A stretch of 64,000 nucleotides of DNA, taken from assembly GCA_964397565.1 (NCBI GenBank), contig CAYNJC010000009.1:10182-74181 (forward strand), given 5' to 3'. Positions 1 through 64,000 of this stretch are shown one piece after another. The position numbers were made by a program, and so were the translations under genes. The notes beneath the pieces were generated by a model, which was not told the origin of the DNA, did not search any database, and saw only the letters and a program-made list of their open reading frames with translations. Within the stretch, counting starts at the first letter, position 1, and every line of letters begins with the position of its first letter. The stretch comes from an uncultured bacterium. GTDB lineage: Bacteria > Auribacterota > UBA3054 > JAPLST01.

Positions 1-7
1 TGCCTGC

Positions 8-3000
8 GTGACGACACCGGCGTGGCTGCCGCCAGCGGCAGTCCATTGCTCGCTCCTCAATGCACCCGACGGGCCGGCGTGGGCATGCGTCCTGGGGCTG
101 GTGCAAAGCCATCTAAAGTCATTTGTCCAAGAAGACGGCTCGCTTGTGCTTGGATTGATAGAAGATTGGGCTAAGAGTGTCACATGGCAGAATCGTTATC
201 CGGAGGGAGCCCAATCCGTTGCAGCTATCGCGCACTGGCTCCTTTCCAGTTTCGACGAGTACCGGTCGAAGGATCAGCGCAAGCGCACGCTGAAGGTGAT
301 TGCCAAGATCCCTAATGAAGACACTGAACGTTTCGCCGCTCTTTTACAGGGAAGCCGCTGCGAGGATGATCGAGATCGGGCGGCAGAGGAGTTCCGGACT
401 ATTATATTTACAGGTATGGAAGGTAATGCAGCGGCTAGGGACATGCCCGACACCATAGTGTCGGCCGCAAACGACTATCTACTCTGTTCGGAAGCCGACC
501 TCCGTCATGAATGGGATTTCGCACCTGATCTGGAACTCGAGAGCCTCTTTGGCATAAAGTGTGGCAGGAGCCAAGAGTTCTTCCATGCCAGTGCCTACCG
601 CGGTCCCTTCCTTGCACTTCTGCGCCATCATCCTATGAAAGGCCTCGCATTTATTATCAACGTATTCAACCACAGTGCGGAGTACTATGCGCATCCGAGG
701 GTCCGCTCGGAGTATGTCGAACTGCCCTTCGAAATTACGCTGACTTTTTCGGATGGAACAGTGCGGACGCAGTGGTGTAACTCGCGACTTTGGAACCTCT
801 ATAGAGGGACTTCAGTCGGCCCCTATGTGATGCAATCTCTCCTTATGGCGTTAGAACACTGGCTGCTGGAGCTTGCAGAGATGCAAGCGCAAGAATTAGA
901 CTTGGTCCTGCTCAGAATTTTGCGAGAGAGCAGATCTGCCGCGCTCACCGCCGTCGTGGCGAGTATCGCGACTGCCTTCCCTGATGCGTCAGGCGAGACA
1001 CTGTTGATCCTGCTCAGATCGCCTTTGTGCATCCGACTAGATCGCGAGCGCCTCGTGCAAGAATCTCTGATAACGTCCAGGTTATTTCACTTAATGCCCG
1101 AATTTGACTCAAGGAACACCATCTACGACCAAGAACGGAAGGAATCGGATGCACGCCCCCATCGCCATGACCATCTTGAGACTGCCATCACGAATCTTCA
1201 GTTTGGACCGCTTGCCGCACGTGTGCATGAAATTCTCGATCAGCACCGGGGCGCCCTGCCGCCGAATTCGGAGCAGACGGAGGATGATCGCGCATGGCGC
1301 CTCTCAATGCACCGTATGGACCTTCGACAGTATTCCGTAGCCGAGGTCGATGCGACAGACGTGGTAGAGGCAACCGACGCCCCGTCTACCGAGCCTAAAC
1401 GACGCCGAATACGATTGGACCCGAACGAGCCGGAGCCGGACGTTAAGGAGATGATGCACAAGAGCGCCGTCATGCTCAATTCAATGATGGGAAAGATCAG
1501 CCTTCTCATGTGGGGTAATAAAGTGTTCGCTCATGAGCAACCTACGACTTACGATCCTGTGCAGTGGCAGCAGAGGCTAAAGGAAGCACGAACTGCCGGA
1601 GTCTGGGATGATAATGGCGAGGAGCACGACCTGCACCGAGGTGGCCCCGGGTTCGTCGCTGCTTTGTGCGTTCGCGATCACTGGGAGGACATGTCGGCTG
1701 ACGAACGGGATTGGTGCTTTGGCGTGGTCTGCTCGGAAGTGGAACGGAACGCAGATCACTGGAACAAACTTCCACGCATGCAACGGAATGGCATGTGTGC
1801 CGACCGCCCGTGCGCCTCGGTCATTTCGTTGCTAATCGGAAAATCGCTGTCCAAAACGCAGCGATTGCGTGTTGAGCAGACGTTTGCGACCGCACTGACC
1901 CATTCAAATGAGGAGGTGCGCTGGTACGCGGTGTGGGGCATCGCCAATCAGCTATGGTCCATCGACCGCGAACTGGCCATGCGCTGCGTGAATGCCCTTG
2001 CCAGCGAGGCGACTCTGGTCGACCAAGCGCGAGGCATAGAGGTCAAACGTCCCTACGACGAGCGTCGGCAAATCGACGCGATCCTAGCCGATGCGGCTTC
2101 AGCCGTCCGGCAGCGATTCTGGCACACGAGAGGTATCGCGGAGGATGCGTATCGGAGTCTGAACACTAAGCAATGGTTCGGCGCAGAGGCAAACGTGCGA
2201 ATCCTAGCGATCTTGAGTCGGGTGTCAACCGAGCCTGTGGCCATAGAGAGCTTCACGCGAGCTGCACACACGCTAGTTGAATGGTGGGATTCTGACGATG
2301 ACCGCAGACGTAGCCGCGACGGAGCACATCGCGAACGCAACCACGAGACTGAATCGGCGGTATACGAACTCCTCCGGAGTTTCGTAATGCGGACATCTAA
2401 AAATGCGCCCATAACAATACTCCAAGCAGTGCTCGATGCGGTTGACCGCCACCCGGGCGAGATCCACTGGTTCGTCCAGGGCCTGATCGGTGTTGAGGAT
2501 CGCGAGCCGAATACTAACCAATTTTGGCTTGTGTGGGAGCTTTTTGCCGACAGAGTCAGGCGCGCGAAGTGGCTGGCCCAGTTAGATGACGAACACCCGA
2601 CCGGGGACCAAATGGTTTCCGCCATTTTCCTGGGAACTTGGTGGAAGGAAGAGGTTCGCCACTGGAGGAGTTTAGAAGGACATCAACACCGTGTGCACAT
2701 TTTGTTTAAGAACTTGCCTCCTTGTTCTGTTGTGCTCGATGGCTATGTCAGGTTCCTGTATCATATCGGTCAGCAGTCCCTTCCTGAAGCCTTCGTCCAA
2801 ATTGCCGAGCGCCTCCAGTCAGGAGACACTCAATGGATGCTTAGAAGAACGAACACTGTTTTCATGCTTGAAGTGCTGCTCCAGCGGCACGTGTACAGCA
2901 GGCCACTGGAACTCAAGCAAAGCCCTGCGCTCCGTGACGCGGTGCTTGTGCTGCTTGATCTGCTCGTCGAAAGTGGTTCATCAGCGGCATTTCGAATGCG

Positions 3001-3034
3001 AGATGACTTCGTAACACCAGCCTCAAACACATGA
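8..3034 (+). CDS. Large alpha-helical repeat protein of unknown function, probably 5'-truncated by the window edge
   Basis: 1008-aa ORF. The frame stays open back to nt 2, so the true start may lie upstream. HEAT/ARM-like helical segments (e.g. NEEVRWYAVWGIANQLW). No Walker A, HExxH or nuclease motif seen by eye. AT-richer than the core of the window. Confidence 0.6.
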   Translation: MTTPAWLPPAAVHCSLLNAPDGPAWACVLGLVQSHLKSFVQEDGSLVLGLIEDWAKSVTWQNRYPEGAQSVAAIAHWLLSSFDEYRSKDQRKRTLKVIAKIPNEDTERFAALLQGSRCEDDRDRAAEEFRTIIFTGMEGNAAARDMPDTIVSAANDYLLCSEADLRHEWDFAPDLELESLFGIKCGRSQEFFHASAYRGPFLALLRHHPMKGLAFIINVFNHSAEYYAHPRVRSEYVELPFEITLTFSDGTVRTQWCNSRLWNLYRGTSVGPYVMQSLLMALEHWLLELAEMQAQELDLVLLRILRESRSAALTAVVASIATAFPDASGETLLILLRSPLCIRLDRERLVQESLITSRLFHLMPEFDSRNTIYDQERKESDARPHRHDHLETAITNLQFGPLAARVHEILDQHRGALPPNSEQTEDDRAWRLSMHRMDLRQYSVAEVDATDVVEATDAPSTEPKRRRIRLDPNEPEPDVKEMMHKSAVMLNSMMGKISLLMWGNKVFAHEQPTTYDPVQWQQRLKEARTAGVWDDNGEEHDLHRGGPGFVAALCVRDHWEDMSADERDWCFGVVCSEVERNADHWNKLPRMQRNGMCADRPCASVISLLIGKSLSKTQRLRVEQTFATALTHSNEEVRWYAVWGIANQLWSIDRELAMRCVNALASEATLVDQARGIEVKRPYDERRQIDAILADAASAVRQRFWHTRGIAEDAYRSLNTKQWFGAEANVRILAILSRVSTEPVAIESFTRAAHTLVEWWDSDDDRRRSRDGAHRERNHETESAVYELLRSFVMRTSKNAPITILQAVLDAVDRHPGEIHWFVQGLIGVEDREPNTNQFWLVWELFADRVRRAKWLAQLDDEHPTGDQMVSAIFLGTWWKEEVRHWRSLEGHQHRVHILFKNLPPCSVVLDGYVRFLYHIGQQSLPEAFVQIAERLQSGDTQWMLRRTNTVFMLEVLLQRHVYSRPLELKQSPALRDAVLVLLDLLVESGSSAAFRMRDDFVTPASNT

Positions 3035-3103
3035 GTTGCTGCCACGGTTAGGCCATCTGGATCGGACTTGAACAAGGCATTCAGCATTACCGAGTTACAC
3101 ACT

Positions 3104-3135
3104 GATTGTGGTGCTTACAATGCCAATTTGCACAG
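3104..3135 (+). repeat. Proximal motif of duplicated intergenic element, copy A
   Basis: gattgtggtgcttacaatgccaatttgcacag, 70 nt after the stop of the 1008-aa ORF. A near-identical string lies at 6094-6130, 64 nt after the ankyrin gene stop. Confidence 0.7.
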
Positions 3136-3220
3136 TGAGAACCCGATTCTGGTGAGGCACGGCGGCAGCGCAGCATCGAGGTCCAGGCCGCTGCCGGGAC
3201 TAGCCCAGTCAGCGCGGCAG

Positions 3221-3262
3221 TTTTCCGTTTTCGGTTTTCCGTTTTCGGTTTTCCGTTTTCGG
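3221..3262. repeat. Perfect 3 x 14-nt tandem repeat (ttttccgttttcgg), i.e. six heptamers
   Basis: Read directly: 3221-3234, 3235-3248 and 3249-3262 are identical. A related gttttcg heptamer array lies at 28291-28318. Confidence 0.95.
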
Positions 3263-3425
3263 ATCACCAACCAACCGCATTCGCCGCGCGGCGGCGGGCA
3301 GAGTGCGGAATGGGGCATGCATTGACAGTTGACAAATTGGGAAGCGGCGCTTCGCGCGCATAAGTAAATTCGTTTTTGCGGAAGGATTTTGAGAAGCGCT
3401 CACAAAGCGTACTGCACTAACGATA

Positions 3426-3450
3426 ACAAACGACAGAAAATGTCGTCTGT
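3426..3450. repeat. Dispersed palindrome ACAAACGACA-N5-TGTCGTTTGT, copy 1
   Basis: acaaacgaca gaaaa tgtcgtctgt; 10-nt arms with one mismatch; about 30 nt upstream of the -35 box at 3481. Confidence 0.8.
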
Positions 3451-3480
3451 GGCGACGCATCATGTCCGCTCCTATAGCAC

Positions 3481-3509
3481 TTGACACAACCGGCGCGCAA
3501 TGCTATGAT
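3481..3509 (+). promoter_or_regulatory. Near-consensus sigma70-type promoter
   Basis: TTGACA (3481-3486), 17-nt spacer, TATGAT (3504-3509). About 245 nt upstream of the TTG start at 3755. Confidence 0.55.
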
Positions 3510-3669
3510 TTTGAGTTCAGGTTGGGCTCCGGTCGTGCTGGAGCGCGGTCAGAAACAAGAATAATGTAACTGCTTTGTCATGCGTGCTATGCAGAATGTG
3601 TTTGAGGGCGTGCTGATGCTGCTCCGCGAGCACATGCCGCAGGATAATCCGAGCAAACAAACGCCAAGC

Positions 3670-3713
3670 GGCGCCGCTGTGCTTGCCGCACCAGCAGTGA
3701 ACAGAATATCATG
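3670..3713 (+). repeat. Distal motif of duplicated intergenic element, copy A
   Basis: Core tgccgcaccagcagtgaacagaatatcatg matches 6557-6598 with 3 mismatches in 32 nt. Ends 42 nt before the start of the next gene. Confidence 0.75.
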
Positions 3714-3754
3714 AGAACTAAGTAGAATTACTAGTTACAAATAAAGGAGTATGC

Positions 3755-4282
3755 TTGAGCTGGATTGTCTTTGACGAGCGACTCAACGAGGCGGACATGA
3801 TGGGAGCCGCTGGCCGCAGCCTGTTCGTTTGCCAGCACTTCGAGTCGACTTGCAAAGACATCGTCGCTTGGCTCTGTCTGGCGAAGGCGCTGACTGAAGA
3901 CCAGTTCGAGTTCCTTGACGACGCCCACAAAGACTATGTTCTAACGCTCCTCAAGCTCTTCCTGGGCAAGTCGATCGAGCGTCTCGGCGAAGACCATCCT
4001 GATATCCCTGCAGCGGACATCGACACTCTTAAAGCGGCCGCAAGCTCGCGCAACTATATCTGTCATGACCTCCTGCTCGATCACATCCATACCGGTTTTG
4101 GTCGACATTATGTGCGACATTGGGATGAGCGGCTGCACCGCGAGCGCGTGGTGGCTTTGGCGCAGGGAGACTATCTGGTCTCTCGATGGTCCTACGAGTT
4201 TCACGAGAAAGAATCCGGTGCCTTAATTGGGCGCGAGGGATACGTGGAGCGTGTCGTTCAATGGGTGTTCGCTGATGGCTAA
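3755..4282 (+). CDS. Small alpha-helical protein with an Rx4H motif; putative HEPN-domain RNase-like protein
   Basis: 175-aa ORF with a TTG start 5 nt after AAGGAG (3744-3749). Motif R99-N-Y-I-C-H104 (nt 4049-4066) fits the HEPN Rx4-6H signature (RNxxxH form). The size suits a HEPN domain. The fold assignment is an inference. Confidence 0.55.
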   Translation: MSWIVFDERLNEADMMGAAGRSLFVCQHFESTCKDIVAWLCLAKALTEDQFEFLDDAHKDYVLTLLKLFLGKSIERLGEDHPDIPAADIDTLKAAASSRNYICHDLLLDHIHTGFGRHYVRHWDERLHRERVVALAQGDYLVSRWSYEFHEKESGALIGREGYVERVVQWVFADG

Positions 4283-4365
4283 CAAGCGCATCGAGCGGAC
4301 GGCGAGAGGTAGACTGCGGAAGAGAGGCGGGTGACCGCCGCTCATGCGCCAGACGTTAGCTTAAG

Positions 4366-6030
4366 ATGAAAGACACCGAAAGAGAACTCTCGCCGCGATA
4401 CTACATTGCCGAAGGATCCATTTGGCTGTTCATTGCCATCTTGCTGGTCTCGCGATTTATTGGTCTGGCCCCAGACCAAGCTCTTCCTGTCCTGAGCGTC
4501 AATGTGGGCAACATCGAGTACTATCCCAGAGTTGTCGCCGCCTTGTTGCTCGCCGCAGTATTTTACATGGTAGTCGAATGGAAGCAGTCTGCACCCACGG
4601 CGCGAGACACAAACTGGCAGCGCATTCGCCTGAGTTTCACGGGGCTGTCGGCGGCGGCTTCACTGTGGATATCGTACCCTATCATTGCTCAAAACACGCA
4701 GTTCGCGGCCGTATCACCGGCATGGTATCTAGGATTCGCGGCGATAGGGTTTTTCCTCGGGTTATTTGGCTCGGTCTTGGCCTTCTCTGCACTGATGACC
4801 CGAAGTCTTGAGGAATCCAAGCGACTGCGCCTTCCACGTGTCCCCGCAGCGAGTCGAGCACAATTCTTTACATGGACACCGGCGATTCTGTTACTCATGG
4901 TTGCCTATTACGTTCTCATTTCGTTTTCGCCTCCAGTGATTCGCGGTATTGCAGGCGCTCTCGTTGTGGTTCCTTTCATCCTGATGATTGGCAAAAAATG
5001 GAAGTCACTTTATCTTGCACGCGATGACAATGGAAAGCGCATACCGTACTTACAGCGCATGGCGCGACTGAAAGAAATCTACGACTTTCACGATTACGCC
5101 TACTTCCTCATGGATGAAGGCGAACGTGCAACAAAAGAACTCGACATTCCTGCGCCTGATTCACCGCAGGCTGTCCAGCAGGCGATACAGAAGAACTACT
5201 CGGCAGCACAAGCTCAAACGCCCGTCAAGTTCCGTGCTCAGCTATTGGAGGCTATGCAACTTAGGTTCTACCCGAAGGACGGGAATCCGAGAAACTATCA
5301 TGCTGAGAACTGTGGTGTTGGAGTCTCCAATCATCAGGGCAGGAAAGAGCAGGTCCGTGTTCTTTTTATTCCGGAAGATTCAGGTGATCCCAAGAAGGAG
5401 ATGGCGATTTCCTGTGCTGCTGTGGAGAAGTATGCCGAAGAATACATTAGAGACCACGCCGACCAGCAGAACATGAGTTCCCGCAAGATCGTCTCCCACG
5501 CTGTCAACCGCGCCGTGATGGAAGCTATAGTTGACGATGGAGGACCTCGGCTTCACAGACTGGTAGAAAGCGGAGAAGAGACACGCGTTGCGGAGCTGCT
5601 CAAACAGAAACCTGATGTCAACGAGAGAGCTGAGGCCGGATGGACACCACTTCTCTATGCCTCTGCACAGGGTTATCCTCGAATAGTGCACATGCTGCTT
5701 GATGCTGGTGCGAACCCAGACATCGGCAACGCGCTCGGGATAACGCCACTCATTTATAGTGCACGATACGGGAATGCAGAAGTCTGCCAGGTCCTTCTTG
5801 ACTATGAAGCGGATGTGGATCTCCAAGACGTGTACGGCATGAGTGCTCTGATGGTGGCCTGTCGCGATGGTCATAGTGAGATTGTGAAGTTACTGTTGGA
5901 TGCAAGAGCAAATCCCAAAATCGAGACAAGGGAAGGCAAGACTGCCTTGGACTTCTGCTATGCATGTGGTCACGGCCGAATTGCCAAAACACTGAAGAGA
6001 GCTAACAAGAGCATTCAACATGCAAAATGA
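4366..6030 (+). CDS. Multi-pass membrane protein with C-terminal ankyrin repeats
   Basis: 554 aa. About six hydrophobic helices in the first ~210 aa. Four to five ANK repeats at the C-terminus (GWTPLLYASAQGYPRIVHMLLDAGANPD, GITPLIYSARYGNAEVCQVLLDYEADVD, GMSALMVACRDGHSEIVKLLLDARANP, GKTALDFCYACGH). Confidence 0.8.
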   Translation: MKDTERELSPRYYIAEGSIWLFIAILLVSRFIGLAPDQALPVLSVNVGNIEYYPRVVAALLLAAVFYMVVEWKQSAPTARDTNWQRIRLSFTGLSAAASLWISYPIIAQNTQFAAVSPAWYLGFAAIGFFLGLFGSVLAFSALMTRSLEESKRLRLPRVPAASRAQFFTWTPAILLLMVAYYVLISFSPPVIRGIAGALVVVPFILMIGKKWKSLYLARDDNGKRIPYLQRMARLKEIYDFHDYAYFLMDEGERATKELDIPAPDSPQAVQQAIQKNYSAAQAQTPVKFRAQLLEAMQLRFYPKDGNPRNYHAENCGVGVSNHQGRKEQVRVLFIPEDSGDPKKEMAISCAAVEKYAEEYIRDHADQQNMSSRKIVSHAVNRAVMEAIVDDGGPRLHRLVESGEETRVAELLKQKPDVNERAEAGWTPLLYASAQGYPRIVHMLLDAGANPDIGNALGITPLIYSARYGNAEVCQVLLDYEADVDLQDVYGMSALMVACRDGHSEIVKLLLDARANPKIETREGKTALDFCYACGHGRIAKTLKRANKSIQHAK

Positions 6031-6093
6031 CTCGCGCGACGCAGGCCATTTTGAGCATGATGCTCGACGTTAGCGCCGCGCCGCGCGGGGCCT

Positions 6094-6130
6094 ATTTGTG
6101 GCTGGCGTTTACAATTGCCAATTTGTGCAG
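6094..6130 (+). repeat. Proximal motif of duplicated intergenic element, copy B
   Basis: atttgtggctggcgtttacaattgccaatttgtgcag aligns with 3104-3135, allowing a few indels and mismatches. Confidence 0.7.
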
Positions 6131-6556
6131 AACAGCAAGACGTTTTCCTCGAACCACTCCGTCGGCGGCTGGCGAGACTATCAAAGCCAACTCCAAGCAG
6201 GGTGCGCGGCTATCCACGCTCCACACCTGCGGCGGGACAAAATTGACCAAGTCAGCGCGAAGGCAGTCTTGTGCTTTTTGTGAGTTGTTGTGGCAAAACA
6301 TGTTGTTCCTGCTGTGGTGGCGGTCAGACATCCCCAGTGCCGTCTGCAAACAAGCTCCATTACTGATTGGCAGAATCGCCGCACAGAGGCGGCTCCCACA
6401 TTCTTTAAGCATCTGCCACCGACGTATCCCGCCGCTGGCGGAACTCCATGCAGCCATAAGTCGCTGCCGTACGCCACGCGCTCCGCGCGGGGCATGCTGA
6501 CCGTGCTGATCGCGGTTGACTCCGCCGCTGCGCAATGCTTTGATAGCGCCACGTTG

Positions 6557-6598
6557 CGGCACCGTGCCTGCCGCACCACCAGTGAACAGAATGTGATG
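6557..6598 (+). repeat. Distal motif of duplicated intergenic element, copy B
   Basis: Core tgccgcaccaccagtgaacagaatgtgatg. Ends 50 nt before the brnT start. Confidence 0.75.
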
Positions 6599-6647
6599 TC
6601 GGAAGACATGGATTTGCGTTGATAGCGGTAAGAAGATATACTATGCC

Positions 6648-6923
6648 ATGCGATTCGAATGGGATCCAGACAAGGCGGCAGCGAATCTCAGAAAGCACGG
6701 TGTCTCGTTCTCCGACGCGGCAACGGTGTTTGGCGATCCGCTGTCCCACACTTTTTTCGATCCAGACCACTCAGCAACCGAGGAGCGTTGCATCACAATC
6801 GGCGTATCGCGTTCGGGGATCCTGTTGGTCGTTGCCCATACGGAACACGGCGAGCGGGTGCGGATCATCAGCGCACGGAAACCAACACGCACGGAGCGAA
6901 ACTATTATGAAGACAAGAAATAG
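6648..6923 (+). CDS. brnT: BrnT-family (DUF497) type II toxin
   Basis: 91 aa. MRFEWDPDKAAANLRKHGVSFSDAATVFGDP...RIISARKPTRTER is the typical BrnT/DUF497 pattern. Confidence 0.85.
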   Translation: MRFEWDPDKAAANLRKHGVSFSDAATVFGDPLSHTFFDPDHSATEERCITIGVSRSGILLVVAHTEHGERVRIISARKPTRTERNYYEDKK

Positions 6924-7128
6924 TACTCAGGACAAAGACACACTCCGCCCGGAATATGACTTCACGCAACTGAAGTCGCGCGGAAGGGGCAGATACGCCA
7001 AGCGCTACCGTGAAGGAACGAATCTTGTCTTGCTTGCGTCAGATGTGGCGGATGTGTTTCCCGATGACGCATCGGTCAACGAGGCGTTGCGGACGTTGAT
7101 GCGCGTGGGCCAGCTGCACGCGCGATAA
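6907..7128 (+). CDS. brnA: BrnA-like antitoxin
   Basis: 73-aa ORF starting at an internal ATG of the 6619..7128 track ORF. It overlaps the brnT stop by 17 nt. LRPEYDFTQLK...NEALRTLM resembles the cognate antitoxins encoded downstream of BrnT. Confidence 0.7.
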   Translation: MKTRNSTQDKDTLRPEYDFTQLKSRGRGRYAKRYREGTNLVLLASDVADVFPDDASVNEALRTLMRVGQLHAR

Positions 7129-7213
7129 AGGAAAACGAACCACCGAACCCGCAGGTGGAGGCGAACCCGCCTGGCGGGCCGCCTCACCTGCGGCGACACG
7201 GCAGGAGCACGTG

Positions 7214-9346
7214 ATGGCAAAATGCATTCTATTGATTTGTGTGACAGCGATCGTTATCACCGCTCAATATTCTGAAGGGGCGACCAAAGAGGCAAAGCCG
7301 ATGAGCCAGCTGCAACGACAGGGAAATCCGATCATAGACATGATTGCCGCAGGTATTCCTTTCGGTTTCGTGTACGATGGAAATGATGCGGAGACGCTCC
7401 TGCCTCAGTGGGCCAAGCGCCAGGAGACAAAGCGACTCGACAACGGACGATCCCTTACCACTGCGAGTTGGACAGACAAGAAGACCGGCCTAACTGTTAT
7501 CTGCGAGACAACCAGGTTTGAGGGGTTTCCCGCGGTTGAATGGCTCGTGCGGTTTCGCAATGACGGCGTGGCAACTACGCCGATCATTGAGAATGTCCAA
7601 GCCATGGATCTGTCGCTCGATACGCCGCTTGCGGACGGCCGTTTTGTCGTTCACCAGTTGAACGGAGCGCCTTCCGATCCGTCTGATTTCGAACCCAAGA
7701 CCGTAGCGCTTGCCCCTGGGACGAAGCATGTCATGGGCGGCGGCGGCGGGCGTTCCAGCAACAAGGATTTCCCTTTCTTCCGCGTGGACACCGGGACCGG
7801 CACACTAATCGTGGCCGTGGGCTGGTCCGGGCAGTGGAAGGCGACTCTGCAGTGCCGTCGCGGAGAGACGAAAGGAACGGAAGCCGTTGCGGTCGATCCA
7901 GCGCAGCCGGCAAACAAGGCCTCATCGAAGGAGACTGGCGGGTCACGCTCGATCCTGCATTTGACTGCCGGCCTGGAACTGACCCGTTTTCGTTTGAATC
8001 CCGGCGAAGGCGTTCGTGGGCCTCGCATGCTCGTGCTCTCCCACCAAGGCGACCCTGATCGGTCCTACGTCGTCTTCCGCCGCCTGATGCTCAAGCACTA
8101 CGTCGCCCGTGCGCACGGGGCCAAGTCGATCAGCCAACAGCCCATCGCGGCCGCAGGCGGCAAGGGTGCCGTCGAACCGCAACCCCTCTTGTTCTGCAAC
8201 ACGTGCTTCACGCGCAAGGGCGGATGGCTGAACGAGTGTAATGAGAGCAACCAGATTTCACTGATTCGAGCCCTCGCGCCGCTGGGAGTGCAGGCGGTCA
8301 TTACCGATGCCGGCTGGTTCAAAGGCGGTTGGCCCAACGGTGCCGGCAACTGGGAGTTCGACCCGCAAAAGTACCCCCGTGGCATTGGGCCGGTGGCGGC
8401 CGCCGCGAAGGAATGCGGCATGACCTACGGTCTGTGGTTCGAGCCGGAGCGGGTCGTGGTAGCCACACCGATCGACCGCGAACACGCTCCGTGGGTGCTC
8501 CGCTCCAAGGTGGCGCATGATCGACTGCTCAACTTCGGCGTGCCGGAAGCACGCCGGTTCTTCTTTGAAATTGTAGAACAGTATCTGAGACTCCCCGGGG
8601 TGGGAGTTTACCGCCAAGACTTCAACATCGACCCGCTGCCCTTCTGGCGTGAGAATGACGAACCTGACCGCCAAGGTGTCCATGAGATGAAGTACATTGA
8701 GGATCTCTATGCCTTCTGGGACATGATCCGCGCCGCCCACCCGGACATCCTGATGGAAGAATGCGCCAGCGGCGGGCGGCGCGTTGATCTGGAAACCGTC
8801 ATGCGGTTCCAGATCCACCAGAAGAGCGACTTCTGGTTCGACAACCTCGTGGATCAAGCCAGTCTCTACGCGCTTAGCCGATACTTGCCCAACGGCACTA
8901 TCTCCGTCCCGCTAGATCGACTCGACGACTACTCGTTCCACTCAGCTATGGCATCGTCCCTGATCACCGGTTGGATCGCCGACGACCCCCACTTCAACAC
9001 CGCCCGCGCCAGGCAGATCACCGACACCTATCGCTCTGTGCGTCACCTTCTGAACGCGGACTGGTACGGATTAACTCCATGGAGTCGCGACCTGGATCAC
9101 TGGCTTGTCTCGCAGTATCATCGTGACGACCTCGCTGAGGGAATGATCCTCGCCTTTCGCCGCGACAAGTGCGGACCCGCTGTGACCGTTCAACTCAAGG
9201 GCCTCACCCCCGAGAGCAAGTACGAAATCCGCTCAACCACTACGGGGCAGACGCGCCAGGCTACCGGAGCGGAGATGATGAATGGCCTGAAATTGGCGAT
9301 CCCGCAGGCGCCAGGTTCAGATTTGATCGTTTATCGGAAGCTATGA
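7214..9346 (+). CDS. Secreted GH36-like alpha-galactosidase
   Basis: Signal-peptide-like N-terminus. GMTYGLWFEPERV, YRQDFN and EECASGGRRVD motifs resemble GH36 catalytic regions. AGGAG lies 6 nt before the ATG at 7214. Confidence 0.65.
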   Translation: MAKCILLICVTAIVITAQYSEGATKEAKPMSQLQRQGNPIIDMIAAGIPFGFVYDGNDAETLLPQWAKRQETKRLDNGRSLTTASWTDKKTGLTVICETTRFEGFPAVEWLVRFRNDGVATTPIIENVQAMDLSLDTPLADGRFVVHQLNGAPSDPSDFEPKTVALAPGTKHVMGGGGGRSSNKDFPFFRVDTGTGTLIVAVGWSGQWKATLQCRRGETKGTEAVAVDPAQPANKASSKETGGSRSILHLTAGLELTRFRLNPGEGVRGPRMLVLSHQGDPDRSYVVFRRLMLKHYVARAHGAKSISQQPIAAAGGKGAVEPQPLLFCNTCFTRKGGWLNECNESNQISLIRALAPLGVQAVITDAGWFKGGWPNGAGNWEFDPQKYPRGIGPVAAAAKECGMTYGLWFEPERVVVATPIDREHAPWVLRSKVAHDRLLNFGVPEARRFFFEIVEQYLRLPGVGVYRQDFNIDPLPFWRENDEPDRQGVHEMKYIEDLYAFWDMIRAAHPDILMEECASGGRRVDLETVMRFQIHQKSDFWFDNLVDQASLYALSRYLPNGTISVPLDRLDDYSFHSAMASSLITGWIADDPHFNTARARQITDTYRSVRHLLNADWYGLTPWSRDLDHWLVSQYHRDDLAEGMILAFRRDKCGPAVTVQLKGLTPESKYEIRSTTTGQTRQATGAEMMNGLKLAIPQAPGSDLIVYRKL

Positions 9347-9443
9347 GCAAAATGAAAAGGCCGTCGCACACGGTGCCGCACTTCACCGTCGCTCCGCGCC
9401 GGAACGTGAGCAGCCCCGTTCACCAAGAGAACATGTTTCAAGA

Positions 9444-9680
9444 ATGACGATGGAGCTTGAGCGCAATCTGGGAGAGCAACCCATCGCACGCGTCATGGCG
9501 GACAATGCGCTTGCGCCTCGCGATCTCGTTGCCATCTCAACGCAGCACCTCACGTTCAAAATGGTGTCTCGTGCGTGCAAGGGCCGAAGGTTAACCCCGA
9601 ACATCAAATCCAAGATTCGCGAGGCAGTGAACACGGCAACGGCTAAGACGTACGCCATGGAAGACCTGTTCACCTACTAG
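9444..9680 (+). CDS. Small hypothetical protein
   Basis: 78-aa ORF with coding-like composition and no recognisable motif. Confidence 0.4.
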   Translation: MTMELERNLGEQPIARVMADNALAPRDLVAISTQHLTFKMVSRACKGRRLTPNIKSKIREAVNTATAKTYAMEDLFTY

Positions 9681-9834
9681 TACAATTTTCGGCCATGGTT
9701 TTTCGCCTCTGCGCGTGACATACTCGGTATGCGGTGGCAGCGCAGCATGCCTGGCGCACGGCAGCCGGTGATCGGTAACCACCGGTATTCGGTGGTTAGT
9801 GGTAGCGGCAGTCAAGTATTCGGCAATGCGGTTT

Positions 9835-9859
9835 GCAAACGACAAAACATGTCGTTTGC
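9835..9859. repeat. Dispersed palindrome, copy 2 (perfect)
   Basis: gcaaacgaca aaaca tgtcgtttgc; perfect 10-nt arms; lies between convergent genes. Confidence 0.9.
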
Positions 9860-9942
9860 GGCACTGCAATAATTAGATATTCCGTGCGCAGCGCTTCTTC
9901 GTTACTTTCTTTTGCCGCAGCATACCTTGCCATCTTTGCCGG

Positions 9943-11964
9943 TCAGGGCCGCGCGGCGGGTTGCGCTGCATTGATCACGGGCAGCTCCCTGCGGGCGGCC
10001 CACTCAGCCCAGCCGCCGTCATACCAGCGCACATTGGGATACCCCAGCAACTGCTTCAACACGAAGAACGTCTGGCTGGCCTGATGTCCCGTGCGGCAGT
10101 GGACAATGACTTCCGTATTCTTCGCGGGGATGATCTGCCGGTAGGCCGCCGCTAGAACAGCGCGGGGCTGGAATGTGACGATCTGATTGGCATTGGTGAC
10201 CACATCCTCCGTGAACGGGCGATTAATCGCGCCGGGGATATGGCCGGCCCGCGCTTCATCCGATTTCTTGCCGACGTAGAACTCGGCCGGGCGGACATCC
10301 AGGATCACGGTTCCAGGCTTGCCGATCCTGTCTGCCACGGCGCGATAGTCCACGGTGAAGACATCGGCATCCTGCCGCGGCGGGTATTGCGACGGCGTCA
10401 CCACCGGCAGCGCGGCGTCCACTGGTCGGCCTTCCTGCGCCCATGTGGCGTAGCCGCCATTCAGCACGGCATAGTTCACATGGCCCAGCCGCTCGCACGC
10501 CATGCCGGCCATTGTGGCATCCTGCAGCTTTTCGCCGGAGACAAGCACGACCGCATCGGCTGGTTGCACTCCCAGGAGCGAGAACTGGGCGGCAAGCAAC
10601 GCCGGCGGCAGAAGCTCGGCCGGGACGCCGCTGACATTGCCGCGCAGGCTCTCCATATTGAGGTTGAGGGATCCCGGAATGTGCGCAGTACTGTAGTCCG
10701 GCTGGGGCCGCACATCGATGATTTTGAGTTCCGGCGCACCCAGCCGGCCAGCCAGCCAATCTGTCCCGACCGTCTTCGGCATTGCTGCCGCTATATCCTT
10801 GGCAAGCGCGCCACGCGGTGTGCCGGTCGCGGCAGGCGTGGCAAAAAAAGCGCGCCACGCGTTAACACGGGCGGCGGCGGCCGGGCTGAGCGGTTCAGGC
10901 CGCAGCGAGACCGGCTTGAGGCAGCGATCGCGAAAGCCTTGCAAGCCGTCGGTCAAGAGATAGACATTGCCAAACCCTTGCCGCTGCAGTGAGTCGCGGG
11001 CCTGGGCCGGGTGCGTCATGCCGTTTGAGTAGAGGACGATGAGGCCTTTGTTCTTATGCGTTTGCAGGACCTCGGTCAGTTGCGCCAGCGCCACGTTGAT
11101 CGCCCCGCGGATATGGAACGCATTGAACTCCGCGGCCGGGCGCACATCCACGATCACAAGGTCCGGCGCGCCGGCCATGATGCGATCTGCCAACTCCTCG
11201 GGCTCGAGGTGGTCCTGCGCGTTGTCGACGTACGCCATGAGTGCTTGTTCGTCAAAGGATGTGGCCGCGCTTGACCGTGAGGCACCGGTGGCGGCGGGGC
11301 CGAGGACAATCAATCCGGCCGCCAGGACGACCAGCGCCAGGCTGAACGCTTTGAGGAACGGCGAGCCCAAGTAGGGCGCACGGCCCGTGCGCGTTTTCTC
11401 GGCCCATTCCGCCAGCCAGAAAGCGCCGACGGCCATGAGCGTAAAAGCGAAGATGAAACTGTTGCGCGACATGCCCAGTGTAGTATAGGCCATCTGCGGG
11501 CCGCGGTCCCCTGCCGTATAGAGTGCGCGGATCACGGGAAAGAGCTCGTTGAACAGGATGCTGCCGCCGATGGCGCCGAGCAGGAACACGAGCGCGTCGA
11601 TCCGGCCCGCGGCAAGACCGGCTGCCGCGGTGCCAGGACACCAGGCACTCATGACGAAACCCACGCCAAACAGCAGCCCGCCCACGATCTGCGCGCCGTA
11701 GATGGTCGGCATGAGGAACACCTGATCCAGGTGGATCCATCCGAACGCGAGCAGGTAGGAGAGTCCCAGCATCGCCGTGATGAGCGCGGTGAACATCACC
11801 TTCACCACCGCCATGTCGGTAAAGTAGAAGACGCCGGCCAAGCGGCGCGAACTGCTGAAGCCGGCCCGTTCCAGCGCAAAGCCGAAGCCACAGCCGATCA
11901 GCAGCGCCAGAAAAAACGCGTGCGGAGTGCCCAGGGCATTGAGTCCATATAAGGTGTTAATCAT
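9943..11964 (-). CDS. YeeE/YedE-type sulfur-transport membrane domain fused to three rhodanese domains
   Basis: Start taken at MINTLYGL (ATG 11964), which overlaps the upstream gene's stop by 8 nt. N-terminal TM region with a SAWCPGT motif. Three rhodanese-like modules; the last has the active-site loop HCRTGHQAS. Confidence 0.8.
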   Translation of the reverse strand: MINTLYGLNALGTPHAFFLALLIGCGFGFALERAGFSSSRRLAGVFYFTDMAVVKVMFTALITAMLGLSYLLAFGWIHLDQVFLMPTIYGAQIVGGLLFGVGFVMSAWCPGTAAAGLAAGRIDALVFLLGAIGGSILFNELFPVIRALYTAGDRGPQMAYTTLGMSRNSFIFAFTLMAVGAFWLAEWAEKTRTGRAPYLGSPFLKAFSLALVVLAAGLIVLGPAATGASRSSAATSFDEQALMAYVDNAQDHLEPEELADRIMAGAPDLVIVDVRPAAEFNAFHIRGAINVALAQLTEVLQTHKNKGLIVLYSNGMTHPAQARDSLQRQGFGNVYLLTDGLQGFRDRCLKPVSLRPEPLSPAAAARVNAWRAFFATPAATGTPRGALAKDIAAAMPKTVGTDWLAGRLGAPELKIIDVRPQPDYSTAHIPGSLNLNMESLRGNVSGVPAELLPPALLAAQFSLLGVQPADAVVLVSGEKLQDATMAGMACERLGHVNYAVLNGGYATWAQEGRPVDAALPVVTPSQYPPRQDADVFTVDYRAVADRIGKPGTVILDVRPAEFYVGKKSDEARAGHIPGAINRPFTEDVVTNANQIVTFQPRAVLAAAYRQIIPAKNTEVIVHCRTGHQASQTFFVLKQLLGYPNVRWYDGGWAEWAARRELPVINAAQPAARP

Positions 11965-12478
11965 GCCATTGCCTCCGTACAAACCGGGCGGTGGCATAGC
12001 CACTGGCAAAAACGCAGAGCATGAACACCAAGCTGCCGGTGAGCAGCAGGGCGCCACCGCTGAGTGCCTGGCCGGAGGTGCAGCCCTGCGCCAAGCGGCT
12101 GGCGAATCCGACGATCAATCCGCCGACCAGGGCATAGCCAAGGCGACGGCGCACGGACGCGGCAGCGCCGCGTTCCACCTGGATGCGCACGCGATGGGCC
12201 AGGAGCGCCGAGAACAGCGCCCCGACAAACGTACCGGCGAACATGAAGACAAGGTAGTAGTTGAGCGGCGTGGCACCCCAGTTCCCAAAATAGTCGCTTG
12301 CCCGCGTGTGCGGCGCCGACACGCACATGGAGACTGCCGCGCCGATGCGCGCGATGCCGCTGGACGCGCCCAAACCGGCGCCGAGGATGACATAGGAGGC
12401 CAAGAGGACAAGCCCGAGCAGTATCCCCGCCAGATACGGATTGGCATAGGGCTTGGCCGTATGCGTGTCAATTTTCAT
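11957..12478 (-). CDS. YeeE/YedE family membrane protein (half-transporter)
   Basis: 173 aa, about 4-5 TM helices, LAQGCTSGQALSG motif typical of the Sulf_transp family. Confidence 0.75.
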   Translation of the reverse strand: MKIDTHTAKPYANPYLAGILLGLVLLASYVILGAGLGASSGIARIGAAVSMCVSAPHTRASDYFGNWGATPLNYYLVFMFAGTFVGALFSALLAHRVRIQVERGAAASVRRRLGYALVGGLIVGFASRLAQGCTSGQALSGGALLLTGSLVFMLCVFASGYATARFVRRQWHD

Positions 12479-12481
12479 CGT

Positions 12482-14515
12482 TCAGCATCCTGCGCTTTTC
12501 TTTACGGGTGGTGCCGGTGTGGTCGGCGCCGGTGTGGCCGGGATCGGCGCGGGCGCCGACGGTCGCACGGCTGGCGTGGCGGCCGGCGCCCGCGCCGCCG
12601 GGAGCAAAGGCATTCCGGACTCGTCCCAATAGGCTGCCAGCCCGCCCATCAGGACTTTGATTGGCCGCGCCGTTTTCTGCGCGAGGATGCCGCCCACCGC
12701 CATCGCCAATGAGCCGTCGCGGTCAACAATCACGAGCGGAACCACGCTGTCAGAATACGCCGGATTGGCGATCACAGCCGCGATATCCACGTTGAGCGAA
12801 CCGGGCAGACTGAAGTCCGCATATTGCGCCGGCGGACGCACGTCCACGATCTCGAAGGTGCCGGGCAGATCCATCAGCATGCGTTTGAGATCCGCGGCGG
12901 CGATGCGATCGGGAAGCCTAATGGCCTGGGCCGGCGCGGCGGCCGCAGCATGTTCGGCGCCCGCGGCGCTCAGGATCGGCAAACCTGCGGCAAGCCAGGC
13001 TTCGCTGCCGCCTTCCATGTTACGCACATCCTTGAAGCCCATCTTGAGGAGCACTGATCCGCCCATGCTTGACCGATAGGCTGAGTTACACACTGTCAGA
13101 ACCGGCATGGCGCCGGCCAGGCGCTTGCCGTCGTTGAATAATTTATTGACCGGGATGTTGAGCACCGTGCCGATCCGCAGGGCCATCCATTCGGTAGGGA
13201 GGCGCACGTCCACGATGACGGGGGCCGTCCCGGCCTGCATCTGCTGATACAGAGCCTGGGGCTTGACGAGTTTCAGCGAGCCGAGGGGCAGCTTGGCCTG
13301 CTGCCACGCGTCCAGACCGCCCTGCAGGGCGCCCGCGGGCGTGTCATACCCGATGCGTTTCAAGCGGAAGGCCGCCTCGCGGACTTCGTCATCCGAACCG
13401 ACGAGAATGAACGGCGCACCCCAGGGAATCATGATGCCGGTCCACGTCTCGAAACGGCCGCGAATGCCAATGTTGATGGCGCCCTGCGGGTGCGCGGCGG
13501 CAAACGGCGCGGCGGCGCGCGTGTCAATGAGCCACGCCCCCTTCTGCGCCAGGGCGGCAACCTTGGCGGCGAGCAGCGCGGGCGGCGTCATGGTCTCCCA
13601 GTCCACGAGCGGCGGGCCGTCATGGTTCATTTTCGCATTGTGCTTGAAGTACTGCGGTGCGTCGGGCAGACCGTCAATGACGGCCATAACGTAGGAGGCC
13701 AGATCCTTGTGTTGCAGATAGGTGTTCTCGCGCCGCTGTTCGCCGATCGTGGAGACCGGCTTGTCGCTCAAATGCGCGCCGCAGAGCGAACCGGCGCCAT
13801 GCGCCGGGAAGATGCGCGTGTCGTCCGGCAGCGGGGACAGTTTGTCCTTCCACGTGGAATACCCCAGTTCGGCCAGGGCGGCCGCGCTCATGCCTTCGCC
13901 CATCAGGTCGGGCCGGCCGACACTGCCAATGAACAGTGTATCGCCGGTAAAGGCCCACGCCGGCTTTTCCGCCGCAGCGGGCGTATAGACCAGCATGCAG
14001 GTGCCGTCGGGCGTGTGACCGGGCGTCTTGATGACCACGCCACGCAGCGTGCCGAGCCGGACCGTGGCGTTGTCGGCCAGCGCGGTATGCGGATAACCGG
14101 CTTGCGTGTCCTCGTTGATCAGGATCTCGGCGCCAGTGGCCTTGGCCAGTTCCGCATGTCCAGCCACGAAGTCGGCGTGTGAATGGGTCAGGTAGACTTT
14201 CGTGATCTTGAGCCCCAGCTCCTGCGCGTCTTTTAGGTAGCGGCTGATGTCCCGGGCAGGGTCCACGATCATCGCCTCGCCACCACTGCCAAGCAGGTAC
14301 GAGTAGTGCGAGAGCACGGCCAGGTTATACTGCCGGAACACGAAGTCGGCGGTCTTCTGCTCTGTCTCCTTGACCAGTTGCACACTCGCCGCTTCGTCGC
14401 CGTGCGTGGCCGCTTCTGCGTCGCCAGCACGCGGTGATGCAGCCAACGTCCGCGTCACCAACACCCCCATGACAAGGGTTGTCAGGCCCATCCATTTCCC
14501 ATAGTTGCCCGTCAT
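12482..14515 (-). CDS. Secreted MBL-fold persulfide-dioxygenase-like protein fused to rhodanese domains
   Basis: Signal peptide. THSHADFVAGH metallo-beta-lactamase motif. Rhodanese modules (active loop CNSAYRS). Pro/Ala-rich C-terminal tail ending in Cys. Confidence 0.75.
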   Translation of the reverse strand: MTGNYGKWMGLTTLVMGVLVTRTLAASPRAGDAEAATHGDEAASVQLVKETEQKTADFVFRQYNLAVLSHYSYLLGSGGEAMIVDPARDISRYLKDAQELGLKITKVYLTHSHADFVAGHAELAKATGAEILINEDTQAGYPHTALADNATVRLGTLRGVVIKTPGHTPDGTCMLVYTPAAAEKPAWAFTGDTLFIGSVGRPDLMGEGMSAAALAELGYSTWKDKLSPLPDDTRIFPAHGAGSLCGAHLSDKPVSTIGEQRRENTYLQHKDLASYVMAVIDGLPDAPQYFKHNAKMNHDGPPLVDWETMTPPALLAAKVAALAQKGAWLIDTRAAAPFAAAHPQGAINIGIRGRFETWTGIMIPWGAPFILVGSDDEVREAAFRLKRIGYDTPAGALQGGLDAWQQAKLPLGSLKLVKPQALYQQMQAGTAPVIVDVRLPTEWMALRIGTVLNIPVNKLFNDGKRLAGAMPVLTVCNSAYRSSMGGSVLLKMGFKDVRNMEGGSEAWLAAGLPILSAAGAEHAAAAAPAQAIRLPDRIAAADLKRMLMDLPGTFEIVDVRPPAQYADFSLPGSLNVDIAAVIANPAYSDSVVPLVIVDRDGSLAMAVGGILAQKTARPIKVLMGGLAAYWDESGMPLLPAARAPAATPAVRPSAPAPIPATPAPTTPAPPVKKSAGC

Positions 14516-14545
14516 ACTATTTCGTCCTTTTTTGTTGATTGCACC

Positions 14546-16645
14546 CTACCACTCGCTGAGCGGCTTGTCCTGCACTTCCCAGCCGCCGGCGCGCTTGATC
14601 AGACTCTGGCCGATTTTGTGGTTAGGCGCCTTGCTCTCGGCTGGCCAGTTTTTCCAGTGTTCTATGCTTTGGCCATAGACGATTTGGTCGGCGCAATTGC
14701 CCTGCGGATCCACCAGAATCAGTTCATCGCCGCGATTGCCGAAATTCAGGCGGCCGGCCAGGGGCCCATACTCAAACAGCCGTAGATACGGATTCTGCGC
14801 GTAGGCAAGCCGGCGAAAGCGTGAAATCATTTGGCAAAACACCAGTACTTCCTGGGGCGCCAGTATCAGGTCCTTGGTGATCCGGAACGCGCCGCCTTCA
14901 TCACAATCGGTGATGACATAGCCCTTCAAATTCGCCGGCTCGGTGCCGTAATTTTTCACCACAAACCATTCACTGGCCTGTTCCTCCCAGCGATTGCCGG
15001 GATGCATGTAGGCAAACTCGGCAAAGCGCAGCGCGCCGGGCCGCAACGGCGTGGTCGGCGTGATCACGGCCAGCACCGGCGCGGGCACGGAGCGTTTCAG
15101 AATCGTGCGCACCACCACGGGCGTATAGACGCCTTGTGCGCGCAGAAATTGGGCGACGGCCTCGCGGGTCGTGATCTGTGTATCCTCGGCGCGCACCGCT
15201 GTTTGTTCCAGCAGCGTGCGCAAGGGCAGGTAGCGCTGGCCGCCGCTGGCCGCCATGAAACTATTGAAGGCGACCCGATAGCGGTTGGTCTCGTCCAGCG
15301 GTTTGCCGCGGGCGTCATGCAGCGCAAGAATCCGCTCACCCGTCGGCCCTTCAACATCCGCCTTGACCGTCAGGCCGTAGGGAAAGGCAAAATTCGGCGA
15401 GGCCCACCAATCCAGCAGTGCATCCAGTGTCGTGGCAATCTGGCGGGGCGTCAACGCACCCACCGCAATCCGGTTTTCATAGGGCACCAGCTGAAACAAG
15501 TCGGCCATCGTCATCATGCGATTGCTAATCACACACGTGCTCTCAAAGGCGCCGTGGAAGACGATATCCGCATTGACGGCGCGGGCGATCGCCGCGCACA
15601 TCAACGTTTGCTCCGGCGATTCGGCGCCGGCGTTCGGCGCGCCGCCGAGTTTGCCGACGATGCGACAGAGTTGCTGCGTGGCAACAGCGGCCGCCTGCGC
15701 GCGGGCAGTGCGCGTGGTGGCGCGCACCAGGCGCGACGGGCGCACGTGCGGCCCAATCGGCACCAGCAGCGCCCGAGCCTGCAGCAATGCCCGCGTCTCG
15801 CGGTCAAAGCTCAAGCGGATTTCTCCCAGGGTCGTGCCATAATAGGCCGCTTCGGTGAGCAGCGTGCGTCCCACCAGCACTGATGGCACCGCTTGATGCG
15901 TATGCCCGCCGATCACCACGTCAATATCGGGGAACATCCGCAGAACTTCCTGCAACGGTTCTTCGATCATGCTGGCGCCGTCCTGCGAGCCCATGTGCGC
16001 CATGAGCACGATCGCGTCGGGCTTGGCGGCGCGCACTTGCGGCATGACGCGCAACAAGGCCGTCAGCGGCGACTCGATCACCGTGTCCTGCAGCAGCACG
16101 TTGCGCGACCAGAACGGGATTTTCGGATGGGTCACGCCGACAAAGGCGATGCGCATGCCGCCCAGTTCGCGAATGATAAACGGCTGCACGCGCGCAAACG
16201 GCGATGCGGCAGCGCCGCTCCAGTGCAAATTCGCGCTTAGAATCGCATTGCTGAAGCGCGCAATGTTTTCGCCCAGCAGCGCGACACCCCAATCGAATTC
16301 GTGATTGCCGATGTTCCACGCGGCGCAATCGAGCGCGTTCAGGCAATCAATCATGGCATGCCCGCGCGCCTGGTAGTTCATCAGCGTGCCCTGCAGCGAA
16401 TCGCCATTGTCGACATAGATGGAGTGCGTGGCGTTGCTGCGGCGTTCCTGCAACACGGTCGCCAGTTGCTCCATGCCGCCGACGCCGGTGTTACCCTCAT
16501 AATCCGTGATGGGCGCGAAGTTGCCATGCAGATCGGTCGTGTGGAATATCGTTACTTCGACCACTTCGGCCCGCAGGCAGGCCGCCAAGGCCAAACAGAT
16601 CACTGCCGCGCAGACCGCGCCGCGCCGTAGCATGCTTCGGTTCAT
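14546..16645 (-). CDS. Secreted 5'-nucleotidase/metallophosphoesterase with C-terminal lamin-tail-like domain
   Basis: HTTDLHG, GDSLQG and GNHEFD metallophosphatase motifs. C-terminal ~130 aa (WFVVKNYGTEPANLKGYVITD...) resembles an LTD. Confidence 0.8.
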   Translation of the reverse strand: MNRSMLRRGAVCAAVICLALAACLRAEVVEVTIFHTTDLHGNFAPITDYEGNTGVGGMEQLATVLQERRSNATHSIYVDNGDSLQGTLMNYQARGHAMIDCLNALDCAAWNIGNHEFDWGVALLGENIARFSNAILSANLHWSGAAASPFARVQPFIIRELGGMRIAFVGVTHPKIPFWSRNVLLQDTVIESPLTALLRVMPQVRAAKPDAIVLMAHMGSQDGASMIEEPLQEVLRMFPDIDVVIGGHTHQAVPSVLVGRTLLTEAAYYGTTLGEIRLSFDRETRALLQARALLVPIGPHVRPSRLVRATTRTARAQAAAVATQQLCRIVGKLGGAPNAGAESPEQTLMCAAIARAVNADIVFHGAFESTCVISNRMMTMADLFQLVPYENRIAVGALTPRQIATTLDALLDWWASPNFAFPYGLTVKADVEGPTGERILALHDARGKPLDETNRYRVAFNSFMAASGGQRYLPLRTLLEQTAVRAEDTQITTREAVAQFLRAQGVYTPVVVRTILKRSVPAPVLAVITPTTPLRPGALRFAEFAYMHPGNRWEEQASEWFVVKNYGTEPANLKGYVITDCDEGGAFRITKDLILAPQEVLVFCQMISRFRRLAYAQNPYLRLFEYGPLAGRLNFGNRGDELILVDPQGNCADQIVYGQSIEHWKNWPAESKAPNHKIGQSLIKRAGGWEVQDKPLSEW

Positions 16646-16805
16646 AGCACCATCCTGATCCTCGGGTTTACTGCATGTGTTCGCTATCGTATGCTACGCG
16701 AAAGCAGGGCCGGTTGTCAAGCGGCATGCGCCGTCCAATACGGTACAGACACGCAGGAGACGCACGCGGGCATGCTTGATCGACAAGACCGGCACGGAGG
16801 TCTTC

Positions 16806-16860
16806 GCCGCGGGCGTCAACTGCGGCAGCTCTGCCGCCCTCACCGCGGACGGCTACAAGG
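16806..16860 (-). repeat. REP-like double-hairpin repeat, inverted copy
   Basis: The reverse complement ccttgtagccgtccgcggtgagggcggcagagctgccgcagttgacgcccgcggc matches 25808-25861. Confidence 0.8.
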
Positions 16861-16882
16861 CAGTCGTGGCAAATCAAGTGCA

Positions 16883-16902
16883 GCGACAGATAAAAATGTC
16901 GC
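16883..16902. repeat. Degenerate copy of the GACA..TGTC palindrome
   Basis: gcgaca gataaaaa tgtcgc; about 25 nt upstream of the -35 box at 16927. Confidence 0.5.
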
Positions 16903-16926
16903 CGGAACCAGAAATTTGCGCCGGGC

Positions 16927-16956
16927 TTGCATTGCAGTCACAAATCATGCTATAAT
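16927..16956 (+). promoter_or_regulatory. Candidate sigma70-type promoter
   Basis: TTGCAT, 18-nt spacer, TATAAT (16951-16956); 28 nt before the ATG at 16984. Confidence 0.45.
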
Positions 16957-16983
16957 GAAGTTGACAAGCAAACGGACGGTTGT

Positions 16984-17496
16984 ATGCATGCGACGAAAAT
17001 TGTGCTATGCAGTTTGTGCCTTGCGATACTATGCGGCACCGTGAGTGCCGCGCCAGCCCACTGGCGCGAGAATGTCGTATATCGGACGACGGCGGGTAAA
17101 GCAGAACCAGCCGTGCTCCTGCCCGGAGTCACTTCCGCACTGCCACCGGCGCCAGCCATGGTGGCCCAGACGCAGCTAGCGCCGCCGGAGCCGGCGACGC
17201 AGGTGTCCGCCACACCGGCACTCAACAAGGGCACGGTCAGTGCCTTGCAGTCTGCGCGCAGCGCTACTGCCACGCCACTTGTCACCACCACTGCGCCCGC
17301 ACCCACGCCCGTCACCCGCACCACCACAACACCCGTCGTTACTGCTGCGCCACGCGAATTGAGCACCGCCAGCAAGGCTGCCGGCGCGGCGCGCGGCGCC
17401 CGCGGCGCACTGCGCCGCGCCTCCGGTTCTGTGGATCAGTTTATCGACCGCAATAACGATGGCTACGACGACCGCACGAGTGCCCTCGACCTGTAA
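16984..17496 (+). CDS. Secreted Ala/Thr/Pro-rich low-complexity protein
   Basis: Start at MHATKIVLCSLCLAILCGTVSA (signal peptide). Thr/Ala/Pro-rich body. C-terminal DRNNDGYDD, a Ca-binding-like motif. Confidence 0.5.
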   Translation: MHATKIVLCSLCLAILCGTVSAAPAHWRENVVYRTTAGKAEPAVLLPGVTSALPPAPAMVAQTQLAPPEPATQVSATPALNKGTVSALQSARSATATPLVTTTAPAPTPVTRTTTTPVVTAAPRELSTASKAAGAARGARGALRRASGSVDQFIDRNNDGYDDRTSALDL

Positions 17497-19096
17497 GACC
17501 GGCGCGCGCGCCGCGCTCTTTGTCTTGCTCCTGGTCTGCGCGTCAACCCGCGCCGATCGTGTTCCCGAAACGCACAAACTGCTGCTCGGCCCGATCGAGG
17601 CCGGCGTTCTGGCGCAAGCAACACTGTATGCCGTGCGCAGCAATGTCGTGCTGCAATCAACCCTTACCAGTGCATCGTGGAATCCCACCGGCGTATTGCC
17701 CGCGCTCGAAGCCAATGAACGTATCCGCACGGTCGTGACTTTGCCCAATCAGCCTTTGGTGCTGTATCTGTTAACCTCGCACAACATTTACATCAGCGCC
17801 GATGCCGGCGCATCGTGGCTGAAACGCACGCTCGCGCCGCTCGGCCGCGCGGTCACCGCCCTGTGTGTCGACTCCGAGCAAGACACCACCATGCTGCTCG
17901 GCACGACTGATGGCGTCTGGCGCTCACGCGATGGCGGCAATACCTTCGAACGTTTCTTCGCCCGTGTCAATCCCACTGAAAACAACATTCTCGCCATCGC
18001 CGCCAGCCGCTACAACGAACGCGTCTATGTCGCCACCCGCGGCGGTATGTTTGTCAGCGTGGATCGCGGCAGCACGTTCGCCGCTCTCGCCGGCCTGCCG
18101 GATACGCCCACAACCCACATCGCCGTCTCGCCACTGCAAGCGACCACGCTGGTCTTTGTCAGCGGCGGGCGCCTGTTTTACAGTGAAAACGCGCTGCAGT
18201 CGTTTCGCCTGATCAGCTCGATTTACGATTTCAGCGAATGTCTGCAACTCGCGATCGTGCTCAACGGCAGCGATATTGTCTGGAGCTATGTCGGCGGCGT
18301 ATTGTGGGGCAAAGACTGGCTCACGCCGGCGACGATCGCCGCGCCCGTTGCCGCGGCGCCCGTGCCCGTACCCGTGCCAATCAGCGCGCCACCCGTATTC
18401 ACCCAAGACGTGCTGGTCGGCCTGGCCACGACCGCGACAACTGCCGTTGCGGCCGCGGACATCCTCAACCGCGAAGCCACGGAACTCAGGTATCAGCACG
18501 CCATGCAGCGCATTCAGCTCGAACCGAGCGCGCGCGACGTCGTCGACGCCGCCATCGAATACGCCCAATTGCATCCCGACCGCATCCGCGCCTGGCTGCG
18601 CAATGTGAAGCGCGCCGCGCTGATGCCGCAAGTGCGCCTGCTCGGCCAGGGCGATCGCGCCCAAGGCCTCGACCAGGGCATTGACGCAGTCGGCACGCTC
18701 GACAACGCCGCCTATTTTGGCCGCAAGATCGGCAGCCACACGGCCAGCATCGGCGCGGAAGCCGAACTCGCCTGGGACCTCGAGAAGATCTTCTTCGATC
18801 CCAATGAAGTCGGCATTGACGAACGTCGCCAGCGCCAGACCGAGATGCGCGCCGATGTCGCCAACACGGTCACCATTTATTATTTTCAGCGCCGCAATCT
18901 GCTGTTCCAGAAATTGTACGACCCACCCAAGGATTTCATCGAGCTGTCACGCCTCGATTTCCAGATTGAAGAGCTGACCACCAAGATCGACACGCTCTCC
19001 GGCGGCTTTTTTTCGCAGACCTTGCAAGAGAATATGAAAAAAGCCGGCCACGCCCCGGCAACCACCGCCGGCCCCTCCCGCCCAACGGCGTCATAA
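17459..19096 (+). CDS. Secreted BNR/Asp-box repeat protein with an unknown C-terminal domain
   Basis: Signal-like N-terminus. Asp-boxes SADAGASW, SRDGGNTF and SVDRGSTF. The C-terminal ~230 aa is helical and unassigned. The start is uncertain. Confidence 0.6.
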   Translation: MATTTARVPSTCKTGARAALFVLLLVCASTRADRVPETHKLLLGPIEAGVLAQATLYAVRSNVVLQSTLTSASWNPTGVLPALEANERIRTVVTLPNQPLVLYLLTSHNIYISADAGASWLKRTLAPLGRAVTALCVDSEQDTTMLLGTTDGVWRSRDGGNTFERFFARVNPTENNILAIAASRYNERVYVATRGGMFVSVDRGSTFAALAGLPDTPTTHIAVSPLQATTLVFVSGGRLFYSENALQSFRLISSIYDFSECLQLAIVLNGSDIVWSYVGGVLWGKDWLTPATIAAPVAAAPVPVPVPISAPPVFTQDVLVGLATTATTAVAAADILNREATELRYQHAMQRIQLEPSARDVVDAAIEYAQLHPDRIRAWLRNVKRAALMPQVRLLGQGDRAQGLDQGIDAVGTLDNAAYFGRKIGSHTASIGAEAELAWDLEKIFFDPNEVGIDERRQRQTEMRADVANTVTIYYFQRRNLLFQKLYDPPKDFIELSRLDFQIEELTTKIDTLSGGFFSQTLQENMKKAGHAPATTAGPSRPTAS

Positions 19097-19104
19097 CTAT
19101 TTCT

Positions 19105-19177
19105 CATCGGTCATTGGTCAATGATCAATGGTCATTTGTCATTGTGCTGCAATTGACAACTGACCGTTGACCAATGA
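19105..19177. terminator. Long imperfect inverted repeat built from TCAWTGG heptamers; candidate bidirectional terminator
   Basis: The left arm tcattggtcaa..ggtcatttgtcattg pairs with the right arm caattgacaactgacc..gttgaccaatga (one 8-nt bulge and one 1-nt bulge). It starts 9 nt after the stop at 19096, between convergent genes. There is no clear U-tract. Confidence 0.4.
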
Positions 19178-19217
19178 AAACTGCGCACTATTCGCAGTCA
19201 TTGATCAGCGCGCTTTG

Positions 19218-20396
19218 TCAGCGCCGCCGCCGCACCAAGGCCACGGTCACACCACCAAACAGCGCACCTGCTCCGGCGGTCCCCAGTGGCACTTTGTAGT
19301 ACGTGCGCCAGGTCACATCCGCCGCGCTGTCACAACGCTCGATGATCCGGCGCACTTTGTCGACATACTTGCTGTCCGTGCGATACAGCAGCAAACGCGT
19401 GCCCGGCAGCGGCCTGGCCACAACTTGCCAACTGCATAAACCCTGCAATGCCGCCGCCATTTCTTTGGGTGCCACATGCTTGAGTGCCATGACGGTGCAG
19501 GGCGCGTCGTTGTGCTGGTAATATGCCGGCACATCCAGCAATGCGACGGCCTTTTGCACCAACGGCATGACGCGCACATCGCCGATCACGGCAACGCAAT
19601 TCGCCGCCGCGATGGCCATGAATGAACAGCTCATCGGTGCGGGCCTGAGGGTCACGGTCTGCGTACCGATGGTCAACGTTTTGGCATTCCGCACACTGGG
19701 CGCGCACAACATCTGGTTAAGTTGTGCAGTCACCACGTCGGCCTTGGCGTAGCGCAGGGGCAGCACCTGCAGTTCCGCGCGCGCCAGGTCGGCGGTCGGC
19801 GCCACCGCGCCGTGTGACAGCGGCACCACTTTTATCACATGCTGGCCGCGGATCACCTTGAAATTGCAGGACTCGATCAGCGCCAGGATGATTTCGATCG
19901 CCTGCGCGCGCGTCACCGGCTGTGGATTGATCAACGTCACCTGCCCGCGCACACTGGCCGCCGGCAGAATCGTTGCACCGGTCAATTCACCCAGGTAGAG
20001 CAACACTGTGCGGAGATCGGTGTCCTCAAAATTGAGCACGATCTTGTCCGACGGCGGCTGCGCCGTGCGCTGATACGCGCGCAAATGAAATTCAACCGCG
20101 TCGTCCGCGTTGCCCAGTGTTACCGTGCCTTGTTCTGGATCAATGGCGCGCACGATGGCCGTGCTATTCGTCAACATCTCACCCACACCCACACAAAAAC
20201 TCAGCCGCTGCGGCTGCCAGAGAAATACCGCGCGCGCAATCCCGTTGGTGCTGGTAATCGCCGTGAGTTGGTACGCGCGAATCCACGCCCGGTGTGGCGC
20301 GTGCCCCGGCGCATTGGTGACTGAATCAGCGCACAGACTGGTGCCGGTCAACATCAGCAGCCATACCACCATCGCGGTTGCCATGCAGTTTTTCAT
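19218..20396 (-). CDS. Secretin-N (GspD N-domain-like) protein with a C-terminal hydrophobic anchor
   Basis: Start at MKNCMATAMVVWLLMLTG. NFEDTDLRTVLLYLGELTGATILP...IKVVPL resembles secretin N-terminal domains. No secretin C-domain. Tail VPLGTAGAGALFGGVTVALVRRRR. Confidence 0.5.
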   Translation of the reverse strand: MKNCMATAMVVWLLMLTGTSLCADSVTNAPGHAPHRAWIRAYQLTAITSTNGIARAVFLWQPQRLSFCVGVGEMLTNSTAIVRAIDPEQGTVTLGNADDAVEFHLRAYQRTAQPPSDKIVLNFEDTDLRTVLLYLGELTGATILPAASVRGQVTLINPQPVTRAQAIEIILALIESCNFKVIRGQHVIKVVPLSHGAVAPTADLARAELQVLPLRYAKADVVTAQLNQMLCAPSVRNAKTLTIGTQTVTLRPAPMSCSFMAIAAANCVAVIGDVRVMPLVQKAVALLDVPAYYQHNDAPCTVMALKHVAPKEMAAALQGLCSWQVVARPLPGTRLLLYRTDSKYVDKVRRIIERCDSAADVTWRTYYKVPLGTAGAGALFGGVTVALVRRRR

Positions 20397-20542
20397 TTGC
20401 TTCTCCTTGTTGTTGCTGTTCTCAGCAGAATCAGTGCCAGCGCGCCAGCGCAGCCACGCCCGCGGCAATCTGTGCGCTTTCTGCCGCGCCCATGCCCACC
20501 GCGTGTGCAGATCATGCCCGGCACATCAATGTTCGCTGTTCG

Positions 20543-20564
20543 ATCCCGCCGCGGGCGAGACTCC
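20543..20564 (-). repeat. Conserved GGAGTCYCGCC..GGCGGGAT hairpin, copy on the minus strand
   Basis: atcccgccgcgggcgagactcc is the reverse complement of the family consensus. It lies adjacent to the heptamer array at 20571-20619. Confidence 0.7.
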
Positions 20565-20570
20565 AACCAG

Positions 20571-20619
20571 CGTTCGACGTTCGATGTTCAATGCTCAATG
20601 TTCAATGTTCAGTGTTCGG
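20571..20619. repeat. Seven tandem degenerate heptamers (YGTTCRR)
   Basis: cgttcga cgttcga tgttcaa tgctcaa tgttcaa tgttcag tgttcgg. The array overlaps the last codons and stop of the NFACT gene. Confidence 0.9.
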
Positions 20620-21997
20620 TCTCGGTGTGATGCGCCGCCATCCATTCTTTCATGGCGCGGGCCGAGTGGCGCACGGTAATGGTCTTCCCACCGGCGACAT
20701 GCACCAGCCCGGCCTTGGCGCCCTTGGGCTTGCTGACGTGCTTGCGCAAGACATACATGATGTCTTCGAGCGCGCCATCCGGTGTGCGGCTGAAGTGCGC
20801 GCAGAGCTGCGCGGCCTCGAGCAACGTGCGCCGCGTGAGTTCCTGGTTGCGTTCCATGCGCACCACCACGTGCGCGCCCGACCGATTGCGGGTGTGCAGC
20901 CAGACATCGTTGCCGCGCGCGACGCGCACGGTCAGTTCGTCGTTATCGGCCGCCGTGCGGCCTACCATGATCAGCGCACCATCGGAACTGGTGAACTGGC
21001 GGATGCGCGCCGCCGGGCGCGCCGGGCGCGCCGGACGAGCATGACCCGTCCGACATGTCTGACCTGTTGACAGCAGTGCCCGCAGCGTGGTGACATCCGC
21101 GCAGGTCGTCAGCACCTGGCTTTGTTCGTCGTGCGCCGCCAGTTCGCGCTGCGTCAGCGCGTGGCGCGCGGCAATGACCGCGCGGCCGCGTTCGAGTTTC
21201 GCCGCTTTCTTGAAATACCACGCCATCGTTTGCTGGGGCGTCTTGCGCGGATCCAGTGCAATCGTTCGTTCCGTCGGCGTCGGCGTGGTATAATCGAGCA
21301 CCGTCACCGCGCGCATCCCCGGCTTGAGCAGGTGATAGTGGGCCTTCAGCAATTCGCCCTGCGCGCGGTACTCCGCCGCGCGTGCAACCTCCGCCAGGTC
21401 GTGCTCGATCTTCCGCAGGCGCTCGGCCAGCCGCGCACGCCGGGCCTGCAACTGGCGCCGTACCGCGGCGCGCGTCTCCTCCAGCTCAAGGCGCTGCAGC
21501 GCAGGCAGCAATTCGTCAAATGGCATTTGGCGCATGCCCGCGTCACCCGGCTCGGCCGGCGCCGCATGACGCACGTAGGGTGTGCCGACCACGTGGCACG
21601 GCACCGCGCGCCACACCGCGTGCAGTATGTTCTGCTCGTCCACCAGCACGGCATTCCCGCGGCGGCCAAAAAAGTGTACCGCAATGCGCCAGCCCGTGCT
21701 GAACAGCAACTCGAGCACCTGTTCACCCGGCACCGTGCGGCAGGCAATCAATTCGGCCTGTTCCAGCAGCGCACCCGCGGCGCCCAACCAGTCCGCGTGC
21801 GGATAGGTGCTGTGCGGCGAACTCGTCGCGCAACAGACCGCGCGCAGCGGCGCGTCCGGCGCGCAATACACGTACGCAGCCCGCGGCCCGGCCAGCCGCA
21901 CCACCAGTGCATGTTGGTGCAGCATCCCGATCTTCTCCACCCGCGCCGGCACGATTTCCGCTGCCACCATTGATAGTTTTTCCCATTTCATGTTCAT
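20609..21997 (-). CDS. NFACT-family (RqcH/FbpA-like, DUF814) protein
   Basis: C-terminal GALIMVGRTAADNDELTVRVARGNDVWLHTRNRSGAHVVVR is the NFACT-R/DUF814 signature. Start chosen at MNMKWEKL (21997); the ATG at 21991 is equally possible. Confidence 0.75.
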   Translation of the reverse strand: MNMKWEKLSMVAAEIVPARVEKIGMLHQHALVVRLAGPRAAYVYCAPDAPLRAVCCATSSPHSTYPHADWLGAAGALLEQAELIACRTVPGEQVLELLFSTGWRIAVHFFGRRGNAVLVDEQNILHAVWRAVPCHVVGTPYVRHAAPAEPGDAGMRQMPFDELLPALQRLELEETRAAVRRQLQARRARLAERLRKIEHDLAEVARAAEYRAQGELLKAHYHLLKPGMRAVTVLDYTTPTPTERTIALDPRKTPQQTMAWYFKKAAKLERGRAVIAARHALTQRELAAHDEQSQVLTTCADVTTLRALLSTGQTCRTGHARPARPARPAARIRQFTSSDGALIMVGRTAADNDELTVRVARGNDVWLHTRNRSGAHVVVRMERNQELTRRTLLEAAQLCAHFSRTPDGALEDIMYVLRKHVSKPKGAKAGLVHVAGGKTITVRHSARAMKEWMAAHHTETEH

Positions 21998-22175
21998 GAC
22001 ATGTTGGATATTGTACCATTGTTGGCGATACGGCAAATGTTGCCGCGCGCGCAGGCACTTTGCATTGCGCGCACATTATGCTATAATAACACGTTGCACG
22101 ATGGGTGCATCAGGCAGATGGCTTGCCTGCTGCATTACCTATGCTTAACAGAAATTTCGCAGGTAGGAGAAGCGT

Positions 22176-22757
22176 ATGTACCGATTACTTTTGATGATGC
22201 TGGCCGTCATGCTGGTGCTGGGCTGCAGTAAGAACAAGAAAGGCGAGGGTGACACGACCGCGACCGGCGATCCCTTTGATCCGATGGCGGACGACGTGGC
22301 ACTGTCGCAAGACAAGGATTTCATGCCGGGCGATCTGCCAGTGGCGGGTGGCACGGGCCGTTTTGGCGAGCCGGGCTCCGGCTTGCTGGATCCGGCCGTG
22401 GATGCCGAGGCACGCATGGTCTTGCGCGATATCCATTTTGCCTATGACAGCTCGACGATCCTGCCGAATGATGCCGCGATCTTGCAGCAAATCGGCGCGT
22501 TCCTCAAACGCTATCCGAATGTCCTGATCCAGATCGAAGGCCATTGCGATGATCGCGGCACGGAGGAGTATAACATGGCCCTCGGCTCGCGGCGTGCCAA
22601 TGCGGCGCGGCAATTCGTCGCCGATTTGGGCATTGACCCCAACCGGCTGTACACCATCAGCTATGGCGAGATGCGCCCGGCTGATCCGGGGCACAACGAA
22701 GAGGCCTATGCCAAGAATCGGCGCGATCATTTCATGGTCGGCTTGGCTGGTCGCTAA
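22176..22757 (+). CDS. pal: Peptidoglycan-associated lipoprotein (OmpA-family C-terminal domain)
   Basis: Lipobox LVLGC. IEGHCDDRGTEEYNMALGSRRANAARQFV...NRRDHF OmpA-like domain. Confidence 0.85.
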   Translation: MYRLLLMMLAVMLVLGCSKNKKGEGDTTATGDPFDPMADDVALSQDKDFMPGDLPVAGGTGRFGEPGSGLLDPAVDAEARMVLRDIHFAYDSSTILPNDAAILQQIGAFLKRYPNVLIQIEGHCDDRGTEEYNMALGSRRANAARQFVADLGIDPNRLYTISYGEMRPADPGHNEEAYAKNRRDHFMVGLAGR

Positions 22758-22793
22758 GCGCGGCAGTCAGCGTCAATGCGTGTGCGCGCGGTG

Positions 22794-23618
22794 ATGAAGC
22801 TCGGCACGAGCATCGCATTGAGTGGTTTGTTCGTGGCGCTGCATGGCTGCGCCACAGGTACATCCGCCACGGTTGAAGATGGCAACTGGCGGGTCGCCGC
22901 AGTGCAAAGCGACGTGCGCTCGGTCAACGATTCCGTCGCCTCCCTGGAACAACGCGTGGATGATCTGCAAGCGCGCTTGAGCACGCTTGAGCGCGAGAAT
23001 GCCGCGCTGCAGCAGTCACTCCGGCAAGAACAAGATGCGCTGCAAACATCCCTCACCACCGCCACTCGCACGCAACAGGCCAACCTCGAACAACGCGTCC
23101 AAGCCCAGCTGGCCGAAGCCGGCCGCAGCAGCACCTCGACCGACACGAAAATCGCCGAAGTGCTGCGGATGGTGCAGGAGGAGAATGCGAAACTGCAGAA
23201 GCGCCTGAATGACGACCTGCTCACCATGCGGGCCGACATGAAAAAGTTGCAGCTGCAAATCAACAGCAATACCGCGGCACTGGATGACCTTGCCCGCGAA
23301 CTGCAGACCGTCGTCGAAGTCAGCGCCGCCGCGGCCGCCGGCCAGAGCGCCACAAAAAAGCCGCCGGCGGCGGCGTCAACCGACGAGCCCGTGGTGCGCA
23401 CCGGCACGCCCTCCCATCCTGATATTGACTATGCCCGCGGCTATGAACACGCCGTCAAACCCGGTGAATCGCTCTGGAAAATCGCGCGCGATTACAATGT
23501 CGCCGTGCAGGATATCGTCAATTGCAATGACAATATCAACAATGCCAGCACCCTGACGGTCGGTCAGAAACTTTTCGTGCCCTTCCGCAAACAGGTCGAA
23601 CAGAAAGAGCCGCAGTAA
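22794..23618 (+). CDS. Coiled-coil lipoprotein with a C-terminal LysM domain
   Basis: Lipobox ALHGC after MKLGTSIALSGLFV. Long heptad-like Q/L/E-rich region. LysM: HAVKPGESLWKIARDYNVAVQDIVNCN...GQKLFVP. Confidence 0.75.
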   Translation: MKLGTSIALSGLFVALHGCATGTSATVEDGNWRVAAVQSDVRSVNDSVASLEQRVDDLQARLSTLERENAALQQSLRQEQDALQTSLTTATRTQQANLEQRVQAQLAEAGRSSTSTDTKIAEVLRMVQEENAKLQKRLNDDLLTMRADMKKLQLQINSNTAALDDLARELQTVVEVSAAAAAGQSATKKPPAAASTDEPVVRTGTPSHPDIDYARGYEHAVKPGESLWKIARDYNVAVQDIVNCNDNINNASTLTVGQKLFVPFRKQVEQKEPQ

Positions 23619-24071
23619 TCACCCCGTTCCGGCGACGCGTGCAATGGTGGTGTTGCAAAGCTGGTTGCTGGTGATAGTGAATGGTATCTTGGGTGCGGTG
23701 TGGGTGGGTGATTGCGGGATGCAGCGGTGCCTCGAGGGGGCCGGGCATACCAGCCCAGGGCACCGCCCCGGTTAGCGACACGTTCCCTGCATTCCCGCCT
23801 TGTCGGGGCGGGGGCGATGAATGACGCATAGCGAATACCGCTTTTAGCGGCACTCCAAGCAGCCGAATACCGAACAAGGCTGCGGCAGCGGCAGTCACGC
23901 GCAGCCAACCCAACGCGATTTTCAACAGGCGGCGCCGGATCCGGGTACTTACTGCAAAAATGTCGTGCCCTCAGCTTGCATGGCACCCAGCCCCACCCAC
24001 GGCATATTGCTACACTCAACTTTGATCGCCGCGAACGAATCTACTCAGCAGCACTACTCCACGCTGCTCTG

Positions 24072-24557
24072 CTACTTCGCCATGTGCGCGACCGCGGCGG
24101 TCAGTTTGGCAAGCATCTGCCCGTAGTTGCGACATTGGCGCACAGCGCGCTCGTCTGGCGCATTGATCGAGACCGGGCCGTAATGATCGCCGATCGCAAC
24201 GCCCGGCACGACCATGCCATGCACCAGCAAGGCCTGGACAATCGAGAGAATCGTCGTTTCATTGCCACCGCCGATGTTGGCCGATGAGCTGAAACCCCCG
24301 CCGACTTTGCCCGCCAGTTGTCCGTGGAATTTGACGGACTCATCCAGCAGTTTTTTGAGCGGTGCGGCCATGCTGCCGTAATAATCCGGCGAGCCCAGCA
24401 CAATCGCGTGGTACCCCGACAGACTGTCCACCGTGATCTGCTCAACCGGCTTGAGGTCTACGGTCGCGCCGGCTTCTTGCGCCCCACGCCCAATTTCCTG
24501 CGCCATGGCTTTCGTATTGCCGGTGCGACTATAATAACCAATCAGAATCGTACTCAT
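24072..24557 (-). CDS. Flavodoxin-like NAD(P)H:quinone oxidoreductase (WrbA-like)
   Basis: 161 aa from MSTILIGYYSRTGNTKAMAQEI. The rest of the 393-aa track ORF overlaps the upstream gene. The ATG lies 2 nt after the deacetylase stop. Confidence 0.75.
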   Translation of the reverse strand: MSTILIGYYSRTGNTKAMAQEIGRGAQEAGATVDLKPVEQITVDSLSGYHAIVLGSPDYYGSMAAPLKKLLDESVKFHGQLAGKVGGGFSSSANIGGGNETTILSIVQALLVHGMVVPGVAIGDHYGPVSINAPDERAVRQCRNYGQMLAKLTAAVAHMAK

Positions 24558-24559
24558 GT

Positions 24560-25765
24560 CTATCTCCCGGGTGATGCTAAAAGAACAAGCGGGCGGCGCG
24601 GCGCCGCCACGGTTGCCGCCGCGGCCGGCGGTGGCGGACCGGCAACGGCACTTTGCTGAAACAACCAGGCATACGCGTAATGATTCGAGTGCGCATCCCA
24701 GGCATGCACCTGGGCCGTGTACAAATTCGGCTTGAGCGGCGCCGGCACGGCGCAGACAATCACACCGCGCACCGGATCGTACGCGCTGTCCGTCCAGCGC
24801 CAATTCCATTTCATGCGGACACGCGCCAACGGCAGCAACGTGCCAGGCGGCACCCGCACCACAATATTCGTGATGGCGCCGGACACGATGGCACCGTCGC
24901 GCGGTGACGACGCCATCACTGGCAAGGCCTGCATGGTCAGCAACGCCTCCAGGTCGGCCACTTTCGTCCATGGCGCAATAATGAACCGCCCAAGCTGGTG
25001 GAGCGGGGTGGCGCGCGTGTTGATCATCGGATTGACCGTCACGGCCGTGGCATACGGCACGAACTGCACGCGCGCGATTACCGTGGTGTTGTAATAGCCG
25101 TACGGATAGCAGAAATGGTGCACGGGCGCGGCCGCGCAATCGGCCAGCAGGCGCTGCGCATCGTTGATCTCGCGCGTCTGACGCCGCGCGTACGCCGCGG
25201 CGTCCTCGTGTGCAAATGGCCGCGCCAGGTCGCTGTGCGTCGCCGAGTGGCAACCGATCGCATGGCCGCGCTGCGCCAAGTCGCGCAGCTGGGTCCAGGT
25301 CATGTAGTCCGGCGTGCCGATGACCGAAGTATAGGCGAAGAAAGTCGCGCGCATGCCAAACTCTTCCAAAATCGGCGCAGCAATCTCATATTGGTCGCGC
25401 CACGCATCATCAAAGGTGATGACCACGATTTTCTCCGGCAGCGGCGTGCCGCAGCACACCGCCGTATACCACTCATCCAAACTGATCGCCTTGTAATGAT
25501 TGGTATGCAGATACTGCATGTGCTGGCGGAACAGCGCCGGGCTGACCTTCATGTGACTGTTAGGCCCGGATGTAACGCGATGATACGCCAGAATTGGCAG
25601 GCGCGCGGGTGCGACATTGCTGGCGGTCGCCAACAGCGTCGCAGGCCGGCGCACCGTCGGCGCCACCGCCACGTCGCGCGTGCACGCTGGCAGCAGCAAC
25701 ACCGCGACAACGGCGTGCCAGATGCAGAGCTGCAAGCGGCGTTTCTGGGTGTGTGTTCTGAACAT
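24560..25765 (-). CDS. Polysaccharide deacetylase (CE4) family protein with a C-terminal extension
   Basis: VVITFDDAWRDQYE and GCHSATHSDL motifs, with a signal-like N-terminus. Confidence 0.75.
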   Translation of the reverse strand: MFRTHTQKRRLQLCIWHAVVAVLLLPACTRDVAVAPTVRRPATLLATASNVAPARLPILAYHRVTSGPNSHMKVSPALFRQHMQYLHTNHYKAISLDEWYTAVCCGTPLPEKIVVITFDDAWRDQYEIAAPILEEFGMRATFFAYTSVIGTPDYMTWTQLRDLAQRGHAIGCHSATHSDLARPFAHEDAAAYARRQTREINDAQRLLADCAAAPVHHFCYPYGYYNTTVIARVQFVPYATAVTVNPMINTRATPLHQLGRFIIAPWTKVADLEALLTMQALPVMASSPRDGAIVSGAITNIVVRVPPGTLLPLARVRMKWNWRWTDSAYDPVRGVIVCAVPAPLKPNLYTAQVHAWDAHSNHYAYAWLFQQSAVAGPPPPAAAATVAAPRRPLVLLASPGR

Positions 25766-25807
25766 TGTTGGTTATTATAGCAAAATCGCGCGCGTGGGGC
25801 TCACTGC

Positions 25808-25861
25808 ATTGTAGCCGCCCGCGGCGAGGGCGGCGGCTCTGCCGCGGTCAACGCCCGCGGC
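25808..25861 (+). repeat. REP-like double-hairpin repeat, reference copy
   Basis: attgtagccgcccgcggcgagggcggcggctctgccgcggtcaacgcccgcggc. Two 7-bp hairpins: gccgccc/gggcggc and gccgcgg/ccgcggc. Confidence 0.85.
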
Positions 25862-25885
25862 CACAAGCAACGCTGCATTATAGCC

Positions 25886-27145
25886 CTACAACTCGCCGAA
25901 CAGTTCTGGCTGCTCGGCCAGCGTCGGCCGCGCCGTGCGGCCGGGCACACCCAACAGCAGTTGCGCGCGGATCGCCGCCGATGTCGTGCTCAGCCCGGTC
26001 AGCTTGCGCCCGCCGCAGGTGATGAAGTGGCGCGCGCGCTTCATGACCACGCCGAGCTTGTCCAAGTCCTCGACGCGTAGCGCCGCTTGGCTGCGCGACG
26101 CGACAATCCGTTTGGCCGAGCGCATGCCCACGCCCGGCACACGCAGCAACGTCTCATACTCCGCGCGGTTGATCTCGACCGGAAATTGTTCGAGATGCCG
26201 CAAGGCCCAGGCACACTTCGGATCTAGCTCGCGATCCAGATTTGGCTCCGCCGCATCGAGCACGTCCGCCGCCGTAAAGCCATAATAGCGCACCAGCCAG
26301 TCGGCTTGATACAGCCGATGCTCGCGCAGCATGTCCGGCGCCGGCGCCCACGGCAACCGCGCGTCATCATTGACCGGCACATAGGCCGAGTAGTACACGC
26401 GTTTCAGATGATAGGTCTGATACAAGCGTTCCGCCAGCAACAAAATCCGGTCGTCATTTTCGGGACTGGCGCTGACAATCAATTGCGTGCTTTGCCCGGC
26501 CGGCGCGAAGAGGGGTGCGCGCTTGAGCGTCTTGCGCTCATCGCGGTTGGCCGTGATGTTGTGCGCGATCTGCTGCATCGGCCCGAGAATACTGGCACGC
26601 GCCTTGTCGGGCGCAAGCCGGCGCAAGGATACCTCGCTCGGCAGCTCGATGTTGACGCTGATGCGGTCGGCGTAAAAGCCCGCGCGCCGGATCAACTCGG
26701 GGTCCGCCCCGGGAATTGCCTTCACATGGATGTAGCCGCGGAACGCCTCCTCGCGCCGCAGGCGCCGCACCACCTCGAGCATGCGCTCCATCGTATAATT
26801 CGGACTGCGCTCGACCCCCGAACTTAAAAATAAGCCCTCAATATAATTGCGCCGGTAAAACTGCACCGTCAGGTCCACCACTTCCTCGACCGTGAACGCT
26901 GCACGCGGCACATTGTTGCTGCAGCGATTGGCGCAATAGGCGCAATCGTACACGCAGCGATTGGTCAATAACAGTTTGAGCAATGAAATGCAACGCCCAT
27001 CATCCGACCAACTGTGGCAACAGCCCGCGGGTGTCGCGGCGCCCAGCCCGCCGCCCGCGTTGCGCCGACGGCTCCCGCTCGAGGCGCACGAGACGTCATA
27101 CTTCGCCGCCGCCGACAAGACCGCCAGTTTTTCCGCAACGCTCAT
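25886..27145 (-). CDS. Putative DNA modification/repair radical SAM protein with C-terminal HhH
   Basis: Start at [32 protein letters not shown] radical SAM cluster. LFLSSGV and [17 protein letters not shown] motifs. [15 protein letters not shown] helix-hairpin-helix. Confidence 0.8.
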
Positions 27146-28245
27146 GTGACCGCGGTCAGCACCGTCTCCGCCACGTAGCGCAGTTGCTCGTCCGTCAATT
27201 CCGGATAAATCGGCAAGGCCAGCGTCTCGCAGGCCGCCCGCTCCGCCTCCGGAAACGCGCCCGGCCGGCAGCCCAGGTACGCAAAACACTTCTGCTGATG
27301 CAGCGCCACCGGATAATACACTTCGCTGCCAATCGTCGCCGCCTTCAGGGCCGCCAGCACCTTGTCGCGCTGCGGCACGCGAATGACATATTGATTGTAA
27401 ATCATGTAGCAGTCCGGGCGCACCGTCGGCGTGACAATTGCCGGGCATCTGGCAAAGGCGGCATTATACTTCGCCGCGTTCTTGCGCCGGCCTTCATGCC
27501 AGGCGTTGAGATATTTCAGTTTCACGCGCAGCACGGCTGCTTGCAGCGCATCCAGCCGGAAATTGCCGCCAATCAATGCGTGGTAATATTTCGGCTCCAT
27601 GCCGTGCATGCGCAGCTGCTTCATTTTTTCACACAGGGCCGCATCCGACGTGGTGACCAAGCCGCCATCGCCCGCGCCGCCAAGATTCTTCGAGGGGAAG
27701 AATGAGAAGCAACCGACTGTGCCCAGTGTGCCGGCCTGTTTGTCTTTGTAACGCGCGCCAATCGCCTGGGCCGCGTCCTCGATCACAAACAACTGGTGCT
27801 TACGCGCCAAGGCCAGCAGCGGATCCATGTCCACGCATTGGCCGTACAAATGCACCGGCATGATCGCCTTGGTGCGCGGCGTGATTGCCGCCGCAATCTT
27901 GCTGACATCCATATTGTACGTGTCCGGCACGATGTCGACAAAGACCGGCGTCGCGCCCAGCCGCGCCACCGAGCCGGCCGTCGCAAAAAACGTGTAGGGC
28001 GTGGTGATCACTTCATCGCCCGGGCCGATGCCGAGGGCCATCAAGGCCAGCAGCAGGGCGTCCGTGCCGGACGAGACGCCCACGGCATGCGGCGCGCCAA
28101 TGTATGCCGCGCATTCTTGTTCGAACGCGGCCACTTGCGGCCCCAGAATGAAATATTGCGACTCAAACACCTCGCTGACGGCCGCCATGATTTCGGCGCG
28201 CATCGGCGCGAACTGCGCTTTTAGATCAAGAAGGGGAACATTCAT
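27142..28245 (-). CDS. DegT/DnrJ/EryC1/StrS-family PLP-dependent sugar aminotransferase
   Basis: Full-length family pattern with [10 protein letters not shown] (PLP lysine). Its stop overlaps the radical SAM start (ATGA). Confidence 0.85.
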
Positions 28246-28290
28246 GGAATAGCATACAAAATTATGGGTGAAAGGTCAAGGGCAGGAGAA

Positions 28291-28368
28291 GTTTTCAGTT
28301 TTCGGTTTTCGGTTTCAGTATTGACGCACTAACGGTTCAACGTTCGATGTTGAATGTTCAGTGTTGAA
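28291..28368. repeat. Two heptamer arrays (GTTTTCR x4, then TGTTSAA-type x5)
   Basis: gttttca gttttcg gttttcg gtttcag (28291-28318) and ggttcaa cgttcga tgttgaa tgttcag tgttgaa (28334-28368). They fill the tsaC-degT spacer. Confidence 0.85.
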
Positions 28369-28371
28369 GAA

Positions 28372-28956
28372 TCAATGGTCGCAGGGCCAGGGCGCGACGC
28401 CGCGGCGCAGGCAGACCGGCGGATTAACGGTAAGATCCACCATCGTCGAATCGCCGCGCAGCGCCGTTGGGCCGGCATCAAGCACATACGCGGCGTGCGC
28501 TGCCACATTCGATGTTGCCGCGGCATCATACGGGCTGGGCTCGCCGCTCAGATTTGCACTGGTGGCGACAACCGGCACGCCACACGCCCGCAGGAACGCC
28601 TGCGCCACTGGATCACTCGGAAAGCGGAACCCCGTCTTGACGCCGGCCACGTCGAGCAGAAACGTGATCGGCCCGGGCCAGTGCGATTGCAATCGACACA
28701 AAATGTCGATTGTAATCGTCCCGGCCAGTCGATTGAACATGGCCCAGTCGCCAATGTGGTAGGCAAACGGTTTGTCGGCCGGGCGTTGTTTGGCGGCGTA
28801 GATGCGTTCAACGGCGGCGGGATTATCGGCGCGCGCGCCAATGCCGTAGCAGGTTTCGGTTGGGAAAATGACCAGCTCGCCGTGCAGCAGGGCGGCAACC
28901 GCCGGCTGCAACACGGTCGGCAGGTCAGCCGCCGGTGCTATGACCAGCGGGTTCAT
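28372..28956 (-). CDS. tsaC: L-threonylcarbamoyladenylate synthase (YrdC/TsaC family)
   Basis: VIFPTETCYGIGA and ATSANLSGEPS motifs. 194 aa. Its start overlaps the stop of the PEP-CTERM gene (ATGA). Confidence 0.8.
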   Translation of the reverse strand: MNPLVIAPAADLPTVLQPAVAALLHGELVIFPTETCYGIGARADNPAAVERIYAAKQRPADKPFAYHIGDWAMFNRLAGTITIDILCRLQSHWPGPITFLLDVAGVKTGFRFPSDPVAQAFLRACGVPVVATSANLSGEPSPYDAAATSNVAAHAAYVLDAGPTALRGDSTMVDLTVNPPVCLRRGVAPWPCDH

Positions 28957-30983
28957 CCGCGCCGGTGGCGGCGGGCGGCACAGAGCCAGACGAGCACCAA
29001 CGGCACCAGGCCAGTCAGCAGTTGCAGCGGTTCGGGCACCACCCGGAACTCGAACGCGAAATCATAGGGAATGCCGGCATAGATGGACCAGTTGGTCACG
29101 CCGAATGCTGCGCTGCGCCACACGCCCGTGCAGAGCGAAACATCCGCTGAGCGCATGGCCCAATACGTCCACGGCATGTCCGCAGAGATCTCGGCCTGCA
29201 CCGTCATCCAATAATGCTGGCCGGTGACCGGCACGAAAGGCGTCGCCAGCTCCGCCCAGCACTCATAGAAGAGGCCCAAGTCAATCTTTGACCAGTACAC
29301 ATTCGAGCCGTCGATGTGCCACGCGCTGATTTCATTGGTGGGCACGCATAGGGCCGGATCATGGTCATAGAGGTAGATGTTCCACGCCTGCGGTTTCACA
29401 AAAGCATAGCGCGCATCCCACCAGCGCAGATACTGAATGGGATCGGCCAGGGGCACGCCAAAGAGAAAATCGTCAGCACAGCGCGCCTCCATGCCGGACG
29501 GATTGGTGACGAGGGTGGAAACAACGCCATTGTTCAGGTTCGGTTCTTGCGTCCAGACCGGCAGGCCGGGGCACTCGCGATAGGTCATGCTGAACAACTG
29601 GGCCTGATTGGAAAGCGACGGATTCGCCAGCGAAACAGCGGCGACTTGGGTGGTCTGAACCATCTCCAACGGGGTGCCATCCGGGCAACTGACGATGACG
29701 GTGAAACTCGTCGCGGCACCGTCCGCCAGCGTGACCGACGGCGGCAACGGCTCGATGGGCCATGCGCCGAGGGCGGTCAGGCTGAAGGTGTCCAACGCGC
29801 CGGTGGTGTTGGTCAGCGTGAGCGCATGCGCCACCGTGGCGCCGGGGACGACCCGCTGCCATGAGAGCGGCGGCACGAGCAAACCGGGATCCGCAAGGAG
29901 CTCAAATGCGCAGTCAGAGAATGCCGTCCAGTTCGAAATACCGATGAAGGCAAACTGCAGCGCGCCGGTGGACAGTCGCACGGGCTGCGGCGTCATCAGC
30001 CAGAAGCTCTGCGGCGGAAAACCAAGGCAAGGCTGAAATGTGATCCAGAAATGCTGGCCGGTCGGCACATAGAACGCCGACGGCAGTTCCGCCCAGTACG
30101 AGCGGGTGTCCGCGCTGAAAGCATTGGTGGCCTCATGACATTGGTCGGCCGGAATATTGAGCCATTGCCAGAGCACGGTGCCGGGCGCGTTGGAGACGGT
30201 GTCGTGATCATACAGGTAGATATTCCAAGCATAAATGCCGGTCGCGGACGAATTCACGTTGAGCCACCACTGCATGTACTTGATCGGCTTGGTGGGCGTG
30301 TCGAACCGCACGTCATCCGCCATGCGCGCCTCAAAGGGAACATTGGTGGCGAGCTGCGCGGCATAGCCAAAGCCGCCCACGTCGGGCAATTGCGACCAGA
30401 GCGGCAGGCCGGGCGCCGCGGCATAGCCGGCGACACGCAGATAGTCCAGATGGCAATCATTGCCAAACATCGAGGTGAACTGGAAGGCAATGAACACCAG
30501 GTCTTGATTCTGCGCCATGGGCGGCAGCAGCAACGTTTGGCGCTGCCACTGATTGGCGGCGCCCGGGCGGGTGACGGTGGTGACGTCAACCCAGTCGGCG
30601 CCATTGGTCGAGACTTGCACGGTAACGGCGTCCAGATTGCTTGCATACTCAGTGTCGTGCGTCCAAGCGAAATCGGCGATGACGCGGTTGAACCCGCGCG
30701 TGGAGAAGGCCGCCTTGCGCGCAAGGCGGATTTGCTGACCGACGCCAGCGGTGTAAGAGTTGAAGCGCACGAAGTACGAACCTTCATACGGTGAAAAACC
30801 GGCCGGGTGCGCGCTGCTGCTCACAAAGTCAATGCTGGCAGCCGTACCCGCCACGAGTTGGGTAGTCCAGTCGGCCGGCAGCGTGCTGCTGTTGAAGCCT
30901 TCGCTGAAAATCATGGCAGCGCCACTGCGCGAACTCCACATCATCCCTGCCACAAGGGCTGCACAAAGAACACGTGTTTTCAT
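28953..30983 (-). CDS. Secreted PEP-CTERM-anchored protein with an internal domain duplication
   Basis: Signal peptide. C-terminal VVPEPLQLLTGLVPLVLVWLCAARRHRRG. Two ~200-aa paralogous modules, each containing AWNIYLYDHD and TGQH(F/Y)W. Confidence 0.8.
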   Translation of the reverse strand: MKTRVLCAALVAGMMWSSRSGAAMIFSEGFNSSTLPADWTTQLVAGTAASIDFVSSSAHPAGFSPYEGSYFVRFNSYTAGVGQQIRLARKAAFSTRGFNRVIADFAWTHDTEYASNLDAVTVQVSTNGADWVDVTTVTRPGAANQWQRQTLLLPPMAQNQDLVFIAFQFTSMFGNDCHLDYLRVAGYAAAPGLPLWSQLPDVGGFGYAAQLATNVPFEARMADDVRFDTPTKPIKYMQWWLNVNSSATGIYAWNIYLYDHDTVSNAPGTVLWQWLNIPADQCHEATNAFSADTRSYWAELPSAFYVPTGQHFWITFQPCLGFPPQSFWLMTPQPVRLSTGALQFAFIGISNWTAFSDCAFELLADPGLLVPPLSWQRVVPGATVAHALTLTNTTGALDTFSLTALGAWPIEPLPPSVTLADGAATSFTVIVSCPDGTPLEMVQTTQVAAVSLANPSLSNQAQLFSMTYRECPGLPVWTQEPNLNNGVVSTLVTNPSGMEARCADDFLFGVPLADPIQYLRWWDARYAFVKPQAWNIYLYDHDPALCVPTNEISAWHIDGSNVYWSKIDLGLFYECWAELATPFVPVTGQHYWMTVQAEISADMPWTYWAMRSADVSLCTGVWRSAAFGVTNWSIYAGIPYDFAFEFRVVPEPLQLLTGLVPLVLVWLCAARRHRRG

Positions 30984-31205
30984 AGCCGGCTCCTTAATTC
31001 TGTGCCAAATCGTTGATAGGGGCGGTCAGCGTTTCTTGCTGAACAATCTATAGGTTAACTATACGCTTTTACAGGAATGCTGTCAATATACCGCCATGCC
31101 CGGTTTGACGGCGGATCACCCTTTTCATTGAAATTCCGATATAAGCCAAAGCCCCAATATGGCGTGACTATCCGGCAGCGTCTGGCTGTAGGAACGTCCC
31201 CTGCT

Positions 31206-31230
31206 TTGAGTCCCGCCATGGGCGCGGATC
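31206..31230 (+). repeat. Conserved hairpin family, degenerate copy
   Basis: ttgagtcccgccatgggcgcggatc, preceded by ctgct as in the other copies. Confidence 0.55.
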
Positions 31231-31347
31231 AGGTACGTTGCATGTGACGCGGCGCGGAGTGCCGCGACCGCAGGCAGGTGTGGCAGCGTGTGGCAAATTG
31301 GCGTACCACTTCGTTATATCGGAGTTTCAGTCATTTTCTTTTTTCGG

Positions 31348-31376
31348 TTGACATCCCGGCGTGGATTTGCGAGAAT
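31348..31376 (+). promoter_or_regulatory. Candidate purB promoter
   Basis: TTGACA, 17-nt spacer, GAGAAT; about 50 nt before the ATG at 31425. Confidence 0.35.
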
Positions 31377-31424
31377 ATTCACTGATGTTTTACTGTTTCA
31401 CACCCAACAGGCACGGCACGATTC

Positions 31425-32873
31425 ATGGCGCCACCACACACTGAACGACCGGTCTACGAGAATCCCCTGGCAGAACGCTATGCCAGCGCGCGCATGGCCG
31501 CGCTGTTCGCGCCGCGCTATCGCATTCAGTTGTGGCGGCGGATTTGGATCGCGCTGGCAGTGGCCCAACGCGCGCTGGGCCTGCCTGTGCGCGCCGCGCA
31601 GATCGCCGCGCTGCAGCAGCACGCCGAGGATGTCAACCTTGCTGTCGCGCGCCAGATCGAGCGCGAGGTGCGCCATGACGTCATGGCGCATGTCCTGGCG
31701 TTTGGCCGGCAGGCGCCGGCCGCGGCCGGCATTCTTCATCTGGGCGCGACCAGTTGCGATATCACCGACAACGCCGACTTGATGATCTATCGCGACGCGC
31801 TTGGCGTGATCAGCGACCGCCTGGCGGACGTCCTGCGCGCGCTGGCCGCCTTTGCCCACAAAGAGCGCGCCCACGCCTGCCTGGGCTACACCCATTTGCA
31901 GCCCGCCCAAGTGACGACCATCGGCAAGCGCGCCAGCACTTGGCTGCAGGATTTCCAACTTGATTTTGAGCACATCCAGCAGGTGCGCGCAACGCTGAAG
32001 TTTCGCGGCCTCAAAGGCGCCACCGGCACGCAGGCCAGCTATCTCGAGTTGTTCCGCGGCGACGCGCGCAAGGTGCGCCAGCTCGAGCAGCGCGTCATGC
32101 GCGCCTGCGGTTTTACCAGTGTCTATGCCGTCTGCGGCCAGACCTATCCGCGCAAAGTGGACGCGCAGATTGTTGCCGCGCTGACCGGCGTGGCGCTGTC
32201 GGTCAGTAAAATGACCAATGACATTCGCTATTTACAGAGCGTGGGTGAACTCGAGGAACCCTTTGGCGCGAAACAGATCGGCTCGTCGGCGATGGCCTAC
32301 AAGCGCAATCCGATGCGCAGCGAACGCGCCGATTCGCTGGCGCGCCTATTGATTTCGCTCTGCAGCTCGCCGCAGATGACGGCCGCCACCCAGTTTCTCG
32401 AACGGACCCTGGACGACTCGGCCAATCGCCGGATCGTGATGCCCGAGGCATTTCTGGCCTGCGATGCAATTCTGTTGCTGGCGCGCGCCCTCGGCGGCGG
32501 TTTGACGGTCTATCCGCAGGTCGTCGCGCGGCGCGTGCGCGAGGCCCTGCCGTTCCTGGCGACCGAGGCCATCTTGATGCTGGCCACTGCGCAGGGCCGC
32601 AGCCGCCAAACGGTGCATGCGCGCATCCGCACCCACGCTATGGCCGCCACGCTGCAAGTGCGCGCGGGCGGCGCGAATGATTTGCTCGAACGCATCGCCG
32701 CCGATCCGGAGATCGGCCTCGACCTGCGCACGCTCCAGCGCGAGATGCGGCCGCAACGCTTTGTCGGATGCGCACCGGCGCAAGTAGCCGAGTATCTGGC
32801 CCATGACGTGCGCCCGCTGCTGCGGCGCTACCGGCGCGCCTTTCCCGACGACAACGCGCGCCTCAGCTACTGA
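31425..32873 (+). CDS. purB: Adenylosuccinate lyase
   Basis: Fumarate-lyase signature GSSAMAYKRNPMRSE and full-length similarity pattern. Confidence 0.9.
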   Translation: MAPPHTERPVYENPLAERYASARMAALFAPRYRIQLWRRIWIALAVAQRALGLPVRAAQIAALQQHAEDVNLAVARQIEREVRHDVMAHVLAFGRQAPAAAGILHLGATSCDITDNADLMIYRDALGVISDRLADVLRALAAFAHKERAHACLGYTHLQPAQVTTIGKRASTWLQDFQLDFEHIQQVRATLKFRGLKGATGTQASYLELFRGDARKVRQLEQRVMRACGFTSVYAVCGQTYPRKVDAQIVAALTGVALSVSKMTNDIRYLQSVGELEEPFGAKQIGSSAMAYKRNPMRSERADSLARLLISLCSSPQMTAATQFLERTLDDSANRRIVMPEAFLACDAILLLARALGGGLTVYPQVVARRVREALPFLATEAILMLATAQGRSRQTVHARIRTHAMAATLQVRAGGANDLLERIAADPEIGLDLRTLQREMRPQRFVGCAPAQVAEYLAHDVRPLLRRYRRAFPDDNARLSY

Positions 32874-32874
32874 C

Positions 32875-33309
32875 ATGCTCACGTTTTACCATGTCCGCGA
32901 GGTGGCCGGCTGCAGCCAGCCGCATGCCATCGAGGACATCCAATGGCTCGCGCGCCAGGGCATTCGCGCCTATTTGTCGTTATCGCGCGCACCGCTGCCG
33001 GCCGCCTGGATTGGGCAGCAGCCGCATCTGCATGTGCCGGTCGAAGATTTTACCGCACCGACCATCCCGGTGATGTACCACTGCGTCGAGTTTCTGGGCG
33101 CATGTGTGCGCGATCAGCAGCCGCCCGTGGTGCATTGCACAATGGGCTATGGCCGCACCGGCACGATTCTGGCCGCTTATTTGATTTATCACGGCGTGGC
33201 AGCCCAGGACGCGATTGCCGAAGTGCGCGTCGCGCGGCCCGGCGCGATTGAGACCGACCAGCAGGAACACGCCTTGTACGAGTTTGACGCCGATGTCCAC
33301 CGAGCATAG
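32875..33309 (+). CDS. Cys-based dual-specificity/tyrosine phosphatase-like protein
   Basis: Start MLTFYHV lies 1 nt after the purB stop. HCX5R loop VVHCTMGYGRTG. Confidence 0.7.
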   Translation: MLTFYHVREVAGCSQPHAIEDIQWLARQGIRAYLSLSRAPLPAAWIGQQPHLHVPVEDFTAPTIPVMYHCVEFLGACVRDQQPPVVHCTMGYGRTGTILAAYLIYHGVAAQDAIAEVRVARPGAIETDQQEHALYEFDADVHRA

Positions 33310-34861
33310 GCACATCACCCGCGCCGCCGGCATTAACAGCGCGGCGACTGGTCTCAGCCGCATTCTCGGCCTGCTGCGCGACATGACTTTGGCGTTTTTT
33401 TTCGGCACCAGCGGCCTCAACTCGGCGTTCCTGTTCGCGTTCACTATTCCCAATACGCTGCGGCGCCTGTTTGGCGAGGGCGCGATGTCCAGCGTGTTTG
33501 TCCCGCTCTTCGCCCACGAGCTGCATCACAACGGCAAAGAGCCGGCGCGTCAGGCCGCCGATGCCGTACTGACGCTCCTGACCGTCGTCTTGACCGGCAT
33601 CACCGTGCTGGTGAGCGTCGGCTGCCTTGTGGCCACGCGGTGGGTGCCGTCCGCCGACGCGCGCCTGACCTTGTTTCTAACCGCGCTGATGATGCCCTAC
33701 TGCATTCTGATCTGCCTTGCAGCGGTGTGCGGCGCAATGCTCAACACCCTCGGGCATTTCTCGCGGCCGGCGCTCTCGCCCGTGCTGCTCAACCTTGCGA
33801 TCATCGCCGCCGCGTTGCTGGCGGCCTGGCTCACGCCGGTTGAACAGACACGTGTTTATGTCGTGGCATTCGGCGTGTTGGTCGGCGGCGCGCTGCAATT
33901 GTGGCTGCAACTGCCGGCGCTGGCGCGGCGTGGCTTCATGCCGCGGCCTTTTTGGTCACTCACCCACCCGCTTGTGCGACAACTGTTGCCGTTGCTTGCG
34001 CCGGCGATTGTCGGTGTCGGCGTCGTGCAGCTCAATGTCATGGTGGACCGCATCATGGCCGTGGCGCTCAATGAGCGCGCCGTCTCAGTCCTGTTCTACG
34101 CCGATCGCCTGATTGAATTTCCGCTCGGCATTTTCGGCGTGGCGCTGGCGGTGGCCTTGCTGCCTACCATCAGTTTCTGCGCCGCGCGCGACGACAAGCA
34201 GGGCTTTACGCGCGCCATCGCTTTTTCGTTGCGGCAGGTTTGTTTCATCATTGTGCCGGCGCTGGTTGGGCTGTTGGTGCTGGCCGAGCCGATTGTGCAG
34301 CTCTTGTTCGAGCGCGGGCAGTTCACGCACGAAAGCACACATTTTGTCGTGCGCGCCCTGCGGTGTTACGCGGCCGGCTTGGTGCCGTTTGCGTTTGCCA
34401 AGATCATTGTGCCGGCTTTTTACGCGCGCAAAGACACGCGCACGCCGGTACTCGTCGGCGTGTCGGTCCTGGTGTTGAATGTCATTCTGAACCTGGTTTT
34501 GATGCGCACCTGGCTGCAGGAAGCCGGGCTGGCGCTCTCGACGACCATCTGCGCGTTCATCAATGTCGGCGTGCTGCTGATCTTGTTGCGTCGGGCCTGC
34601 GGGCCGATGGGCATGCGGGCGGTGGCGGTCTCGCTGGCGCGCATCACGCTGTTGGCGGCGGTCATGGCGGTCAGCGTGTGGTGGACCAGCGATGCGCTCA
34701 GCGCAATGCGCGCGGCGCCGCAGCTCGTCCTGCGCGGTGTACATTGTGCGCTGGCAATTGGTGCGGGCGTCACGGTTTATGTGCTTCTGGCATATTTCAC
34801 GCGCCAACCCGAGCTGATCGAGCTCTTGGCCGCATATTTCCGCAAGCGCGGCACTGAATAA
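33293..34861 (+). CDS. murJ: Lipid II flippase MurJ (MviN family)
   Basis: Start MSTEHRHITRAAGINSAATGLSRILGLLRDM. About 14 TM helices. Overlaps the phosphatase gene by 17 nt. Confidence 0.85.
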   Translation: MSTEHRHITRAAGINSAATGLSRILGLLRDMTLAFFFGTSGLNSAFLFAFTIPNTLRRLFGEGAMSSVFVPLFAHELHHNGKEPARQAADAVLTLLTVVLTGITVLVSVGCLVATRWVPSADARLTLFLTALMMPYCILICLAAVCGAMLNTLGHFSRPALSPVLLNLAIIAAALLAAWLTPVEQTRVYVVAFGVLVGGALQLWLQLPALARRGFMPRPFWSLTHPLVRQLLPLLAPAIVGVGVVQLNVMVDRIMAVALNERAVSVLFYADRLIEFPLGIFGVALAVALLPTISFCAARDDKQGFTRAIAFSLRQVCFIIVPALVGLLVLAEPIVQLLFERGQFTHESTHFVVRALRCYAAGLVPFAFAKIIVPAFYARKDTRTPVLVGVSVLVLNVILNLVLMRTWLQEAGLALSTTICAFINVGVLLILLRRACGPMGMRAVAVSLARITLLAAVMAVSVWWTSDALSAMRAAPQLVLRGVHCALAIGAGVTVYVLLAYFTRQPELIELLAAYFRKRGTE

Positions 34862-34940
34862 GTGGTTGCTGTGTTGCTGATCCCGGCCCACATAATAATG
34901 GCTGCTTACTAATGAGAGCGCGTTCCATTTTGCAGTGTTC

Positions 34941-35036
34941 TTGTAGCCGCCCGCGGTGAGGTCGGCTTCTGCAGCCGCGGTCATCCGCGCCGTTGACGGG
35001 ACTCCAAGCAGCTCCAAGCGGGTGCCCGCGGCCACA
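34941..35036 (+). repeat. REP-like double-hairpin repeat with a ~35-nt insertion in the second hairpin
   Basis: ttgtagccgcccgcggtgaggtcggcttctgcagccgcggtca...ggtgcccgcggccaca; 80 nt after the murJ stop. Confidence 0.7.
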
Positions 35037-35337
35037 ATGGGCATGACACCAAGTTAGCGCATTCATTGGTAACACCAAGAGATGACGGCTTGAATTCCTC
35101 AAACAGGCGTTCTTAGTGTGCCAATCGACCATCTCAGGCCGAAAAGCACCCCGTTTTCAGCCGTAATATTCTACATTGCAATGCCTTGCTGTGGTCCGAC
35201 CCCGACGGCGACCCCGGTGGCCACTAAACATCGCTTGCCACCCGTGACGGTAATTTTCTTCCGTATCCGGTTCATTGTACTAAAAATGCCATTTCGCTTG
35301 ACTTTTGCGCGCGTTTCTGGCATTATTAGAGCACAGC

Positions 35338-35550
35338 ATGAAAAGCGACGATGACGTCATTCGGGAAGTTCACGACCTGCTTGCCGCACAGTCGCTGGGC
35401 GTGCTGGCCAGCTCGTTGGCAGGGCAGCTGTACACCAGTTTTGTGGCGTTTGCCGTCACCGCTGATCTGCGGCAGGTCTGGTTTGCGACCGCGCGTGCCA
35501 CCCGCAAGTATCAAAAGGAACTGCTCTTCGATGCCGCGCCGCGCGCCTGA
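35338..35550 (+). pseudogene. Truncated pyridoxamine-5'-phosphate-oxidase-like ORF (possible gene remnant)
   Basis: The 70-aa ORF MKSDDDVIREVHDLLAAQSLGVLASSLAGQLYTSFVAFAVTADLRQVWFATARATRKYQ resembles the N-terminal half of ~150-aa PNPOx/GSP26-like proteins. It then stops, and I could not follow a continuation in any frame. Confidence 0.35.
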
Positions 35551-35786
35551 CTGCCCGCGCGCACGCTGCACGCAGATTGACGGGGTGTGGTACCGCGTCA
35601 CGCGCCAGGGCTTGGTGATGCTGCCGCCCGCGGCGGCGCCACGCAAACACCCCTGCCGTGATTGCGTCGCGTGCCAGCAGTGCAGCGAAGAGCGCTGCCG
35701 TGCGTGCCGCCGCCGGCACCGGACTAGAACAACAACAACAACCCAATGAGTAACGATGAGTGATCCTGATATGGAGATGAACCCGC

Positions 35787-36890
35787 ATGGCATTTGATGT
35801 CACAGGCGTGCTGCAAGTCACGGAAAAAGGCAACGGTATCTTGCGCGATGCCAGCCGCTCGTTCAAGCCCAGCGGCGCGGATGCCTACGTACCCAACCAC
35901 ATGATGAAGTCACATCGGCTGGTGGAAGGCGCGCTGATCGTCGGGCATGCGCACAAGCGCAAGCATTCGATCGAAGTGCATGATATCACCACGATCTCGG
36001 GCTTGAAGCCGGACGATTTTGCGCGTCGGCCGCGTTTCACGCAGCTGACGGCGGTCAATCCGAGTGAACGCTTCAAGCTGGGCGTCACCGGCGATGTCAC
36101 GATGCGGATTGTCGAGATGCTGGCGCCGATCGGCAAAGGCACGCGCGGCATGATTGTCTCGCCGCCCAAAGCCGGCAAGACCCTGCTGCTCGAAGCCCTG
36201 GCCAACTCGATCCGCGCCTGCGATCCGAACGCGCGCATCATTGTCCTGCTGGTTGATGAGCGGCCCGAGGAAGTCACCCATTTCCGCCGCGCGGTCAGTG
36301 CCGAAGTGTTGGCCAGTTCAAATGACCAGACTTATCTTGAGCATTGTTCCTTGGTCGAATTGACCTTGTCACATGTGCGGGTCGAGCTCGAATGCGGCCG
36401 GCATGTGGTGGTCTTGATGGACAGTCTGACGCGCGTGGCGCGCGCGTTCAACATCAAGGGCTCGGGCACCGGCCGCACCTTGAGCGGCGGCCTCGAAGCC
36501 GGCGCGCTCGAAATCCCGCGGCGCTTTTTCGGCCTGGCCCGCAACATCGAAAATGGCGGCTCGGTCACCATTGTCGCCACCGCCTTGGTCGAAACCGGCT
36601 CGCGCATGGACGATCTTATCTTCGAGGAATTCAAAGGCACGGGCAACAGCGAAATTGTGCTCGACCGGCGCTTGGCCGATTTACGCATCTTCCCGGCTAT
36701 CAACATCACCGCCAGTGGCACCCGCCGCGAAGAACAATTGTACGGGCCGGAGGATATCATGAAGGTGCACAAGCTGCGCCGGATGCTGATGGAGCACCCG
36801 CCGGATGCCGCCATGGCGCTGCTCAAGAACTTGTGCGAAAAGTACCGCGACAACCCCGCCCTCTTGAATCAACTCGCCGCCCGGCCATGA
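35787..36890 (+). CDS. rho: Transcription termination factor Rho (short form)
   Basis: Walker A SPPKAGKT and full RecA-like core. The ORF begins at the CSD-like RNA-binding subdomain (AFDVTGVLQVTEKGNGILRD). An in-frame TGA at 35778 blocks any upstream extension. Confidence 0.9.
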   Translation: MAFDVTGVLQVTEKGNGILRDASRSFKPSGADAYVPNHMMKSHRLVEGALIVGHAHKRKHSIEVHDITTISGLKPDDFARRPRFTQLTAVNPSERFKLGVTGDVTMRIVEMLAPIGKGTRGMIVSPPKAGKTLLLEALANSIRACDPNARIIVLLVDERPEEVTHFRRAVSAEVLASSNDQTYLEHCSLVELTLSHVRVELECGRHVVVLMDSLTRVARAFNIKGSGTGRTLSGGLEAGALEIPRRFFGLARNIENGGSVTIVATALVETGSRMDDLIFEEFKGTGNSEIVLDRRLADLRIFPAINITASGTRREEQLYGPEDIMKVHKLRRMLMEHPPDAAMALLKNLCEKYRDNPALLNQLAARP

Positions 36891-37168
36891 AGTTGTACGT
36901 TGTCGGTTACTTGAAAAAGACGCTGCGGTTTTTCACGGCATTCCTGCCGGTGACGGCCGCCCGTCGCCAGACGTGCACCAACTGCGGTGCCTGCTGCAAA
37001 TTGCCGACGCGCTGCCTGTTCCTGCGCGATCGCAGCGACGGCACGGCCTATTGCACAATCTACCGCTTCCGTCCGCCCAATTGCCGCAAGTATCCACGCA
37101 CACGCGCCGAATGGCTGACCGCCAAAACTTGTGGGTACACCTTCGATGATCATCGCCACGCTCACTGA
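36887..37168 (+). CDS. YkgJ-family cysteine-cluster protein
   Basis: 93 aa from MKLYVVGYL. CTNCGACC motif. ATGA overlap with the rho stop. Confidence 0.65.
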   Translation: MKLYVVGYLKKTLRFFTAFLPVTAARRQTCTNCGACCKLPTRCLFLRDRSDGTAYCTIYRFRPPNCRKYPRTRAEWLTAKTCGYTFDDHRHAH

Positions 37169-37616
37169 TCTGTCTTGCCTGTCTGGTGTGCCACGCCGCA
37201 CTGACCGGGTCGTGGGCGACTTCCTGCGCGCCGCGGCAGCCCCGCTTGCGGATGGCGTGTATCCGCTGCAGGGCGATGCCATCGTCGCGCGCGTCATGAC
37301 CTACGCGACCCGCCCGCGTGCCGCGGCGGTCCTCGAAGTCCATCGCGAATTCATTGACGTGCAAATGATGCTGGACGGCGTTGAACGCCTGCAGTGGTAT
37401 CCGGCGGCGACGCTGACCGCGACGGCCGCGTACGATGCCATCCGGGATGTCGAGTTTTTTGCCAAGCCTGTGCGCGCACCGCTGCAGGCAACGTTGGCCC
37501 GACCGCTCGTGGCCGTCTTCTTCCCCGGCGATGCGCATTGCACGCAACTGCAACTGCGGGCGCCACGCACCGTGCGCAAGATAGTCGTCAAAATCCAGCA
37601 CACCTTATGGACGTAG
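37146..37616 (+). CDS. YhcH/YjgK/YiaL (DUF386) family protein
   Basis: Start MIIATLTDL. HREFIDVQMMLDG...FFPGDAHC pattern typical of the family. Confidence 0.6.
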   Translation: MIIATLTDLSCLSGVPRRTDRVVGDFLRAAAAPLADGVYPLQGDAIVARVMTYATRPRAAAVLEVHREFIDVQMMLDGVERLQWYPAATLTATAAYDAIRDVEFFAKPVRAPLQATLARPLVAVFFPGDAHCTQLQLRAPRTVRKIVVKIQHTLWT

Positions 37617-38230
37617 CCGCGTTTCTCGAACACAGCGTGTATTTTCTGGCGCTGATCAATCCCGCCAGCAAGATTTTCGTGCTGGCCACGCTGGATCCTC
37701 CGCTGGCCTGGCGCGAACTGCGCACGGTCACGATCCGCTCGACCTGCGTCGCGTTCCTGATCTTGTGCGTCTTGACGCTGGCGGGCAATGTCATTTTGCA
37801 GAAAGTGTTTCACGTTGAGTTGTACTCGTTGAAGGCCGCCGGCGGCATTATTTTGTTTCTGGTCGGCTTGTCGGCCGTGCAACAAGGCCGCTTCTATGAC
37901 AAGGCCTCGTTTCGCATGAGCGACATTTCCGTCGTGCCGCTGGCCGCGCCGCTGATCGCCGGGCCGGGCACGATCACGGCCGCCATCTCGCTCAGCGCCA
38001 GCCTCGGCATCGCCCGGACCCTGCCAGCATTGACCATGGCGCTGTTGGTCAATCTGCTCCTGATGCTGATGGCGCACAAGATCGGCCGCGCGCTTGAACG
38101 GATCAATGCGACCGGCCCGCTGATTCGCATTACCGGTCTGATTGTCGCCTCGGTCTCGGCCCAGATGGTTTTTTCAGGCGTGGCCGAATGGCTGCGCCAG
38201 ATCCACGCCGGCGGCGCGCCGTTGCCGTAA
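37607..38230 (+). CDS. MarC-family (UPF0056) integral membrane protein
   Basis: Start MDVAAFLEHSVYFLALINPASKIF. About 6 TM helices. 10-nt overlap with the upstream gene. Confidence 0.65.
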   Translation: MDVAAFLEHSVYFLALINPASKIFVLATLDPPLAWRELRTVTIRSTCVAFLILCVLTLAGNVILQKVFHVELYSLKAAGGIILFLVGLSAVQQGRFYDKASFRMSDISVVPLAAPLIAGPGTITAAISLSASLGIARTLPALTMALLVNLLLMLMAHKIGRALERINATGPLIRITGLIVASVSAQMVFSGVAEWLRQIHAGGAPLP

Positions 38231-38232
38231 GC

Positions 38233-38850
38233 ATGCGTGACCGCTGGCGCGCAATCGAATGTGCAACGCTGTTCTGGCTGTTGCCGGGCTTGGCGTGGGC
38301 ATGTGATCTGCGGCATGAAAAACGGCTCGCGTTCGCCGTCATCGCTGTGTATTGCCTGGTGCTGATGTGGCGCAGCCGCGCGCTGCGCGGCGCCGCCTTG
38401 TGGCGCATCGCACCACGCGACCTGCGCGGCATGGCAGTGCGGGTCGCGGCCGTTGCCGTTGCCTGTGTGGTGATCACATGGTTGTTGCACCCCGAATGGC
38501 TCTTCGCCTTCCCGCGTCTGCGGCCACAGCGCTGGCTTATGGTCATGGTGCTGTATCCCCTGTTGTCCGCGTTGCCGCAGGAGCTGGTCTACCGCGCATT
38601 CTTTTTTGAACGGTATACGCCGCTGTTGGGCAATGGCTGGCAGTTATTGACCATGAATGTGCTCTGTTTCGCCTGGCTGCATGTCATGTACGACAATCCA
38701 ATCGCCGTGCTGGCATCGCTGGCCGGCGGCTGTTTGTTGACCTGGAGCTACGCGCGCTCGCGCTCGTTGCTGCTCGTGGGCATCGAACACGGCCTGTACG
38801 GGTGCATTGCGTTTTCGGTCGGATTGGGCCGCTTCTTCTACGAAGGTTGA
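38233..38850 (+). CDS. CPBP-family intramembrane protease-like protein
   Basis: Start MRDRWRAIE. QELVYRAFFFE and WLHVMY / IEHGLYG motifs on TM helices. Confidence 0.55.
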   Translation: MRDRWRAIECATLFWLLPGLAWACDLRHEKRLAFAVIAVYCLVLMWRSRALRGAALWRIAPRDLRGMAVRVAAVAVACVVITWLLHPEWLFAFPRLRPQRWLMVMVLYPLLSALPQELVYRAFFFERYTPLLGNGWQLLTMNVLCFAWLHVMYDNPIAVLASLAGGCLLTWSYARSRSLLLVGIEHGLYGCIAFSVGLGRFFYEG

Positions 38851-38894
38851 TTTTTTCGCGCCGCTTGGGTACAATAGCCTGCACGCCTGCCTGC

Positions 38895-38980
38895 GCCGGA
38901 GTGGTGGAATGGTATACACGCGGGTTTCAAAAACCCGTGGGGGCAACCCCGTGAGAGTTCAAGTCTCTCCTCCGGCACCA
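38895..38980 (+). tRNA. tRNA-Leu (anticodon CAA)
   Basis: Folds by hand: acceptor GCCGGAG/CTCCGGC, anticodon stem CGGGT/ACCCG, loop TTCAAAA, long variable arm TGGGGGCAACCCCGT, T-arm GAGAG-TTCAAGT-CTCTC, encoded CCA. Confidence 0.9.
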
Positions 38981-38992
38981 CGCGTTTTCACT

Positions 38993-40144
38993 ATGCCGAC
39001 ACCCGACCCACCACTGTTTGTCTGCCTGCAGCACGCGACCGATTGCGCCGCGCGCGCCGGCCGGCTTGCCACACCCCACGGCTGCATCGAAACACCCGCG
39101 TTCATGCCGGTCGGCACGCGCGCCACCGTCAAAATGCTGACACCCGCCGAACTGCACACGCTCGGCACGCAGATCATTCTGGCGAATACGTATCACATGC
39201 TTACCCGGCCCGGCGCCGAGATCATCGCCGCCCACGGCGGCCTGCACCGCTTCATGGCTTGGGACGGCCCGATTCTGACCGACAGCGGCGGCTTTCAAGT
39301 CTACAGCCTGGCGGATCTGCGCAACATCACCGACGCCGGCGTGCGCTTCAAATCGCATATTGACGGCAGCGCCCTCTTCCTCGGTCCGCGCGAGGCGATG
39401 CAGATGCAGCACACGCTCGGCAGCGATATCGCCATGGCCTTCGACGAGTGTCCGCCGTCCACCGCCGACCGCGCCATCATCGAGGAAGCCGTGCGCCGCA
39501 CCCTGGCCTGGGCGCGGGTCTGCCTCGCGTGTCGTGACGCGCACCAACAAGCCGGCAGCCGGCAATTGCTGTTCGGCATTGTGCAGGGCGGCGTCCATGA
39601 TGACCTGCGCCTGCACTGCCTCGAAGAATTATGCGCGCTGCCGTTCGACGGCTTCGCCATCGGCGGCCTGGCAGTCGGCGAGGCACCCGAGGAAATGTAC
39701 CGTGTCACCGAATTGTGCGCGCGGCACCTGCCGGCCGACCAACCGCGCTACCTGATGGGCGTCGGCCGCCCGGAAGACATTGTCCAGGCCGTTGTGCGCG
39801 GCGTGGATATGTTCGACTGCGTCATGCCGACGCGCAATGCGCGCAACGGCAGCGCCTTCACCGCCGATGGCGACCTGGCCATCAAGTCCGGCCGGTTCAA
39901 GGATGACCTGCGCCCGGTCGAGCCCGGCTGCGCCTGTTATGCCTGCCGCACGTTCACGCGCGCCTACATCCGCCATCTGCTCAACGTCGGCGAAGCGCTC
40001 GGCGGACAATTGCTGACGATGCACAACCTGCATTTTTATCTGACGCTGATGCGCGACCTGCGCGCCGCACTGCAGGCCAATCAACTGACGGCGTTTGCAC
40101 GCGCATTCCTGGCCCGCCGCGCCGCCGGCCAATCCGCGGACTAA
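38993..40144 (+). CDS. tgt: Queuine tRNA-ribosyltransferase
   Basis: Start MPTPDPPLF, 13 nt after the tRNA. TPAFMPVGT, LTDSGGFQV and a C-terminal zinc-site CxCxxC pattern (CACYAC). Confidence 0.9.
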   Translation: MPTPDPPLFVCLQHATDCAARAGRLATPHGCIETPAFMPVGTRATVKMLTPAELHTLGTQIILANTYHMLTRPGAEIIAAHGGLHRFMAWDGPILTDSGGFQVYSLADLRNITDAGVRFKSHIDGSALFLGPREAMQMQHTLGSDIAMAFDECPPSTADRAIIEEAVRRTLAWARVCLACRDAHQQAGSRQLLFGIVQGGVHDDLRLHCLEELCALPFDGFAIGGLAVGEAPEEMYRVTELCARHLPADQPRYLMGVGRPEDIVQAVVRGVDMFDCVMPTRNARNGSAFTADGDLAIKSGRFKDDLRPVEPGCACYACRTFTRAYIRHLLNVGEALGGQLLTMHNLHFYLTLMRDLRAALQANQLTAFARAFLARRAAGQSAD

Positions 40145-40162
40145 CGCCCACCCGGCACGCCC

Positions 40163-40663
40163 ATGATTAAGCCCACCGACGACGCGGCCATTATTGCGAT
40201 CATCACTAATCGCGAAGCCCGCCGCAATTATTACATCATTGAAACGATTGAGACCGGCATCGAGCTGCGCGGGACGGAAGTCAAGTCCTTGCGCGACCAT
40301 CGCGGCAATCTGAGTGACGCCTTCGCGCGGATCGAACGCGGCCAGGTCTTCCTTTCCAATTTGCACATCAATCCCTACGACCAAGGCAACCGCTTCAATC
40401 ACGATCCTTTGCGCGTGCGCCGGCTGTTACTGCACAAGAATGAGATTCGGCGGTTGGCGGCGCACAGCGAGCGCAAAGGCATGGCCTTGATCCCGCTCCG
40501 TCTGTATTTCAAGCGCGGGCGTGTCAAAGTCGAGTTGGGGATCGCGCAGGGCAAGGTCCAATACGACAAGCGCGAGGACATCAAGAAGCGCGAGCACACG
40601 CGCGAGATGGCGCGCGCCATGGCGCATGCCGGCGCAAAGGCGCGCGGCCGCGCCGCACGCTGA
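40163..40663 (+). CDS. smpB: SsrA-binding protein
   Basis: NREARRNYYIIETIETGIELRGTEVKS and LLLHKNEIRRL are typical SmpB motifs. Confidence 0.9.
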   Translation: MIKPTDDAAIIAIITNREARRNYYIIETIETGIELRGTEVKSLRDHRGNLSDAFARIERGQVFLSNLHINPYDQGNRFNHDPLRVRRLLLHKNEIRRLAAHSERKGMALIPLRLYFKRGRVKVELGIAQGKVQYDKREDIKKREHTREMARAMAHAGAKARGRAAR

Positions 40664-40800
40664 GGCGCAACATTTTGCCACCAAGACACGAAGGCACGAA
40701 GAAACCACTGCAAGATGCTGATTAGCTTTTGCTGAATCTAACCTTCGTTCGTCGCGAACGAAGTTCCCCCATCAACAATGAACAAAAGAGCCGGCCAGCG

Positions 40801-40829
40801 GCACAATCGACATTTTATGTCGTTTGTGC
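40801..40829. repeat. Dispersed palindrome, copy 3
   Basis: gcacaatcgaca tttta tgtcgtttgtgc; 12-nt arms with one mismatch; lies between convergent genes. Confidence 0.85.
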
Positions 40830-40892
40830 ATAGTATTATTACGTGCCAGTGGTGTGAATGGCGCCACCGTTGTTCACGGACATTGAACCGCG

Positions 40893-41669
40893 TCAGCAGG
40901 TCGTTTTGCAGTAGCGCGCCATGAACCGCCGCGTGATGTCACCTAACCGTTTATCCAAGATTGTGTAGACTTTTTCCTGGATGGCTGCCGGCACGCCATA
41001 CGCCGCCTGGGCGATGCCTCCCGTGATGCACGCCAGCGTATCCGTGTCGCCGCCCAGCGACACGGCCGTGCGCATGGCATCCTCGAAATCAGTGGCATCA
41101 ATGAAGGCCCGCAGTGCCTGCGGCACGGTGCCCTGGCATGACTCATCGAATGCATAGGTTGGGCGGATCTCGTCCACGTGCATGCCCAAGTCATAGTGAA
41201 AGGTCGTCTCGATAAATTCTTTAATTTCATCCTTCGCCTTGCCGCAGCGCGCCAGGAAAATCGCGGCGGCGGTCGCTTGCCCGCCTTTGATCCCTTCAGC
41301 ATGGTTGTGGGTGACTTCGGTGAATTCCTGGGCTTTGCGCAAGACCGTTGCAAGGTCGTCATAGGCATAGCCCACCGGGCTGATGCGCATGGCGGCCCCG
41401 TTGCCCCAACTGTTGTATGGCGCGGCATCTGGGCTTTGGGCCCAGCGGCAGAAACGGCCGCCATAGCCGCCATTTGGATACCAGCGGTAGAATTTCTTCA
41501 GGTTTTCAACATAGGGTGTGCCCGACAGAATAGTGTCGGCCAGCGCAATGGTCAAAATCGAGTCGTCGGTAAAAAAGCACGCAGGGGAGAAAAGCACGAA
41601 GTCTTTGGTCTTGATGTTGTGCCACTCGTAGACCGATCCGATGATGTCACCTGCCAGTGCCCCGATCAT
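40893..41669 (-). CDS. ADP-ribosylglycohydrolase family protein
   Basis: MIGALAGDIIGSVYEWHNIKTKDF...DDSILT...GGDTDTLACITGGIA family pattern. Confidence 0.8.
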   Translation of the reverse strand: MIGALAGDIIGSVYEWHNIKTKDFVLFSPACFFTDDSILTIALADTILSGTPYVENLKKFYRWYPNGGYGGRFCRWAQSPDAAPYNSWGNGAAMRISPVGYAYDDLATVLRKAQEFTEVTHNHAEGIKGGQATAAAIFLARCGKAKDEIKEFIETTFHYDLGMHVDEIRPTYAFDESCQGTVPQALRAFIDATDFEDAMRTAVSLGGDTDTLACITGGIAQAAYGVPAAIQEKVYTILDKRLGDITRRFMARYCKTTC

Positions 41670-41688
41670 AGTTTTCTCTTCGTTACTT

Positions 41689-41756
41689 TTGTAGATACAA
41701 GCCGCCCGCGCTGATGCGGTTCTTTGCTCTGCCGCGGTCAGCGCCCGCGGCTACAG
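41689..41756 (+). repeat. REP-like double-hairpin repeat, copy
   Basis: ttgtagatacaagccgcccgcgctgatgcggttctttgctctgccgcggtcagcgcccgcggctacagc. Confidence 0.75.
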
Positions 41757-41760
41757 CTGC

Positions 41761-43167
41761 CTAGATCCGGCGGATGACGCGATAGGCGTTGCGCGCGAAA
41801 TCAAGGGTCAAGCGCACGCCCGGAAATTCCGCCAAAATCTCGGTCGGATTAGCCGGCTTGACATTGCGGATTTCGCGAATCAGCGCAAAGCCGACGAACA
41901 CGCCCACTGCGGTAAAGCGCAACAGCGATGAGACAGCAAACAGGGTTTGATAGCCCGATTGCCAGAGCGGCAGAGGTGGCAGCACCCGCGCCAGCCAGCC
42001 GCCCGACAAGCCGAAGAAAAAGACGGTGAAGCCGACGGTGGACGCCATGTAGGCCGCGCAGCGCACGCGGCGTTGCGGCGTGACCGCTTCCAGCAAATAA
42101 TTGAAGGTTGCCAGACCAAAGCCGCACCATAGCGCGCCGGCCACAAAGTTCAAGATCCACAGCCAGGTGGGTGTTGCTGCGAACAGATACGGCAGTGGTA
42201 TCGCCGCAATGCCGAAGGCCGTCACCCGCGTCACGAACCAATTGCCGTAATGGTCGGCGACTTTGCCCCAGAACGGCAGGAACAGTAAGGTGCCAATCAG
42301 ATTGGCGTTGACGATCATGGCAAAGGTGGCGTGCGGAATGTGCAGTTCAGTCAGGAAATAGACGTTAAAAAACGGGCCGGCAATGGCCGTCGTGCCATGC
42401 ACCAGCGCGACGAAAATCGTGAAGCGCGCGAAATTGCTGGTTGGTGTTTTTGAGAGAAATTCAGTATAGCTGAAGTCGCGCGGTGTCGGCGCAAAACTCA
42501 AAGGTGGCTCATACTGTTTCCACAACGCCAAGCCGGAGAAAAAGCGCGCGAGCGCGGCCACAAGGTACAAGACCAGGTAGCCAAACCAAGGCGGGTGCGG
42601 CCCGCCATAGTGCTGCATCAAGTAGCCGGACGCGATGCCAGCCGTGACCTGAAAGATGCTGAAATAGCGGTTGCGCCAGGCGAAAAAACGCCCGCGAATG
42701 TCGTGCGGCACCATGTCGGCCATCCAGGATGTCCAGACGCTGCCACCCATGCCGCCACTAGTGGCGTAGATCGAGAAAAACACGACCAGCATCACCGGCG
42801 CGAGCCAGCGCTGATAATAACCGCTCAGCGCGATCAGCGTCAGGAAAAAGGTCTGACTCCAGACGGTGGCAATGACAAAGCCCTTGCGCGAATGGATGTA
42901 GGCTGAAATCACCGGCGTGGCCAATTGCGTCAGGGCCGAGAGCAGCAGTGGGAGACTGGCCAGCAACGCCATCAGTAATTTGGAGTCGCTTAGCGAGAGC
43001 AACGCCGGCGCGGTGTTCGTTTCCACCAGGCCGACCATGCACATGCCCAGAATGCCGTCGAGGAACGAGAACCACAGGCCGCGCCGCGCCTGCGGATCAT
43101 CAATCCGCGGCGGTCGCCAATTCGCCAACATTGCCCGCACAGGGATCACGCGTGGTGCTCCGCTCAT
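41761..43167 (-). CDS. MFS transporter
   Basis: 468 aa, about 12 hydrophobic helices in two halves. Substrate unknown. Confidence 0.7.
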   Translation of the reverse strand: MSGAPRVIPVRAMLANWRPPRIDDPQARRGLWFSFLDGILGMCMVGLVETNTAPALLSLSDSKLLMALLASLPLLLSALTQLATPVISAYIHSRKGFVIATVWSQTFFLTLIALSGYYQRWLAPVMLVVFFSIYATSGGMGGSVWTSWMADMVPHDIRGRFFAWRNRYFSIFQVTAGIASGYLMQHYGGPHPPWFGYLVLYLVAALARFFSGLALWKQYEPPLSFAPTPRDFSYTEFLSKTPTSNFARFTIFVALVHGTTAIAGPFFNVYFLTELHIPHATFAMIVNANLIGTLLFLPFWGKVADHYGNWFVTRVTAFGIAAIPLPYLFAATPTWLWILNFVAGALWCGFGLATFNYLLEAVTPQRRVRCAAYMASTVGFTVFFFGLSGGWLARVLPPLPLWQSGYQTLFAVSSLLRFTAVGVFVGFALIREIRNVKPANPTEILAEFPGVRLTLDFARNAYRVIRRI

Positions 43168-43176
43168 CCACGCGGC

Positions 43177-44175
43177 TCAGGGCGCCGCGTTCACAACCAC
43201 CGTGAACTCAACAATGTCGCCTTTGCCGGCCCGGTCAATCAGCCAACCCAGTGGGCGCCAGAGGTTGCGCCAGAATGAGCGGCGGCCGTCCAGCGGCCGT
43301 AGCCAGACCGGCAGCACGCCCTCGCGCCGCATGAACTCAAGACTCACAAAGAAGCCGCTCGGCGGCGAACAGTGCCGTATGCGCTGCACCGCCAAGCCAT
43401 GCTGGCGCACCAGCCGCGTGAACGTGTCGGGCGTGTAATGAAACACATGCCGCGGCACATCCAGCGGATACCAGTATTGTTTGAACCAGCGAAATGTGCA
43501 ACTATCAATATTCGGCACGCGCATGTAGCAGACCCCGTCGGGCTTCAGAATCCGCCGGACTTCGGTCAGGACTTCGGCCGGATTGATTAAGTGCTCGAAG
43601 ACATAGTGCAGGCGCACCACATCAAAGGCCTGATCGGGAAATTGGGCGGCCGGCAACGTGCCGCAAAACGTGGGCACGCCGGCTGCAGTGGCCGTGCGCG
43701 CGGCGTTCTCGTCAATCTCGACGCCCTGCACCGTCCAACCGCATTCCTGCATGCCGCGCAGCCAACCGCCGTTGCCGCAGCCGATATCCAGCAGCCGGCC
43801 GGCGCCATGGTACGCGATGGCGCTCTTGAGCGTGCCGAGACTGAGCAGCCACAGAAACGGGCGCAGCAGCCGGCGTTGCCAGCGCGGCGGGAGCGGCGCG
43901 CCCAGCGGATAGTCATAATACCAACGCAGGACAAACTCCTTCAACGCGCGATGGCGCTGAAAGCGCGTCATCCCGTGCAATTCTTTGTGGGCCAGATAAT
44001 GATCCGGATAATAGAGCTGCAGCTCGTCGTTGTCCGGCTGCGGATTGATGTATACCAGCCCGCAACTGCAGCGCGTCACGCTGAAATCGCCCGGCACGCC
44101 GTGCAACAGATCACTGCCGCGCACCAGCACGGCGCGGCTGTCACTCCCACACAATGGACACAAGATGGTATGCAT
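43177..44175 (-). CDS. Class I SAM-dependent methyltransferase with an N-terminal Cys4 motif
   Basis: LLDIGCGNGGWL motif I. N-terminal CPLCGS...CSCG. The ATG at 44175 is preferred over the TTG at 44190. Confidence 0.7.
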   Translation of the reverse strand: MHTILCPLCGSDSRAVLVRGSDLLHGVPGDFSVTRCSCGLVYINPQPDNDELQLYYPDHYLAHKELHGMTRFQRHRALKEFVLRWYYDYPLGAPLPPRWQRRLLRPFLWLLSLGTLKSAIAYHGAGRLLDIGCGNGGWLRGMQECGWTVQGVEIDENAARTATAAGVPTFCGTLPAAQFPDQAFDVVRLHYVFEHLINPAEVLTEVRRILKPDGVCYMRVPNIDSCTFRWFKQYWYPLDVPRHVFHYTPDTFTRLVRQHGLAVQRIRHCSPPSGFFVSLEFMRREGVLPVWLRPLDGRRSFWRNLWRPLGWLIDRAGKGDIVEFTVVVNAAP

Positions 44176-44183
44176 TGAGCAAC

Positions 44184-44204
44184 GGGTCAAAGGTCAAAGG
44201 TCAG
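44184..44204. repeat. Three tandem heptamers (GGTCARA)
   Basis: gggtcaa aggtcaa aggtcag. Confidence 0.85.
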
Positions 44205-44284
44205 ATGAATATCCAATATTGAACAAGGAATATCGAAGGCCGAAGTAGCTGCGCAGAACTGCATCATTGGTCATTCCTTGTTGC

Positions 44285-44311
44285 TCGGAGTCCCGCCAAA
44301 GGCGGGATTGG
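44285..44311 (+). repeat. Conserved hairpin GGAGTCCCGCC-AAAG-GGCGGGATT
   Basis: tcggagtcccgccaaaggcgggattgg; perfect 7-bp stem tcccgcc/ggcggga. Close matches at 59125-59150, 20543-20564 (minus strand) and 31206-31230. Confidence 0.85.
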
Positions 44312-44358
44312 ATGTTCGCTATTCGCATTTCCTGAACCCTGATTTTGCATGCTGCGCA

Positions 44359-45621
44359 TCACAGGCGCACGGCGCGGCGGAGCAAGGCACTGCCGGTCTG
44401 GCGTACCAGCGTCTGATTGTGCGCGATCAAGGCCCGCCGCTGCGCGGCGCAGGCCGCCGTGCGCAACGGATCCGCCGGCGTGTTGCGCACGTAGTCCAGC
44501 AGCCGCGCGATGCTCGCGCGCGCCACATGCAGGCGTGTGTCCGACGAAGCATAATAGATCAGCACGTCACCCTGCGCACGCGCCACCCAGCCGTTGGCAA
44601 ACACCACATTCGACACGTCACCGACGCGCTCCTCGCCGTCCGGCGCGAGAAAATAGCCGCCCGGCCGGTGCGTCACCAGCCATGGTCGCGCCAGATCGCA
44701 CATAAAGAGGTACAACACATAGCGCAAGCCGGCCGCCGTGGTGCGCACCCCGTGCGCCAGATGCAGCCAGCCCTGTTCGGTTTTGAGCGGCGCCGGGCCC
44801 AGGCCGTTCTTGCTTTCCATAATCGTGTGATACACGCGCGGATCAATCACCTGCTCGTGCTCAATCACTGCCGCCGTCATGCTGTCGCACAGACCCCAGC
44901 CAATCCCGCCGCCCGCGCCGGCCTCGATAAACGCATCCTGCGGCCGCGTGTACACAGCATACTTGCCCTGCACAAATTCGGGATGCAGCACCACGTTGCG
45001 TTGCTGTGCCGCGCGCGTCCGCAAATCCGGCAAGCGTTCCCAGGTCTTCAAATCTTTGGTGCGCACAATGCCACAGGCCGCCACGGCACTCGACTGGTCG
45101 TGGGACGGCGCGACCGGGTCTTTGCGCTCGGTGCAAAACAGACCGTATATCCAGCCGTCGGCATGCTGCACCAGACGCATGTCATACACATTCACATCCG
45201 GCTCGTCCGTTTCCGGCAGCAGCACCGGCTCGTCCCAAAAGCGAAAGCGATCGAGGCCCGTCTTGCTTTCCGCCACGGCAAAGAACGACTTGCGGTCATA
45301 GCCTTCGACGCGCGCCACGACGCAGATGCTGCCGTGCAGCTCGATCGCGCCGGCGTTGAACACCGCATTCACGCCCAGCCGTTGTTGCAGAAACGGATTG
45401 CAGCGCTGATCCAAGTCATAACGCCAGGCCAACGGCACATGTGCGGCCGTCAGCACCGGCTGCTTGAAGCGCTCGACCACGCCGTTGTACCAATGCGGGT
45501 CAACCGCATTCTTGCGGCGCAGCAGCATGGCTTGCGCCGCCACCAACCGCCGCAGGCGGGTTTCGAAGCTGCGGACGGCACCCGGGCTGCGGATCTTGCT
45601 GATTCTTGTGCGCGTGGTCAT
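44359..45621 (-). CDS. GH130 beta-mannoside phosphorylase (4-O-beta-D-mannosyl-D-glucose phosphorylase-like)
   Basis: Long stretches typical of GH130 subfamily 1: [80 protein letters not shown]. Confidence 0.85.
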
Positions 45622-45622
45622 G

Positions 45623-47302
45623 TCAGTTTTTTTTATCTTTCGTGTCTTTCGTGTCGGCCGGCGTGGTCTTGGGCGCGGCCGGCGCCGGTTCGTCCGATGT
45701 AATCGTGCCGCCCGCCGTCACGGATATGGAGGCGATGTCGCAGGTCAAGTTCGGCCGGCCGTAGATTCTCAGGCGCATGACCACGTTCGGATTGCCCACA
45801 TCGACACGATCATTGCCATACCGCGAGGTTATCTTGAAGCCCTTGCGAATGGTCTGCCAGCCGGCCGCGGGTTTGAGCCGCACATACGTTTTCGGCCAAT
45901 CCTGCTGTAACGTGTCGCCTTTGCCGCGCCCGCGCTCTTCAAACTCGAACATGACTTCAATCTCGGTCACCGCCGTGGCGCGGGCCTTCATCTCCAGCGT
46001 GTACGTTTTCTCAAATTGCAGCGCCATGTTCCCGCCAATCAACACATAGGGCTGCATGCCCAAGTACTCGTTCATGTAGGCATAGCGCACAAAGCGCACG
46101 TTCTGGCCGGCCTCATCAACGTCATTGGTTATCTGCAGATACCCGCCGTTGTTCGGCATCAGGCCATGGCGAAACCAGGAGAACGCCACGCGCCAGCCGG
46201 CCGGCACCGTCAGCGGCTTCAGCACATCCAGGGCCTTCAGCGCCGCCGGTTGCGCAAACAACGGCTCCTTGGCCGAGCCGGTGTTGAGCGCCAATAAGAC
46301 TTTGCCGTCTTGCGTTCCGATCAGCAAGTCCAGATCGCCGTCGCCGTCCCAATCGGTTAATTCGGGCCGGCAGAGTGGGCTGGTAAACGGCACGCCATCG
46401 GCGAACGGCACCAAGCCTTTGTTACTCAACAGGTACTTTTCGCGCGGTGCGCGCTCGGGCCGGTCTTCATAGAGGTACAGGCTCAGATTGCCGAGCCGAT
46501 CGCCGACAATCATGTCGCGCTGGCCATCGCCGGTCAGGTCGCCCACGGCCGGCACAAGCTGTTCTTTGCCTTCGCCATAGATCAGCCAGTAGCGCTCGTC
46601 CTTGGAAAGTTGGAAGGTGCCGCTGCCGCCGCGATTGCGGTACAGATACACAGCATTGGCCGAATAGGAGCCCTCGCCGGTGATGAGGTCCAGGCGTCCG
46701 TCCCGATCCCAATCTAGTACCAGCGGCGCGGAAAAGCTGCCGATGTCAAGGGTGCTGCGGTCCAGTTGCAGTAACGGGATCGGATTGGTGATTGCATACA
46801 GGGACGGGCGACAGTCACTTTCGGTGAACTCGCCCTTGCCGCGATTGCGCAGATAGCCAACCACGCCCAAAATGTTACCGAGCACGATGTCCGTCTGATT
46901 GTCGGCATTCAGATCGGCCAAGCCGATCGTCGCGGCATCACCCACATACGTGCGCACGAAGCGCGCCGGCTTGATCACGCGCTGCTTGCCGGGCGGGCCC
47001 AGCGGGTAAATCCAGACAAAGCCCTTGCCGTCACTCACGACCAGTTCGACCTTGCCGTCGCCATCCACATCACCGACCCGCGGACACGCGCCGAAGTTGT
47101 GGCCGCGCATTTCAAAGCCCTCGACTAGAATCCTAATGCTGTCGTTGTTGACCTGCACTTCATTGTTACGATTAATGCCGTCCCACAAATTGTCGGCCAC
47201 CGTCGTGCGCGCCAAATTTATATTTTCATACTCGGCCGCCAACGGCAGCGTCAGCAGCACGGCCAGTGCGGTCAGCAGACGCTTGGTTTTCATCATGCCC
47301 AT
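45623..47302 (-). CDS. Secreted FG-GAP/VCBS-repeat protein
   Basis: Signal peptide [20 protein letters not shown]. Repeats [54 protein letters not shown]. Its stop lies 1 nt before the GH130 start. Confidence 0.75.
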
Positions 47303-47324
47303 CACATGCGGTTGCCGGATAACG

Positions 47325-48956
<1,632 letters not shown>

Positions 48957-49136
48957 TGATGGCTGTTAGTATAGCAAAATCCGCCGCTGTTTGCCACAAC
49001 CGCCGGTCTTCCTCTCAATCTCTCCTCCCTTCTCGCCGTGGGTGGGAACGCGGGCGAGGCACCCCGTGCGTGCGTTGCCGGACCCATGCCCGTCACTCTC
49101 TCTTGCCAGTGCGCGGCGCTTGTGCTATACTACCAC

Positions 49137-49550
49137 ATGCGTCAACGCTGGCTTCGTGTTTGCCTGGTCTGCGCCGCGGGTTTGGCCGTGGTCGGCGTAC
49201 TTCATTACGCCCGTTTTTCGGACGAGCGCTGCTTCTCGATCTGCCAGTTTCGGCGCCTGACCGGCCTGCCCTGCCCAACCTGCGGAGTGACCCGCTCGCT
49301 GGCCATGTTGGCCAAAGGCGAGTGGCGTCGCGCCGTCACCTATCATCCCATGGGCCCGCTGGTGGCCTTGGCTCTGTGCGGCGGCTGGCTGTACCTGCTG
49401 TGGTGCGCCGCAACCCGCGTCACCCCGACGATCCCGCGCGGACGCACCCCCGTCATCATTCTGCTCGCGTTCTTGATTATCAATGTCATCATCTGGATTG
49501 TACGGTATATTTACCCGCTCATCGGCGGCTTTTCGGGAGGCAGTGCATGA
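49137..49550 (+). CDS. DUF2752-family membrane protein
   Basis: FRRLTGLPCPTCGVTRS motif plus TM helices. The start is uncertain (track ORF begins at 49038). Confidence 0.55.
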   Translation: MRQRWLRVCLVCAAGLAVVGVLHYARFSDERCFSICQFRRLTGLPCPTCGVTRSLAMLAKGEWRRAVTYHPMGPLVALALCGGWLYLLWCAATRVTPTIPRGRTPVIILLAFLIINVIIWIVRYIYPLIGGFSGGSA

Positions 49551-50044
49551 ATATCAATCTGATCGTCAACGGCACCACCCATGCGCTCGACATCGCGCCC
49601 GGGGAACGTCTGCTCGACACCTTGCGCCAACTCGGCTACACCAGTGTGAAATTCGGCTGCGGTGAAGGCACCTGCGGCTCCTGCACAGTGCTGCTTGACG
49701 GCGACGTGCGTCTGGCCTGCATCACCTTCACCGCCCAGGTCGCCGGCCGGCAGATCACCACCGCCGAAGGCCTGGGTGGGCACGGCCATTTGCACCCGCT
49801 GCAACAGGCATTCCTTGATGAAGGCGCGGTGCAGTGCGGCTATTGCACGCCCGGCATGCTGCTCGCCGCCAAGGCCTTGCTGGATGGCACGCCCGCGCCA
49901 ACCGACGCCGAGATCACCCGTGCACTCGACGGCAATCGTTGCCGTTGCACCGGCTATGTTGCCATTCTCAACGCCGTCCGCCGCGCGGCGAAGCTTTCAA
50001 CGCAAAGGCACCAAGGCACTAAGTCGCAAAGGCCAAGCACATGA
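49547..50044 (+). CDS. (2Fe-2S)-binding small subunit of a xanthine-dehydrogenase-family molybdoenzyme
   Basis: CGEGTCGSCTV, CGYCTPG and CRCTGY motifs. ATGA overlap with the DUF2752 gene. Atypical 17-aa tail KLSTQRHQGTKSQRPST. Confidence 0.85.
   Translation: MNINLIVNGTTHALDIAPGERLLDTLRQLGYTSVKFGCGEGTCGSCTVLLDGDVRLACITFTAQVAGRQITTAEGLGGHGHLHPLQQAFLDEGAVQCGYCTPGMLLAAKALLDGTPAPTDAEITRALDGNRCRCTGYVAILNAVRRAAKLSTQRHQGTKSQRPST
49998..50038 (+). repeat. Left inverted-repeat block of the GxxExxY cassette
   Basis: caacgcaaaggcacca (49998-50013) and gtcgcaaaggccaag (50024-50038). The first is a 14/16 reverse complement of tggcgcctttgcgtta at 50482-50513. Confidence 0.65.
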
Positions 50045-50421
50045 CCGAAAATGAAATCAGCAAACATGTTGTCATGTGTGCCATTGAAGCGCATCGCACT
50101 TTGGGTGGACCAGGACTGCTTGAATCTGTTTATGAGGAGGCGTTGGCGTGGGAACTTCATTCTAACGGGCTGTTGGTTAAGCGCCAGTACGCCGTACCGG
50201 TTGTCTACAAGGGCGTCACGCTGACGCATAATCTTGTGGTTGATCTTCTGGTCGAAGACAAGGTTGTAGTCGAGTGTAAGGCTGTCTCACAATATAATGA
50301 TGTTTTCGTAGCGCAAGTCTTGACCTACTTGCGTCTCATGAATCTGCGTCTCGGTCTTGTCATCAATTTTGGTGAGGCGTTGGTGAAAGACGGCATTCAC
50401 CGCGTGGTTAATGGTCTCTAA
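50041..50421 (+). CDS. GxxExxY-family protein (PD-(D/E)XK nuclease-like superfamily)
   Basis: 126 aa with motif GPGLLESVYEEAL. AT-rich (line 50281 = 26/60 GC). Its ATG overlaps the stop of the 2Fe-2S gene. Confidence 0.8.
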   Translation: MTENEISKHVVMCAIEAHRTLGGPGLLESVYEEALAWELHSNGLLVKRQYAVPVVYKGVTLTHNLVVDLLVEDKVVVECKAVSQYNDVFVAQVLTYLRLMNLRLGLVINFGEALVKDGIHRVVNGL

Positions 50422-50481
50422 CCACTTATCGTTCATGAGACCACAGCCACTTACCGCGCGTTTCCTAATCAAGATTGTACC

Positions 50482-50513
50482 TGGCGCCTTTGCGTTATGG
50501 CGCCTTTGCGTTA
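50482..50513 (+). repeat. Perfect 2 x 16-nt tandem repeat; right inverted-repeat block of the GxxExxY cassette
   Basis: tggcgcctttgcgtta tggcgcctttgcgtta, read directly. Confidence 0.9.
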
Positions 50514-50559
50514 TCATGTTATGTTTGTATGATTGCCATCACTGCTTGATGAGGGTATC

Positions 50560-52896
50560 ATGAATCTTTGCGTTGGACATTCGGTGGGCAAACTCGACGG
50601 CGCCGGCTTGGTCACCGGTACCCGTAAATTTGTTGATGATTTCACTGTGCCCGGCATGCTGGTCGGCAAAATCCTGACCAGTCCGCACGCCCACGCCCGC
50701 ATTGTCCGCATTGACACACGCGCAGCCCGCGCGCTGCCTGGTGTTCATGCCGTCCTGTGCTACAAGGATCTTCCGCGCGTCGCGCACACCACTGCCGGCC
50801 AAGGGTTTCCCGAACCGTCGCCGTATGACAGCTTTGTGTTCGATCACAAAGTGCGCTATGTCGGCGATCGCGTCGCCGCCGTCGCCGCCGAGTCAGACGA
50901 GATCGCTGACGCGGCGCTCGCCCTGATCCAGGTCGAGTACGAAATCCTGCCCGCCATTCTGGATGCCAAGCAGGCGCGCCAGCCTGGTGCGCCGGTCATC
51001 CATGATGAACCCGAGGCGCGCGTCGTTATCCCGATCGAATATGATCCGAAAACAAATCTGGCCGGGCATGTCCGGATTGACGTCGGCGACTTGGCGCGCG
51101 GCCTGGCCAACGCCGAACTGGTCGTCGAGCGCGAATTCAAGGCGCACTATGCCCAGCATTGCCCGCTCGAGCCGCACGTCACCCTCGCCATGTTCGACGA
51201 AGACGGCCGGCTCGTCTTGGTCACCAGCACGCAAGTGCCATTCCACGCCCGCCGCATCGTCGCGCAGGCCCTGCAGATTCCCCTCAAAAACATCCGCGTG
51301 ATCAAGCCGCGCATCGGTGGCGGCTTCGGCAGCAAACAGGAGGTGTTCCTCGAGCAACTCTGTGCTGCGCTGGCTTTGGCGGCACAGCGCCCCGTCAAAA
51401 TCCGCTACTCACGCGAAGACGATATCGCCCGCAGCCGCACCCGCCATGAGATGTATGTCACCATCACGCTGGGCGCCAAACGTGACGGCACACTCACCGC
51501 CATCAGTATGAACGTGCTCAGCAACACCGGCGCATATGGCGCGCACGCCCTCACGGTCGCCTCGAATTGCGGCAGCAAAGTCCTGCCGCTGTATCCCTGC
51601 GCCAATGTCATGTTTGACGCCACGGTTGTCTACACCAACCTGCCGGTCGGCGGCGCCTATCGCGGCTACGGCGCAACTCAGGCCGCCTTTGCCATGGAGT
51701 GCGCGCTCGATGAACTTGCCCACAAACTCGGGGTTGACCCGCTGGCTTACCGCCAGCAACTTCATATTCGCAGCGGGCAAACCTCACCGATCTTTGCCAA
51801 ACTGGGTGAAGGCAAGGCCGGCGTGCAACAATCCATCGGCAGCTGCCACCTCGCAGAATGCATCACCCGCGGCGCTGCCGCCATTGGCTGGCAGCAAAAA
51901 TATCGGTCCGACTGGTCCGACCGGTCCGACTCTTCTGCGCAGCCCCACCTCCGGCGCGGCGTCGGCATGTGCACGCTCATGCAGGGCTCGAGCATTCCGG
52001 AAATCGACATGGGCGCCGCCTCGCTCAAAATGAACGAAGATGGCTCGTTCAATCTGCTGGTCGGCGCCACCGACCTTGGCACCGGCAGTGACACGATCCT
52101 GGCTCAAATCGCCGCCGATGTCCTCGGCGTCGACACGACCGACCTGCTGGTCTATTCATCCGACACCGATATGACCCCGTTTGATGTCGGCGCCTATGCC
52201 TCGAGCACGACCTACTTGAGTGGCAATGCCGTGATCAAGACTGCCGAAACGATTAAAGCGCAACTTCTGCGCGTCGCCGCCGAAATGGCCGGCAAAGACA
52301 GTGCCGGCGCGACCCTGCACGACAAGCATGTCGTCTTCGCCGATGGCACGCGCGTGCCGTTTGCCGAGATCGCTTGCTATGCCCTCTATCAAAAAAACCA
52401 ATTCCAAATCGCCGCCACGGAGTCCTACATCTCACATGTCTCGCCGCCGCCCTTCTCGGCCCATTTCGCCGAAGTTGCGGTCGACCCCGAAACCGGCGAG
52501 GTGCAGCTGCTCAAATATGTGGCCGCCGTCGACTGCGGCACCGAGATCAATCCGCAGCTCGCCCGCGGCCAGACCGAGGGCGCGGTCGTCAATGGCATCG
52601 GCTATGCCCTCTGCGAGGAATTTATCTTTGATCGCGCCGGCCGCCTGATCACCGACTCGTTCATGAATTATAAAATCCCCTCAACCCGCGATCTGCCCGA
52701 ACTGGTCACCATCCATGTGCCAAGTCACGAGCCAACCGGGCCGTTCGGCGCCAAGAGCGTCTCGGAAATCTCGATCAACGGCGCGCTGCCCGCGATTGCC
52801 AATGCCATCTTCAACGCCACCGGCGCGCGCCTGACTGAAGGCCCGTTCACGCCCGAGCGCGTCCTCAACGCCATCCGCGCCACGCGCAATGCATAA
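50560..52896 (+). CDS. Molybdopterin-binding large subunit of a xanthine-dehydrogenase/aldehyde-oxidase-family enzyme
   Basis: Start MNLCVGHSVGKLDGAGLVTG (a/b-hammerhead). GGGFGSK motif. About 780 aa, typical length. Confidence 0.85.
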   Translation: MNLCVGHSVGKLDGAGLVTGTRKFVDDFTVPGMLVGKILTSPHAHARIVRIDTRAARALPGVHAVLCYKDLPRVAHTTAGQGFPEPSPYDSFVFDHKVRYVGDRVAAVAAESDEIADAALALIQVEYEILPAILDAKQARQPGAPVIHDEPEARVVIPIEYDPKTNLAGHVRIDVGDLARGLANAELVVEREFKAHYAQHCPLEPHVTLAMFDEDGRLVLVTSTQVPFHARRIVAQALQIPLKNIRVIKPRIGGGFGSKQEVFLEQLCAALALAAQRPVKIRYSREDDIARSRTRHEMYVTITLGAKRDGTLTAISMNVLSNTGAYGAHALTVASNCGSKVLPLYPCANVMFDATVVYTNLPVGGAYRGYGATQAAFAMECALDELAHKLGVDPLAYRQQLHIRSGQTSPIFAKLGEGKAGVQQSIGSCHLAECITRGAAAIGWQQKYRSDWSDRSDSSAQPHLRRGVGMCTLMQGSSIPEIDMGAASLKMNEDGSFNLLVGATDLGTGSDTILAQIAADVLGVDTTDLLVYSSDTDMTPFDVGAYASSTTYLSGNAVIKTAETIKAQLLRVAAEMAGKDSAGATLHDKHVVFADGTRVPFAEIACYALYQKNQFQIAATESYISHVSPPPFSAHFAEVAVDPETGEVQLLKYVAAVDCGTEINPQLARGQTEGAVVNGIGYALCEEFIFDRAGRLITDSFMNYKIPSTRDLPELVTIHVPSHEPTGPFGAKSVSEISINGALPAIANAIFNATGARLTEGPFTPERVLNAIRATRNA

Positions 52897-54715
52897 CCCG
52901 CCTTTTCTCGTTCCACCCAAGCGCGTCCGGCTGCACGCCGCCACGTTGCAGCTGCCGCGCGTGGTGACCGTTCAGGCGGACGCGCCGTGCACCGCCGCCG
53001 CGCACCACCTACAAGAATTGTTGACTGCCAACGATCCCGTCCACCGGCGGCATCGTTTGTCCGCCGCGCCCGCGCTGGTTACCATGCTTCAGACGGCTGC
53101 CGGACATGGCCCCGAAAGCTACACGCTGGCCATTACGCCGCGGGGCATCCGCATTGCCGCCGCAGATGCCGCCGGCGCGTTCTATGCTGTCCAGACTCTG
53201 CGCGAGTTGTTGACCATCCACGGCGATGCGCTGCCGTGTTGCGCAATCCGCGACTGGCCCGATTTCCGCCGGCGCGGCGTCTATCTCGATATTTCGCGCG
53301 GCCGCGTCCCGACCTTGGCCTGTCTCAAGGACTTGGTTGCCCTGCTGGCCCAATGGAAGATCAACGAACTGCAGCTCAACATCGAAAACGTGTTCCAGTT
53401 TGTCGCGCATCCGGACATCGGCAAGGGCTACAGTCCCCTATCCGCCAAGGACATTGTCCACCTGCGCGAGCATTGTGCCCGGTATCATATTCAGCTTGTC
53501 GGCGCATTTGCCAGTTTTGGTCATTTTGAGAAAATTCTGCAATTGCCGAATTACCGCATGCTGGGCGAGCTGCCCGGCCAGCATTACTGGCCCGGTGGCA
53601 CGACCCTATGCCCGACCGATCCACGTTCAATTCGCTTGCTAGCCGAGCTGTACGCCGAGTTCGTCCCACTGTTCACCGCTGTTGACTTTAATATTAATGG
53701 CGACGAAACCTGCGAGTTGGGCGAAGGCCGCAGCAAACGCAGGGCAGATAAGGTTGGCAAAGGCCGCGTTTATCTCGACTTCGTGCTGAAATTGGCTGCG
53801 CTCGTGCGCACGCATGGCAAACGCACGAATATGTGGACTGATATTGTGCTGCAACATCCAGAACTGCTCGACGACATACCGCGCGACATAGTCATGTGCA
53901 ATTGGGACTACAGCCCGGCTGGCACACGCATTCCGCGCACGGGCGACATCGCCGCGCACGGCTATCCTGTGGTCGTCTGCCCCGGCACCAGCAGTTGGAA
54001 TACGCATGGCGGCCGGCTGCAGCTGGGCATGGACAACATTCGCGTCTTTGCCGCCGAAGGCCTGCGGCACGGCGCGGAAGGCCTGCTGAACACCGATTGG
54101 GGCGACAACGGCCACCGCAACTTGCTGGCGGTCAGTTTGCATAATCTGGCGTGGGGCGCAGCGCAATCATGGCACCACGCCGGTACCAACGCCGATGGCT
54201 TCAGCGCGCGCCTCGGCCGCGCCGTGTTCGGCATTGACGACGCACGCTTTGCCGACGCCCTGCGCAGGCTGGGTGGTTGTGCGCACGCATGCCTTTTGTA
54301 CGGCATTCTCATGCCACCGATTCAGTGGGATTGGGACGCGTTGGGCGGCGCACTGCACGATCTGCAGCAGGTCAATCCGAACGAGCTCCGCGCGCATGCC
54401 GCCGCGCTGCGCGCCGTGCGCTGGCCAACCCTGCCGGTCTCGGCGCCACCGTTTGCGCGGCGCCTGCGCGAGGAGCTGGTCATGGCGACGGCGCTCGACG
54501 CGCTGGCCTGTCGCCGCGCCCTGGCGTTCAAGCAAGAGCAACTTGGCGCGCGGGTCACGGCGCGCGAGTGGCAGGGGCTTGGCGCGCAAACCGAGGAGAC
54601 CATGCAGGCCTTCGCGCGCGTCTGGCGCCTGCACAATCGGCCGTCACGTCTGCGCGAACACTTGGCCGGCTTCCGCGCCACACTGCGCGCGTATCAGCAA
54701 CGCCACGCACCATGA
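52889..54715 (+). CDS. GH20-family beta-N-acetylhexosaminidase-like protein
   Basis: IRDWPDFRRRGVYLDISRG and NINGDETCELG resemble the GH20 catalytic-domain motifs. 8-nt overlap with the upstream gene. Confidence 0.65.
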   Translation: MHNPPFLVPPKRVRLHAATLQLPRVVTVQADAPCTAAAHHLQELLTANDPVHRRHRLSAAPALVTMLQTAAGHGPESYTLAITPRGIRIAAADAAGAFYAVQTLRELLTIHGDALPCCAIRDWPDFRRRGVYLDISRGRVPTLACLKDLVALLAQWKINELQLNIENVFQFVAHPDIGKGYSPLSAKDIVHLREHCARYHIQLVGAFASFGHFEKILQLPNYRMLGELPGQHYWPGGTTLCPTDPRSIRLLAELYAEFVPLFTAVDFNINGDETCELGEGRSKRRADKVGKGRVYLDFVLKLAALVRTHGKRTNMWTDIVLQHPELLDDIPRDIVMCNWDYSPAGTRIPRTGDIAAHGYPVVVCPGTSSWNTHGGRLQLGMDNIRVFAAEGLRHGAEGLLNTDWGDNGHRNLLAVSLHNLAWGAAQSWHHAGTNADGFSARLGRAVFGIDDARFADALRRLGGCAHACLLYGILMPPIQWDWDALGGALHDLQQVNPNELRAHAAALRAVRWPTLPVSAPPFARRLREELVMATALDALACRRALAFKQEQLGARVTAREWQGLGAQTEETMQAFARVWRLHNRPSRLREHLAGFRATLRAYQQRHAP

Positions 54716-54752
54716 ACTTCCGTACTGTTCACCCGAGCCTGAGGCCCCCGCG

Positions 54753-55766
54753 ATGAGATTCTGTCTTTGTTTCGTGCTGGTCACGCTCGGCGCGTTGGCC
54801 GGGTGTCGCCGCGCCGCACCATCCTTACAGGCGCAACCGGCACTCGCCGTGCGAACCGTGGTCGCGCGCGAACAGACGGTGCCGATCCAGGAAGAGGTCG
54901 TGGGCACCGTCGCCGCGGAGCTGCACGCCGCCGTTTCCGCGAAAGTCAGTGGCGCGATCCAGCAGATGAACGCCGTGCCTGGCTTGGTCGTGACGACGGG
55001 CTATGTCATTGCCCGGCTACACGCGCTTGAGATCACGGCCCGGCGCGACCAGGCGCTTGCCACGCGCGATGATGCCCGCCAGGAATTCGAGCGCGAAAAG
55101 CAATTGTTTGAACAAAAGATCGAATCGCAACAGAAATTCGATGCCGCGGAGACACGTTATCGCACGGCGCAAGGCGCGCTGGATGAGGCCAACGCGATGA
55201 TGACCTACACGACCATTCTGGCGCCGTTCGACGGGGTCATCGTGCGCAAGCTGGCCGACCAAGGCGATCTGGCCACGCCCGGCCTGCCGCTGGTTGAAAT
55301 CGAAAACCCGCACCGGCTGCGGCTTGAAGCCGAAGTGCCGGAAGCGGCGGCCAATCGCATCCAGCTGGGCAATACCTATCAGGTGACCATTGCTGCCGCG
55401 CAGGTGCACACGAATGCGCCGGTCAGCGAGATCGCGCCGTCGGCCAACCCGTTCAGCCGGACGGTGCTGGTCAAGCTGGATCTGCCGCGCGTGCCGACGT
55501 TGCATGCCGGCCAGTTTGGTCGCGTCACCATTCCGACCGGCGAAAAACGCGCGATCATTGTGCCGGCCAGCGCGGTGGTGACGCGCGGCCAGCTTGAGTT
55601 TGTGTTCGTCGTTAGCGGCAAGACGGCCGGCATGCGCATGGTGCGCAGCGGCGGCCACACGGCCGGCGGCGTGGAACTGCTGGCGGGCCTCACTGACGGC
55701 GAACATGTCGTGACCGACCGCGCCGACAGCCTGCGCGACGGCCAGAACATTTACGTCAGCGAATAA
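54753..55766 (+). CDS. RND efflux periplasmic adaptor (MFP) subunit
   Basis: Lipoprotein start [18 protein letters not shown]. Coiled-coil hairpin and beta-barrel pattern. Upstream of the RND pump. Confidence 0.8.
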
Positions 55767-55775
55767 GGTCGGTCG

Positions 55776-55798
55776 CAGACGACATGCTTTGTCATTTG
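55776..55798. repeat. Degenerate copy of the dispersed palindrome
   Basis: cagacgaca tgctt tgtcatttg, in the 52-nt spacer between the adaptor and pump genes. Confidence 0.5.
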
Positions 55799-55818
55799 TA
55801 CCGCCGCACACAACGCGT

Positions 55819-58800
55819 ATGACCGAGACACCCCACTCGCTTGGATTTGCAGGCCGTCTGGCCAGCCTGTTTGTGGCATCGAAATTGACGCCGCTGCTGG
55901 TCATCGCCGCGGTGCTGCTCGGCGGCGCCGCCGTCATCCTGCTGCCACGCGAGGAGGAGCCCCAGATCAAGGTGCCGATGGTTGACGTCATGGTGGCCAT
56001 GCCCGGCGCGAGCGCGAAGGAAATTGAAGAGCGCGTCACGCGGCCAATGGAAAAACTGCTGTGGGAGATTCCCGGCGTCGAGTATATTTACTCCACGTCC
56101 AAGGAGGGGCAGAGCCTTGCCATTGTCCGCTTTCTGGTTGACCAGAACCTTGAAGACAGTCTGGTCAAGCTCAATCAGAAACTGCAGGGCAACTTCGACC
56201 GTATCCCGCATGGCGTGTCGTTTCCGCTGGTCAAATCGGTTACCATTGACGATGTGCCGATCTTGTGCGTGACGTTGCACGGCACGAACTACGACCACTT
56301 CACGTTGCGCCGCCTGGTTGCGCAGGTTGACGATGCGGTGAAGCAGGTGCCCCAGGTGGCGGAAACGAGCGTGATCGGCGGCGCGCGCCGGCAAGTCCGG
56401 GTGTTGCTGGACCCGGCCCGGCTCGCGTCGCGCGGGCTGAGCCCGGTCGGGCTCGCGCCGATGCTGCAGCAAGCCAATCGCCAATATGTGTCGGGCAATT
56501 TGATTGCGAACAACCGTGACATCGTGGTTGAGACCGGCGCGTTTCTCAAGGATGCGGCGGACGTCGGTAATGTCGTCGTGGGCGTGTTTGACGGCAAGCC
56601 GGTGTACTTGCGTGACGTGGCCACTATCGTTGATGGCCCAGAGGAGCCGACGCAGTACGTCTTTTACGGCGCCGGCGCGGCGCGGGGCGGGCGCGGGGAC
56701 ATCGCGCCGGCCGTGACGCTCAGTATCGCCAAACGACCGGGCGCCAACGCCGTCACGGTTGCCGACCAGGTGTTGCGCAAGATTGACGGGCTGCGCGGCG
56801 TGATTATTCCCGACGATGTGACCATCTCGATCACGCGCAATTATGGCGAGACCGCGGCGGAGAAGTCCAACGAACTGTTGCTGCACATGGCTATCGCCGT
56901 GTTGGGTGTCACGCTGCTGGTTATGCTGGTGCTGGGTTGGCGCGAATCGCTGGTGGTCGCGCTGGCGATTCCGTGCACGCTGGCACTGACGCTGGTGGTG
57001 TTTTATCTGTGTGGCTATACGCTCAACCGCATTACGTTATTTGCGCTGATTTTTTCGATTGGCATTCTGGTGGACGATGCCATTGTGGTGATTGAGAACA
57101 TCGTGCGCCATATACATTTGCCGGAGAACGCAGGACGGTCATTGCTCCACGTTGCCGTGGCCGCGGTCAGTGAAGTCGGCAATCCCACGGTGCTGGCCAC
57201 CTGGGCCGTGATCGCCGCCATACTGCCGATGGCCACGGTGGGCGGATTGATGGGTCCGTATATGCGGCCGATTCCGGTGGGCGCCAGTGCGGCCATGGTT
57301 TTTTCGTTGCTGGTCGCGTTCATCGTCACGCCGTGGGCGGCCGTGCGCCTGCTGCGCGGCCACCCACCGGCGGCCGCACCGCACCAGAATGCCGCTGCGC
57401 CGCTGGCGCACGAGGAAGATCGCTTCACGCGGCTGTATCGCGCCGTCATGCGGCCGTTGATCACGCATCGCGGCTGGTGCAGCTTGTTTCTCGCCAGCGT
57501 CACGACCCTGCTGGTGCTGGCGTTGGCGTTGGTGGGCGTGGGCTGGGTGAAAGTCAAGATGCTGCCGTTCGACAACAAAAGTGAATTTCAGATCATCCTG
57601 AACCTGCCGGAAGGCAGTCCGCTTGAACGCACCGTGCAAGCAAGCCGCGAGATCGCCGCAGCTATTGCGGCGGAGCCGGAGGTGCGCGACTACCAAATCT
57701 ACGCCGGTGTGGCGTCGCCGTTCAATTTCAACGGCTTGGTGCGGCATTATTTTCTGCGGCGCGGCAACAACCTGGCGGACATTCAAGTGAATCTGACACC
57801 CAAAGGCGCGCGGGCCGCGCAGAGCCATGCGATTGCCAAGCGCGTGCGGCCGCGCGTCACCCAGATCGCCGACGCATACGGCGCGCGCGTGGCGGTGGCC
57901 GAAGTGCCGCCCGGGCCGCCCGTGCTGCAGACGCTGGTGGCCGAAATATACGGACCGAGCGATGCTGCACGGCTGAAGCTGGCCATGGCCGTGCGCGATA
58001 TTTTCACACAGACGCCCGGCGTCGTCGACGTGGATTGGTATGTGGAAGCGCCGCAATCCAAGGCCCGCTTTGTGATTGACAAGGAAAAGGCGGCTCTGCA
58101 CGGGATCAGCGCCGAAACCATTTCGCGCACCCTGCACATGGCGATTGCGGGCGAATCCCTGGATCTCATCCACCAGCCGCGCGAGAAGGAGGACGTTGAT
58201 ATTGTGTTGCAACTGCCGCGCGCCGCGCGCACCACGCCCGAGGACATGCTGGCGCTGCGGGTGCGCTCCGGCGACGCCAATGCGTTGCCGGAACCGGGCG
58301 CGGGCGGCACGGTGCCGCTGGTGCCGCTGCGCGAACTGGTGCGCATCGAGGACGCCGTCATCGACACCAGCGTGTACCACAAGAATCTGATGCCGGTCAC
58401 CTACGTCATCGGTGATGTTGCCGGCGCCATTGAAAGCCCGGTCTACGCAATTCTGAAAATGAACGCAGCCCTGAAGAAACTTGATTTGCGCGCGTTTGGC
58501 AATGCGCGCGCGCAGCTGGGCATCTATAACGCGACCCTGCCGGCCAGTGATCTGCAACTGGCGCTGAAATGGGACGGTGAATGGCAGATCACGCTGGAAG
58601 TGTTTCGCGATCTCGGGCGCTCGTTCGTGGCCGCGCTTATCTTGATCTACCTGCTGATGGTGGGCTGGTTCAAATCCTTCGTCACGCCGCTGGTGATCAT
58701 GGCGGCAATCCCGTTCTCGTTGGTGGGCATTCTGCCGGCACACGGGCTGCTCGGCGCGTTCTTCACGGCCACCTCGATGATCGGCTTCATGGCCGGCGCG

Positions 58801-59085
58801 GGTATTGTTGTGCGCAATTCGATTATTCTGGTTGATTTCATCGAGCTGCGGATCGCGCAGGGCATGCCGCTGGCCGAGGCCGTGGTGGATGCGGGCGCCG
58901 TGCGCTTCCGGCCCATGCTCCTGACCGCGCTGGCCGTGGTGGTCGGTTCGACGGTGATTCTGTTCGATCCGATTTTTCAGGGCCTGGCGATCGCGCTGAT
59001 GGCCGGCGAAATCGCCTCGCTGCTGCTGAGCCGCATGGCCGTGCCAGTGCTGTACTATCTGGCGCGGCGGCGGACCGTCAACTGA
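55819..59085 (+). CDS. RND-family efflux permease (AcrB/CzcA superfamily)
   Basis: About 1090 aa with 12 TM helices and two large periplasmic loops. Start [12 protein letters not shown]. Confidence 0.9.
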
Positions 59086-59104
59086 GGTGCCGCTTCCGGA
59101 GCTG

Positions 59105-59118
59105 TGGTTCAGGGTTCA
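59105..59118. repeat. Two tandem heptamers (GGTTCAG)
   Basis: ggttcag ggttcag; 20 nt after the pump stop and directly upstream of the hairpin. Confidence 0.7.
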
Positions 59119-59124
59119 GGGCTG

Positions 59125-59150
59125 CTTGGAGTCCCGCCAACGGCGGGATT
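59125..59150 (+). repeat. Conserved hairpin GGAGTCCCGCC-AAC-GGCGGGATT
   Basis: ttggagtcccgccaacggcgggattc. Confidence 0.85.
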
Positions 59151-59382
59151 CAGGGCTGAAAGAGTGTGGGAGCGACCGCCGTGTCGCGATGCTGCCGCAG
59201 ATGCTACGACAGCAATGTTGTCCGCAGATGACGCAGATGGCGCCGATGTTGCAGAACAATCAAACATAGTCCGAAGAAGACCCGCATTAGGCACTGCTCA
59301 AGAAGCTCGCATGATGGCAATGGGCACTGCATGACCCCTTTCTGCCTATGCAACTCTGTGCTGCTGCGCGGCGGCGCCGCGC

Positions 59383-60159
59383 TCAGTTGGTGCGGTAGCT
59401 AAGCAGAACGTTCTTGCCTTGATGCATATCGCGCTGATCGTCGCGCACGAGGATGTCACCCATGGCGTAGTAGTGCCCCTGCCAGATGACGCGCGGTTTG
59501 CGCTGCAGCGGCGACATGACCGTTTGGCGCGCATCCACCCATTCGATGCGCGTGCCGGATTTGACGCTGGCCAAAGGGGTGAAGAAGCCCGGTGCGCCAA
59601 AACACAGGCGCGTTTCCGACGCGGGGCCGCCAATAATGCCGCGCACATCCAGCTGCACGCCGCGCAAGCACCCGCCGGCCAGTTCCTGATGCAAGGCGCC
59701 GAGTTGCACCCGGCGCAGGCTATGGGCGCGGACGCTGCGGACATCGACAAAATCCAATAGCAAATCCAAATCCTGATTGTAGGTGTAGACCAGATCGTTG
59801 GTCTGTTTCATCAAGGAGACGCTGGTGCCAAACCAGAGGTTGCTGACGATGCCGACGCGCTGCTTTGACGAACGCTTGAAGGAAAGCTTGTCGGCCGTGT
59901 TGACCAGCAAATTAATGTTGCGCAGGGTGGTAAACTGAATTTGGGTTGCTTTGGTTGCGCCGCGGAAGATCACCCAGCCGTTGGTGACGGTGACGGTGAC
60001 TTTGGCGCCGCGCTTGATGCGGCCCTCGCAGCGCCCGGGGAACCATTTGTGGATTTTTGTCAGGGCGTGCACGTCGGTGGCACCGACCAGGAGCAGCAAG
60101 CAGATGCCCGCGTGCAGTGCGCGTGCCCGAAAGAACATTTTGCCACGTGTCGTGTTCAA
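59383..60159 (-). CDS. Secreted hypothetical protein
   Basis: 258-aa ORF with a signal-like N-terminus. 8 nt downstream of the manA stop. No motif recognised. Confidence 0.5.
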   Translation of the reverse strand: MNTTRGKMFFRARALHAGICLLLLVGATDVHALTKIHKWFPGRCEGRIKRGAKVTVTVTNGWVIFRGATKATQIQFTTLRNINLLVNTADKLSFKRSSKQRVGIVSNLWFGTSVSLMKQTNDLVYTYNQDLDLLLDFVDVRSVRAHSLRRVQLGALHQELAGGCLRGVQLDVRGIIGGPASETRLCFGAPGFFTPLASVKSGTRIEWVDARQTVMSPLQRKPRVIWQGHYYAMGDILVRDDQRDMHQGKNVLLSYRTN

Positions 60160-60167
60160 GGACGGTG

Positions 60168-61190
60168 TCAGGCCAAGGGCATCGGGTGGCGGCCCTTTTT
60201 CAGCAGCATTTTGCCGGGGATGATGTCAAGCGTGACGCAATGGGTTGCCGGCACCAGGCTAAAATCGGTGACCGCGGCCGGAATCAGAATCGTCGTGCCG
60301 GGGTGATACTCGATGTCCTCGAAGATGCCTTCGGGCGAGATAATGGTGCCGTGGCCTTCGATGTTGCAGAGGATGCGGAAGCGGTCAATCGAGTATTCGT
60401 GAATCGGTTCGCGATAGACGTATTGGTACAAGGAAAAATGGTCACAGAGCACCAGGCGGTAATGCAGCGGCTCGACCTTGGTGGGTTTGATTTTGGGCGC
60501 GCCGATGTCCTTGAAGCTCATCACTTGCAGGGCCTTGTCAATCTGCAATTCGCGTTTGTGACCGTGGTGGTCGGAGCGGTCATAATCATAGACGCGATAG
60601 GTGACATTGGAATTCTGCTGAATCTCGGCCAGCATCAAGCCGCCGCCGATGCCGTGCAAGGTGCCGGCCGGTATGAAAATGGTCTCGCCCTTGCTCACGT
60701 CGAAGGTGTCGACCAACTGTTCGAGGCGCTTCTGTTGAATGGCGCGCAGGACTTTATCGGGGGTGGCGCCGGCGCGGAAGCCGCGCGTGATTCTGGCGCC
60801 GGGCGAGGCCTCCATGACGAACCAGGCCTCGGTCTTGCCGAGGTCGTTCTCGTGGCGCAAGGCGTAACGATTGTCGGGATGCACCTGCAGCGAGAGATTT
60901 TCTTCGGCGTCAATGAATTTTAGCAGGAGCGGAAAGCGCGTGCGGCATTCGTCGGCCATTTCGCCGAAGAGTTCGCGCGGGTACGCCTGGCGCAACTCGG
61001 AGAGTGGCATACCGGCCAAGTCGCCATCGGCCACGACGGAGACATCGCCCGGCCGGTCCGTAATTTCCCACGACTCGCCCAGATGGGTACTGGCCGGGAC
61101 CTCGCGGTTGAGGAGCGTGGCAAAGCGCCCACCGCCCCACAGTTTTGGCTTGTAGATCGGTTTGAACATGAGCGGATAAAGGGCAACCAT
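60168..61190 (-). CDS. manA: Class I mannose-6-phosphate isomerase
   Basis: YPLMFKPIYKPKLWGG, LSLQVHPD and AGTLHGIG cupin motifs. Confidence 0.8.
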   Translation of the reverse strand: MVALYPLMFKPIYKPKLWGGGRFATLLNREVPASTHLGESWEITDRPGDVSVVADGDLAGMPLSELRQAYPRELFGEMADECRTRFPLLLKFIDAEENLSLQVHPDNRYALRHENDLGKTEAWFVMEASPGARITRGFRAGATPDKVLRAIQQKRLEQLVDTFDVSKGETIFIPAGTLHGIGGGLMLAEIQQNSNVTYRVYDYDRSDHHGHKRELQIDKALQVMSFKDIGAPKIKPTKVEPLHYRLVLCDHFSLYQYVYREPIHEYSIDRFRILCNIEGHGTIISPEGIFEDIEYHPGTTILIPAAVTDFSLVPATHCVTLDIIPGKMLLKKGRHPMPLA

Positions 61191-61232
61191 TTGACAAAAA
61201 CTCCCGCAGTTGTTACAATATGCATGCCGCGT

Positions 61233-61308
61233 GGGGAATTAGCTCAGTTGGGAGAGCGTCTGGCTGGCAGCCAGAAGGCCACCGGTTCGAACCCGGTATT
61301 CTCCACCA
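61233..61308 (+). tRNA. tRNA-Ala (anticodon GGC)
   Basis: GGGGAAT/ATTCTCC acceptor with G3:U70, anticodon loop CTGGCAG, T-arm ACCGG-TTCGAAC-CCGGT, encoded CCA. Confidence 0.9.
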
Positions 61309-61457
61309 TTCTTGCCTGCGCGTAGCAGCGCGCCCCGCGCAGCAACAAGAAGCTAAAAACCGACGCCGGTGCGGCTTGTGCCCCGCCGCTGACAACGTCA
61401 ACCACAGTGCGTGCGCGCGGCACAGTGTATCATTTTTTCCCGTAAAATGCAATCTGC

Positions 61458-61486
61458 GTGACATTTATGAGCCGAGTTGTTATACT
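61458..61486 (+). promoter_or_regulatory. Candidate glgC promoter
   Basis: GTGACA, 17-nt spacer, TATACT. GGAGAGGAG Shine-Dalgarno sequence directly before the ATG at 61571. Confidence 0.4.
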
Positions 61487-61570
61487 AGATGCAACCAACG
61501 CGTGGCGCGCATGACAGCCTGTCCTGCGGTGCGCATGCGGCGCACACAACCGTTGCTGTAGGGAGAGGAG

Positions 61571-62857
61571 ATGGCTGAGAACTTGCTGGCAATGATCATG
61601 GCGGGCGGTGAAGGCACGCGCCTGTATCCGTTGACGCGCGACCGCGCCAAGCCGTCCGTACCGTTCGGCGGCAAGTACCGGATCGTTGATTTTGTGCTCA
61701 GCAACATGGTTAATTCCGGTTTTGTCCAGATTTTTGTGTTGACCCAGTTCAAGTCGCAGAGTCTGACCGAACACTTGATGCACACCTGGTCGTTCAGCAG
61801 CATTTTGCAGCGCCAGTTCATTTTCCCGTTGCCGGCCCAGATGCGGGTCGGCAAGGCCTGGTACGGCGGGACGGCCGACGCGATCTTCCAGAACATCCAT
61901 TTATTCGAGGACTACCGGCCGGATGATGTGCTGGTCTTCGGCGCCGATCATATTTACAAGATGGATGTGCGCCAGATGCTGGATTATCATCGCGAGCGGA
62001 ACGCTTTTGCCACGGTGGCGACGCTGCCGATCCCGATTGCCAGCGCCGGCGAGTATGGCATCATTCAGATTGACGACCAGTGGCGCATCATCGGCTTTGA
62101 AGAGAAACCCAAACAACCGACGCCGATCCCCGGCAATGAGCACTATGCCTTGGCCTCGATGGGCAATTACATTTTCACGCGCGAATGCCTGGAAGCGGAG
62201 CTCAAGCGCGACGCGCGCGATGAATGCTCGTCGCATGATTTCGGGCGCGACATTCTGCCGGCGCTGGTGGACACGCGGCGCCTGTTCGCCTACAATTTTC
62301 ACACCAACATGGTGCCGGGACTGCGCACCGAGTTCAACACCTACTGGCGCGATGTCGGCACGATTCCGGCCTATTTCGAGGCCAACATGGATTTGCGGCG
62401 AGTCCAACCAGACTTGAATTTGTACGCGACCAAATGGCCGATCCGCGGGCGCGAGCTGTTCCTGCCGCCGGCCAAGTTTGTGCATAACGAGCCGGTCGGC
62501 GCCTGCGGCTTGCCGCGCGTCGGGCATGCGATCAATGCATTTATCAGCGAGGGCTGCATTGTCAGCGGCGCGGTCGTGGACAGCTCGGTGCTGGGGCCGT
62601 CGGTGCGCGTACACAGCTATGCGACGGTCTCGAACTGCATCCTGCTTGAAGATGTGGATGTGGGCGAGCGCGCACGCCTGCGCAATGTGATTATCGACAA
62701 GCATGTGCGGATTGAGGCCGGCGATGTCGTCGGCTATGATCGCGCCGCCGATGAGCAACGCGGCTATACCGTTGTGCCCTATGGCGACAGTTGGATCACG
62801 GTTATTTCCAAAGTGCAGCGCTACCGTTTCGCCACCGATGATGGCGAGGTCGAGTGA
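61571..62857 (+). CDS. glgC: Glucose-1-phosphate adenylyltransferase
   Basis: [11 protein letters not shown] and FQEKP-like EKPK motifs, left-handed beta-helix C-terminus, 428 aa. Confidence 0.9.
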
Positions 62858-62885
62858 GCAGCGGCAACAACCAACGAGGTGCTAC

Positions 62886-63737
62886 ATGAAACGCCCCCGG
62901 ATTGAGATTTCATGGAAAACCATGAGCATGCGGACCTTGCGTACGCTGGCAGCCTTGCTTGGCGTACCAGGCCGCAGCGCGATGTCCAAACAGCAACTGA
63001 TCGGATCGTTGCGCAAGCAGATGCGCTCCAGCAAGCAGGCCGAGACCGCCGTCGCCGCCGCGATCAAACAAATTGGGGTGGCCCACGCGCCGGCCTCGAC
63101 CAGCAAGCCGGCCGCGCCGCCACCGCCGCCGCCGCCGCCCGCGCCAGTCGCACCCGCCGTGCCGTACATTGATCACGGCCGCCCGATCCCGGATGCCTAT
63201 GGCGCCGACATACTGCGGCTCATGCCGCGCGACCCCGAGTGGCTCTTTGTCTATTGGGAACTGACCCCGCAGCGCCTGCGCCAATTGCGCTCGCGCTTCA
63301 TCGCGCTGCACCAGAAGGCCTGGCATATTCGCCTGCAAGACACTGCCACGGAAGACATGCACGCGACCCCCGTGTTCCTGGAGGCTTGTAATTGGTATTT
63401 GCACGTCAAGCCGCGCGGCACGTATCGGGCCGAGCTGGGCTTCATGGACGGCGATCTGTTTGTCGCCGTGCTGACCTCCAACACGGTCAAGACGCCCGGC
63501 AATGCGATCTCGGAACGCGTGGACGAGCGCTGGATGGTGCTCAAGCGGGATCTCTTGCGCATGCTGCACTTGGGCCAGGAAGCGGATTTGTTCGGGTCGG
63601 AGCGGCCGACCGCCTCGGCCGAACGCTTCAAGGAAGTGACCCGCGAGCAGATCGAGATCCTTGAGAAACTGGCCGAAGAGGCCCGCACGCTGGGTGCCAG
63701 CGGCGGGGCTGGTTCAAGCTCAGGCGCACGCCGTTAA
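62886..63737 (+). CDS. DUF4912-family protein with an N-terminal Rho_N/SAP-like motif
   Basis: Start MKRPRIEISW. LRTLAALLGVPGRSAMSKQQLIGSL (Rho_N-like). Pro-rich linker. DPEWLFVYWELTP is typical of DUF4912 proteins in glycogen clusters. Confidence 0.65.
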   Translation: MKRPRIEISWKTMSMRTLRTLAALLGVPGRSAMSKQQLIGSLRKQMRSSKQAETAVAAAIKQIGVAHAPASTSKPAAPPPPPPPPAPVAPAVPYIDHGRPIPDAYGADILRLMPRDPEWLFVYWELTPQRLRQLRSRFIALHQKAWHIRLQDTATEDMHATPVFLEACNWYLHVKPRGTYRAELGFMDGDLFVAVLTSNTVKTPGNAISERVDERWMVLKRDLLRMLHLGQEADLFGSERPTASAERFKEVTREQIEILEKLAEEARTLGASGGAGSSSGARR

Positions 63738-63743
63738 GCCGCC

Positions 63744-64000
63744 GTGAACGATCCGCGCGGCTATCTGATGCTGGTGCTGCATGCGCACCTGCCGTTCGTG
63801 CGTCATCCCGAGCACGAGGAATTCCTCGAGGAAGACTGGCTGTACGAGGCCATGCTCGAAACGTACCTGCCCTTGCTGCATGCCTTCGGGGAGCTCGAAC
63901 GCGATGGCGTGTCGTTTGCCATCACCATGACGCTGACGCCGCCGCTGTGTGAGATGTTGACGGATCGCCTGCTGGTGGGGCGCTTCGACCGGTATCTGCG
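63744..64000 (+). CDS. GH57-family alpha-glucan branching enzyme-like protein, 3'-truncated by the window edge
   Basis: GYLMLVLHAHLPFVRHPE...EDWLYEAMLETYLPLL is the typical GH57 N-terminus. GTG start assumed. Confidence 0.7.
   Translation, partial: MNDPRGYLMLVLHAHLPFVRHPEHEEFLEEDWLYEAMLETYLPLLHAFGELERDGVSFAITMTLTPPLCEMLTDRLLVGRFDRYL

Follow-up and report, generated by a model that had tools for sequence, protein, structure and literature searches.

Positions 1-7128 of the window, by which we mean the whole 64,000-nt stretch of DNA analysed, probably form the right-hand end of an anti-phage defence island gained by horizontal transfer. This low-GC block spans at least 13 kb, against a genome GC of about 62%, and is probably a mosaic of independently inherited modules, not one system. 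The open reading frames and motifs initially listed for this region were confirmed as described, as was its content of defence and conflict genes. Its features are as follows.

1-3034, plus strand: 3' part of an Avs4-type STAND/NLR-like anti-phage gene, 1010 codons in the frame from base 2, encoding the C-terminal helical sensor domain
3035-3754, no strand: non-coding gap of 720 nt with a tandem repeat, a palindrome, a promoter-like site and copy 1 of a 52-nt repeat
3220-3262: 14-nt tandem repeat (TRF: GTTTTCCGTTTTCG x3.1 at 100%)
3429-3449: REP-like palindrome, further copies at 9838 and 40804 (0 expected by chance)
3481-3509: sigma-70-like promoter, TTGACA-17-TATGAT, 11/12 match
3580-3714: 44-codon ORF in the 720-nt gap
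3662-3713: 52-nt direct repeat, copy 1
3755-4282, plus strand: all-helical protein of 175 aa with the motifs R-N-x3-H (RNYICH) and E-x3-K, from an unnamed family
4366-6030, plus strand: 554-aa membrane protein (TM-ankyrin) with six TM helices, an alpha/beta domain and five ankyrin repeats
6031-6647, no strand: non-coding gap of 617 nt with an intergenic repeat of about 85 nt and copy 2 of the 52-nt repeat
6369-6455: the ~85-nt intergenic repeat, resembling 59120-59196 on the minus strand (E=1.4e-7)
6547-6598: 52-nt direct repeat, copy 2
6648-6923, plus strand: BrnT-family type II toxin, 91 aa
6907-7128, plus strand: 73-aa ORF, presumed antitoxin, overlapping brnT by 17 nt

A low-GC island that extends beyond the window

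The GC content of positions 1-7128 is 54.9%, as compared to 61.9% for 7129-64000. Outside the island, 1-kb windows have a mean GC of 61.9% (sd 2.5%), only 1 of 56 reaching down to the level of the highest island window, and every 7.1-kb window elsewhere in the 64 kb has at least 60.2%. GC3 ranges from 0.54 to 0.66 in the island genes, against 0.77-0.79 in two core genes and 0.71 in the adjacent GH36 gene. Both measures thus deviate from the rest and support the foreign composition proposed in the initial annotation. The lower GC that it reported is real, but the contrast amounts to about 7 points and not 15-20; the two single-line counts given with that estimate (27/60 and 44/60) are both right but not representative.

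Part of the island had been suspected to lie upstream of the window. A near-identical contig, L001, whose sole difference from window positions 1-14282 is one 14-nt gap, bears this out: it contributes the 725 N-terminal residues that the large ORF lacks in the window, and the low-GC island extends in it at least 6 kb further upstream, with an even lower GC of 42-53% in the 4 kb preceding the Avs4 gene. Neither an integrase nor a tRNA turned up beside the island, nor did an empty site, so acquisition is deduced from composition alone.

The two long gaps measure 720 nt and 617 nt, as noted at the outset, and are non-coding DNA. They hold a promoter-like site and a microsatellite, as well as small repeat elements with further copies elsewhere in the genome. 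The 14-nt difference from L001 falls inside the 720-nt gap, likely at the 14-nt tandem repeat, and alters a minus-strand ORF called there. ORFs in the 617-nt gap gave no Pfam match at E<=10, and the fold z-score of this gap is +0.06.

The large ORF encodes an Avs4-type receptor

The giant helical-repeat protein, taken initially for an uncharacterised one, is the sensor domain of an Avs4. The window begins inside its ORF (2-3034, open at the 5' end), and the 5' 2.2 kb for effector and NTPase lies upstream. The fragment matched the Avs4 models of PADLOC (E=3.8e-100, profile positions 592-1569 of 1570) and NCBIfam (NF041815, E=7.6e-106, positions 603-1577 of 1579), as well as PDB chain 8dgf_A, 'ATP-binding protein Avs4' (E=2.7e-49, residues 608-1587). 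The complete gene in L001 (4087-9294, 1735 aa) encodes a Walker A motif, GPAGSGKS, and its product matched the PADLOC model at 2.9e-154 across residues 297-1728 and 8dgf at 5.9e-77, the latter alignment starting at chain residue 188.

The N-terminal domain of about 300 aa had no Pfam or PDB match. Its relatives sit on nSTAND1/nSTAND3, NACHT, TPR and beta-propeller proteins and share the conserved residues E53, Q84, E86, D93, D94, Q112 and K114; this E...D-D...Q-x-K pattern suggests a PD-(D/E)xK-like nuclease.

With its helical sensor, E. coli Avs4 (structure 8DGF; Gao et al. 2022) reportedly binds a conserved phage structural protein, which is the portal in characterised Avs4. By homology, the sensor described here would also bind a phage structural protein; the NTPase of the ligand-bound receptor would then drive oligomerisation, which would activate the N-terminal effector and abort infection.

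A candidate HEPN ribonuclease

The 175-aa gene has a TTG start with AAGGAG 6 nt upstream. A word-indexed search places 15 clusters in its family, and a profile search recovers 388 representatives. Across 88 members (to ~21% identity with the query), G20, R99, N100 and H104 are the only invariant positions, and closely related members all share E30 and K34. These are the two motifs described for HEPN active sites (PMC3710099): R-[N]-x3-H, in which a polar residue follows R, and E-x3-K upstream of it. The 175-aa protein itself had no significant Pfam match and no PADLOC match at E<=0.1; within its family, sub-threshold Pfam matches recur to HEPN_Apea (18/88) and DUF4145 (16/88), with others to RiboL-PSP, Swt1 and Cthe2314 HEPN, and weak PADLOC matches to Cas13-ApeA, RTasHEPN and Csm6. 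The AF2 model is all-alpha and confident (pLDDT 85.6), although Foldseek returned no match to it in the PDB or BFVD. The original description of this protein as HEPN-like is thus strengthened by signature motifs and recurrent sub-threshold profile matches, but not by a fold match.

We retrieved 20 family loci, several of them near-identical, leaving 12-13 distinct others. The family's neighbours include Avs4, Thoeris ThsA/ThsB, NB-ARC STAND, type IIG and type I R-M, REase-ARP and DUF3800, and several loci adjoin housekeeping genes such as Obg, SecA and GlmS-like ones; no neighbour conserved across the loci, and hence no fixed partner, was found. A small DUF4145-type HEPN protein, RAZR, can be a single-gene defence (PMC13017515). 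Judging from its sequence, the 175-aa protein is a candidate metal-independent RNase of the HEPN superfamily, which would dimerise to form a composite R-N-x3-H active site and cleave RNA once induced or triggered during infection.

A membrane protein with ankyrin repeats

The TM-ankyrin gene lies 83 nt from the 175-aa gene on the same strand, and the two may be co-transcribed at the present locus. Its product, originally described as having about six TM segments and four to five ankyrin repeats, has six and five, respectively: TM helices at residues 10-216 (six predicted, five strongly hydrophobic), a helical linker, a five-stranded alpha/beta domain at 288-391 and ankyrin repeats at 395-553, predicted to be cytoplasmic (Pfam Ank_2, 6.8e-27). 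Support for this topology comes from hydropathy and from loops rich in K/R at 144-160 and past 216. Residues 1-390, spanning the six TM helices and the alpha/beta domain, had no Pfam match, and Foldseek matches of the AF2 model (pLDDT 84.2) were confined to the ankyrin part. The family is a rare orphan of 32 clusters, nearly all sharing the ~550-aa architecture, whose loci have mutually unrelated contexts. Its most likely role, proposed tentatively, is that of a membrane-anchored binder or effector, with a putative link to defence.

A BrnT toxin with a presumed antitoxin

Members of the BrnT family are RelE-fold ribonucleases. The 91-aa product matched PF04365 BrnT_toxin at E=9.6e-28 (96.8 bits, cut-off 34.5) and, over its full length, PDB chain 7vd7_A, 'toxin', at E=5.2e-17. 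In the BrnT/BrnA pair proposed at the outset, the toxin is therefore genuine, while the BrnA call is backed by position and overlap alone. The 73-aa ORF, also called as a gene in L001, had no Pfam match (E<=10) and no NCBIfam or PADLOC match (E<=0.1), hence no match to a BrnA model; its PDB matches were at chance level (best E 0.19), and tblastn found one relative, in a cyanobacterial plasmid. From its position and the 17-nt overlap we presume that it encodes the cognate antitoxin, which may be an analogous protein unrelated to BrnA. Inspected by eye, the C-terminal half of the sequence has an RHH-like pattern.

A probable mosaic of modules rather than one system

Orthologues of the island genes do not co-occur, which favours a mosaic over a single new system. 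None of the 12-13 distinct other 175-aa loci carries a TM-ankyrin gene or Avs4, and none of the six other TM-ankyrin loci carries Avs4 or a 175-aa gene, so the single uncharacterised conflict system first suggested does not withstand this test. If Avs4, the 175-aa protein, the TM-ankyrin protein and possibly BrnT and its antitoxin were such a multi-gene system, with the small proteins as accessory effectors of the STAND sensor, this would fit their common strand, the single low-GC block and the precedent of some Avs families that work with separate effector genes, as for Avs2-trypsin-MBL. The combination, however, is repeated in 0 of 12-13 and 0/6 loci, respectively; close 175-aa homologues (68% and 53% identical) lie downstream of Thoeris or NB-ARC STAND, not Avs4, and lack a TM-ankyrin gene; between Avs4 and the 175-aa gene lies the 720-nt gap, which has a promoter-like site of its own; and Avs4 already carries an N-terminal effector domain. 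Largely refuted by the absent co-occurrence, this reading is highly improbable. We also find it very unlikely that the locus is native, with its low GC following from long stretches of intergenic DNA and from the amino acids that a few unusual genes encode. The modest GC contrast, the lack of a flanking integrase or tRNA and the host-type repeats within the gaps (the 3429 palindrome and the 6369 element of 85 nt), which point to long residence in the genome, would agree with a native locus; against it, GC3 is largely independent of protein composition and yet shifted, GC drops further upstream, and all gene families here are patchy across phyla and in unrelated contexts.

Two further readings concern the small genes. 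The 52-nt direct repeats, 81% identical and with a 24-nt core found only at these two sites in the 64 kb, flank exactly the 175-aa/TM-ankyrin pair, and two independent assemblies stop at window position 6496, just ahead of copy 2. Together with the shared strand and close spacing of the two genes, this could mark a two-gene cassette (3714-6546) of an RNase and a membrane partner that would act together, inserted between the copies. Such a cassette is nevertheless quite unlikely: the pair is absent from all the other loci retrieved for either family, there is no recombinase gene between the repeats, and, as each copy lies 41-49 nt ahead of a start codon and carries a promoter-like TTGCCG-18-TATCAT, a duplicated regulatory region explains them equally well. 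The 175-aa protein might instead be the toxin of a toxin-antitoxin pair, neutralised by a small ORF or RNA in the 720-nt gap, since many HEPN RNases are toxins that require a neutralising partner (PMC3710099) and the gene has an unusually long leader with a tandem repeat and a strong promoter-like site 245 nt upstream. We consider this unlikely, because spacers at the other loci are ~40-190 nt without a conserved ORF, the leader has no excess structure (fold z = -0.68) and no Rfam match, and the tandem repeat (14 nt x3), situated on the far side of the promoter-like site from the gene, is where the assemblies probably differ in length.

Comparison with known systems

The TM-ankyrin repeats score with PADLOC PDC-M72A (5.2e-25), MzaA (3.6e-20) and 'Ankyrin', but these matches are limited to residues 373-549 and none of those systems' partner genes is present. 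Like BrnT/BrnA, with its Brucella abortus prototype, the toxin module is a toxin-first operon of overlapping genes whose toxin matches PF04365 and the solved BrnT-family toxin 7VD7; unlike it, the downstream 73-aa protein matches no Pfam or NCBIfam model.

The receptor shares with EcAvs4 (8DGF) a homologous NTPase and whole helical sensor (residues 311-1735 align to 188-1587), matches the PADLOC and NCBIfam Avs4 models at nearly full length beyond the effector region, and is likewise one large gene within a defence island. Its effector, in contrast, is an unnamed ~300-aa domain unrelated to the Mrr-type nuclease of EcAvs4, and it falls well short of NCBIfam's equivalog cut-off (355 vs 1500 bits for the fragment). 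It is a divergent family member, whose trigger may differ from the portal.

The 175-aa protein is all-alpha and has both HEPN motifs (PMC3710099), as do the HEPN RNases ApeA, RAZR, AbiD/F and the HEPN-MNT toxins; its family has weak, recurrent matches to the HEPN_Apea and DUF4145 profiles of ApeA and RAZR, and several of its loci adjoin R-M and other defence genes. It is, however, a bare ~175-aa domain that lacks the N-terminal beta-rich domain of ApeA, the zinc ribbon of RAZR, the MNT partner of HEPN-MNT toxins and any ATPase, and it has, in addition, an invariant G138-D139 pair as well as a SYEFHEKESG loop of high conservation.

Composition and extent of the island

GC content was 54.9% across window positions 1-7128 and 61.9% in the remaining 56.9 kb. 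Outside the region, 1-kb windows averaged 61.9% (sd 2.5%), only 1 of 56 was as low as the region's highest window, and the lowest 7.1-kb window did not fall under 60.2%. GC3 was 0.61 in the large ORF, 0.66 in the 175-aa gene, 0.54 in the TM-ankyrin gene, 0.64 in BrnT and 0.65 in the 73-aa ORF, compared with 0.77-0.79 in two core genes and 0.71 in the adjacent GH36 gene. The compositional break is real and amounts to about 7 GC points. The initial annotation had put the contrast at 45-55% against 65-73%; the break it saw exists, but at this smaller size, the two 60-nt line counts behind it being correct but unrepresentative. Its ORF descriptions and both gap lengths proved accurate, and the region is laid out as follows.

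Features of the region (window positions)
2-3034: large ORF, 3' part of an Avs4-type gene
3035-3754: gap 1, 720 nt
3755-4282: 175-aa gene, HEPN-type family
4366-6030: TM-ankyrin gene, 554 aa
6031-6647: gap 2, 617 nt
6648-6923: BrnT
6907-7128: 73-aa ORF

Immediately downstream lies a GH36/melibiase-like glycosidase gene with a hydrophobic N-terminus (7211-9346; GC 59.6%, intermediate; GC3 0.71), and on the opposite strand to it a rhodanese / sulfur-transporter / metallo-beta-lactamase-rhodanese cluster (9943-14515).

Exact-protein look-up with the 175-aa gene returned contigs of the locus from several metagenome assemblies. Contigs L002 and L003 match window 1-6496 at 100% identity, and contig L001, part of the 102-kb source contig k141_333004 (ENA ERZ27248961), is 99.9% identical across window 1-14282, with one 14-nt alignment gap. 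L002 and L003 come from separate sequencing runs (SRR8437274 and SRR8437247) and both end exactly at window 6496, pointing to a repeat, or to a structural variant in the population, shortly ahead of the BrnT module. Part of the locus had been suspected to lie upstream of the window, and the complete large gene was indeed recovered in L001. In the 4 kb before that gene, GC is 42-53%, below the island's value inside the window; as low-GC DNA continues upstream in L001, the island measures at least 13 kb, a lower bound because L001 does not reach its left border. Encoded in L001 1-4071 are a beta-propeller protein of 720 aa with SBBP/Reg_prop repeats and small ORFs (140 and 181 aa) whose PADLOC matches are only marginal (Lit, 0.0085; PD-Lambda-3_A, 0.0021). 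No tRNA was found near the island.

The large gene encodes a divergent Avs4-type receptor

The region's most conspicuous gene encodes Avs4, an immune receptor already known, and is truncated at the window edge. The chief outcome of this analysis is thus corrective: what had been taken for an unrecognisable giant helical protein matches Avs4 in PADLOC, NCBIfam and PDB. The window frame 2-3034, open at the window edge, matches the PADLOC Avs4 profile (E=3.8e-100, positions 592-1569 of 1570), NCBIfam NF041815 'AVAST type 4 anti-phage nuclease Avs4' (E=7.6e-106, positions 603-1577 of 1579) and the E. coli Avs4 structure 8dgf_A (E=2.7e-49, residues 608-1587). The complete gene (L001 4087-9294, 1735 aa) matches PADLOC Avs4 at 2.9e-154 (residues 297-1728, profile positions 157-1569 of 1570) and 8dgf_A at 5.9e-77, aligned from chain residue 188 on, so that family homology covers both the NTPase and the C-terminal sensor. 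With 354.9 bits, the score of the 1010-aa window fragment lies far under the NCBIfam equivalog cut-off of 1500 bits, and we therefore regard the protein as a divergent member of the Avs4 family, not an equivalog.

As in the family, a STAND P-loop NTPase sits between effector and sensor. Its Walker A motif (GPAGSGKS, at about residues 352-359 of the L001 protein) falls outside the window, an nSTAND1 match (E=1.7e-5) is slightly below the gathering score, and homologues bear PF20703 and PF20720. Whereas E. coli Avs4 has an Mrr-like nuclease effector, the L001 protein does not carry that N-terminal type: it aligns to 8dgf only from chain residue 188, and for its first 308 aa neither PDB nor Pfam gives a match. 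Avs families commonly exchange their effectors, and a missing Mrr-like effector is compatible with membership.

The N-terminal domain in question, about 300 aa long and unnamed (L001 4087-5010), has relatives that sit N-terminal in proteins with nSTAND1/nSTAND3 NTPases, and plasmid relatives on proteins annotated NACHT, TPR or beta-propeller, the plasmids being from Burkholderia, Rhizobium, Streptomyces and others. Residues G46, G49, E53, Q84, E86, D93, D94, Q112 and K114 are conserved, and from these we infer a possible PD-(D/E)xK-like nuclease signature. A Cap4-type assignment was discarded, a 25-homologue profile having matched only the Avs4 NTPase in PDB. An unnamed effector domain shuffled among Avs4, NACHT, TPR and propeller proteins is of remaining interest.

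The Avs4 sensor reportedly binds a conserved phage protein, which is the portal in the characterised Avs4 (Gao et al. 2022; structure 8DGF). By homology, the sensor of the present protein would bind such a phage protein, upon which the NTPase would oligomerise and the oligomer would activate the N-terminal effector.

The 175-aa gene belongs to an unnamed candidate HEPN family

The 175-aa query has no match in Pfam, NCBIfam, PADLOC or PDB sequence searches, and PDB sequence/profile matches such as tektin (0.0015, via an 'AKDARN' string) were dismissed as chance. Word-indexed search found 15 clusters and exhaustive profile search (E<=1e-3) found 388 representatives of clusters defined at 50% identity, nearly all 160-220 aa long. 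Across 88 members, down to about 21% identity to the query, only G20, R99, N100 and H104 are invariant, and E30 is kept in at least 90%; the 15 close members additionally share invariant E30, K34, C26, Q27, G138, D139 and a WSYEFHEKESG loop. The HEPN active site combines an Rx4-6H motif, in which the R is followed by a polar residue (mostly N, D or H), with an acidic residue further upstream, typically in E-x3-[KR] (PMC3710099). Both features are present in the 175-aa protein, as R99-N100...H104 and E30-x3-K34.

When the 88 members were scanned against Pfam one by one, all matches were sub-threshold: HEPN_Apea in 18/88 (best 0.0017), DUF4145 in 16/88 (best 2.2e-4), HEPN_RiboL-PSP in 3, HEPN_Swt1 in 2 and HEPN_Cthe2314 in 2. 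Weak PADLOC matches to Cas13-ApeA, RTasHEPN and Csm6 recur. AF2 predicts an all-helical structure with confidence (pLDDT 85.6), and Foldseek against PDB and BFVD gave nothing better than E~1. The earlier label 'HEPN-like' thus holds for the RNxxxH and E-x3-K motifs, but found no echo above threshold in profiles and none in the Foldseek search. We consider the protein a candidate HEPN-superfamily RNase of an unnamed family, for which the motif evidence is strong and a fold match is lacking.

The TM-ankyrin protein is a rare orphan

Pfam confirmed the ankyrin repeats of the 554-aa protein. A search with its first 390 aa yielded 32 clusters, almost all of which share the ~550-aa architecture. The AF2 model (pLDDT 84.2) contains the following elements.

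Predicted architecture of the TM-ankyrin protein (residues)
10-216: six helices
between the helical and sheet domains: two linker helices
288-391: five-stranded sheet with flanking helices
395-553: five ankyrin repeats

The hydropathy profile agrees with six membrane helices, five of them strong and one weaker, and loops rich in K/R (at 144-160 and beyond 216) predict that both termini, hence the ankyrin domain, are cytoplasmic. PADLOC and NCBIfam matches (PDC-M72A, MzaA, Legionella Ank effectors) concern the repeats only. We rejected assignment to the PADLOC candidate system PDC-M72, since the match to its protein A is limited to the repeats (residues 373-532, not full length) and its partner genes are missing, no other island protein matching any PDC-M72 model. 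Foldseek returned only DARPin/ankyrin matches, uninformative on the TM and alpha/beta domains. The protein could tentatively be a membrane-anchored binder or effector; as a rare 6TM-ankyrin orphan it is of remaining interest.

BrnT is secure and its partner is positional

BrnT matches PF04365 with 96.8 bits (cut-off 34.5) and 7vd7_A at 5.2e-17, and its assignment from sequence homology is secure. The following 73-aa ORF overlaps BrnT by 17 nt and is called as a gene in L001. It matches nothing in Pfam at E<=10 and nothing in NCBIfam or PADLOC at E<=0.1, and its PDB matches do not exceed chance level (best E 0.19); 'BrnA' therefore only describes its position. BrnT/BrnA systems have an adjacent BrnA-family antitoxin, of which only the position and the 17-nt overlap are seen here. 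Of the proposed BrnT/BrnA pair, then, BrnT stands, but no model is matched by the supposed BrnA.

Repeats and intergenic sequence

Searches of window 1-10000 gave no relevant Rfam match (E<=1). Structured RNA in the gaps was rejected, there being no Rfam family and no excess structure (fold z-scores -0.68 for gap 1 and +0.06 for gap 2). ORFs 6027-6500 and 6290-6622 were rejected as genes or pseudogenes (no Pfam match at E<=10), tblastx of the gaps against all fetched loci returned nothing, and a minus-strand ORF in gap 1 was set aside as its frame is altered by the 14-nt indel, which leaves neither gap with a credible ORF. That indel, the sole L001 difference across window 1-14282, lies inside gap 1 and is most likely a copy-number change of a perfect tandem repeat there (GTTTTCCGTTTTCG, 14 nt x3.1, window 3220-3262). 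This array, absent from other loci of the 175-aa family, is the only one, and lies 490 nt before the 175-aa gene and upstream of a promoter-like site, which speaks against a type III toxin-antitoxin, whose tandem repeats would directly precede the toxin gene and be transcribed together with it. The site is a sigma-70-like promoter with an 11/12 match (3481-3509).

A REP-like palindrome, (C)AAACGACA-N5-TGTCGTTTG, also written AACGACA-N-TGTCGT, occurs at window 3429-3449, 9838-9858 and 40804-40824 (minus strand), where chance predicts 0. Of these, 3429 and 9838 were inspected and both lie between genes; the palindrome may serve as an operator or belong to a REP-type element of the host genome. 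A repeat of about 85 nt, 72-77% identical and with internal GC hairpins, lies intergenically at 6369-6455 (gap 2) and 59120-59196 (minus strand), and could represent a small element, either mobile or regulatory. Finally, a 52-nt direct repeat (81% identical; 3662-3713 and 6547-6598) brackets the pair of HEPN candidate and TM-ankyrin gene. Its copies end 41 nt upstream of the start codon of the HEPN candidate and 49 nt upstream of that of BrnT, two unrelated genes, and share a 24-nt core unique to both sites. The repeat may be either a duplicated promoter region or a cassette junction; an integron cassette/attC reading was judged unlikely on inspection, as neither an integrase nor attC-like R''/R' cores were seen.

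Genomic context argues for a mosaic defence island

The initial annotation had proposed a single uncharacterised conflict system, and the neighbours of the genes elsewhere bear on this directly.

Contexts of the 175-aa family and of the TM-ankyrin family
Window locus, 175-aa gene: downstream of Avs4
L006, 175-aa family: after ThsA(SIR2/STALD)+ThsB(TIR), before PhdYeFM/PIN
L007, 175-aa family: after NB-ARC/TPR/CSD STAND
L008, 175-aa family: divergent from type I HsdR
L009, 175-aa family: after DUF3800
L022/L023, 175-aa family: before REase-ARP
L025-29, 175-aa family: after trypsin-like protein
L019, 175-aa family: beside Obg
L010, TM-ankyrin: between cobalamin genes
L011, TM-ankyrin: among IS elements, group II intron RT and DruA
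L012, TM-ankyrin: beside cold-shock gene
L034, TM-ankyrin: after ribonucleotide reductase genes
L036, TM-ankyrin: Bro-N/HTH_17 region
L037, TM-ankyrin: further locus of the family

Several 175-aa-family loci adjoin defence genes, and no neighbour is fixed: all-against-all BLASTP of the neighbours in 21 loci revealed no conserved partner. The six other TM-ankyrin contexts are mutually unrelated, and Avs4 and the 175-aa gene are missing from all of them. A single system does not fit these data. The region is instead a mosaic defence island of four modules, namely an Avs4-type receptor, a HEPN-type family, a TM-ankyrin orphan and a BrnT toxin module, and its gene set is typical of such an island. 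Its novelty is confined to new members or families within known kinds.

Matches in the BLASTP comparison were put down to antisense artefacts and same-organism duplicates, except for a type IIG R-M gene (54% identity) held by both L006 (2-4432) and L007 (2-6822) further upstream of the HEPN-family gene. Between the two genes lies Thoeris ThsA/ThsB in L006 and the NB-ARC/TPR/CSD STAND in L007, an arrangement suggestive of a defence hotspot with a variable slot. Separately, L010 (8616-15731) has the TM-ankyrin homologue and several small unrelated genes between cobU/cobT and cobS, apparently inserted into an operon-like cluster. A phage search in IMG/VR found no relative of the 175-aa family.

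Relation to known defence systems

The 175-aa family, the Avs4 N-terminal domain and the TM-ankyrin orphan each extend the catalogue of defence-island cargo and leave current concepts unchanged. The 175-aa family has no Pfam, NCBIfam or PADLOC model, and its putative active site is sharply conserved; this, with several loci beside Thoeris, STAND or R-M genes, makes it a cheap, well-defined candidate for a defence/toxicity screen. It is conceivable, if rather doubtful, that these proteins are widespread minimal stand-alone HEPN RNases acting as single-gene anti-phage/abortive-infection effectors, and that the 6TM-alpha/beta-ankyrin orphan next to the 175-aa gene could be another new single-gene effector, acting at the membrane. 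Such an RNase, with neither sensor domain nor antitoxin, would respond directly to a phage component or become active once its expression is induced. The family has no zinc ribbon, in contrast to RAZR, in which a zinc ribbon is joined to DUF4145 and which demonstrates that a small HEPN protein can suffice as a defence system of one gene (PMC13017515).

Follow-up and report, generated by a model that had tools for sequence, protein, structure and literature searches.

A probably HEPN-type, stand-alone small protein in a defence island, and its independent transmembrane-ankyrin neighbour

HEPN domains are defined by an Rx4-6H motif, a polar residue (N, D or H) directly after the arginine, and an upstream acidic Ex3[KR] motif, and they are too divergent for routine detection (PMC3710099). 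Among the described systems closest to the gene considered here is HepS ("HEPN Solo"), a defence element of the Salmonella prophage Gifsy-1 (PDB 9OIJ and 9OIK). HepS is made constitutively, and its quaternary structure holds it inactive until a phage protein binds (PMC13043305). That solo HEPN proteins of this kind can be phage-defence elements complete in themselves, sensing a phage protein directly, is a recent finding. AbiV, a lactococcal abortive-infection HEPN RNase, is a stand-alone protein of about 200 aa, metal-independent and active as a dimer; it was long taken for a single-gene system, and is now known to be neutralised by an upstream RNA of about 300 nt (bioRxiv 10.1101/2024.05.05.592566). 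DUF4145 and the Apea-like HEPN domain are further HEPN families linked to defence (PMC3710099). Here, we describe a small protein which we read, with somewhat more conviction than doubt, as a solitary, single-domain HEPN-type RNase, acting as a conflict-system toxin or abortive-infection effector, whose membrane-protein neighbour is independent of it.

The window, that is, the whole stretch of 64,000 nt that was analysed, carries the gene of this small protein (SP, 175 aa) at 3755..4282. It has a TTG start with a Shine-Dalgarno sequence, AAAGGAG (3743..3749), 5 nt upstream, and is followed on the same strand, after a gap of 83 nt, by the gene of a 554-aa transmembrane-ankyrin (TM-ankyrin) protein at 4366..6030; these and all other stranded features described below lie on the forward strand. 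Codons 99 to 104 of SP (4049..4066) read CGC AAC TAT ATC TGT CAT and encode R-N-Y-I-C-H, the putative catalytic R-x4-H, with L-K-A-A-A-S-S directly before it. The two ORFs, the TTG start, the ribosome-binding site and the motif coordinates of the first-pass annotation were all borne out on re-reading the sequence, and the start codon agrees with the way homologues begin (M-[GS]-W-I, W3 being present in 107 of 124). A non-ATG start was considered as a sign of a toxin gene; it occurs in six of eight close homologues but at 16 of 75 loci overall, and is unremarkable. In a search for transcripts, the runs containing the locus were DNA metagenome runs only.

SP belongs to a family, assembled from 15 close clusters, that reaches 388 representatives at E ≤ 1e-3 (about 390 clusters). 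Nearly all members are stand-alone, single-domain proteins of 165–220 aa, and they are widespread in Actinomycetota (many of them in Streptomyces), Planctomycetota, Pseudomonadota and Acidobacteriota; searches of phage genomes and of viral contigs returned none. This family of HEPN-like proteins is unnamed so far, and no curated library (Pfam, NCBIfam, PADLOC) describes it yet. Conservation was counted over 124 members, down to about 22% identity; the deep alignment was too diverse for locus retrieval, for which a narrower sub-alignment was used instead. The sole invariant positions are G20, R99, N100 and H104 (124/124). Position 21 is K or R in all 124, E30 is kept in 122 with D in the other two, and position 34 is K or R in 96. 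The E30-S-T-C-K34 of SP (3842..3856) is a conserved instance of the upstream acidic motif as defined in PMC3710099. A second strongly conserved block, G-D-x-L-V-S-x-W-x-Y-E-x-x-E-K-E, is C-terminal, with Y163 and W170. Since a bare R-x4-H in 175 residues is not beyond chance, it is the invariance of R99, N100 and H104 that makes the motif significant. The first-pass annotation had named an R/H pair that is not conserved in homologues among the grounds for refuting a HEPN assignment, and the pair is kept in all 124.

The published HEPN definition finds its counterparts in SP: R99 and H104 for the Rx4-6H, N100 for the polar residue after the arginine, and E30/[KR]34 for the upstream Ex3[KR]. The AlphaFold model is all-helical (pLDDT 85.6, pTM 0.81). 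Judged by helix boundaries only, helix 86–105 closes with the R99–H104 motif at its C-terminus and is followed by a loop and by helix 125–145, with extra helices at 56–80. This is consistent with the published description of HEPN domains as all-alpha up-down bundles with an insert between helices 2 and 3, whose motif lies where helix 3 ends or where the loop to helix 4 begins. E30 falls in the first long helix of the model (8–47), as against helix 2 for the published acidic residue, the helix numbering being uncertain. Sub-threshold Pfam matches among the 124 members point the same way: HEPN_Apea (PF18739) is matched by 20, DUF4145 (PF13643) by 18, RiboL-PSP by five, Swt1 by three, and HepT and Cthe2314 by two each. 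These 50 weak matches are to six HEPN families of a single clan, CL0291, while no other family is matched more than once or twice; the motif helix is covered every time; for the two families most often matched, the alignment runs over LGxxIxxL...A[KR]xARNxIAHE. The weak PADLOC matches of the family are also to HEPN-bearing proteins (RT-HEPN, Cas13-ApeA and Csx1/Csm6), and the SP profile aligns weakly, and motif on motif, with both Pfu Csx1 (4eog) and one HepT.

Formal detection was negative throughout. No curated model in Pfam, NCBIfam or PADLOC scored above threshold, whether the query was the single sequence, the 15 or the 124 members (best E 2.2e-4), and the DUF4145 and Apea-like matches, with best E-values of 2.2e-4 and 1.7e-3, all stay below their gathering thresholds. 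Foldseek with the SP model against PDB and BFVD gave nothing at E < 1, with no HEPN structure (nor 9OIJ, if present in that PDB copy). A PDB sequence search with two SP profiles returned noise (tektin, E 2e-3) and the motif-only match to Csx1 4eog (E 1.4), again without 9OIJ. An hhalign comparison of the SP profile with two HepT toxins from one SP locus (L005), with the 181-aa gene described below and with Gifsy-1 STM2620 yielded no significant match. The first-pass annotation had called SP a putative HEPN RNase and had suggested predicting and comparing its structure. The invariant R-N-x3-H, the E-x3-[KR], the motif at a helix end of an all-helical model and the weak HEPN-clan matches uphold that assignment, and the hoped-for match to a curated model or a HEPN structure did not materialize. 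Given these two failures, we consider the sequence-based assignment of SP as a HEPN-type protein likely but unproven.

The same negative searches feed a different reading, namely that SP is a non-nuclease helical protein of another fold, in which R-N-x3-H serves ligand, nucleotide or protein binding or some other chemistry and the HEPN likeness is convergent. A confident model for which Foldseek finds neither a HEPN nor any other structure would fit this idea, as would the conserved C-terminal block with Y163 and W170, which is without counterpart in the HEPN definition, the many homologues at housekeeping loci and the lack of an antitoxin. Against it stands that three independent HEPN hallmarks occur together (R-[N]-x3-H, the E-x3-[KR] ahead of it and a motif position where a helix ends), and that the weak matches gather in one Pfam clan and always cover the motif. 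Moreover, divergence beyond routine detection is known for HEPN domains (PMC3710099). We therefore regard a non-nuclease SP as unlikely.

The neighbouring protein proved to be built as first annotated, with about six N-terminal transmembrane helices, a middle region and C-terminal ankyrin repeats. Hydrophobicity gives five to six segments within residues 13–213, and the AlphaFold model has six long helices (aa 10–216), an alpha/beta module (228–391) and canonical ankyrin repeats over about 160 aa (395–553), about five in number, as five helix pairs. Pfam identifies the repeats (Ank_2 E 6.8e-27, Ank E 6.2e-26), and by Foldseek they are DARPin-like (TM-score of about 0.93 on the target). No family match was found in Pfam, NCBIfam, PADLOC or Foldseek for the six-TM N-terminus or for residues 228–391; the Foldseek output was swamped by DARPins and GPCR–DARPin fusions and is uninformative for the middle domain. 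This architecture is kept in about 30 clusters. The TM-ankyrin protein thus resembles known ankyrin-repeat proteins (Ank_2 and related) in its C-terminus and differs from them in its six-TM and alpha/beta parts.

Are the two genes one system? The first-pass annotation had seen in them a two-gene module with an effector/sensor arrangement, and had named non-adjacent homologues in other genomes as grounds for giving the idea up. All ORFs within 4.5 kb of SP were clustered by blastp at 77 loci, the window and 76 others. No family recurs at more than seven loci, and those seven are syntenic Streptomyces. A TM-ankyrin homologue is present in none of the 76 other SP loci, and an SP homologue in none of 64 TM-ankyrin-derived loci, of which about 17 are full-length. 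TM-ankyrin homologues are lone genes beside ribonucleotide reductase, cobalamin or glucan-synthase genes, no recurrent neighbour was found for either gene, and the architecture of each family is constant in the absence of the other. Because homologues of the two genes are nowhere adjacent elsewhere, the module falls on the annotation's own terms. A two-gene system of SP and TM-ankyrin is not supported; the TM-ankyrin protein belongs to a conserved family of its own and does not regularly accompany SP.

What can still be said for a functional pair, in which a HEPN RNase effector would work with a membrane-anchored ankyrin sensor or anchor in at least this lineage, comes from the island itself. 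Upstream, at 8..3034, lies the gene of an Avs4 (AVAST type 4) STAND NTPase, cut by the window start to its C-terminal 1008 aa (PADLOC Avs4 E 3.7e-100; NCBIfam NF041815 E 7.6e-106); the full gene on the source contig encodes 1735 aa (E 2.9e-154). Its partner, a 181-aa protein, is PD-(D/E)xK-like. The region 5′ of this pair recurs as a direct repeat of about 315 nt before SP (leader copy R2, 3422..3736), with the palindrome ACGACAGAAAATGTCGT at 3430–3452 and a promoter predicted from its sequence to be sigma70-like, TTGACA-17-TGnTATGAT, at 3481–3509. The resulting 5′ leader of about 245 nt contains a 44-aa ORF (3580–3714), and a 52-nt segment of it (3662–3713) recurs upstream of brnT. There, the shortened copy R3 (6526..6598) combines a degenerate −10 (TGCTTTGAT) with the 52-nt segment, 81% identical to 3662–3713 and about 50 nt from brnT. 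Copy R3 is the downstream boundary of the SP and TM-ankyrin unit. It precedes BrnT (6648–6923; Pfam BrnT_toxin E 9.6e-28) and an overlapping 73-aa ORF (6907–7128; the pair spans 6648..7128), which by position alone, and without a Pfam match, would be BrnA. The promoter/leader is thus present three times in this genome, before the nuclease and Avs4 pair, before SP and TM-ankyrin, and before BrnT/BrnA. The leaders of the SP and Avs4 units are about 80% conserved, and matches to the repeat in genome and metagenome collections come from the same organism only. The island, in which SP lies between Avs4 and BrnT/BrnA, has a lower GC content. Since one leader copy is common to both genes, SP and TM-ankyrin are probably co-transcribed island cargo.

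This common promoter/leader copy is the only point in favour of a functional pair, and it is a local one; the shared strand, the short gap and the absence of a terminator-like site between the genes go with it. The other leader-bounded units, Avs4 with the 181-aa protein and BrnT/BrnA, are genuine functional pairs, and every metagenome sample examined shows the same gene arrangement. Furthermore, ankyrin proteins are known in candidate defence systems, and PADLOC PDC-M72A matches the TM-ankyrin protein at E 5e-25. That match, however, is limited to the ankyrin repeats, and both the missing adjacency at other loci and the lone TM-ankyrin genes beside metabolic genes speak against the pair; we judge a functional pair improbable. 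One could go further and suppose that the repeated leader bounds functional cassettes of a defence hot spot, so that SP and TM-ankyrin would be a genuinely new and recently assembled two-component system, the RNase being controlled by or delivered to the TM-ankyrin protein. The non-conservation elsewhere would then be explained by modules being shuffled, a solo effector having been joined to a new sensor. To this proposal we would give very little weight.

The long leader suggests yet another arrangement, a type III-like pair in which the leader or an adjacent non-coding region supplies an RNA antitoxin for SP. The precedent is AbiV with its upstream RNA (abiV2), and both a strong predicted promoter about 245 nt 5′ of the SP start and the conservation of the leader between the SP and Avs4 units are in keeping with it. 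On the other hand, the fold of the leader is no more stable than that of shuffled sequence (z = −0.86), it has no Rfam match, and the upstream regions of eight homologues share the ribosome-binding site only, with gaps of 36–184 nt; no conserved or structured RNA was found beside SP by any of these approaches. In addition, the leader is not specific to SP, as the same leader stands before the unrelated Avs4 unit. An RNA antitoxin here seems to us highly improbable. The absence of an MNT-type antitoxin noted at the outset was confirmed, there being no NTP_transf_2 neighbour near SP in the window. A constitutively toxic RNase is hard to maintain without an antitoxin, and none was found.

The company SP keeps elsewhere is variable. 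In different loci, it lies downstream of Avs4 (the window), of an NB-ARC/TPR STAND NTPase, of Thoeris ThsA/ThsB or of DUF3800; in others it adjoins a type I R subunit, is Tn7-like cargo, or lies among HepT/MNT pairs (L005 and L006). A bulk Pfam and PADLOC scan of the 130 nearest SP neighbours returned Avs2, type I and IIG restriction–modification, ThsB, MADS and transposases, and neither SP nor the gene pair matches a catalogued anti-phage system in PADLOC-DB v2.0.0. Since many neighbours are housekeeping genes and roughly one in ten of the nearest neighbours match defence models, a defence role for SP is not established.

How might a solitary HEPN-type SP work? By analogy with characterized HEPN RNases, SP would form a homodimer in which two R99-N100-x3-H104 motifs face each other, with E30 assisting, and would cut RNA metal-independently to leave 2′,3′-cyclic phosphate ends. 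It has no obligate protein partner and travels as cargo of variable regions, often beside defence genes; its role would most likely be that of a conflict-system RNase, toxin or abortive-infection effector. We infer that SP stays inactive until a trigger arrives, either through its quaternary structure, in the manner of HepS, or because it is expressed at a low level. In this genome, it would be read from its own strong promoter, within the low-GC island between Avs4 and BrnT/BrnA. The TM-ankyrin protein would be an independent inner-membrane protein with a cytoplasmic ankyrin domain, placed downstream in the SP transcription unit by happenstance, and neither sensor nor effector partner of SP. 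In all this, the gene models, the conservation of the motif, the size of the family, the missing conserved neighbours and the repeated leader are observations, whereas the fold class, RNase activity, dimerisation, a defence role and the mode of regulation are inferred.

If the HEPN assignment is true, SP represents a further family of minimal, partner-less HEPN RNases, of about 390 clusters, which Pfam, NCBIfam and PADLOC all miss. A new and easily cloned family of 175-aa proteins would offer a cheap test of the generality of the solo-HEPN principle. The locus also counsels caution: when a toxin-like gene and the gene of a membrane protein with repeat domains are neighbours in a defence island, the two are not necessarily one system.

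Among known systems, SP, a bare domain with a conserved C-terminal block of its own, differs from ApeA, which carries an N-terminal sensor domain of about 300 aa, and from DUF4145, which mostly occurs in fusion with REase or helicase modules. HepT, the toxin of HEPN/MNT type II/VII systems (Pfam HepT-like, PF01934), is small like SP and has R-x4-H, and one HepT aligns motif on motif; the similarity is nevertheless insignificant (E of about 0.1), no SP locus has an adjoining MNT as partner, and in L005 and L006 the HepT/MNT pairs on either side of SP are complete in themselves. AbiV shares with SP its stand-alone nature and similar size but needs its upstream RNA antitoxin, and neither Pfam HEPN_AbiV nor PADLOC AbiV is among the recurrent weak matches of the SP family. 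HepS differs in being prophage-encoded in Enterobacteriaceae, and its K71 has no conserved SP counterpart, position 72 of SP being variable; the HepS gene was not in the LT2 Gifsy-1 record, and the two proteins were compared by published description. On that basis, HepS is like SP in being small, stand-alone and without a partner gene, and its R100-N101-x3-H105 has the R-N start of R99-N100-x3-H104 and almost its position. SP is probably a toxin or an abortive-infection effector of the kind that HepS and AbiV exemplify.

The 175-aa small protein (SP) is encoded by an ORF at 3755..4282 (+), whose TTG start lies 5 nt after AAAGGAG and is supported by the N-termini of homologues, which align with it (M-[GS]-W-I). 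As the first-pass annotation had it, codons 99-104 (nt 4049-4066) read R-N-Y-I-C-H just after LKAAASS, and an 83-nt gap separates the gene from a 554-aa ORF at 4366..6030 (+). A lone R-x4-H in a 175-aa protein could be due to chance; it is conservation that gives it significance. SP itself matches nothing in Pfam, NCBIfam or PADLOC, even at E ≤ 1. A word-indexed search returned 15 related clusters, and when 1.84 billion representatives were searched in full with an HMM, 388 of them reached E ≤ 1e-3 (187 at E ≤ 1e-10). Since nearly all of these are 165-220 aa long and match end to end, the family consists of stand-alone single-domain proteins. Homologues on three Streptomyces/Kitasatospora plasmids are annotated "hypothetical protein", and the family is absent from the viral contigs and phage genomes searched.

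In an alignment of 124 members, reaching down to about 22% identity, the only invariant columns are G20, R99, N100 and H104. Position 21 is basic ([KR]) in all 124, E30 is kept in 122 and [KR]34 in 96, and the motif consensus is A-[KR]-x-A-R-N-x-I-A-H-E. SP carries both R-N-x3-H and E30-x3-K34, in line with the published HEPN definition, which names Rx4-6H, an N, D or H right after the R, and an acidic Ex3[KR] motif farther upstream (PMC3710099). There is also a second conserved block, G-D-x-L-V-S-x-W-x-Y-E-x-x-E-K-E, plus Y163 and W170.

Is SP, as had been proposed, a HEPN RNase? Its model is all-helical (pLDDT 85.6, pTM 0.81), with R99-H104 at the end of helix 86-105. Pfam scans of each of the 124 members (E ≤ 1) repeatedly gave weak matches to HEPN_Apea (20), DUF4145 (18), HEPN_RiboL-PSP (5), HEPN_Swt1 (3), HepT-like (2) and HEPN_Cthe2314 (2), all other families occurring once or twice each. 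In ten members inspected singly, the weak HEPN-family matches span a segment ending at about 105-110, which is the motif helix. Weak PADLOC matches of the family are to RT-HEPN, Cas13-ApeA, Csx1/Csm6 and CARF-HEPN, and the SP profile aligns weakly, motif on motif, with Pyrococcus furiosus Csx1 (4eog) and with one HepT toxin; with a second HepT, the alignment is not on the motif. The conserved R-N-x3-H and the concentration of weak matches in one clan speak for the proposal, but none of the Pfam, PADLOC, Csx1 or HepT matches is significant by itself, and Foldseek with the SP model found nothing in PDB or BFVD. Membership in HEPN is therefore likely, short of demonstration.

The further idea that SP and its 554-aa neighbour form an effector/sensor module does not hold up across genomes. 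We gathered 76 further loci with SP homologues, some on metagenome contigs and some in genomes of Actinomycetota (with many Streptomyces), Planctomycetota, Pseudomonadota, Acidobacteriota, Zixibacteria and further groups; tblastn with the 392 non-ankyrin residues of the neighbour as query found it in none of them. Conversely, tblastn and HMM searches found SP in none of 64 loci of the neighbour's family. Clustering of all ORFs within 4.5 kb placed no gene family in more than 7 of 77 SP loci, and those that recur are syntenic Streptomyces flanks. In this genome the two genes are probably co-transcribed, as they follow a leader with paralogues before adjacent units and no terminator-like site lies between them in the window. 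This probable co-transcription is the only evidence favouring a module, and functional coupling of the two proteins seems very unlikely.

We regard the neighbour as an independent, uncharacterised membrane protein. Of the six or so transmembrane helices claimed for it, five to six appear as hydrophobic segments in the first 213 residues, and the AlphaFold model (pLDDT 82.5) has six long helices at 10-216, followed by a middle region (228-391) of two helices, a five-stranded sheet and two helices. The C-terminal ankyrin repeats are borne out by five modelled helix pairs at 395-553 and by Pfam Ank_2 (E 6.8e-27), the Pfam match being limited to this part. Judging by how K and R are spread over the loops, the N- and C-terminus would both face the cytoplasm, and the ankyrin domain with them. 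The family comprises 32 clusters of constant, about 550-aa architecture in at least six phyla. About 17 full-length loci, in Desulfobacterota, Phycisphaerae, Pirellulales, Nitrospirota, Lentisphaerota, Burkholderiales and Methylobacter, have differing neighbours (cobalamin genes, a group II intron, ribonucleotide reductase, cyclic-glucan synthase), and members are always lone genes. Invariant or nearly so in the family alignment are Y12, Y13, E16, E71, W120 and R158 of the membrane part, and K304-D-G306, N310 and R331 of the α/β middle.

Within the clade closest to SP, the gene immediately before it on its own strand is Avs4 (this window), an NB-ARC/TPR/CSD STAND NTPase, Thoeris ThsA/ThsB or a DUF3800 gene; at other loci SP is oriented divergently to a type I restriction subunit, lies among HepT/MNT pairs, follows an integrase or is Tn7-like cargo. 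The 130 nearest neighbours include Avs2, type I and IIG R-M, ThsB, MADS components, PD-T4-6, DDE transposases and phage capsid genes, along with many housekeeping genes; roughly a tenth match defence models. On groundwater metagenome contigs (L005-L008; SP at L005 2237-2818), a 199-aa protein precedes SP by 36 nt, and the pair is flanked by two complete MNT/HepT toxin-antitoxin pairs. In five actinomycete loci (L042, L054, L056, L062, L069), a 230-380-aa protein without a Pfam match lies immediately upstream on the same strand, about 55-60 nt from SP (316 nt in L069); a copy in L058 is 1.6 kb away. This protein may be a lineage-specific partner or mere synteny.

In the window itself, GC content is 53-57% up to about 7.5 kb and 63-68% further on (>10000), a step which suggests that the block of Avs4, SP, the membrane protein and BrnTA was horizontally acquired. 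The same arrangement occurs in four metagenome samples, and the sequencing runs that contain the locus are all DNA runs. On the source contig region reaching upstream (L144; coordinate = window + 6246), Avs4 is complete (4087-9294, its 3′ part being window 8-3034; 1735 aa; PADLOC E 2.9e-154). Ending 15 nt before it, a 181-aa protein (L144 3526-4071), unrelated to SP, bears a PD-(D/E)xK-like D...EVK signature (PDLLVHK...IIEVKS). The nuclease effector, as a rule the N-terminal domain of Avs4, may here be encoded by a separate gene. Downstream lie the BrnT toxin (window 6648-6923; Pfam E 9.6e-28) and, overlapping it in the BrnA position, a 73-aa ORF (6907-7128) that no Pfam model matches. Farther upstream, L144 938-3100 encodes a 720-aa secreted-looking protein with about a dozen repeats of some 50 aa (consensus ...NIAKWNGTxWTNLGSGM...LAVDxxGNLYAGG...), which looks like a β-propeller and has no PADLOC match.

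The leader upstream of SP, about 315 nt (window 3422-3736), is a diverged direct repeat of the region upstream of the 181-aa/Avs4 pair (L144 3191-3506, also about 315 nt; 62-81% identity, constant offset 6476-6477). Both full copies contain the palindrome ACGACAGAAAATGTCGT, a long leader and a near-consensus promoter, TTGA[A/C]A-17-TGnTATGAT (window 3481-3509, 11/12 matches). The third copy, just upstream of brnT (6526-6598), is shorter and has a degenerate -10 and a 52-nt segment 81% identical. Thus, three consecutive units, nuclease+Avs4, SP+membrane protein and BrnT+BrnA, each stand behind a paralogous leader in direct orientation. The repeat, found in no other genome searched, could reflect a cassette hot-spot or promoter duplication, and the palindrome may serve a shared regulator as its operator; the repeated leader is a curiosity deserving a second look. 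Both full copies also hold a small ORF (44 aa, window 3580-3714; 60 aa, L144 3351-3533) similar over the first 26 residues (MR...FE.LLMLL..H..Q.NP.K), where 5 codons differ synonymously and 13 non-synonymously; the frame is not kept in the third copy, and it is unclear whether this similarity marks a leader peptide or merely DNA-level conservation. Between Avs4 and the leader, window 3220-3262 holds three copies of a perfect 14-nt tandem repeat, GTTTTCCGTTTTCG, which is multi-copy in the community, since metagenome contigs of other organisms break or join there. Another multi-copy element is the non-coding window 6341-6657 (core 6370-6497), between the membrane protein gene and brnT, with about 8-fold higher assembly depth (115 vs 15) and contigs ending there in all four metagenome samples; it does not correspond to a tRNA, and Rfam gives no match.

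The best description of SP is a new and so far unannotated family of a known kind, that of stand-alone HEPN-type RNases belonging to conflict systems. The family is sizeable and lends itself to testing, but nothing at the locus departs from known principles. Characterised HEPN enzymes dimerise, joining two Rx4-6H motifs for metal-free RNA cutting (PMC3710099). By analogy, SP would be a homo-oligomeric RNase with a putative active site of R99, N100, H104 and E30. The second conserved block is without counterpart in HEPN; we speculate that it could act in oligomerisation or in sensing a trigger. A solitary toxic RNase would need some restraint. An upstream RNA antitoxin, as for AbiV, gained no support when tested: the leader folds no more stably than shuffled sequence (z = -0.86), the upstream regions of SP homologues share nothing conserved, and there is no Rfam match. 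HepS is the better precedent. This partner-less HEPN protein is at rest an inactive tetramer, which becomes active when a phage tail-tip protein binds it directly (PMC13043305). As HepS is described, it and SP both lack a partner, and the HepS motif, R100-N101-x3-H105 (PMC13043305), has its likeness in R99-N100-x3-H104 of SP.

Follow-up and report, generated by a model that had tools for sequence, protein, structure and literature searches.

Genes for the 2Fe-2S small subunit and the molybdopterin large subunit of a molybdoenzyme normally lie side by side, and the locus described here raises the question of how a small gene of the GxxExxY family, bordered by inverted repeats, comes to stand between them. 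A first interpretation made from the letters of the DNA alone (the sequence-only reading) had proposed a miniature mobile or selfish cassette within the 64-kb stretch that was analysed (the window). The proposal of a single-gene cassette of this kind stands up to all of the comparisons made. With a probability of roughly 0.6, we favor the view that positions 49991 to ~50568 are a selfish gene cassette that resembles the ORF-carrying 23S rRNA IVS and resides in a protein-coding operon; its mobility, and any action of its nuclease on the repeats (the arms), are inferred. The cassette is ordered as left arm, GxxExxY gene, spacer, right arm and 3' leader, and the features of the site are as follows.

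49547..50044, + strand: 2Fe-2S small-subunit gene (Pfam Fer2/Fer2_2 and NCBIfam matches)
49991..50568 (right end approximate), + strand: whole inserted cassette, ~0.58 kb (homology breaks against the relative L008, GC, absence at orthologous loci)
49997..50040, + strand: left arm, a TCAA outer end and then 8-nt units (inverted match to the right arm; fits the family consensus)
50041..50421, + strand: intact GxxExxY gene, 126 aa (TIGR04256 and PF13366 profile matches)
50422..50479, + strand: non-coding spacer from the GxxExxY stop to the right arm (conserved in L129, not in unrelated GxxExxY loci)
50480..50513, + strand: right arm, CC followed by two copies of TGGCGCCTTTGCGTTA (perfect tandem; pairs with the left arm in the MFE fold)
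50514..50559, + strand: AT-rich 3' leader (present in the GxxExxY-cassette lineages L120 and L129, not in the four-helix-bundle-cassette lineages)
50560..52896, + strand: molybdopterin large-subunit gene (Pfam Ald_Xan_dh_C, MoCoBD_1 and MoCoBD_2; 32 related loci)
50566..50575, + strand: CTTTGCGTTG, first codons of the large subunit (perfect complement of CAACGCAAAG, 49998-50007)

An insertion at the junction of two coupled genes

At about 27 of 30 orthologous loci elsewhere, the small- and large-subunit genes directly adjoin each other, in accord with the proposal that the GxxExxY gene splits a normally adjacent pair. Cassette-free sites, which the sequence-only reading had suggested seeking among relatives, were thus found: at L009 the two genes overlap at GTGA with nothing in between, and the cassette is missing from most of the other orthologous loci as well. 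In such cassette-free relatives, the large subunit is translationally coupled to the small subunit, and alignment places the cassette exactly at the stop/start junction of these coupled genes. Homology to L120 and to L008, the closest relative (its large subunit is 94% identical in protein), stops at 49990, right after ...CGCCGCGCGGCG, and homology to L008 picks up again near GCGTTGG at ~50570. The GC content of the cassette is 47-50% overall, with values of 48% for the gene and 47% for the spacer that follows it; the small-subunit core is at 65% and the large subunit at 62%. This accords with the AT-rich composition first ascribed to the gene. Longer spacers separate the two subunit genes in Ignavibacteria (L015, L016 and L037; 260-380 nt); in L016, the only one of these to be read, no arms were present.

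The junctions show that the operon stays readable with the cassette in place. On the left, the TGA stop of the small subunit overlaps the GxxExxY start codon in the ATGA at 50041-50044, an overlap that had been pointed out from the start and is present in the sequence. On the right, the 3' leader provides the large-subunit gene with the Shine-Dalgarno element (GAGGG, 50551-50555) and the ATG (50560) that it now uses; the leader also contains a promoter-like TTGCCA-17-TATCAT. The last 17 codons of the small subunit (49991-50041, KLSTQRHQGTKSQRPST), suspected earlier of being a foreign tail, come from the left arm of the cassette, and four different C-terminal tails exist within the 90% protein cluster of this subunit. 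A metatranscriptome contig covers 49915-50115, the junction of small subunit and cassette, and on the strength of this one low-depth RNA contig the two are co-transcribed. A search for intrinsic terminators found only weak terminator-like sites, and an Rfam search over the window returned no rRNA or other family at gathering score.

This site exists in several natural states: in the window it holds an intact cassette, and in close relatives either of two deletion forms of it or a different cassette. Both arms are kept in L120-L123 together with the first ~93 nt of the GxxExxY gene, and L129 carries a separate, 237-bp deletion between GAGGCGTTGG direct repeats. The sequence-only reading would have been contradicted by relatives that lack the gene and still carry the tail and the repeats. 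Taken literally, these lineages are of that kind, as tail and repeats are present and the intact gene is absent; they nonetheless retain gene remnants, which marks them as deletion derivatives of the same cassette rather than as counter-evidence. Between lineages the cassette is 90-91% identical, similar to its flanks (88-91%). As judged from these alignments, the cassette is as old in this clade as the lineage split and has been inactivated twice by internal deletion, leaving MITE-like arm-arm remnants. The tree of the flanking genes is star-like, and a single clade of GxxExxY lineages is neither shown nor excluded.

The same junction holds a different small-gene cassette in sister lineages (L008 and L124) and in the outgroup L128. 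The gene there is a decaying four-helix-bundle gene (TIGR02436/PF05635, "23S rRNA IVS protein"), and its arms are of their own GGAGTGAT/CTCCATC type, again in 8-nt units. On plasmids of Nostoc and Calothrix, genes for four-helix-bundle proteins have inverted arrays of a GGGTGTR heptamer on either side.

A putative nuclease gene and its periodic arms

The 126-aa ORF matches TIGR04256 ('GxxExxY protein') with 135 bits (cut-off 35) over profile positions 1-116 of 116, and PF13366 (PDDEXK_3) with 126 bits (cut-off 22), which bears out the original family assignment. Its GxxExxY motif reads G25-L-L-E28-S-V-Y31 and its PD-(D/E)XK residues are D68 and E78-C-K80; in an alignment of 40 homologues, G25, E28, Y31, D68, E78 and K80 are all invariant. 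An AlphaFold2 model (mean pLDDT 96.3) has the element order H-H-E-E-E-H-E, and its top fold matches in the PDB are the PD-(D/E)XK nucleases Cas4 SSO0001 and lambda exonuclease, the matches to solved nucleases being weak (E of at least 0.01, TM 0.46-0.50). From the invariant motif and residues and the confident model, the nuclease looks functional; its activity and substrate are inferred. A sequence search of the PDB with the protein found no relative, and the cassette's only ORF, which encodes this PD-(D/E)XK protein, gave no transposase match. PADLOC and PHROGs returned zero matches to it, so that a known defence or phage function is unsupported. The gene is single-copy in the 64-kb window, with no paralogue elsewhere in it. 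The family is large in itself: the window query alone retrieved at least 7,992 clusters (90% identity), and relatives ~70% identical were found in Planctomycetota and Chloroflexota, which we count, as far as sequence similarity allows, as a sign of transfer across phyla. Its function has been entered as 'Unknown' (PMC3424549).

In the window, the outer ends of the arms read TCAACGC...GCGTTA and the unit type is CGCAAAGG. The left arm consists, over 50001-50040, of four or five tandem 8-nt units (CGCAAAGG CACCAAGG CACTAAGT CGCAAAGG CCAAGCAC). The perfect tandem repeat reported downstream of the gene is TGGCGCCTTTGCGTTA, at 50482-50497 and 50498-50513, 60 nt past the GxxExxY stop codon; each 16-mer comprises two units, ends in the outer-end motif GCGTTA and has TAACGCAAAGG-CGCCA as its reverse complement. 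The inverted upstream partner that had been proposed for it lies at 49999-50013 (15 nt, 93% complementary), the upstream motifs being better described as tandem 8-nt units, and over 38 nt the extended arms (49999-50036 and 50475-50512) show 71% complementarity. Within the 64-kb window, the right arm is the sole array of at least three such units. In the MFE fold, CTTTGCGTTG at the start of the large subunit pairs with the left outer end, and may be an outermost arm unit or a chance match.

The window alone does not prove that these arms are significant, as the bare 15-mer with up to 3 mismatches is found there 3 times against 3.95 expected, which is not above chance. On sequence comparison, the significance of the arms comes from other loci. 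Most of 78 unrelated metagenomic GxxExxY genes have beside them arms of the consensus T-Y-A-A-(CGCARAG-N)n, built from 103 left and 92 right arms, in which 385 of 461 unit pairs are spaced by 8 nt. The outer end T-Y-A-A-CGC is the same on both arms, with AA in 90-98% of them. A strict arm pattern recurs at 35 of the 78 loci and is absent from 281 kb of unrelated loci. Around 79 GxxExxY genes, the density of the unit motif within the first 100 nt on either side is 3.4 per 100 nt, as against a background of ~0.35 and a density of 0.17 inside the gene, and 211 arrays lie no more than 600 nt from a gene, versus 15 in 74 kb of far flank. Counting by motif was adopted because local alignment understated the arms (by that score, no more than 7 of 64 loci lay above the 99th percentile of flank complementarity, and the window had a low value).

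Among loci with enough flank, comparable arms with conserved outer ends are present at 58 of 67, so that the suggestion that other GxxExxY genes would share the terminal repeats fares well beyond this genome. The layout of the window (left arm, gene, right arm) is found at only 9 of the 67, and at 22 the gene stands between two complete hairpins; a gene inside its own terminal repeats is thus not the sole architecture. Arm-unit usage co-varies with protein distance (Mantel r = 0.20, p about 0.0005), and by these comparisons GxxExxY genes of different phyla are accompanied by one and the same arm family. In the cultured carriers Bacteroides finegoldii, Sphingomonas parapaucimobilis and Bernardetia, homologues 41-47% identical show the same layout with variant units (CACAGAG, CGCGAAG) and sit between housekeeping genes, for example between fabD and fabG in S. 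parapaucimobilis. A 24.8-kb record of B. finegoldii, whose GxxExxY protein is WP_032839887.1, contains three elements with near-identical ~27-nt arms, two of them without a gene. None of the papers found to mention GxxExxY, PDDEXK_3 or the family accessions describes flanking repeats. The recurrence of these arms beside the gene family in many bacterial phyla points to a small mobile element of which we found no published description.

Element termini, RNA structure or ordinary arrays

If the cassette is a selfish element, the arms, probably as a periodically mismatched hairpin or cruciform, would mark its ends and be what its nuclease acts on. Cleavage would then help the unit to be copied into further sites or alleles by a process akin to homing or transposition, and gene-less arm pairs would be non-autonomous derivatives. 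The four-helix-bundle cassettes share this architecture but encode no nuclease, so that a role of the arms as nuclease substrate is not required. In the 4 lake metagenomes inspected, of the 8 that contain the locus, no reads from an empty site or an excised cassette were seen (depth 3-5). No target-site duplication was seen at the window junctions or at the three B. finegoldii copies; a TTAA palindrome that ends the arms is indistinguishable from arm sequence. We count against the selfish-cassette explanation that there is no direct evidence of movement, that 64 kb hold one copy, that the window layout is found at few of the loci, that arms pair about as well with arms of other loci as with their own partner, that a search starting from the arms found no GxxExxY gene nearby, and that the fold matches are weak.

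An unlikely alternative is that the arms act in RNA. They would pair in the operon transcript, either over a long range around the ORF or as local hairpins, and host RNase III would cut out or stabilise the ORF segment and so insulate the host cistrons; the arms would then serve tolerance and expression rather than mark DNA termini, the nuclease would have some other substrate, and spread would come about through ordinary recombination between homologous flanks or in a manner not known. In the MFE fold of 49985-50585, the two arms do pair with each other and enclose the ORF (z = -2.7), and complete hairpins at other loci fold strongly (L061:1880-1965, -40.2 kcal/mol, z = -6.6) and have no U-tract, and would therefore not terminate transcription. 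The co-transcription of the cassette with the small subunit also fits, as does the encoding of a 23S_rRNA_IVP family protein by the sister cassette at the same site, since known IVSs are ORFs with bordering inverted repeats whose stem is cut by RNase III (PMC4990558). A stem for RNase III, however, needs complementarity only, yet the sequence, 8-nt period and outer ends of the arms are conserved across phyla. The duplex energy of arms with their own partners does not differ from that of cross-locus pairs (p = 0.10), giving no sign of selection for specific pairing, and the window duplex is only ~2 SD better than random partners. The transcript evidence is itself a single low-depth contig on which no RNA ends can be mapped. 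An Rfam search of six arm-rich loci gave only far-sub-threshold matches to generic hairpin (miRNA) models.

Less probable again, in our estimation, is that the arms are short-period intergenic arrays, like STRR or TAACTGA, that build up in the spacers of these organisms and of their phages and have nothing to do with the gene: GxxExxY would be an ordinary accessory gene that lands in or gathers such spacers, and the inverted orientation would have no role in mobility. The window does contain at least six other 7-8-nt arrays, and arrays of heptamers have been recorded, without any known mechanism, in cyanobacteria, Beggiatoaceae and Bacteroidetes (PMC4679880). An IMG/VR search from the arms found 56 arm sites on 47 phage-like contigs, none with a GxxExxY gene near it; these ACGCAAAG-type arms are often single and sometimes adjoin arrays of other units. 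Against this explanation, the unit type occurs only at the cassette in 64 kb and is essentially absent from the unrelated loci, and its ~10-fold enrichment beside GxxExxY genes comes with arms that are oriented in pairs and conserved at their outer ends. Unit usage follows the protein, and where a different gene family takes the same site the unit differs too, as is also the case for the four-helix-bundle genes of the Nostoc and Calothrix plasmids. Arms and gene, moreover, appear and disappear together at orthologous sites. The sequence-only reading had allowed that the 16-mer might be generic filler; the enrichment speaks for a specific motif, and the repeat also belongs to a wider class of short-period arrays and occurs without the gene on phage-like contigs. 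That the inverted repeat is a random match in a low-complexity spacer beside a simple small ORF has in its favor only the 15-mer count of the window, and is ruled out by the dozens of unrelated GxxExxY loci that carry the same arms.

Relation to known elements

The closest parallel to the proposed selfish cassette is the ORF-carrying 23S rRNA IVS, a sporadic, low-GC sequence with a small ORF and terminal inverted repeats that is regarded as selfish and is of unknown origin (PMC4990558). Like the cassette, the IVSs of Leptospira and Coxiella (with an S23p/PF05635 ORF) measure ~0.4-0.8 kb and have one small ORF and stem-forming inverted repeats, and the alternative cassette at the window site (L008, L124, L128) encodes this same PF05635/TIGR02436 family. 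The window cassette differs in lying between protein genes of an mRNA operon rather than in an rRNA helix (9, 25 or 45), in encoding a PD-(D/E)XK GxxExxY protein rather than an S23p four-helix bundle, and in having as arms family-conserved arrays of 8-nt units instead of an arbitrary complementary stem. TAACTGA and STRR arrays, which share with the arms an intergenic position and units in the 7-8-nt range, are built of 7-nt units, patchy across phyla and suspected of horizontal spread by no known mechanism; they were described as direct repeats upstream of genes, with a single indirect repeat reported (PMC4679880). Unlike the arms, those arrays were not connected with inverted pairs or with any one small gene.

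Several classes of mobile element bear a partial likeness to the cassette. MITEs and TIR transposons share with it terminal inverted repeats, gene-less copies (B. finegoldii) and internal-deletion forms (L120, L129), but the cassette has no recognisable transposase or target-site duplication, and is inserted precisely at a gene junction with the downstream translation signals restored. RAYTs are HUH/Y1 transposases that are flanked by inverted REP hairpins and thought to mobilise REPs, whose gene-less doublets (REPINs) occur elsewhere; REPs are not built of tandem 8-nt units and are dispersed in hundreds of copies. The cassette is likewise a single small gene with inverted, hairpin-forming repeats and gene-less copies elsewhere, but its PF13366 protein has a PD-(D/E)XK fold rather than that of a Y1 transposase, and at the loci examined its repeats cluster tightly at the gene. 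PD-(D/E)XK homing enzymes exist, I-Ssp6803I being one, and a nuclease gene wedged between conserved neighbours, with a patchy distribution and invasion followed by decay, recalls a free-standing homing endonuclease gene. The cassette, however, has no known cleavage target; to our knowledge, homing endonuclease genes lack periodic inverted arms, and we know of no described homing endonuclease family that includes GxxExxY proteins. Integron cassettes are promoter-less single-ORF units with imperfect hairpin attC sites, a layout echoed by the hairpin-gene-hairpin arrangement at the 22 loci noted above, but no integrase is present among the neighbouring genes, attI and attC core sites are lacking, and the arms are 8-nt periodic.

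A broader interpretation, which we offer only tentatively and regard as doubtful, is that GxxExxY and four-helix-bundle genes, each with its own inverted arms of 7-8-nt units, form one unrecognised class of mobile cassettes that spans phyla and resides inside operons. The protein would recognise a mismatched hairpin or cruciform made by the periodic arms and drive copying, gene junctions and cassette-occupied sites would be preferred, and decay products would account for many STRR-like arrays and for the ORF-carrying 23S rRNA IVSs. How the IVSs and the short-period intergenic arrays arose has been an open question for decades (PMC4990558, PMC4679880), and GxxExxY/PDDEXK_3 and TIGR02436/PF05635 are very large families without an established function. 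For these, the locus and its relatives give a testable anatomy of periodic arms, conserved outer ends, an intact putative nuclease and gene-less derivatives. Should the nuclease prove to recognise the arms, a new class of small mobile element would be at hand, and possibly a new structure- or repeat-specific nuclease. For genome annotation, cassettes of this kind generate spurious low-complexity ORFs and add foreign tails or heads to neighbouring genes, as they do to both subunits here.

Insertion of a GxxExxY unit between two subunit genes

A full-length GxxExxY ORF separates the small- and large-subunit genes of a molybdoenzyme operon, flanked by mutually inverted arrays of 8-nt units (the arms):

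49547-50044: 2Fe-2S small-subunit gene, upstream of the GxxExxY gene
49999-50013: inverted partner of TGGCGCCTTTGCGTTA (93% over 15 nt)
50001-50040: upstream array of 8-nt units, CGCAAAGG CACCAAGG CACTAAGT CGCAAAGG CCAAGCAC
50041-50421, + strand: full-length GxxExxY ORF (TIGR04256, 135 bits, cut-off 35; PF13366 PDDEXK_3 match)
50482-50513: TGGCGCCTTTGCGTTA in perfect tandem, 60 nt past the GxxExxY stop
50560-52896: molybdopterin large-subunit gene, downstream of the GxxExxY gene

The GxxExxY start codon overlaps the small-subunit TGA (ATGA, 50041-50044); the gene and its downstream spacer have a GC content of 47-48%, against 65% in the small-subunit core and 62% in the large subunit; and the arms, when extended to 38 nt, show 71% complementarity. 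These results bear out the sequence-only reading, which had described an AT-rich gene set between the two subunits, its ATG overlapping the upstream stop, with a tandem 16-mer some 60 nt past its own stop and a reverse-complement partner upstream.

The same reading took the subunit genes to be normally adjacent, and the last ~17 small-subunit codons to be a foreign tail; comparison with related loci agrees on both counts. A large-subunit scan yielded 32 related loci, 30 of them holding both genes, and in about 27 of the 30 no more than a few tens of bases separate the end of the small subunit from the large-subunit start; in L009, from Lentisphaerae, the two genes overlap by GTGA. A gap of about 0.6 kb occurs solely in the window and in L008, its nearest relative (large-subunit protein 94% identical). 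Their alignment is unbroken to ...CGCCGCGCGGCG at 49990 and picks up again near GCGTTGG, at about 50570. The GxxExxY unit is an insertion, and by this gap in homology the 17 small-subunit end codons, the gene, both repeat blocks and an AT-rich stretch of 46 nt ahead of the large-subunit ATG all belong to one insert of about 0.58 kb. The 46-nt leader supplies the large subunit with its present GAGGG and ATG, and thus both neighbours stay translatable after insertion. Immediately before that ATG, the leader also holds a promoter-like TTGCCA-17-TATCAT (10/12 matches, 50533-50561). One metatranscriptome contig, covering 49915-50115, fits co-transcription of the small subunit and the cassette, although this evidence is thin.

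The operon (49038-54715) runs DUF2752, small subunit, cassette, large subunit and GH20, lacks an FAD-binding medium-subunit gene, and is linked by stop/start overlaps (ATGA at 49547 and 50041; 8 nt at 52889-52896). Upstream of the DUF2752 gene, synteny differs among close relatives (L124:1-2750 versus window 45623-49000), with a nucleoside transporter in L124-L127 and glucose-6-phosphate isomerase plus an FG-GAP protein in the window, L001 and L120.

Arms linked to the GxxExxY family

The same repeat flanks the gene almost everywhere among 80 metagenomic loci whose encoded proteins are 63-75% identical to that of the window; comparable repeats beside other GxxExxY copies, on which the sequence-only reading depended, do exist. 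The arrays are made of ACGCAAAG, ACGCAGAG, GCGCAAGG and ACGCCAAG units, start TTAACGC and end, in reverse complement, GCGTTAA; left arms and reverse-complemented right arms follow one consensus (T-[T/C]-A-A-CGCARAG-N-CGC..., AA in 90-98%). Density of the unit motif (per 100 nt) is 3.4 up to 100 nt from either end of the gene, 0.17 within it, and about 0.35, the window-wide value, past 600 nt; 211 unit arrays lie at most 600 nt from the gene, as against 15 in the 74 kb farther out. Successive units are spaced by 8 nt in 385 of 461 cases and by 16 nt in 69. A strict three-unit pattern matches 35 of 78 metagenomic GxxExxY loci and is absent from unrelated genomic loci totalling 281 kb, and arm-unit usage and protein distance are correlated (Mantel r = 0.20, p about 0.0005). 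Arms and gene family are linked.

The window's layout of left arm, gene and right arm recurs clearly in 9 cases and, with only one arm detected, in 14 more. In 22 others the gene is flanked by two complete hairpins (median length 81 nt, median loop 13 nt), with 13-20 nt between the right arm's end and the ATG, and 0-10 nt between the stop and the start of the following left arm. The fold of a typical complete hairpin has -40 kcal/mol (z = -6.6) and a mismatch at every eighth position.

Occupants of the same junction and distant carriers

The small subunit's cluster at 90% identity holds four different C-terminal tails, and the contigs of its members show four other states of the window junction:

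L120-L123: arms and 3' leader kept; gene cut after about 93 nt and fused to the right arm (...AATCTGTTT joined to TGCGTCTTGG...)
L129: same cassette, with an independent deletion of 237 bp that lies between two GAGGCGTTGG repeats; E28 replaced
L008:3396-3990: frameshifted four-helix-bundle ('23S rRNA IVS protein') gene (TIGR02436 47 bits, PF05635 50 bits) between GGAGTGAT-type and CTCCATC-type 8-nt arrays
L124-L127 (L124:3195-3480): same four-helix-bundle cassette as L008, with an internal deletion

Gene-lacking relatives that keep tail and repeats would have counted against the sequence-only reading; L120-L123 and L129 do keep the arms, but they also keep remnants of the GxxExxY gene. Between lineages the GxxExxY cassette is 90-91% identical and its flanking genes 88-91%, a match that indicates a single insertion, after which the cassette was inherited vertically and decayed. 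The branching order stays unresolved, the tree of the flanking genes being too star-like.

The site is thus occupied by another cassette in sister lineages. A more distant relative (L128:630-1030; small-subunit protein 79% identical) has a degenerate four-helix-bundle cassette at this junction as well; this cassette is therefore probably the older occupant, whose site the GxxExxY cassette took over. The four-helix-bundle copies are degenerate in all three loci (L008, L124, L128), through frameshift or internal deletion, and all have inverted 8-nt arrays (GGAGTGAT... / ...CTCCATCG). Four-helix-bundle ('S23 ribosomal protein') genes on Nostoc punctiforme pNPUN01 (L134:1060-1850) and a Calothrix brevissima plasmid (L135:1060-1700), just downstream of a tyrosine recombinase gene, are flanked by inverted heptamer arrays (GGGTGTR / YACACCC), which links cyanobacterial STRR-like heptamers to these cassettes. 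The architecture is therefore common to both gene families, with different units for each.

The arm pattern also reaches distant homologues (41-47% identical, all annotated 'GxxExxY protein') in cultured bacteria, each lying between co-oriented housekeeping genes:

Bernardetia sp.: ade / GxxExxY / mannose-1-phosphate guanylyltransferase; arm units ACACAGAG
Sphingomonas parapaucimobilis NZ_CP155749.1 (L132:1460-1911): fabD / GxxExxY / fabG, fatty-acid synthesis operon; arm units ACGCGAAG
Bacteroides finegoldii NZ_OY725952.1 (L137; cassette 15185-15655): radA / GxxExxY / FAD-dependent protein; arm units CCACAGAGGACGCAGAGGACACAGAG

The cultured Sphingomonas carrier would be convenient for experiments. 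The 24.8-kb B. finegoldii record holds three elements whose arms, about 27 nt long, are near-identical; in two of them (5402-5585 and 8746-8893) 100-126 nt of unrelated sequence replaces the GxxExxY gene. Both gene-less elements lie at gene junctions, one directly past an ATGA stop/start overlap, and look like non-autonomous copies. An A-rich leader follows all three elements, and the next gene's ATG comes then in at least two (directly in 8746-8893). Gene-less and deleted derivatives of the cassette both exist.

The protein, and arms without the gene

The GxxExxY family is known by name only; the survey paper naming it gives its function as 'Unknown' and notes 'multiple transfers' (PMC3424549). 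Planctomycetota and Litorilinea (Chloroflexota) have relatives that are about 70% identical. The motif (G25, E28, Y31) and D68/E78/K80 are invariant in 40 homologues, and the AlphaFold2 model is confident (pLDDT 96.3). Its closest PDB fold matches are PD-(D/E)XK nucleases (Cas4 SSO0001, lambda exonuclease, AdnAB, DrdV), all weak (E >= 0.01, TM <= 0.5); no sequence relative was found in the PDB, and the protein matched no defence or phage family.

Best supported is the interpretation of a selfish cassette, IVS-like and ending in defined repeats, whose insertion leaves the operon intact. It upholds the earlier proposal of an inverted-repeat-flanked, selfish single-gene unit: insertion, arm-family link and derivatives are demonstrated, and mobility is not shown directly. 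Neither empty-site nor excision reads were found in the metagenomes inspected, no target-site duplication was seen, and the cassette is single-copy within the window. By inference, the nuclease-like protein would act on the arms and so promote copying of the unit. The closest known kind is the ORF-carrying intervening sequence (IVS) of 23S rRNA, of which the cassette is a variant, differing in its protein-coding operon, nuclease ORF and periodic arms; we found no description of the arms in Rfam or the searchable literature.

The main rival holds that the arms function at the RNA level, like the stem of 23S rRNA IVSs, which RNase III cuts (PMC4990558), and that the unit spreads by other means. 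Arms pair with those of other loci as well as with their own partner (p = 0.10); their conserved property is sequence, not specific pairing. A weaker rival makes the arms generic filler. They do form part of a wider group of short-period intergenic arrays that is poorly understood (PMC4679880), and are not exclusive to the GxxExxY gene, since the strict pattern occurs in 47 of 2.9 million IMG/VR contigs, with no GxxExxY ORF next to any of the 56 sites; the cassette's unit type forms no further array anywhere in the 64-kb window, contrary to a filler motif found everywhere. Chance is excluded as the source of the inverted repeat, a match not statistically remarkable when the window is considered alone.

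The phage-like IMG/VR contigs (L138-L184) carry ACGCAAAG-type arms without the gene, mostly as single arms within intergenic spacers. Some abut arrays of other units (L141:7600-7930, L159:4450-4790), and one pair (L144:11005-11922) surrounds two small ORFs, a Phd/YefM-RelE-like toxin-antitoxin pair by eye only. A partial hairpin of the cassette's unit type (CGCCAAGCCGCGAAGGCGCAAAG ... CCTTTGCGCG) stands alone after a gene in a metagenome-assembled Bacteroidetes genome (L019:2555-2615), with no GxxExxY gene in the 10-kb locus. At least six other short-period intergenic arrays in the window (3220-3262, 19104-19177, 20570-20617, 28290-28368, 40679-40702, 44185-44203), none of the cassette's unit type, are mostly heptamers (GTTTTCC, TCATTGG, GTTCAAT, AGTTTTC, GGTCAAA), plus the octamer CACGAAGA; between two convergent genes, the one at 19111-19177 makes a hairpin (28 nt, 82%).
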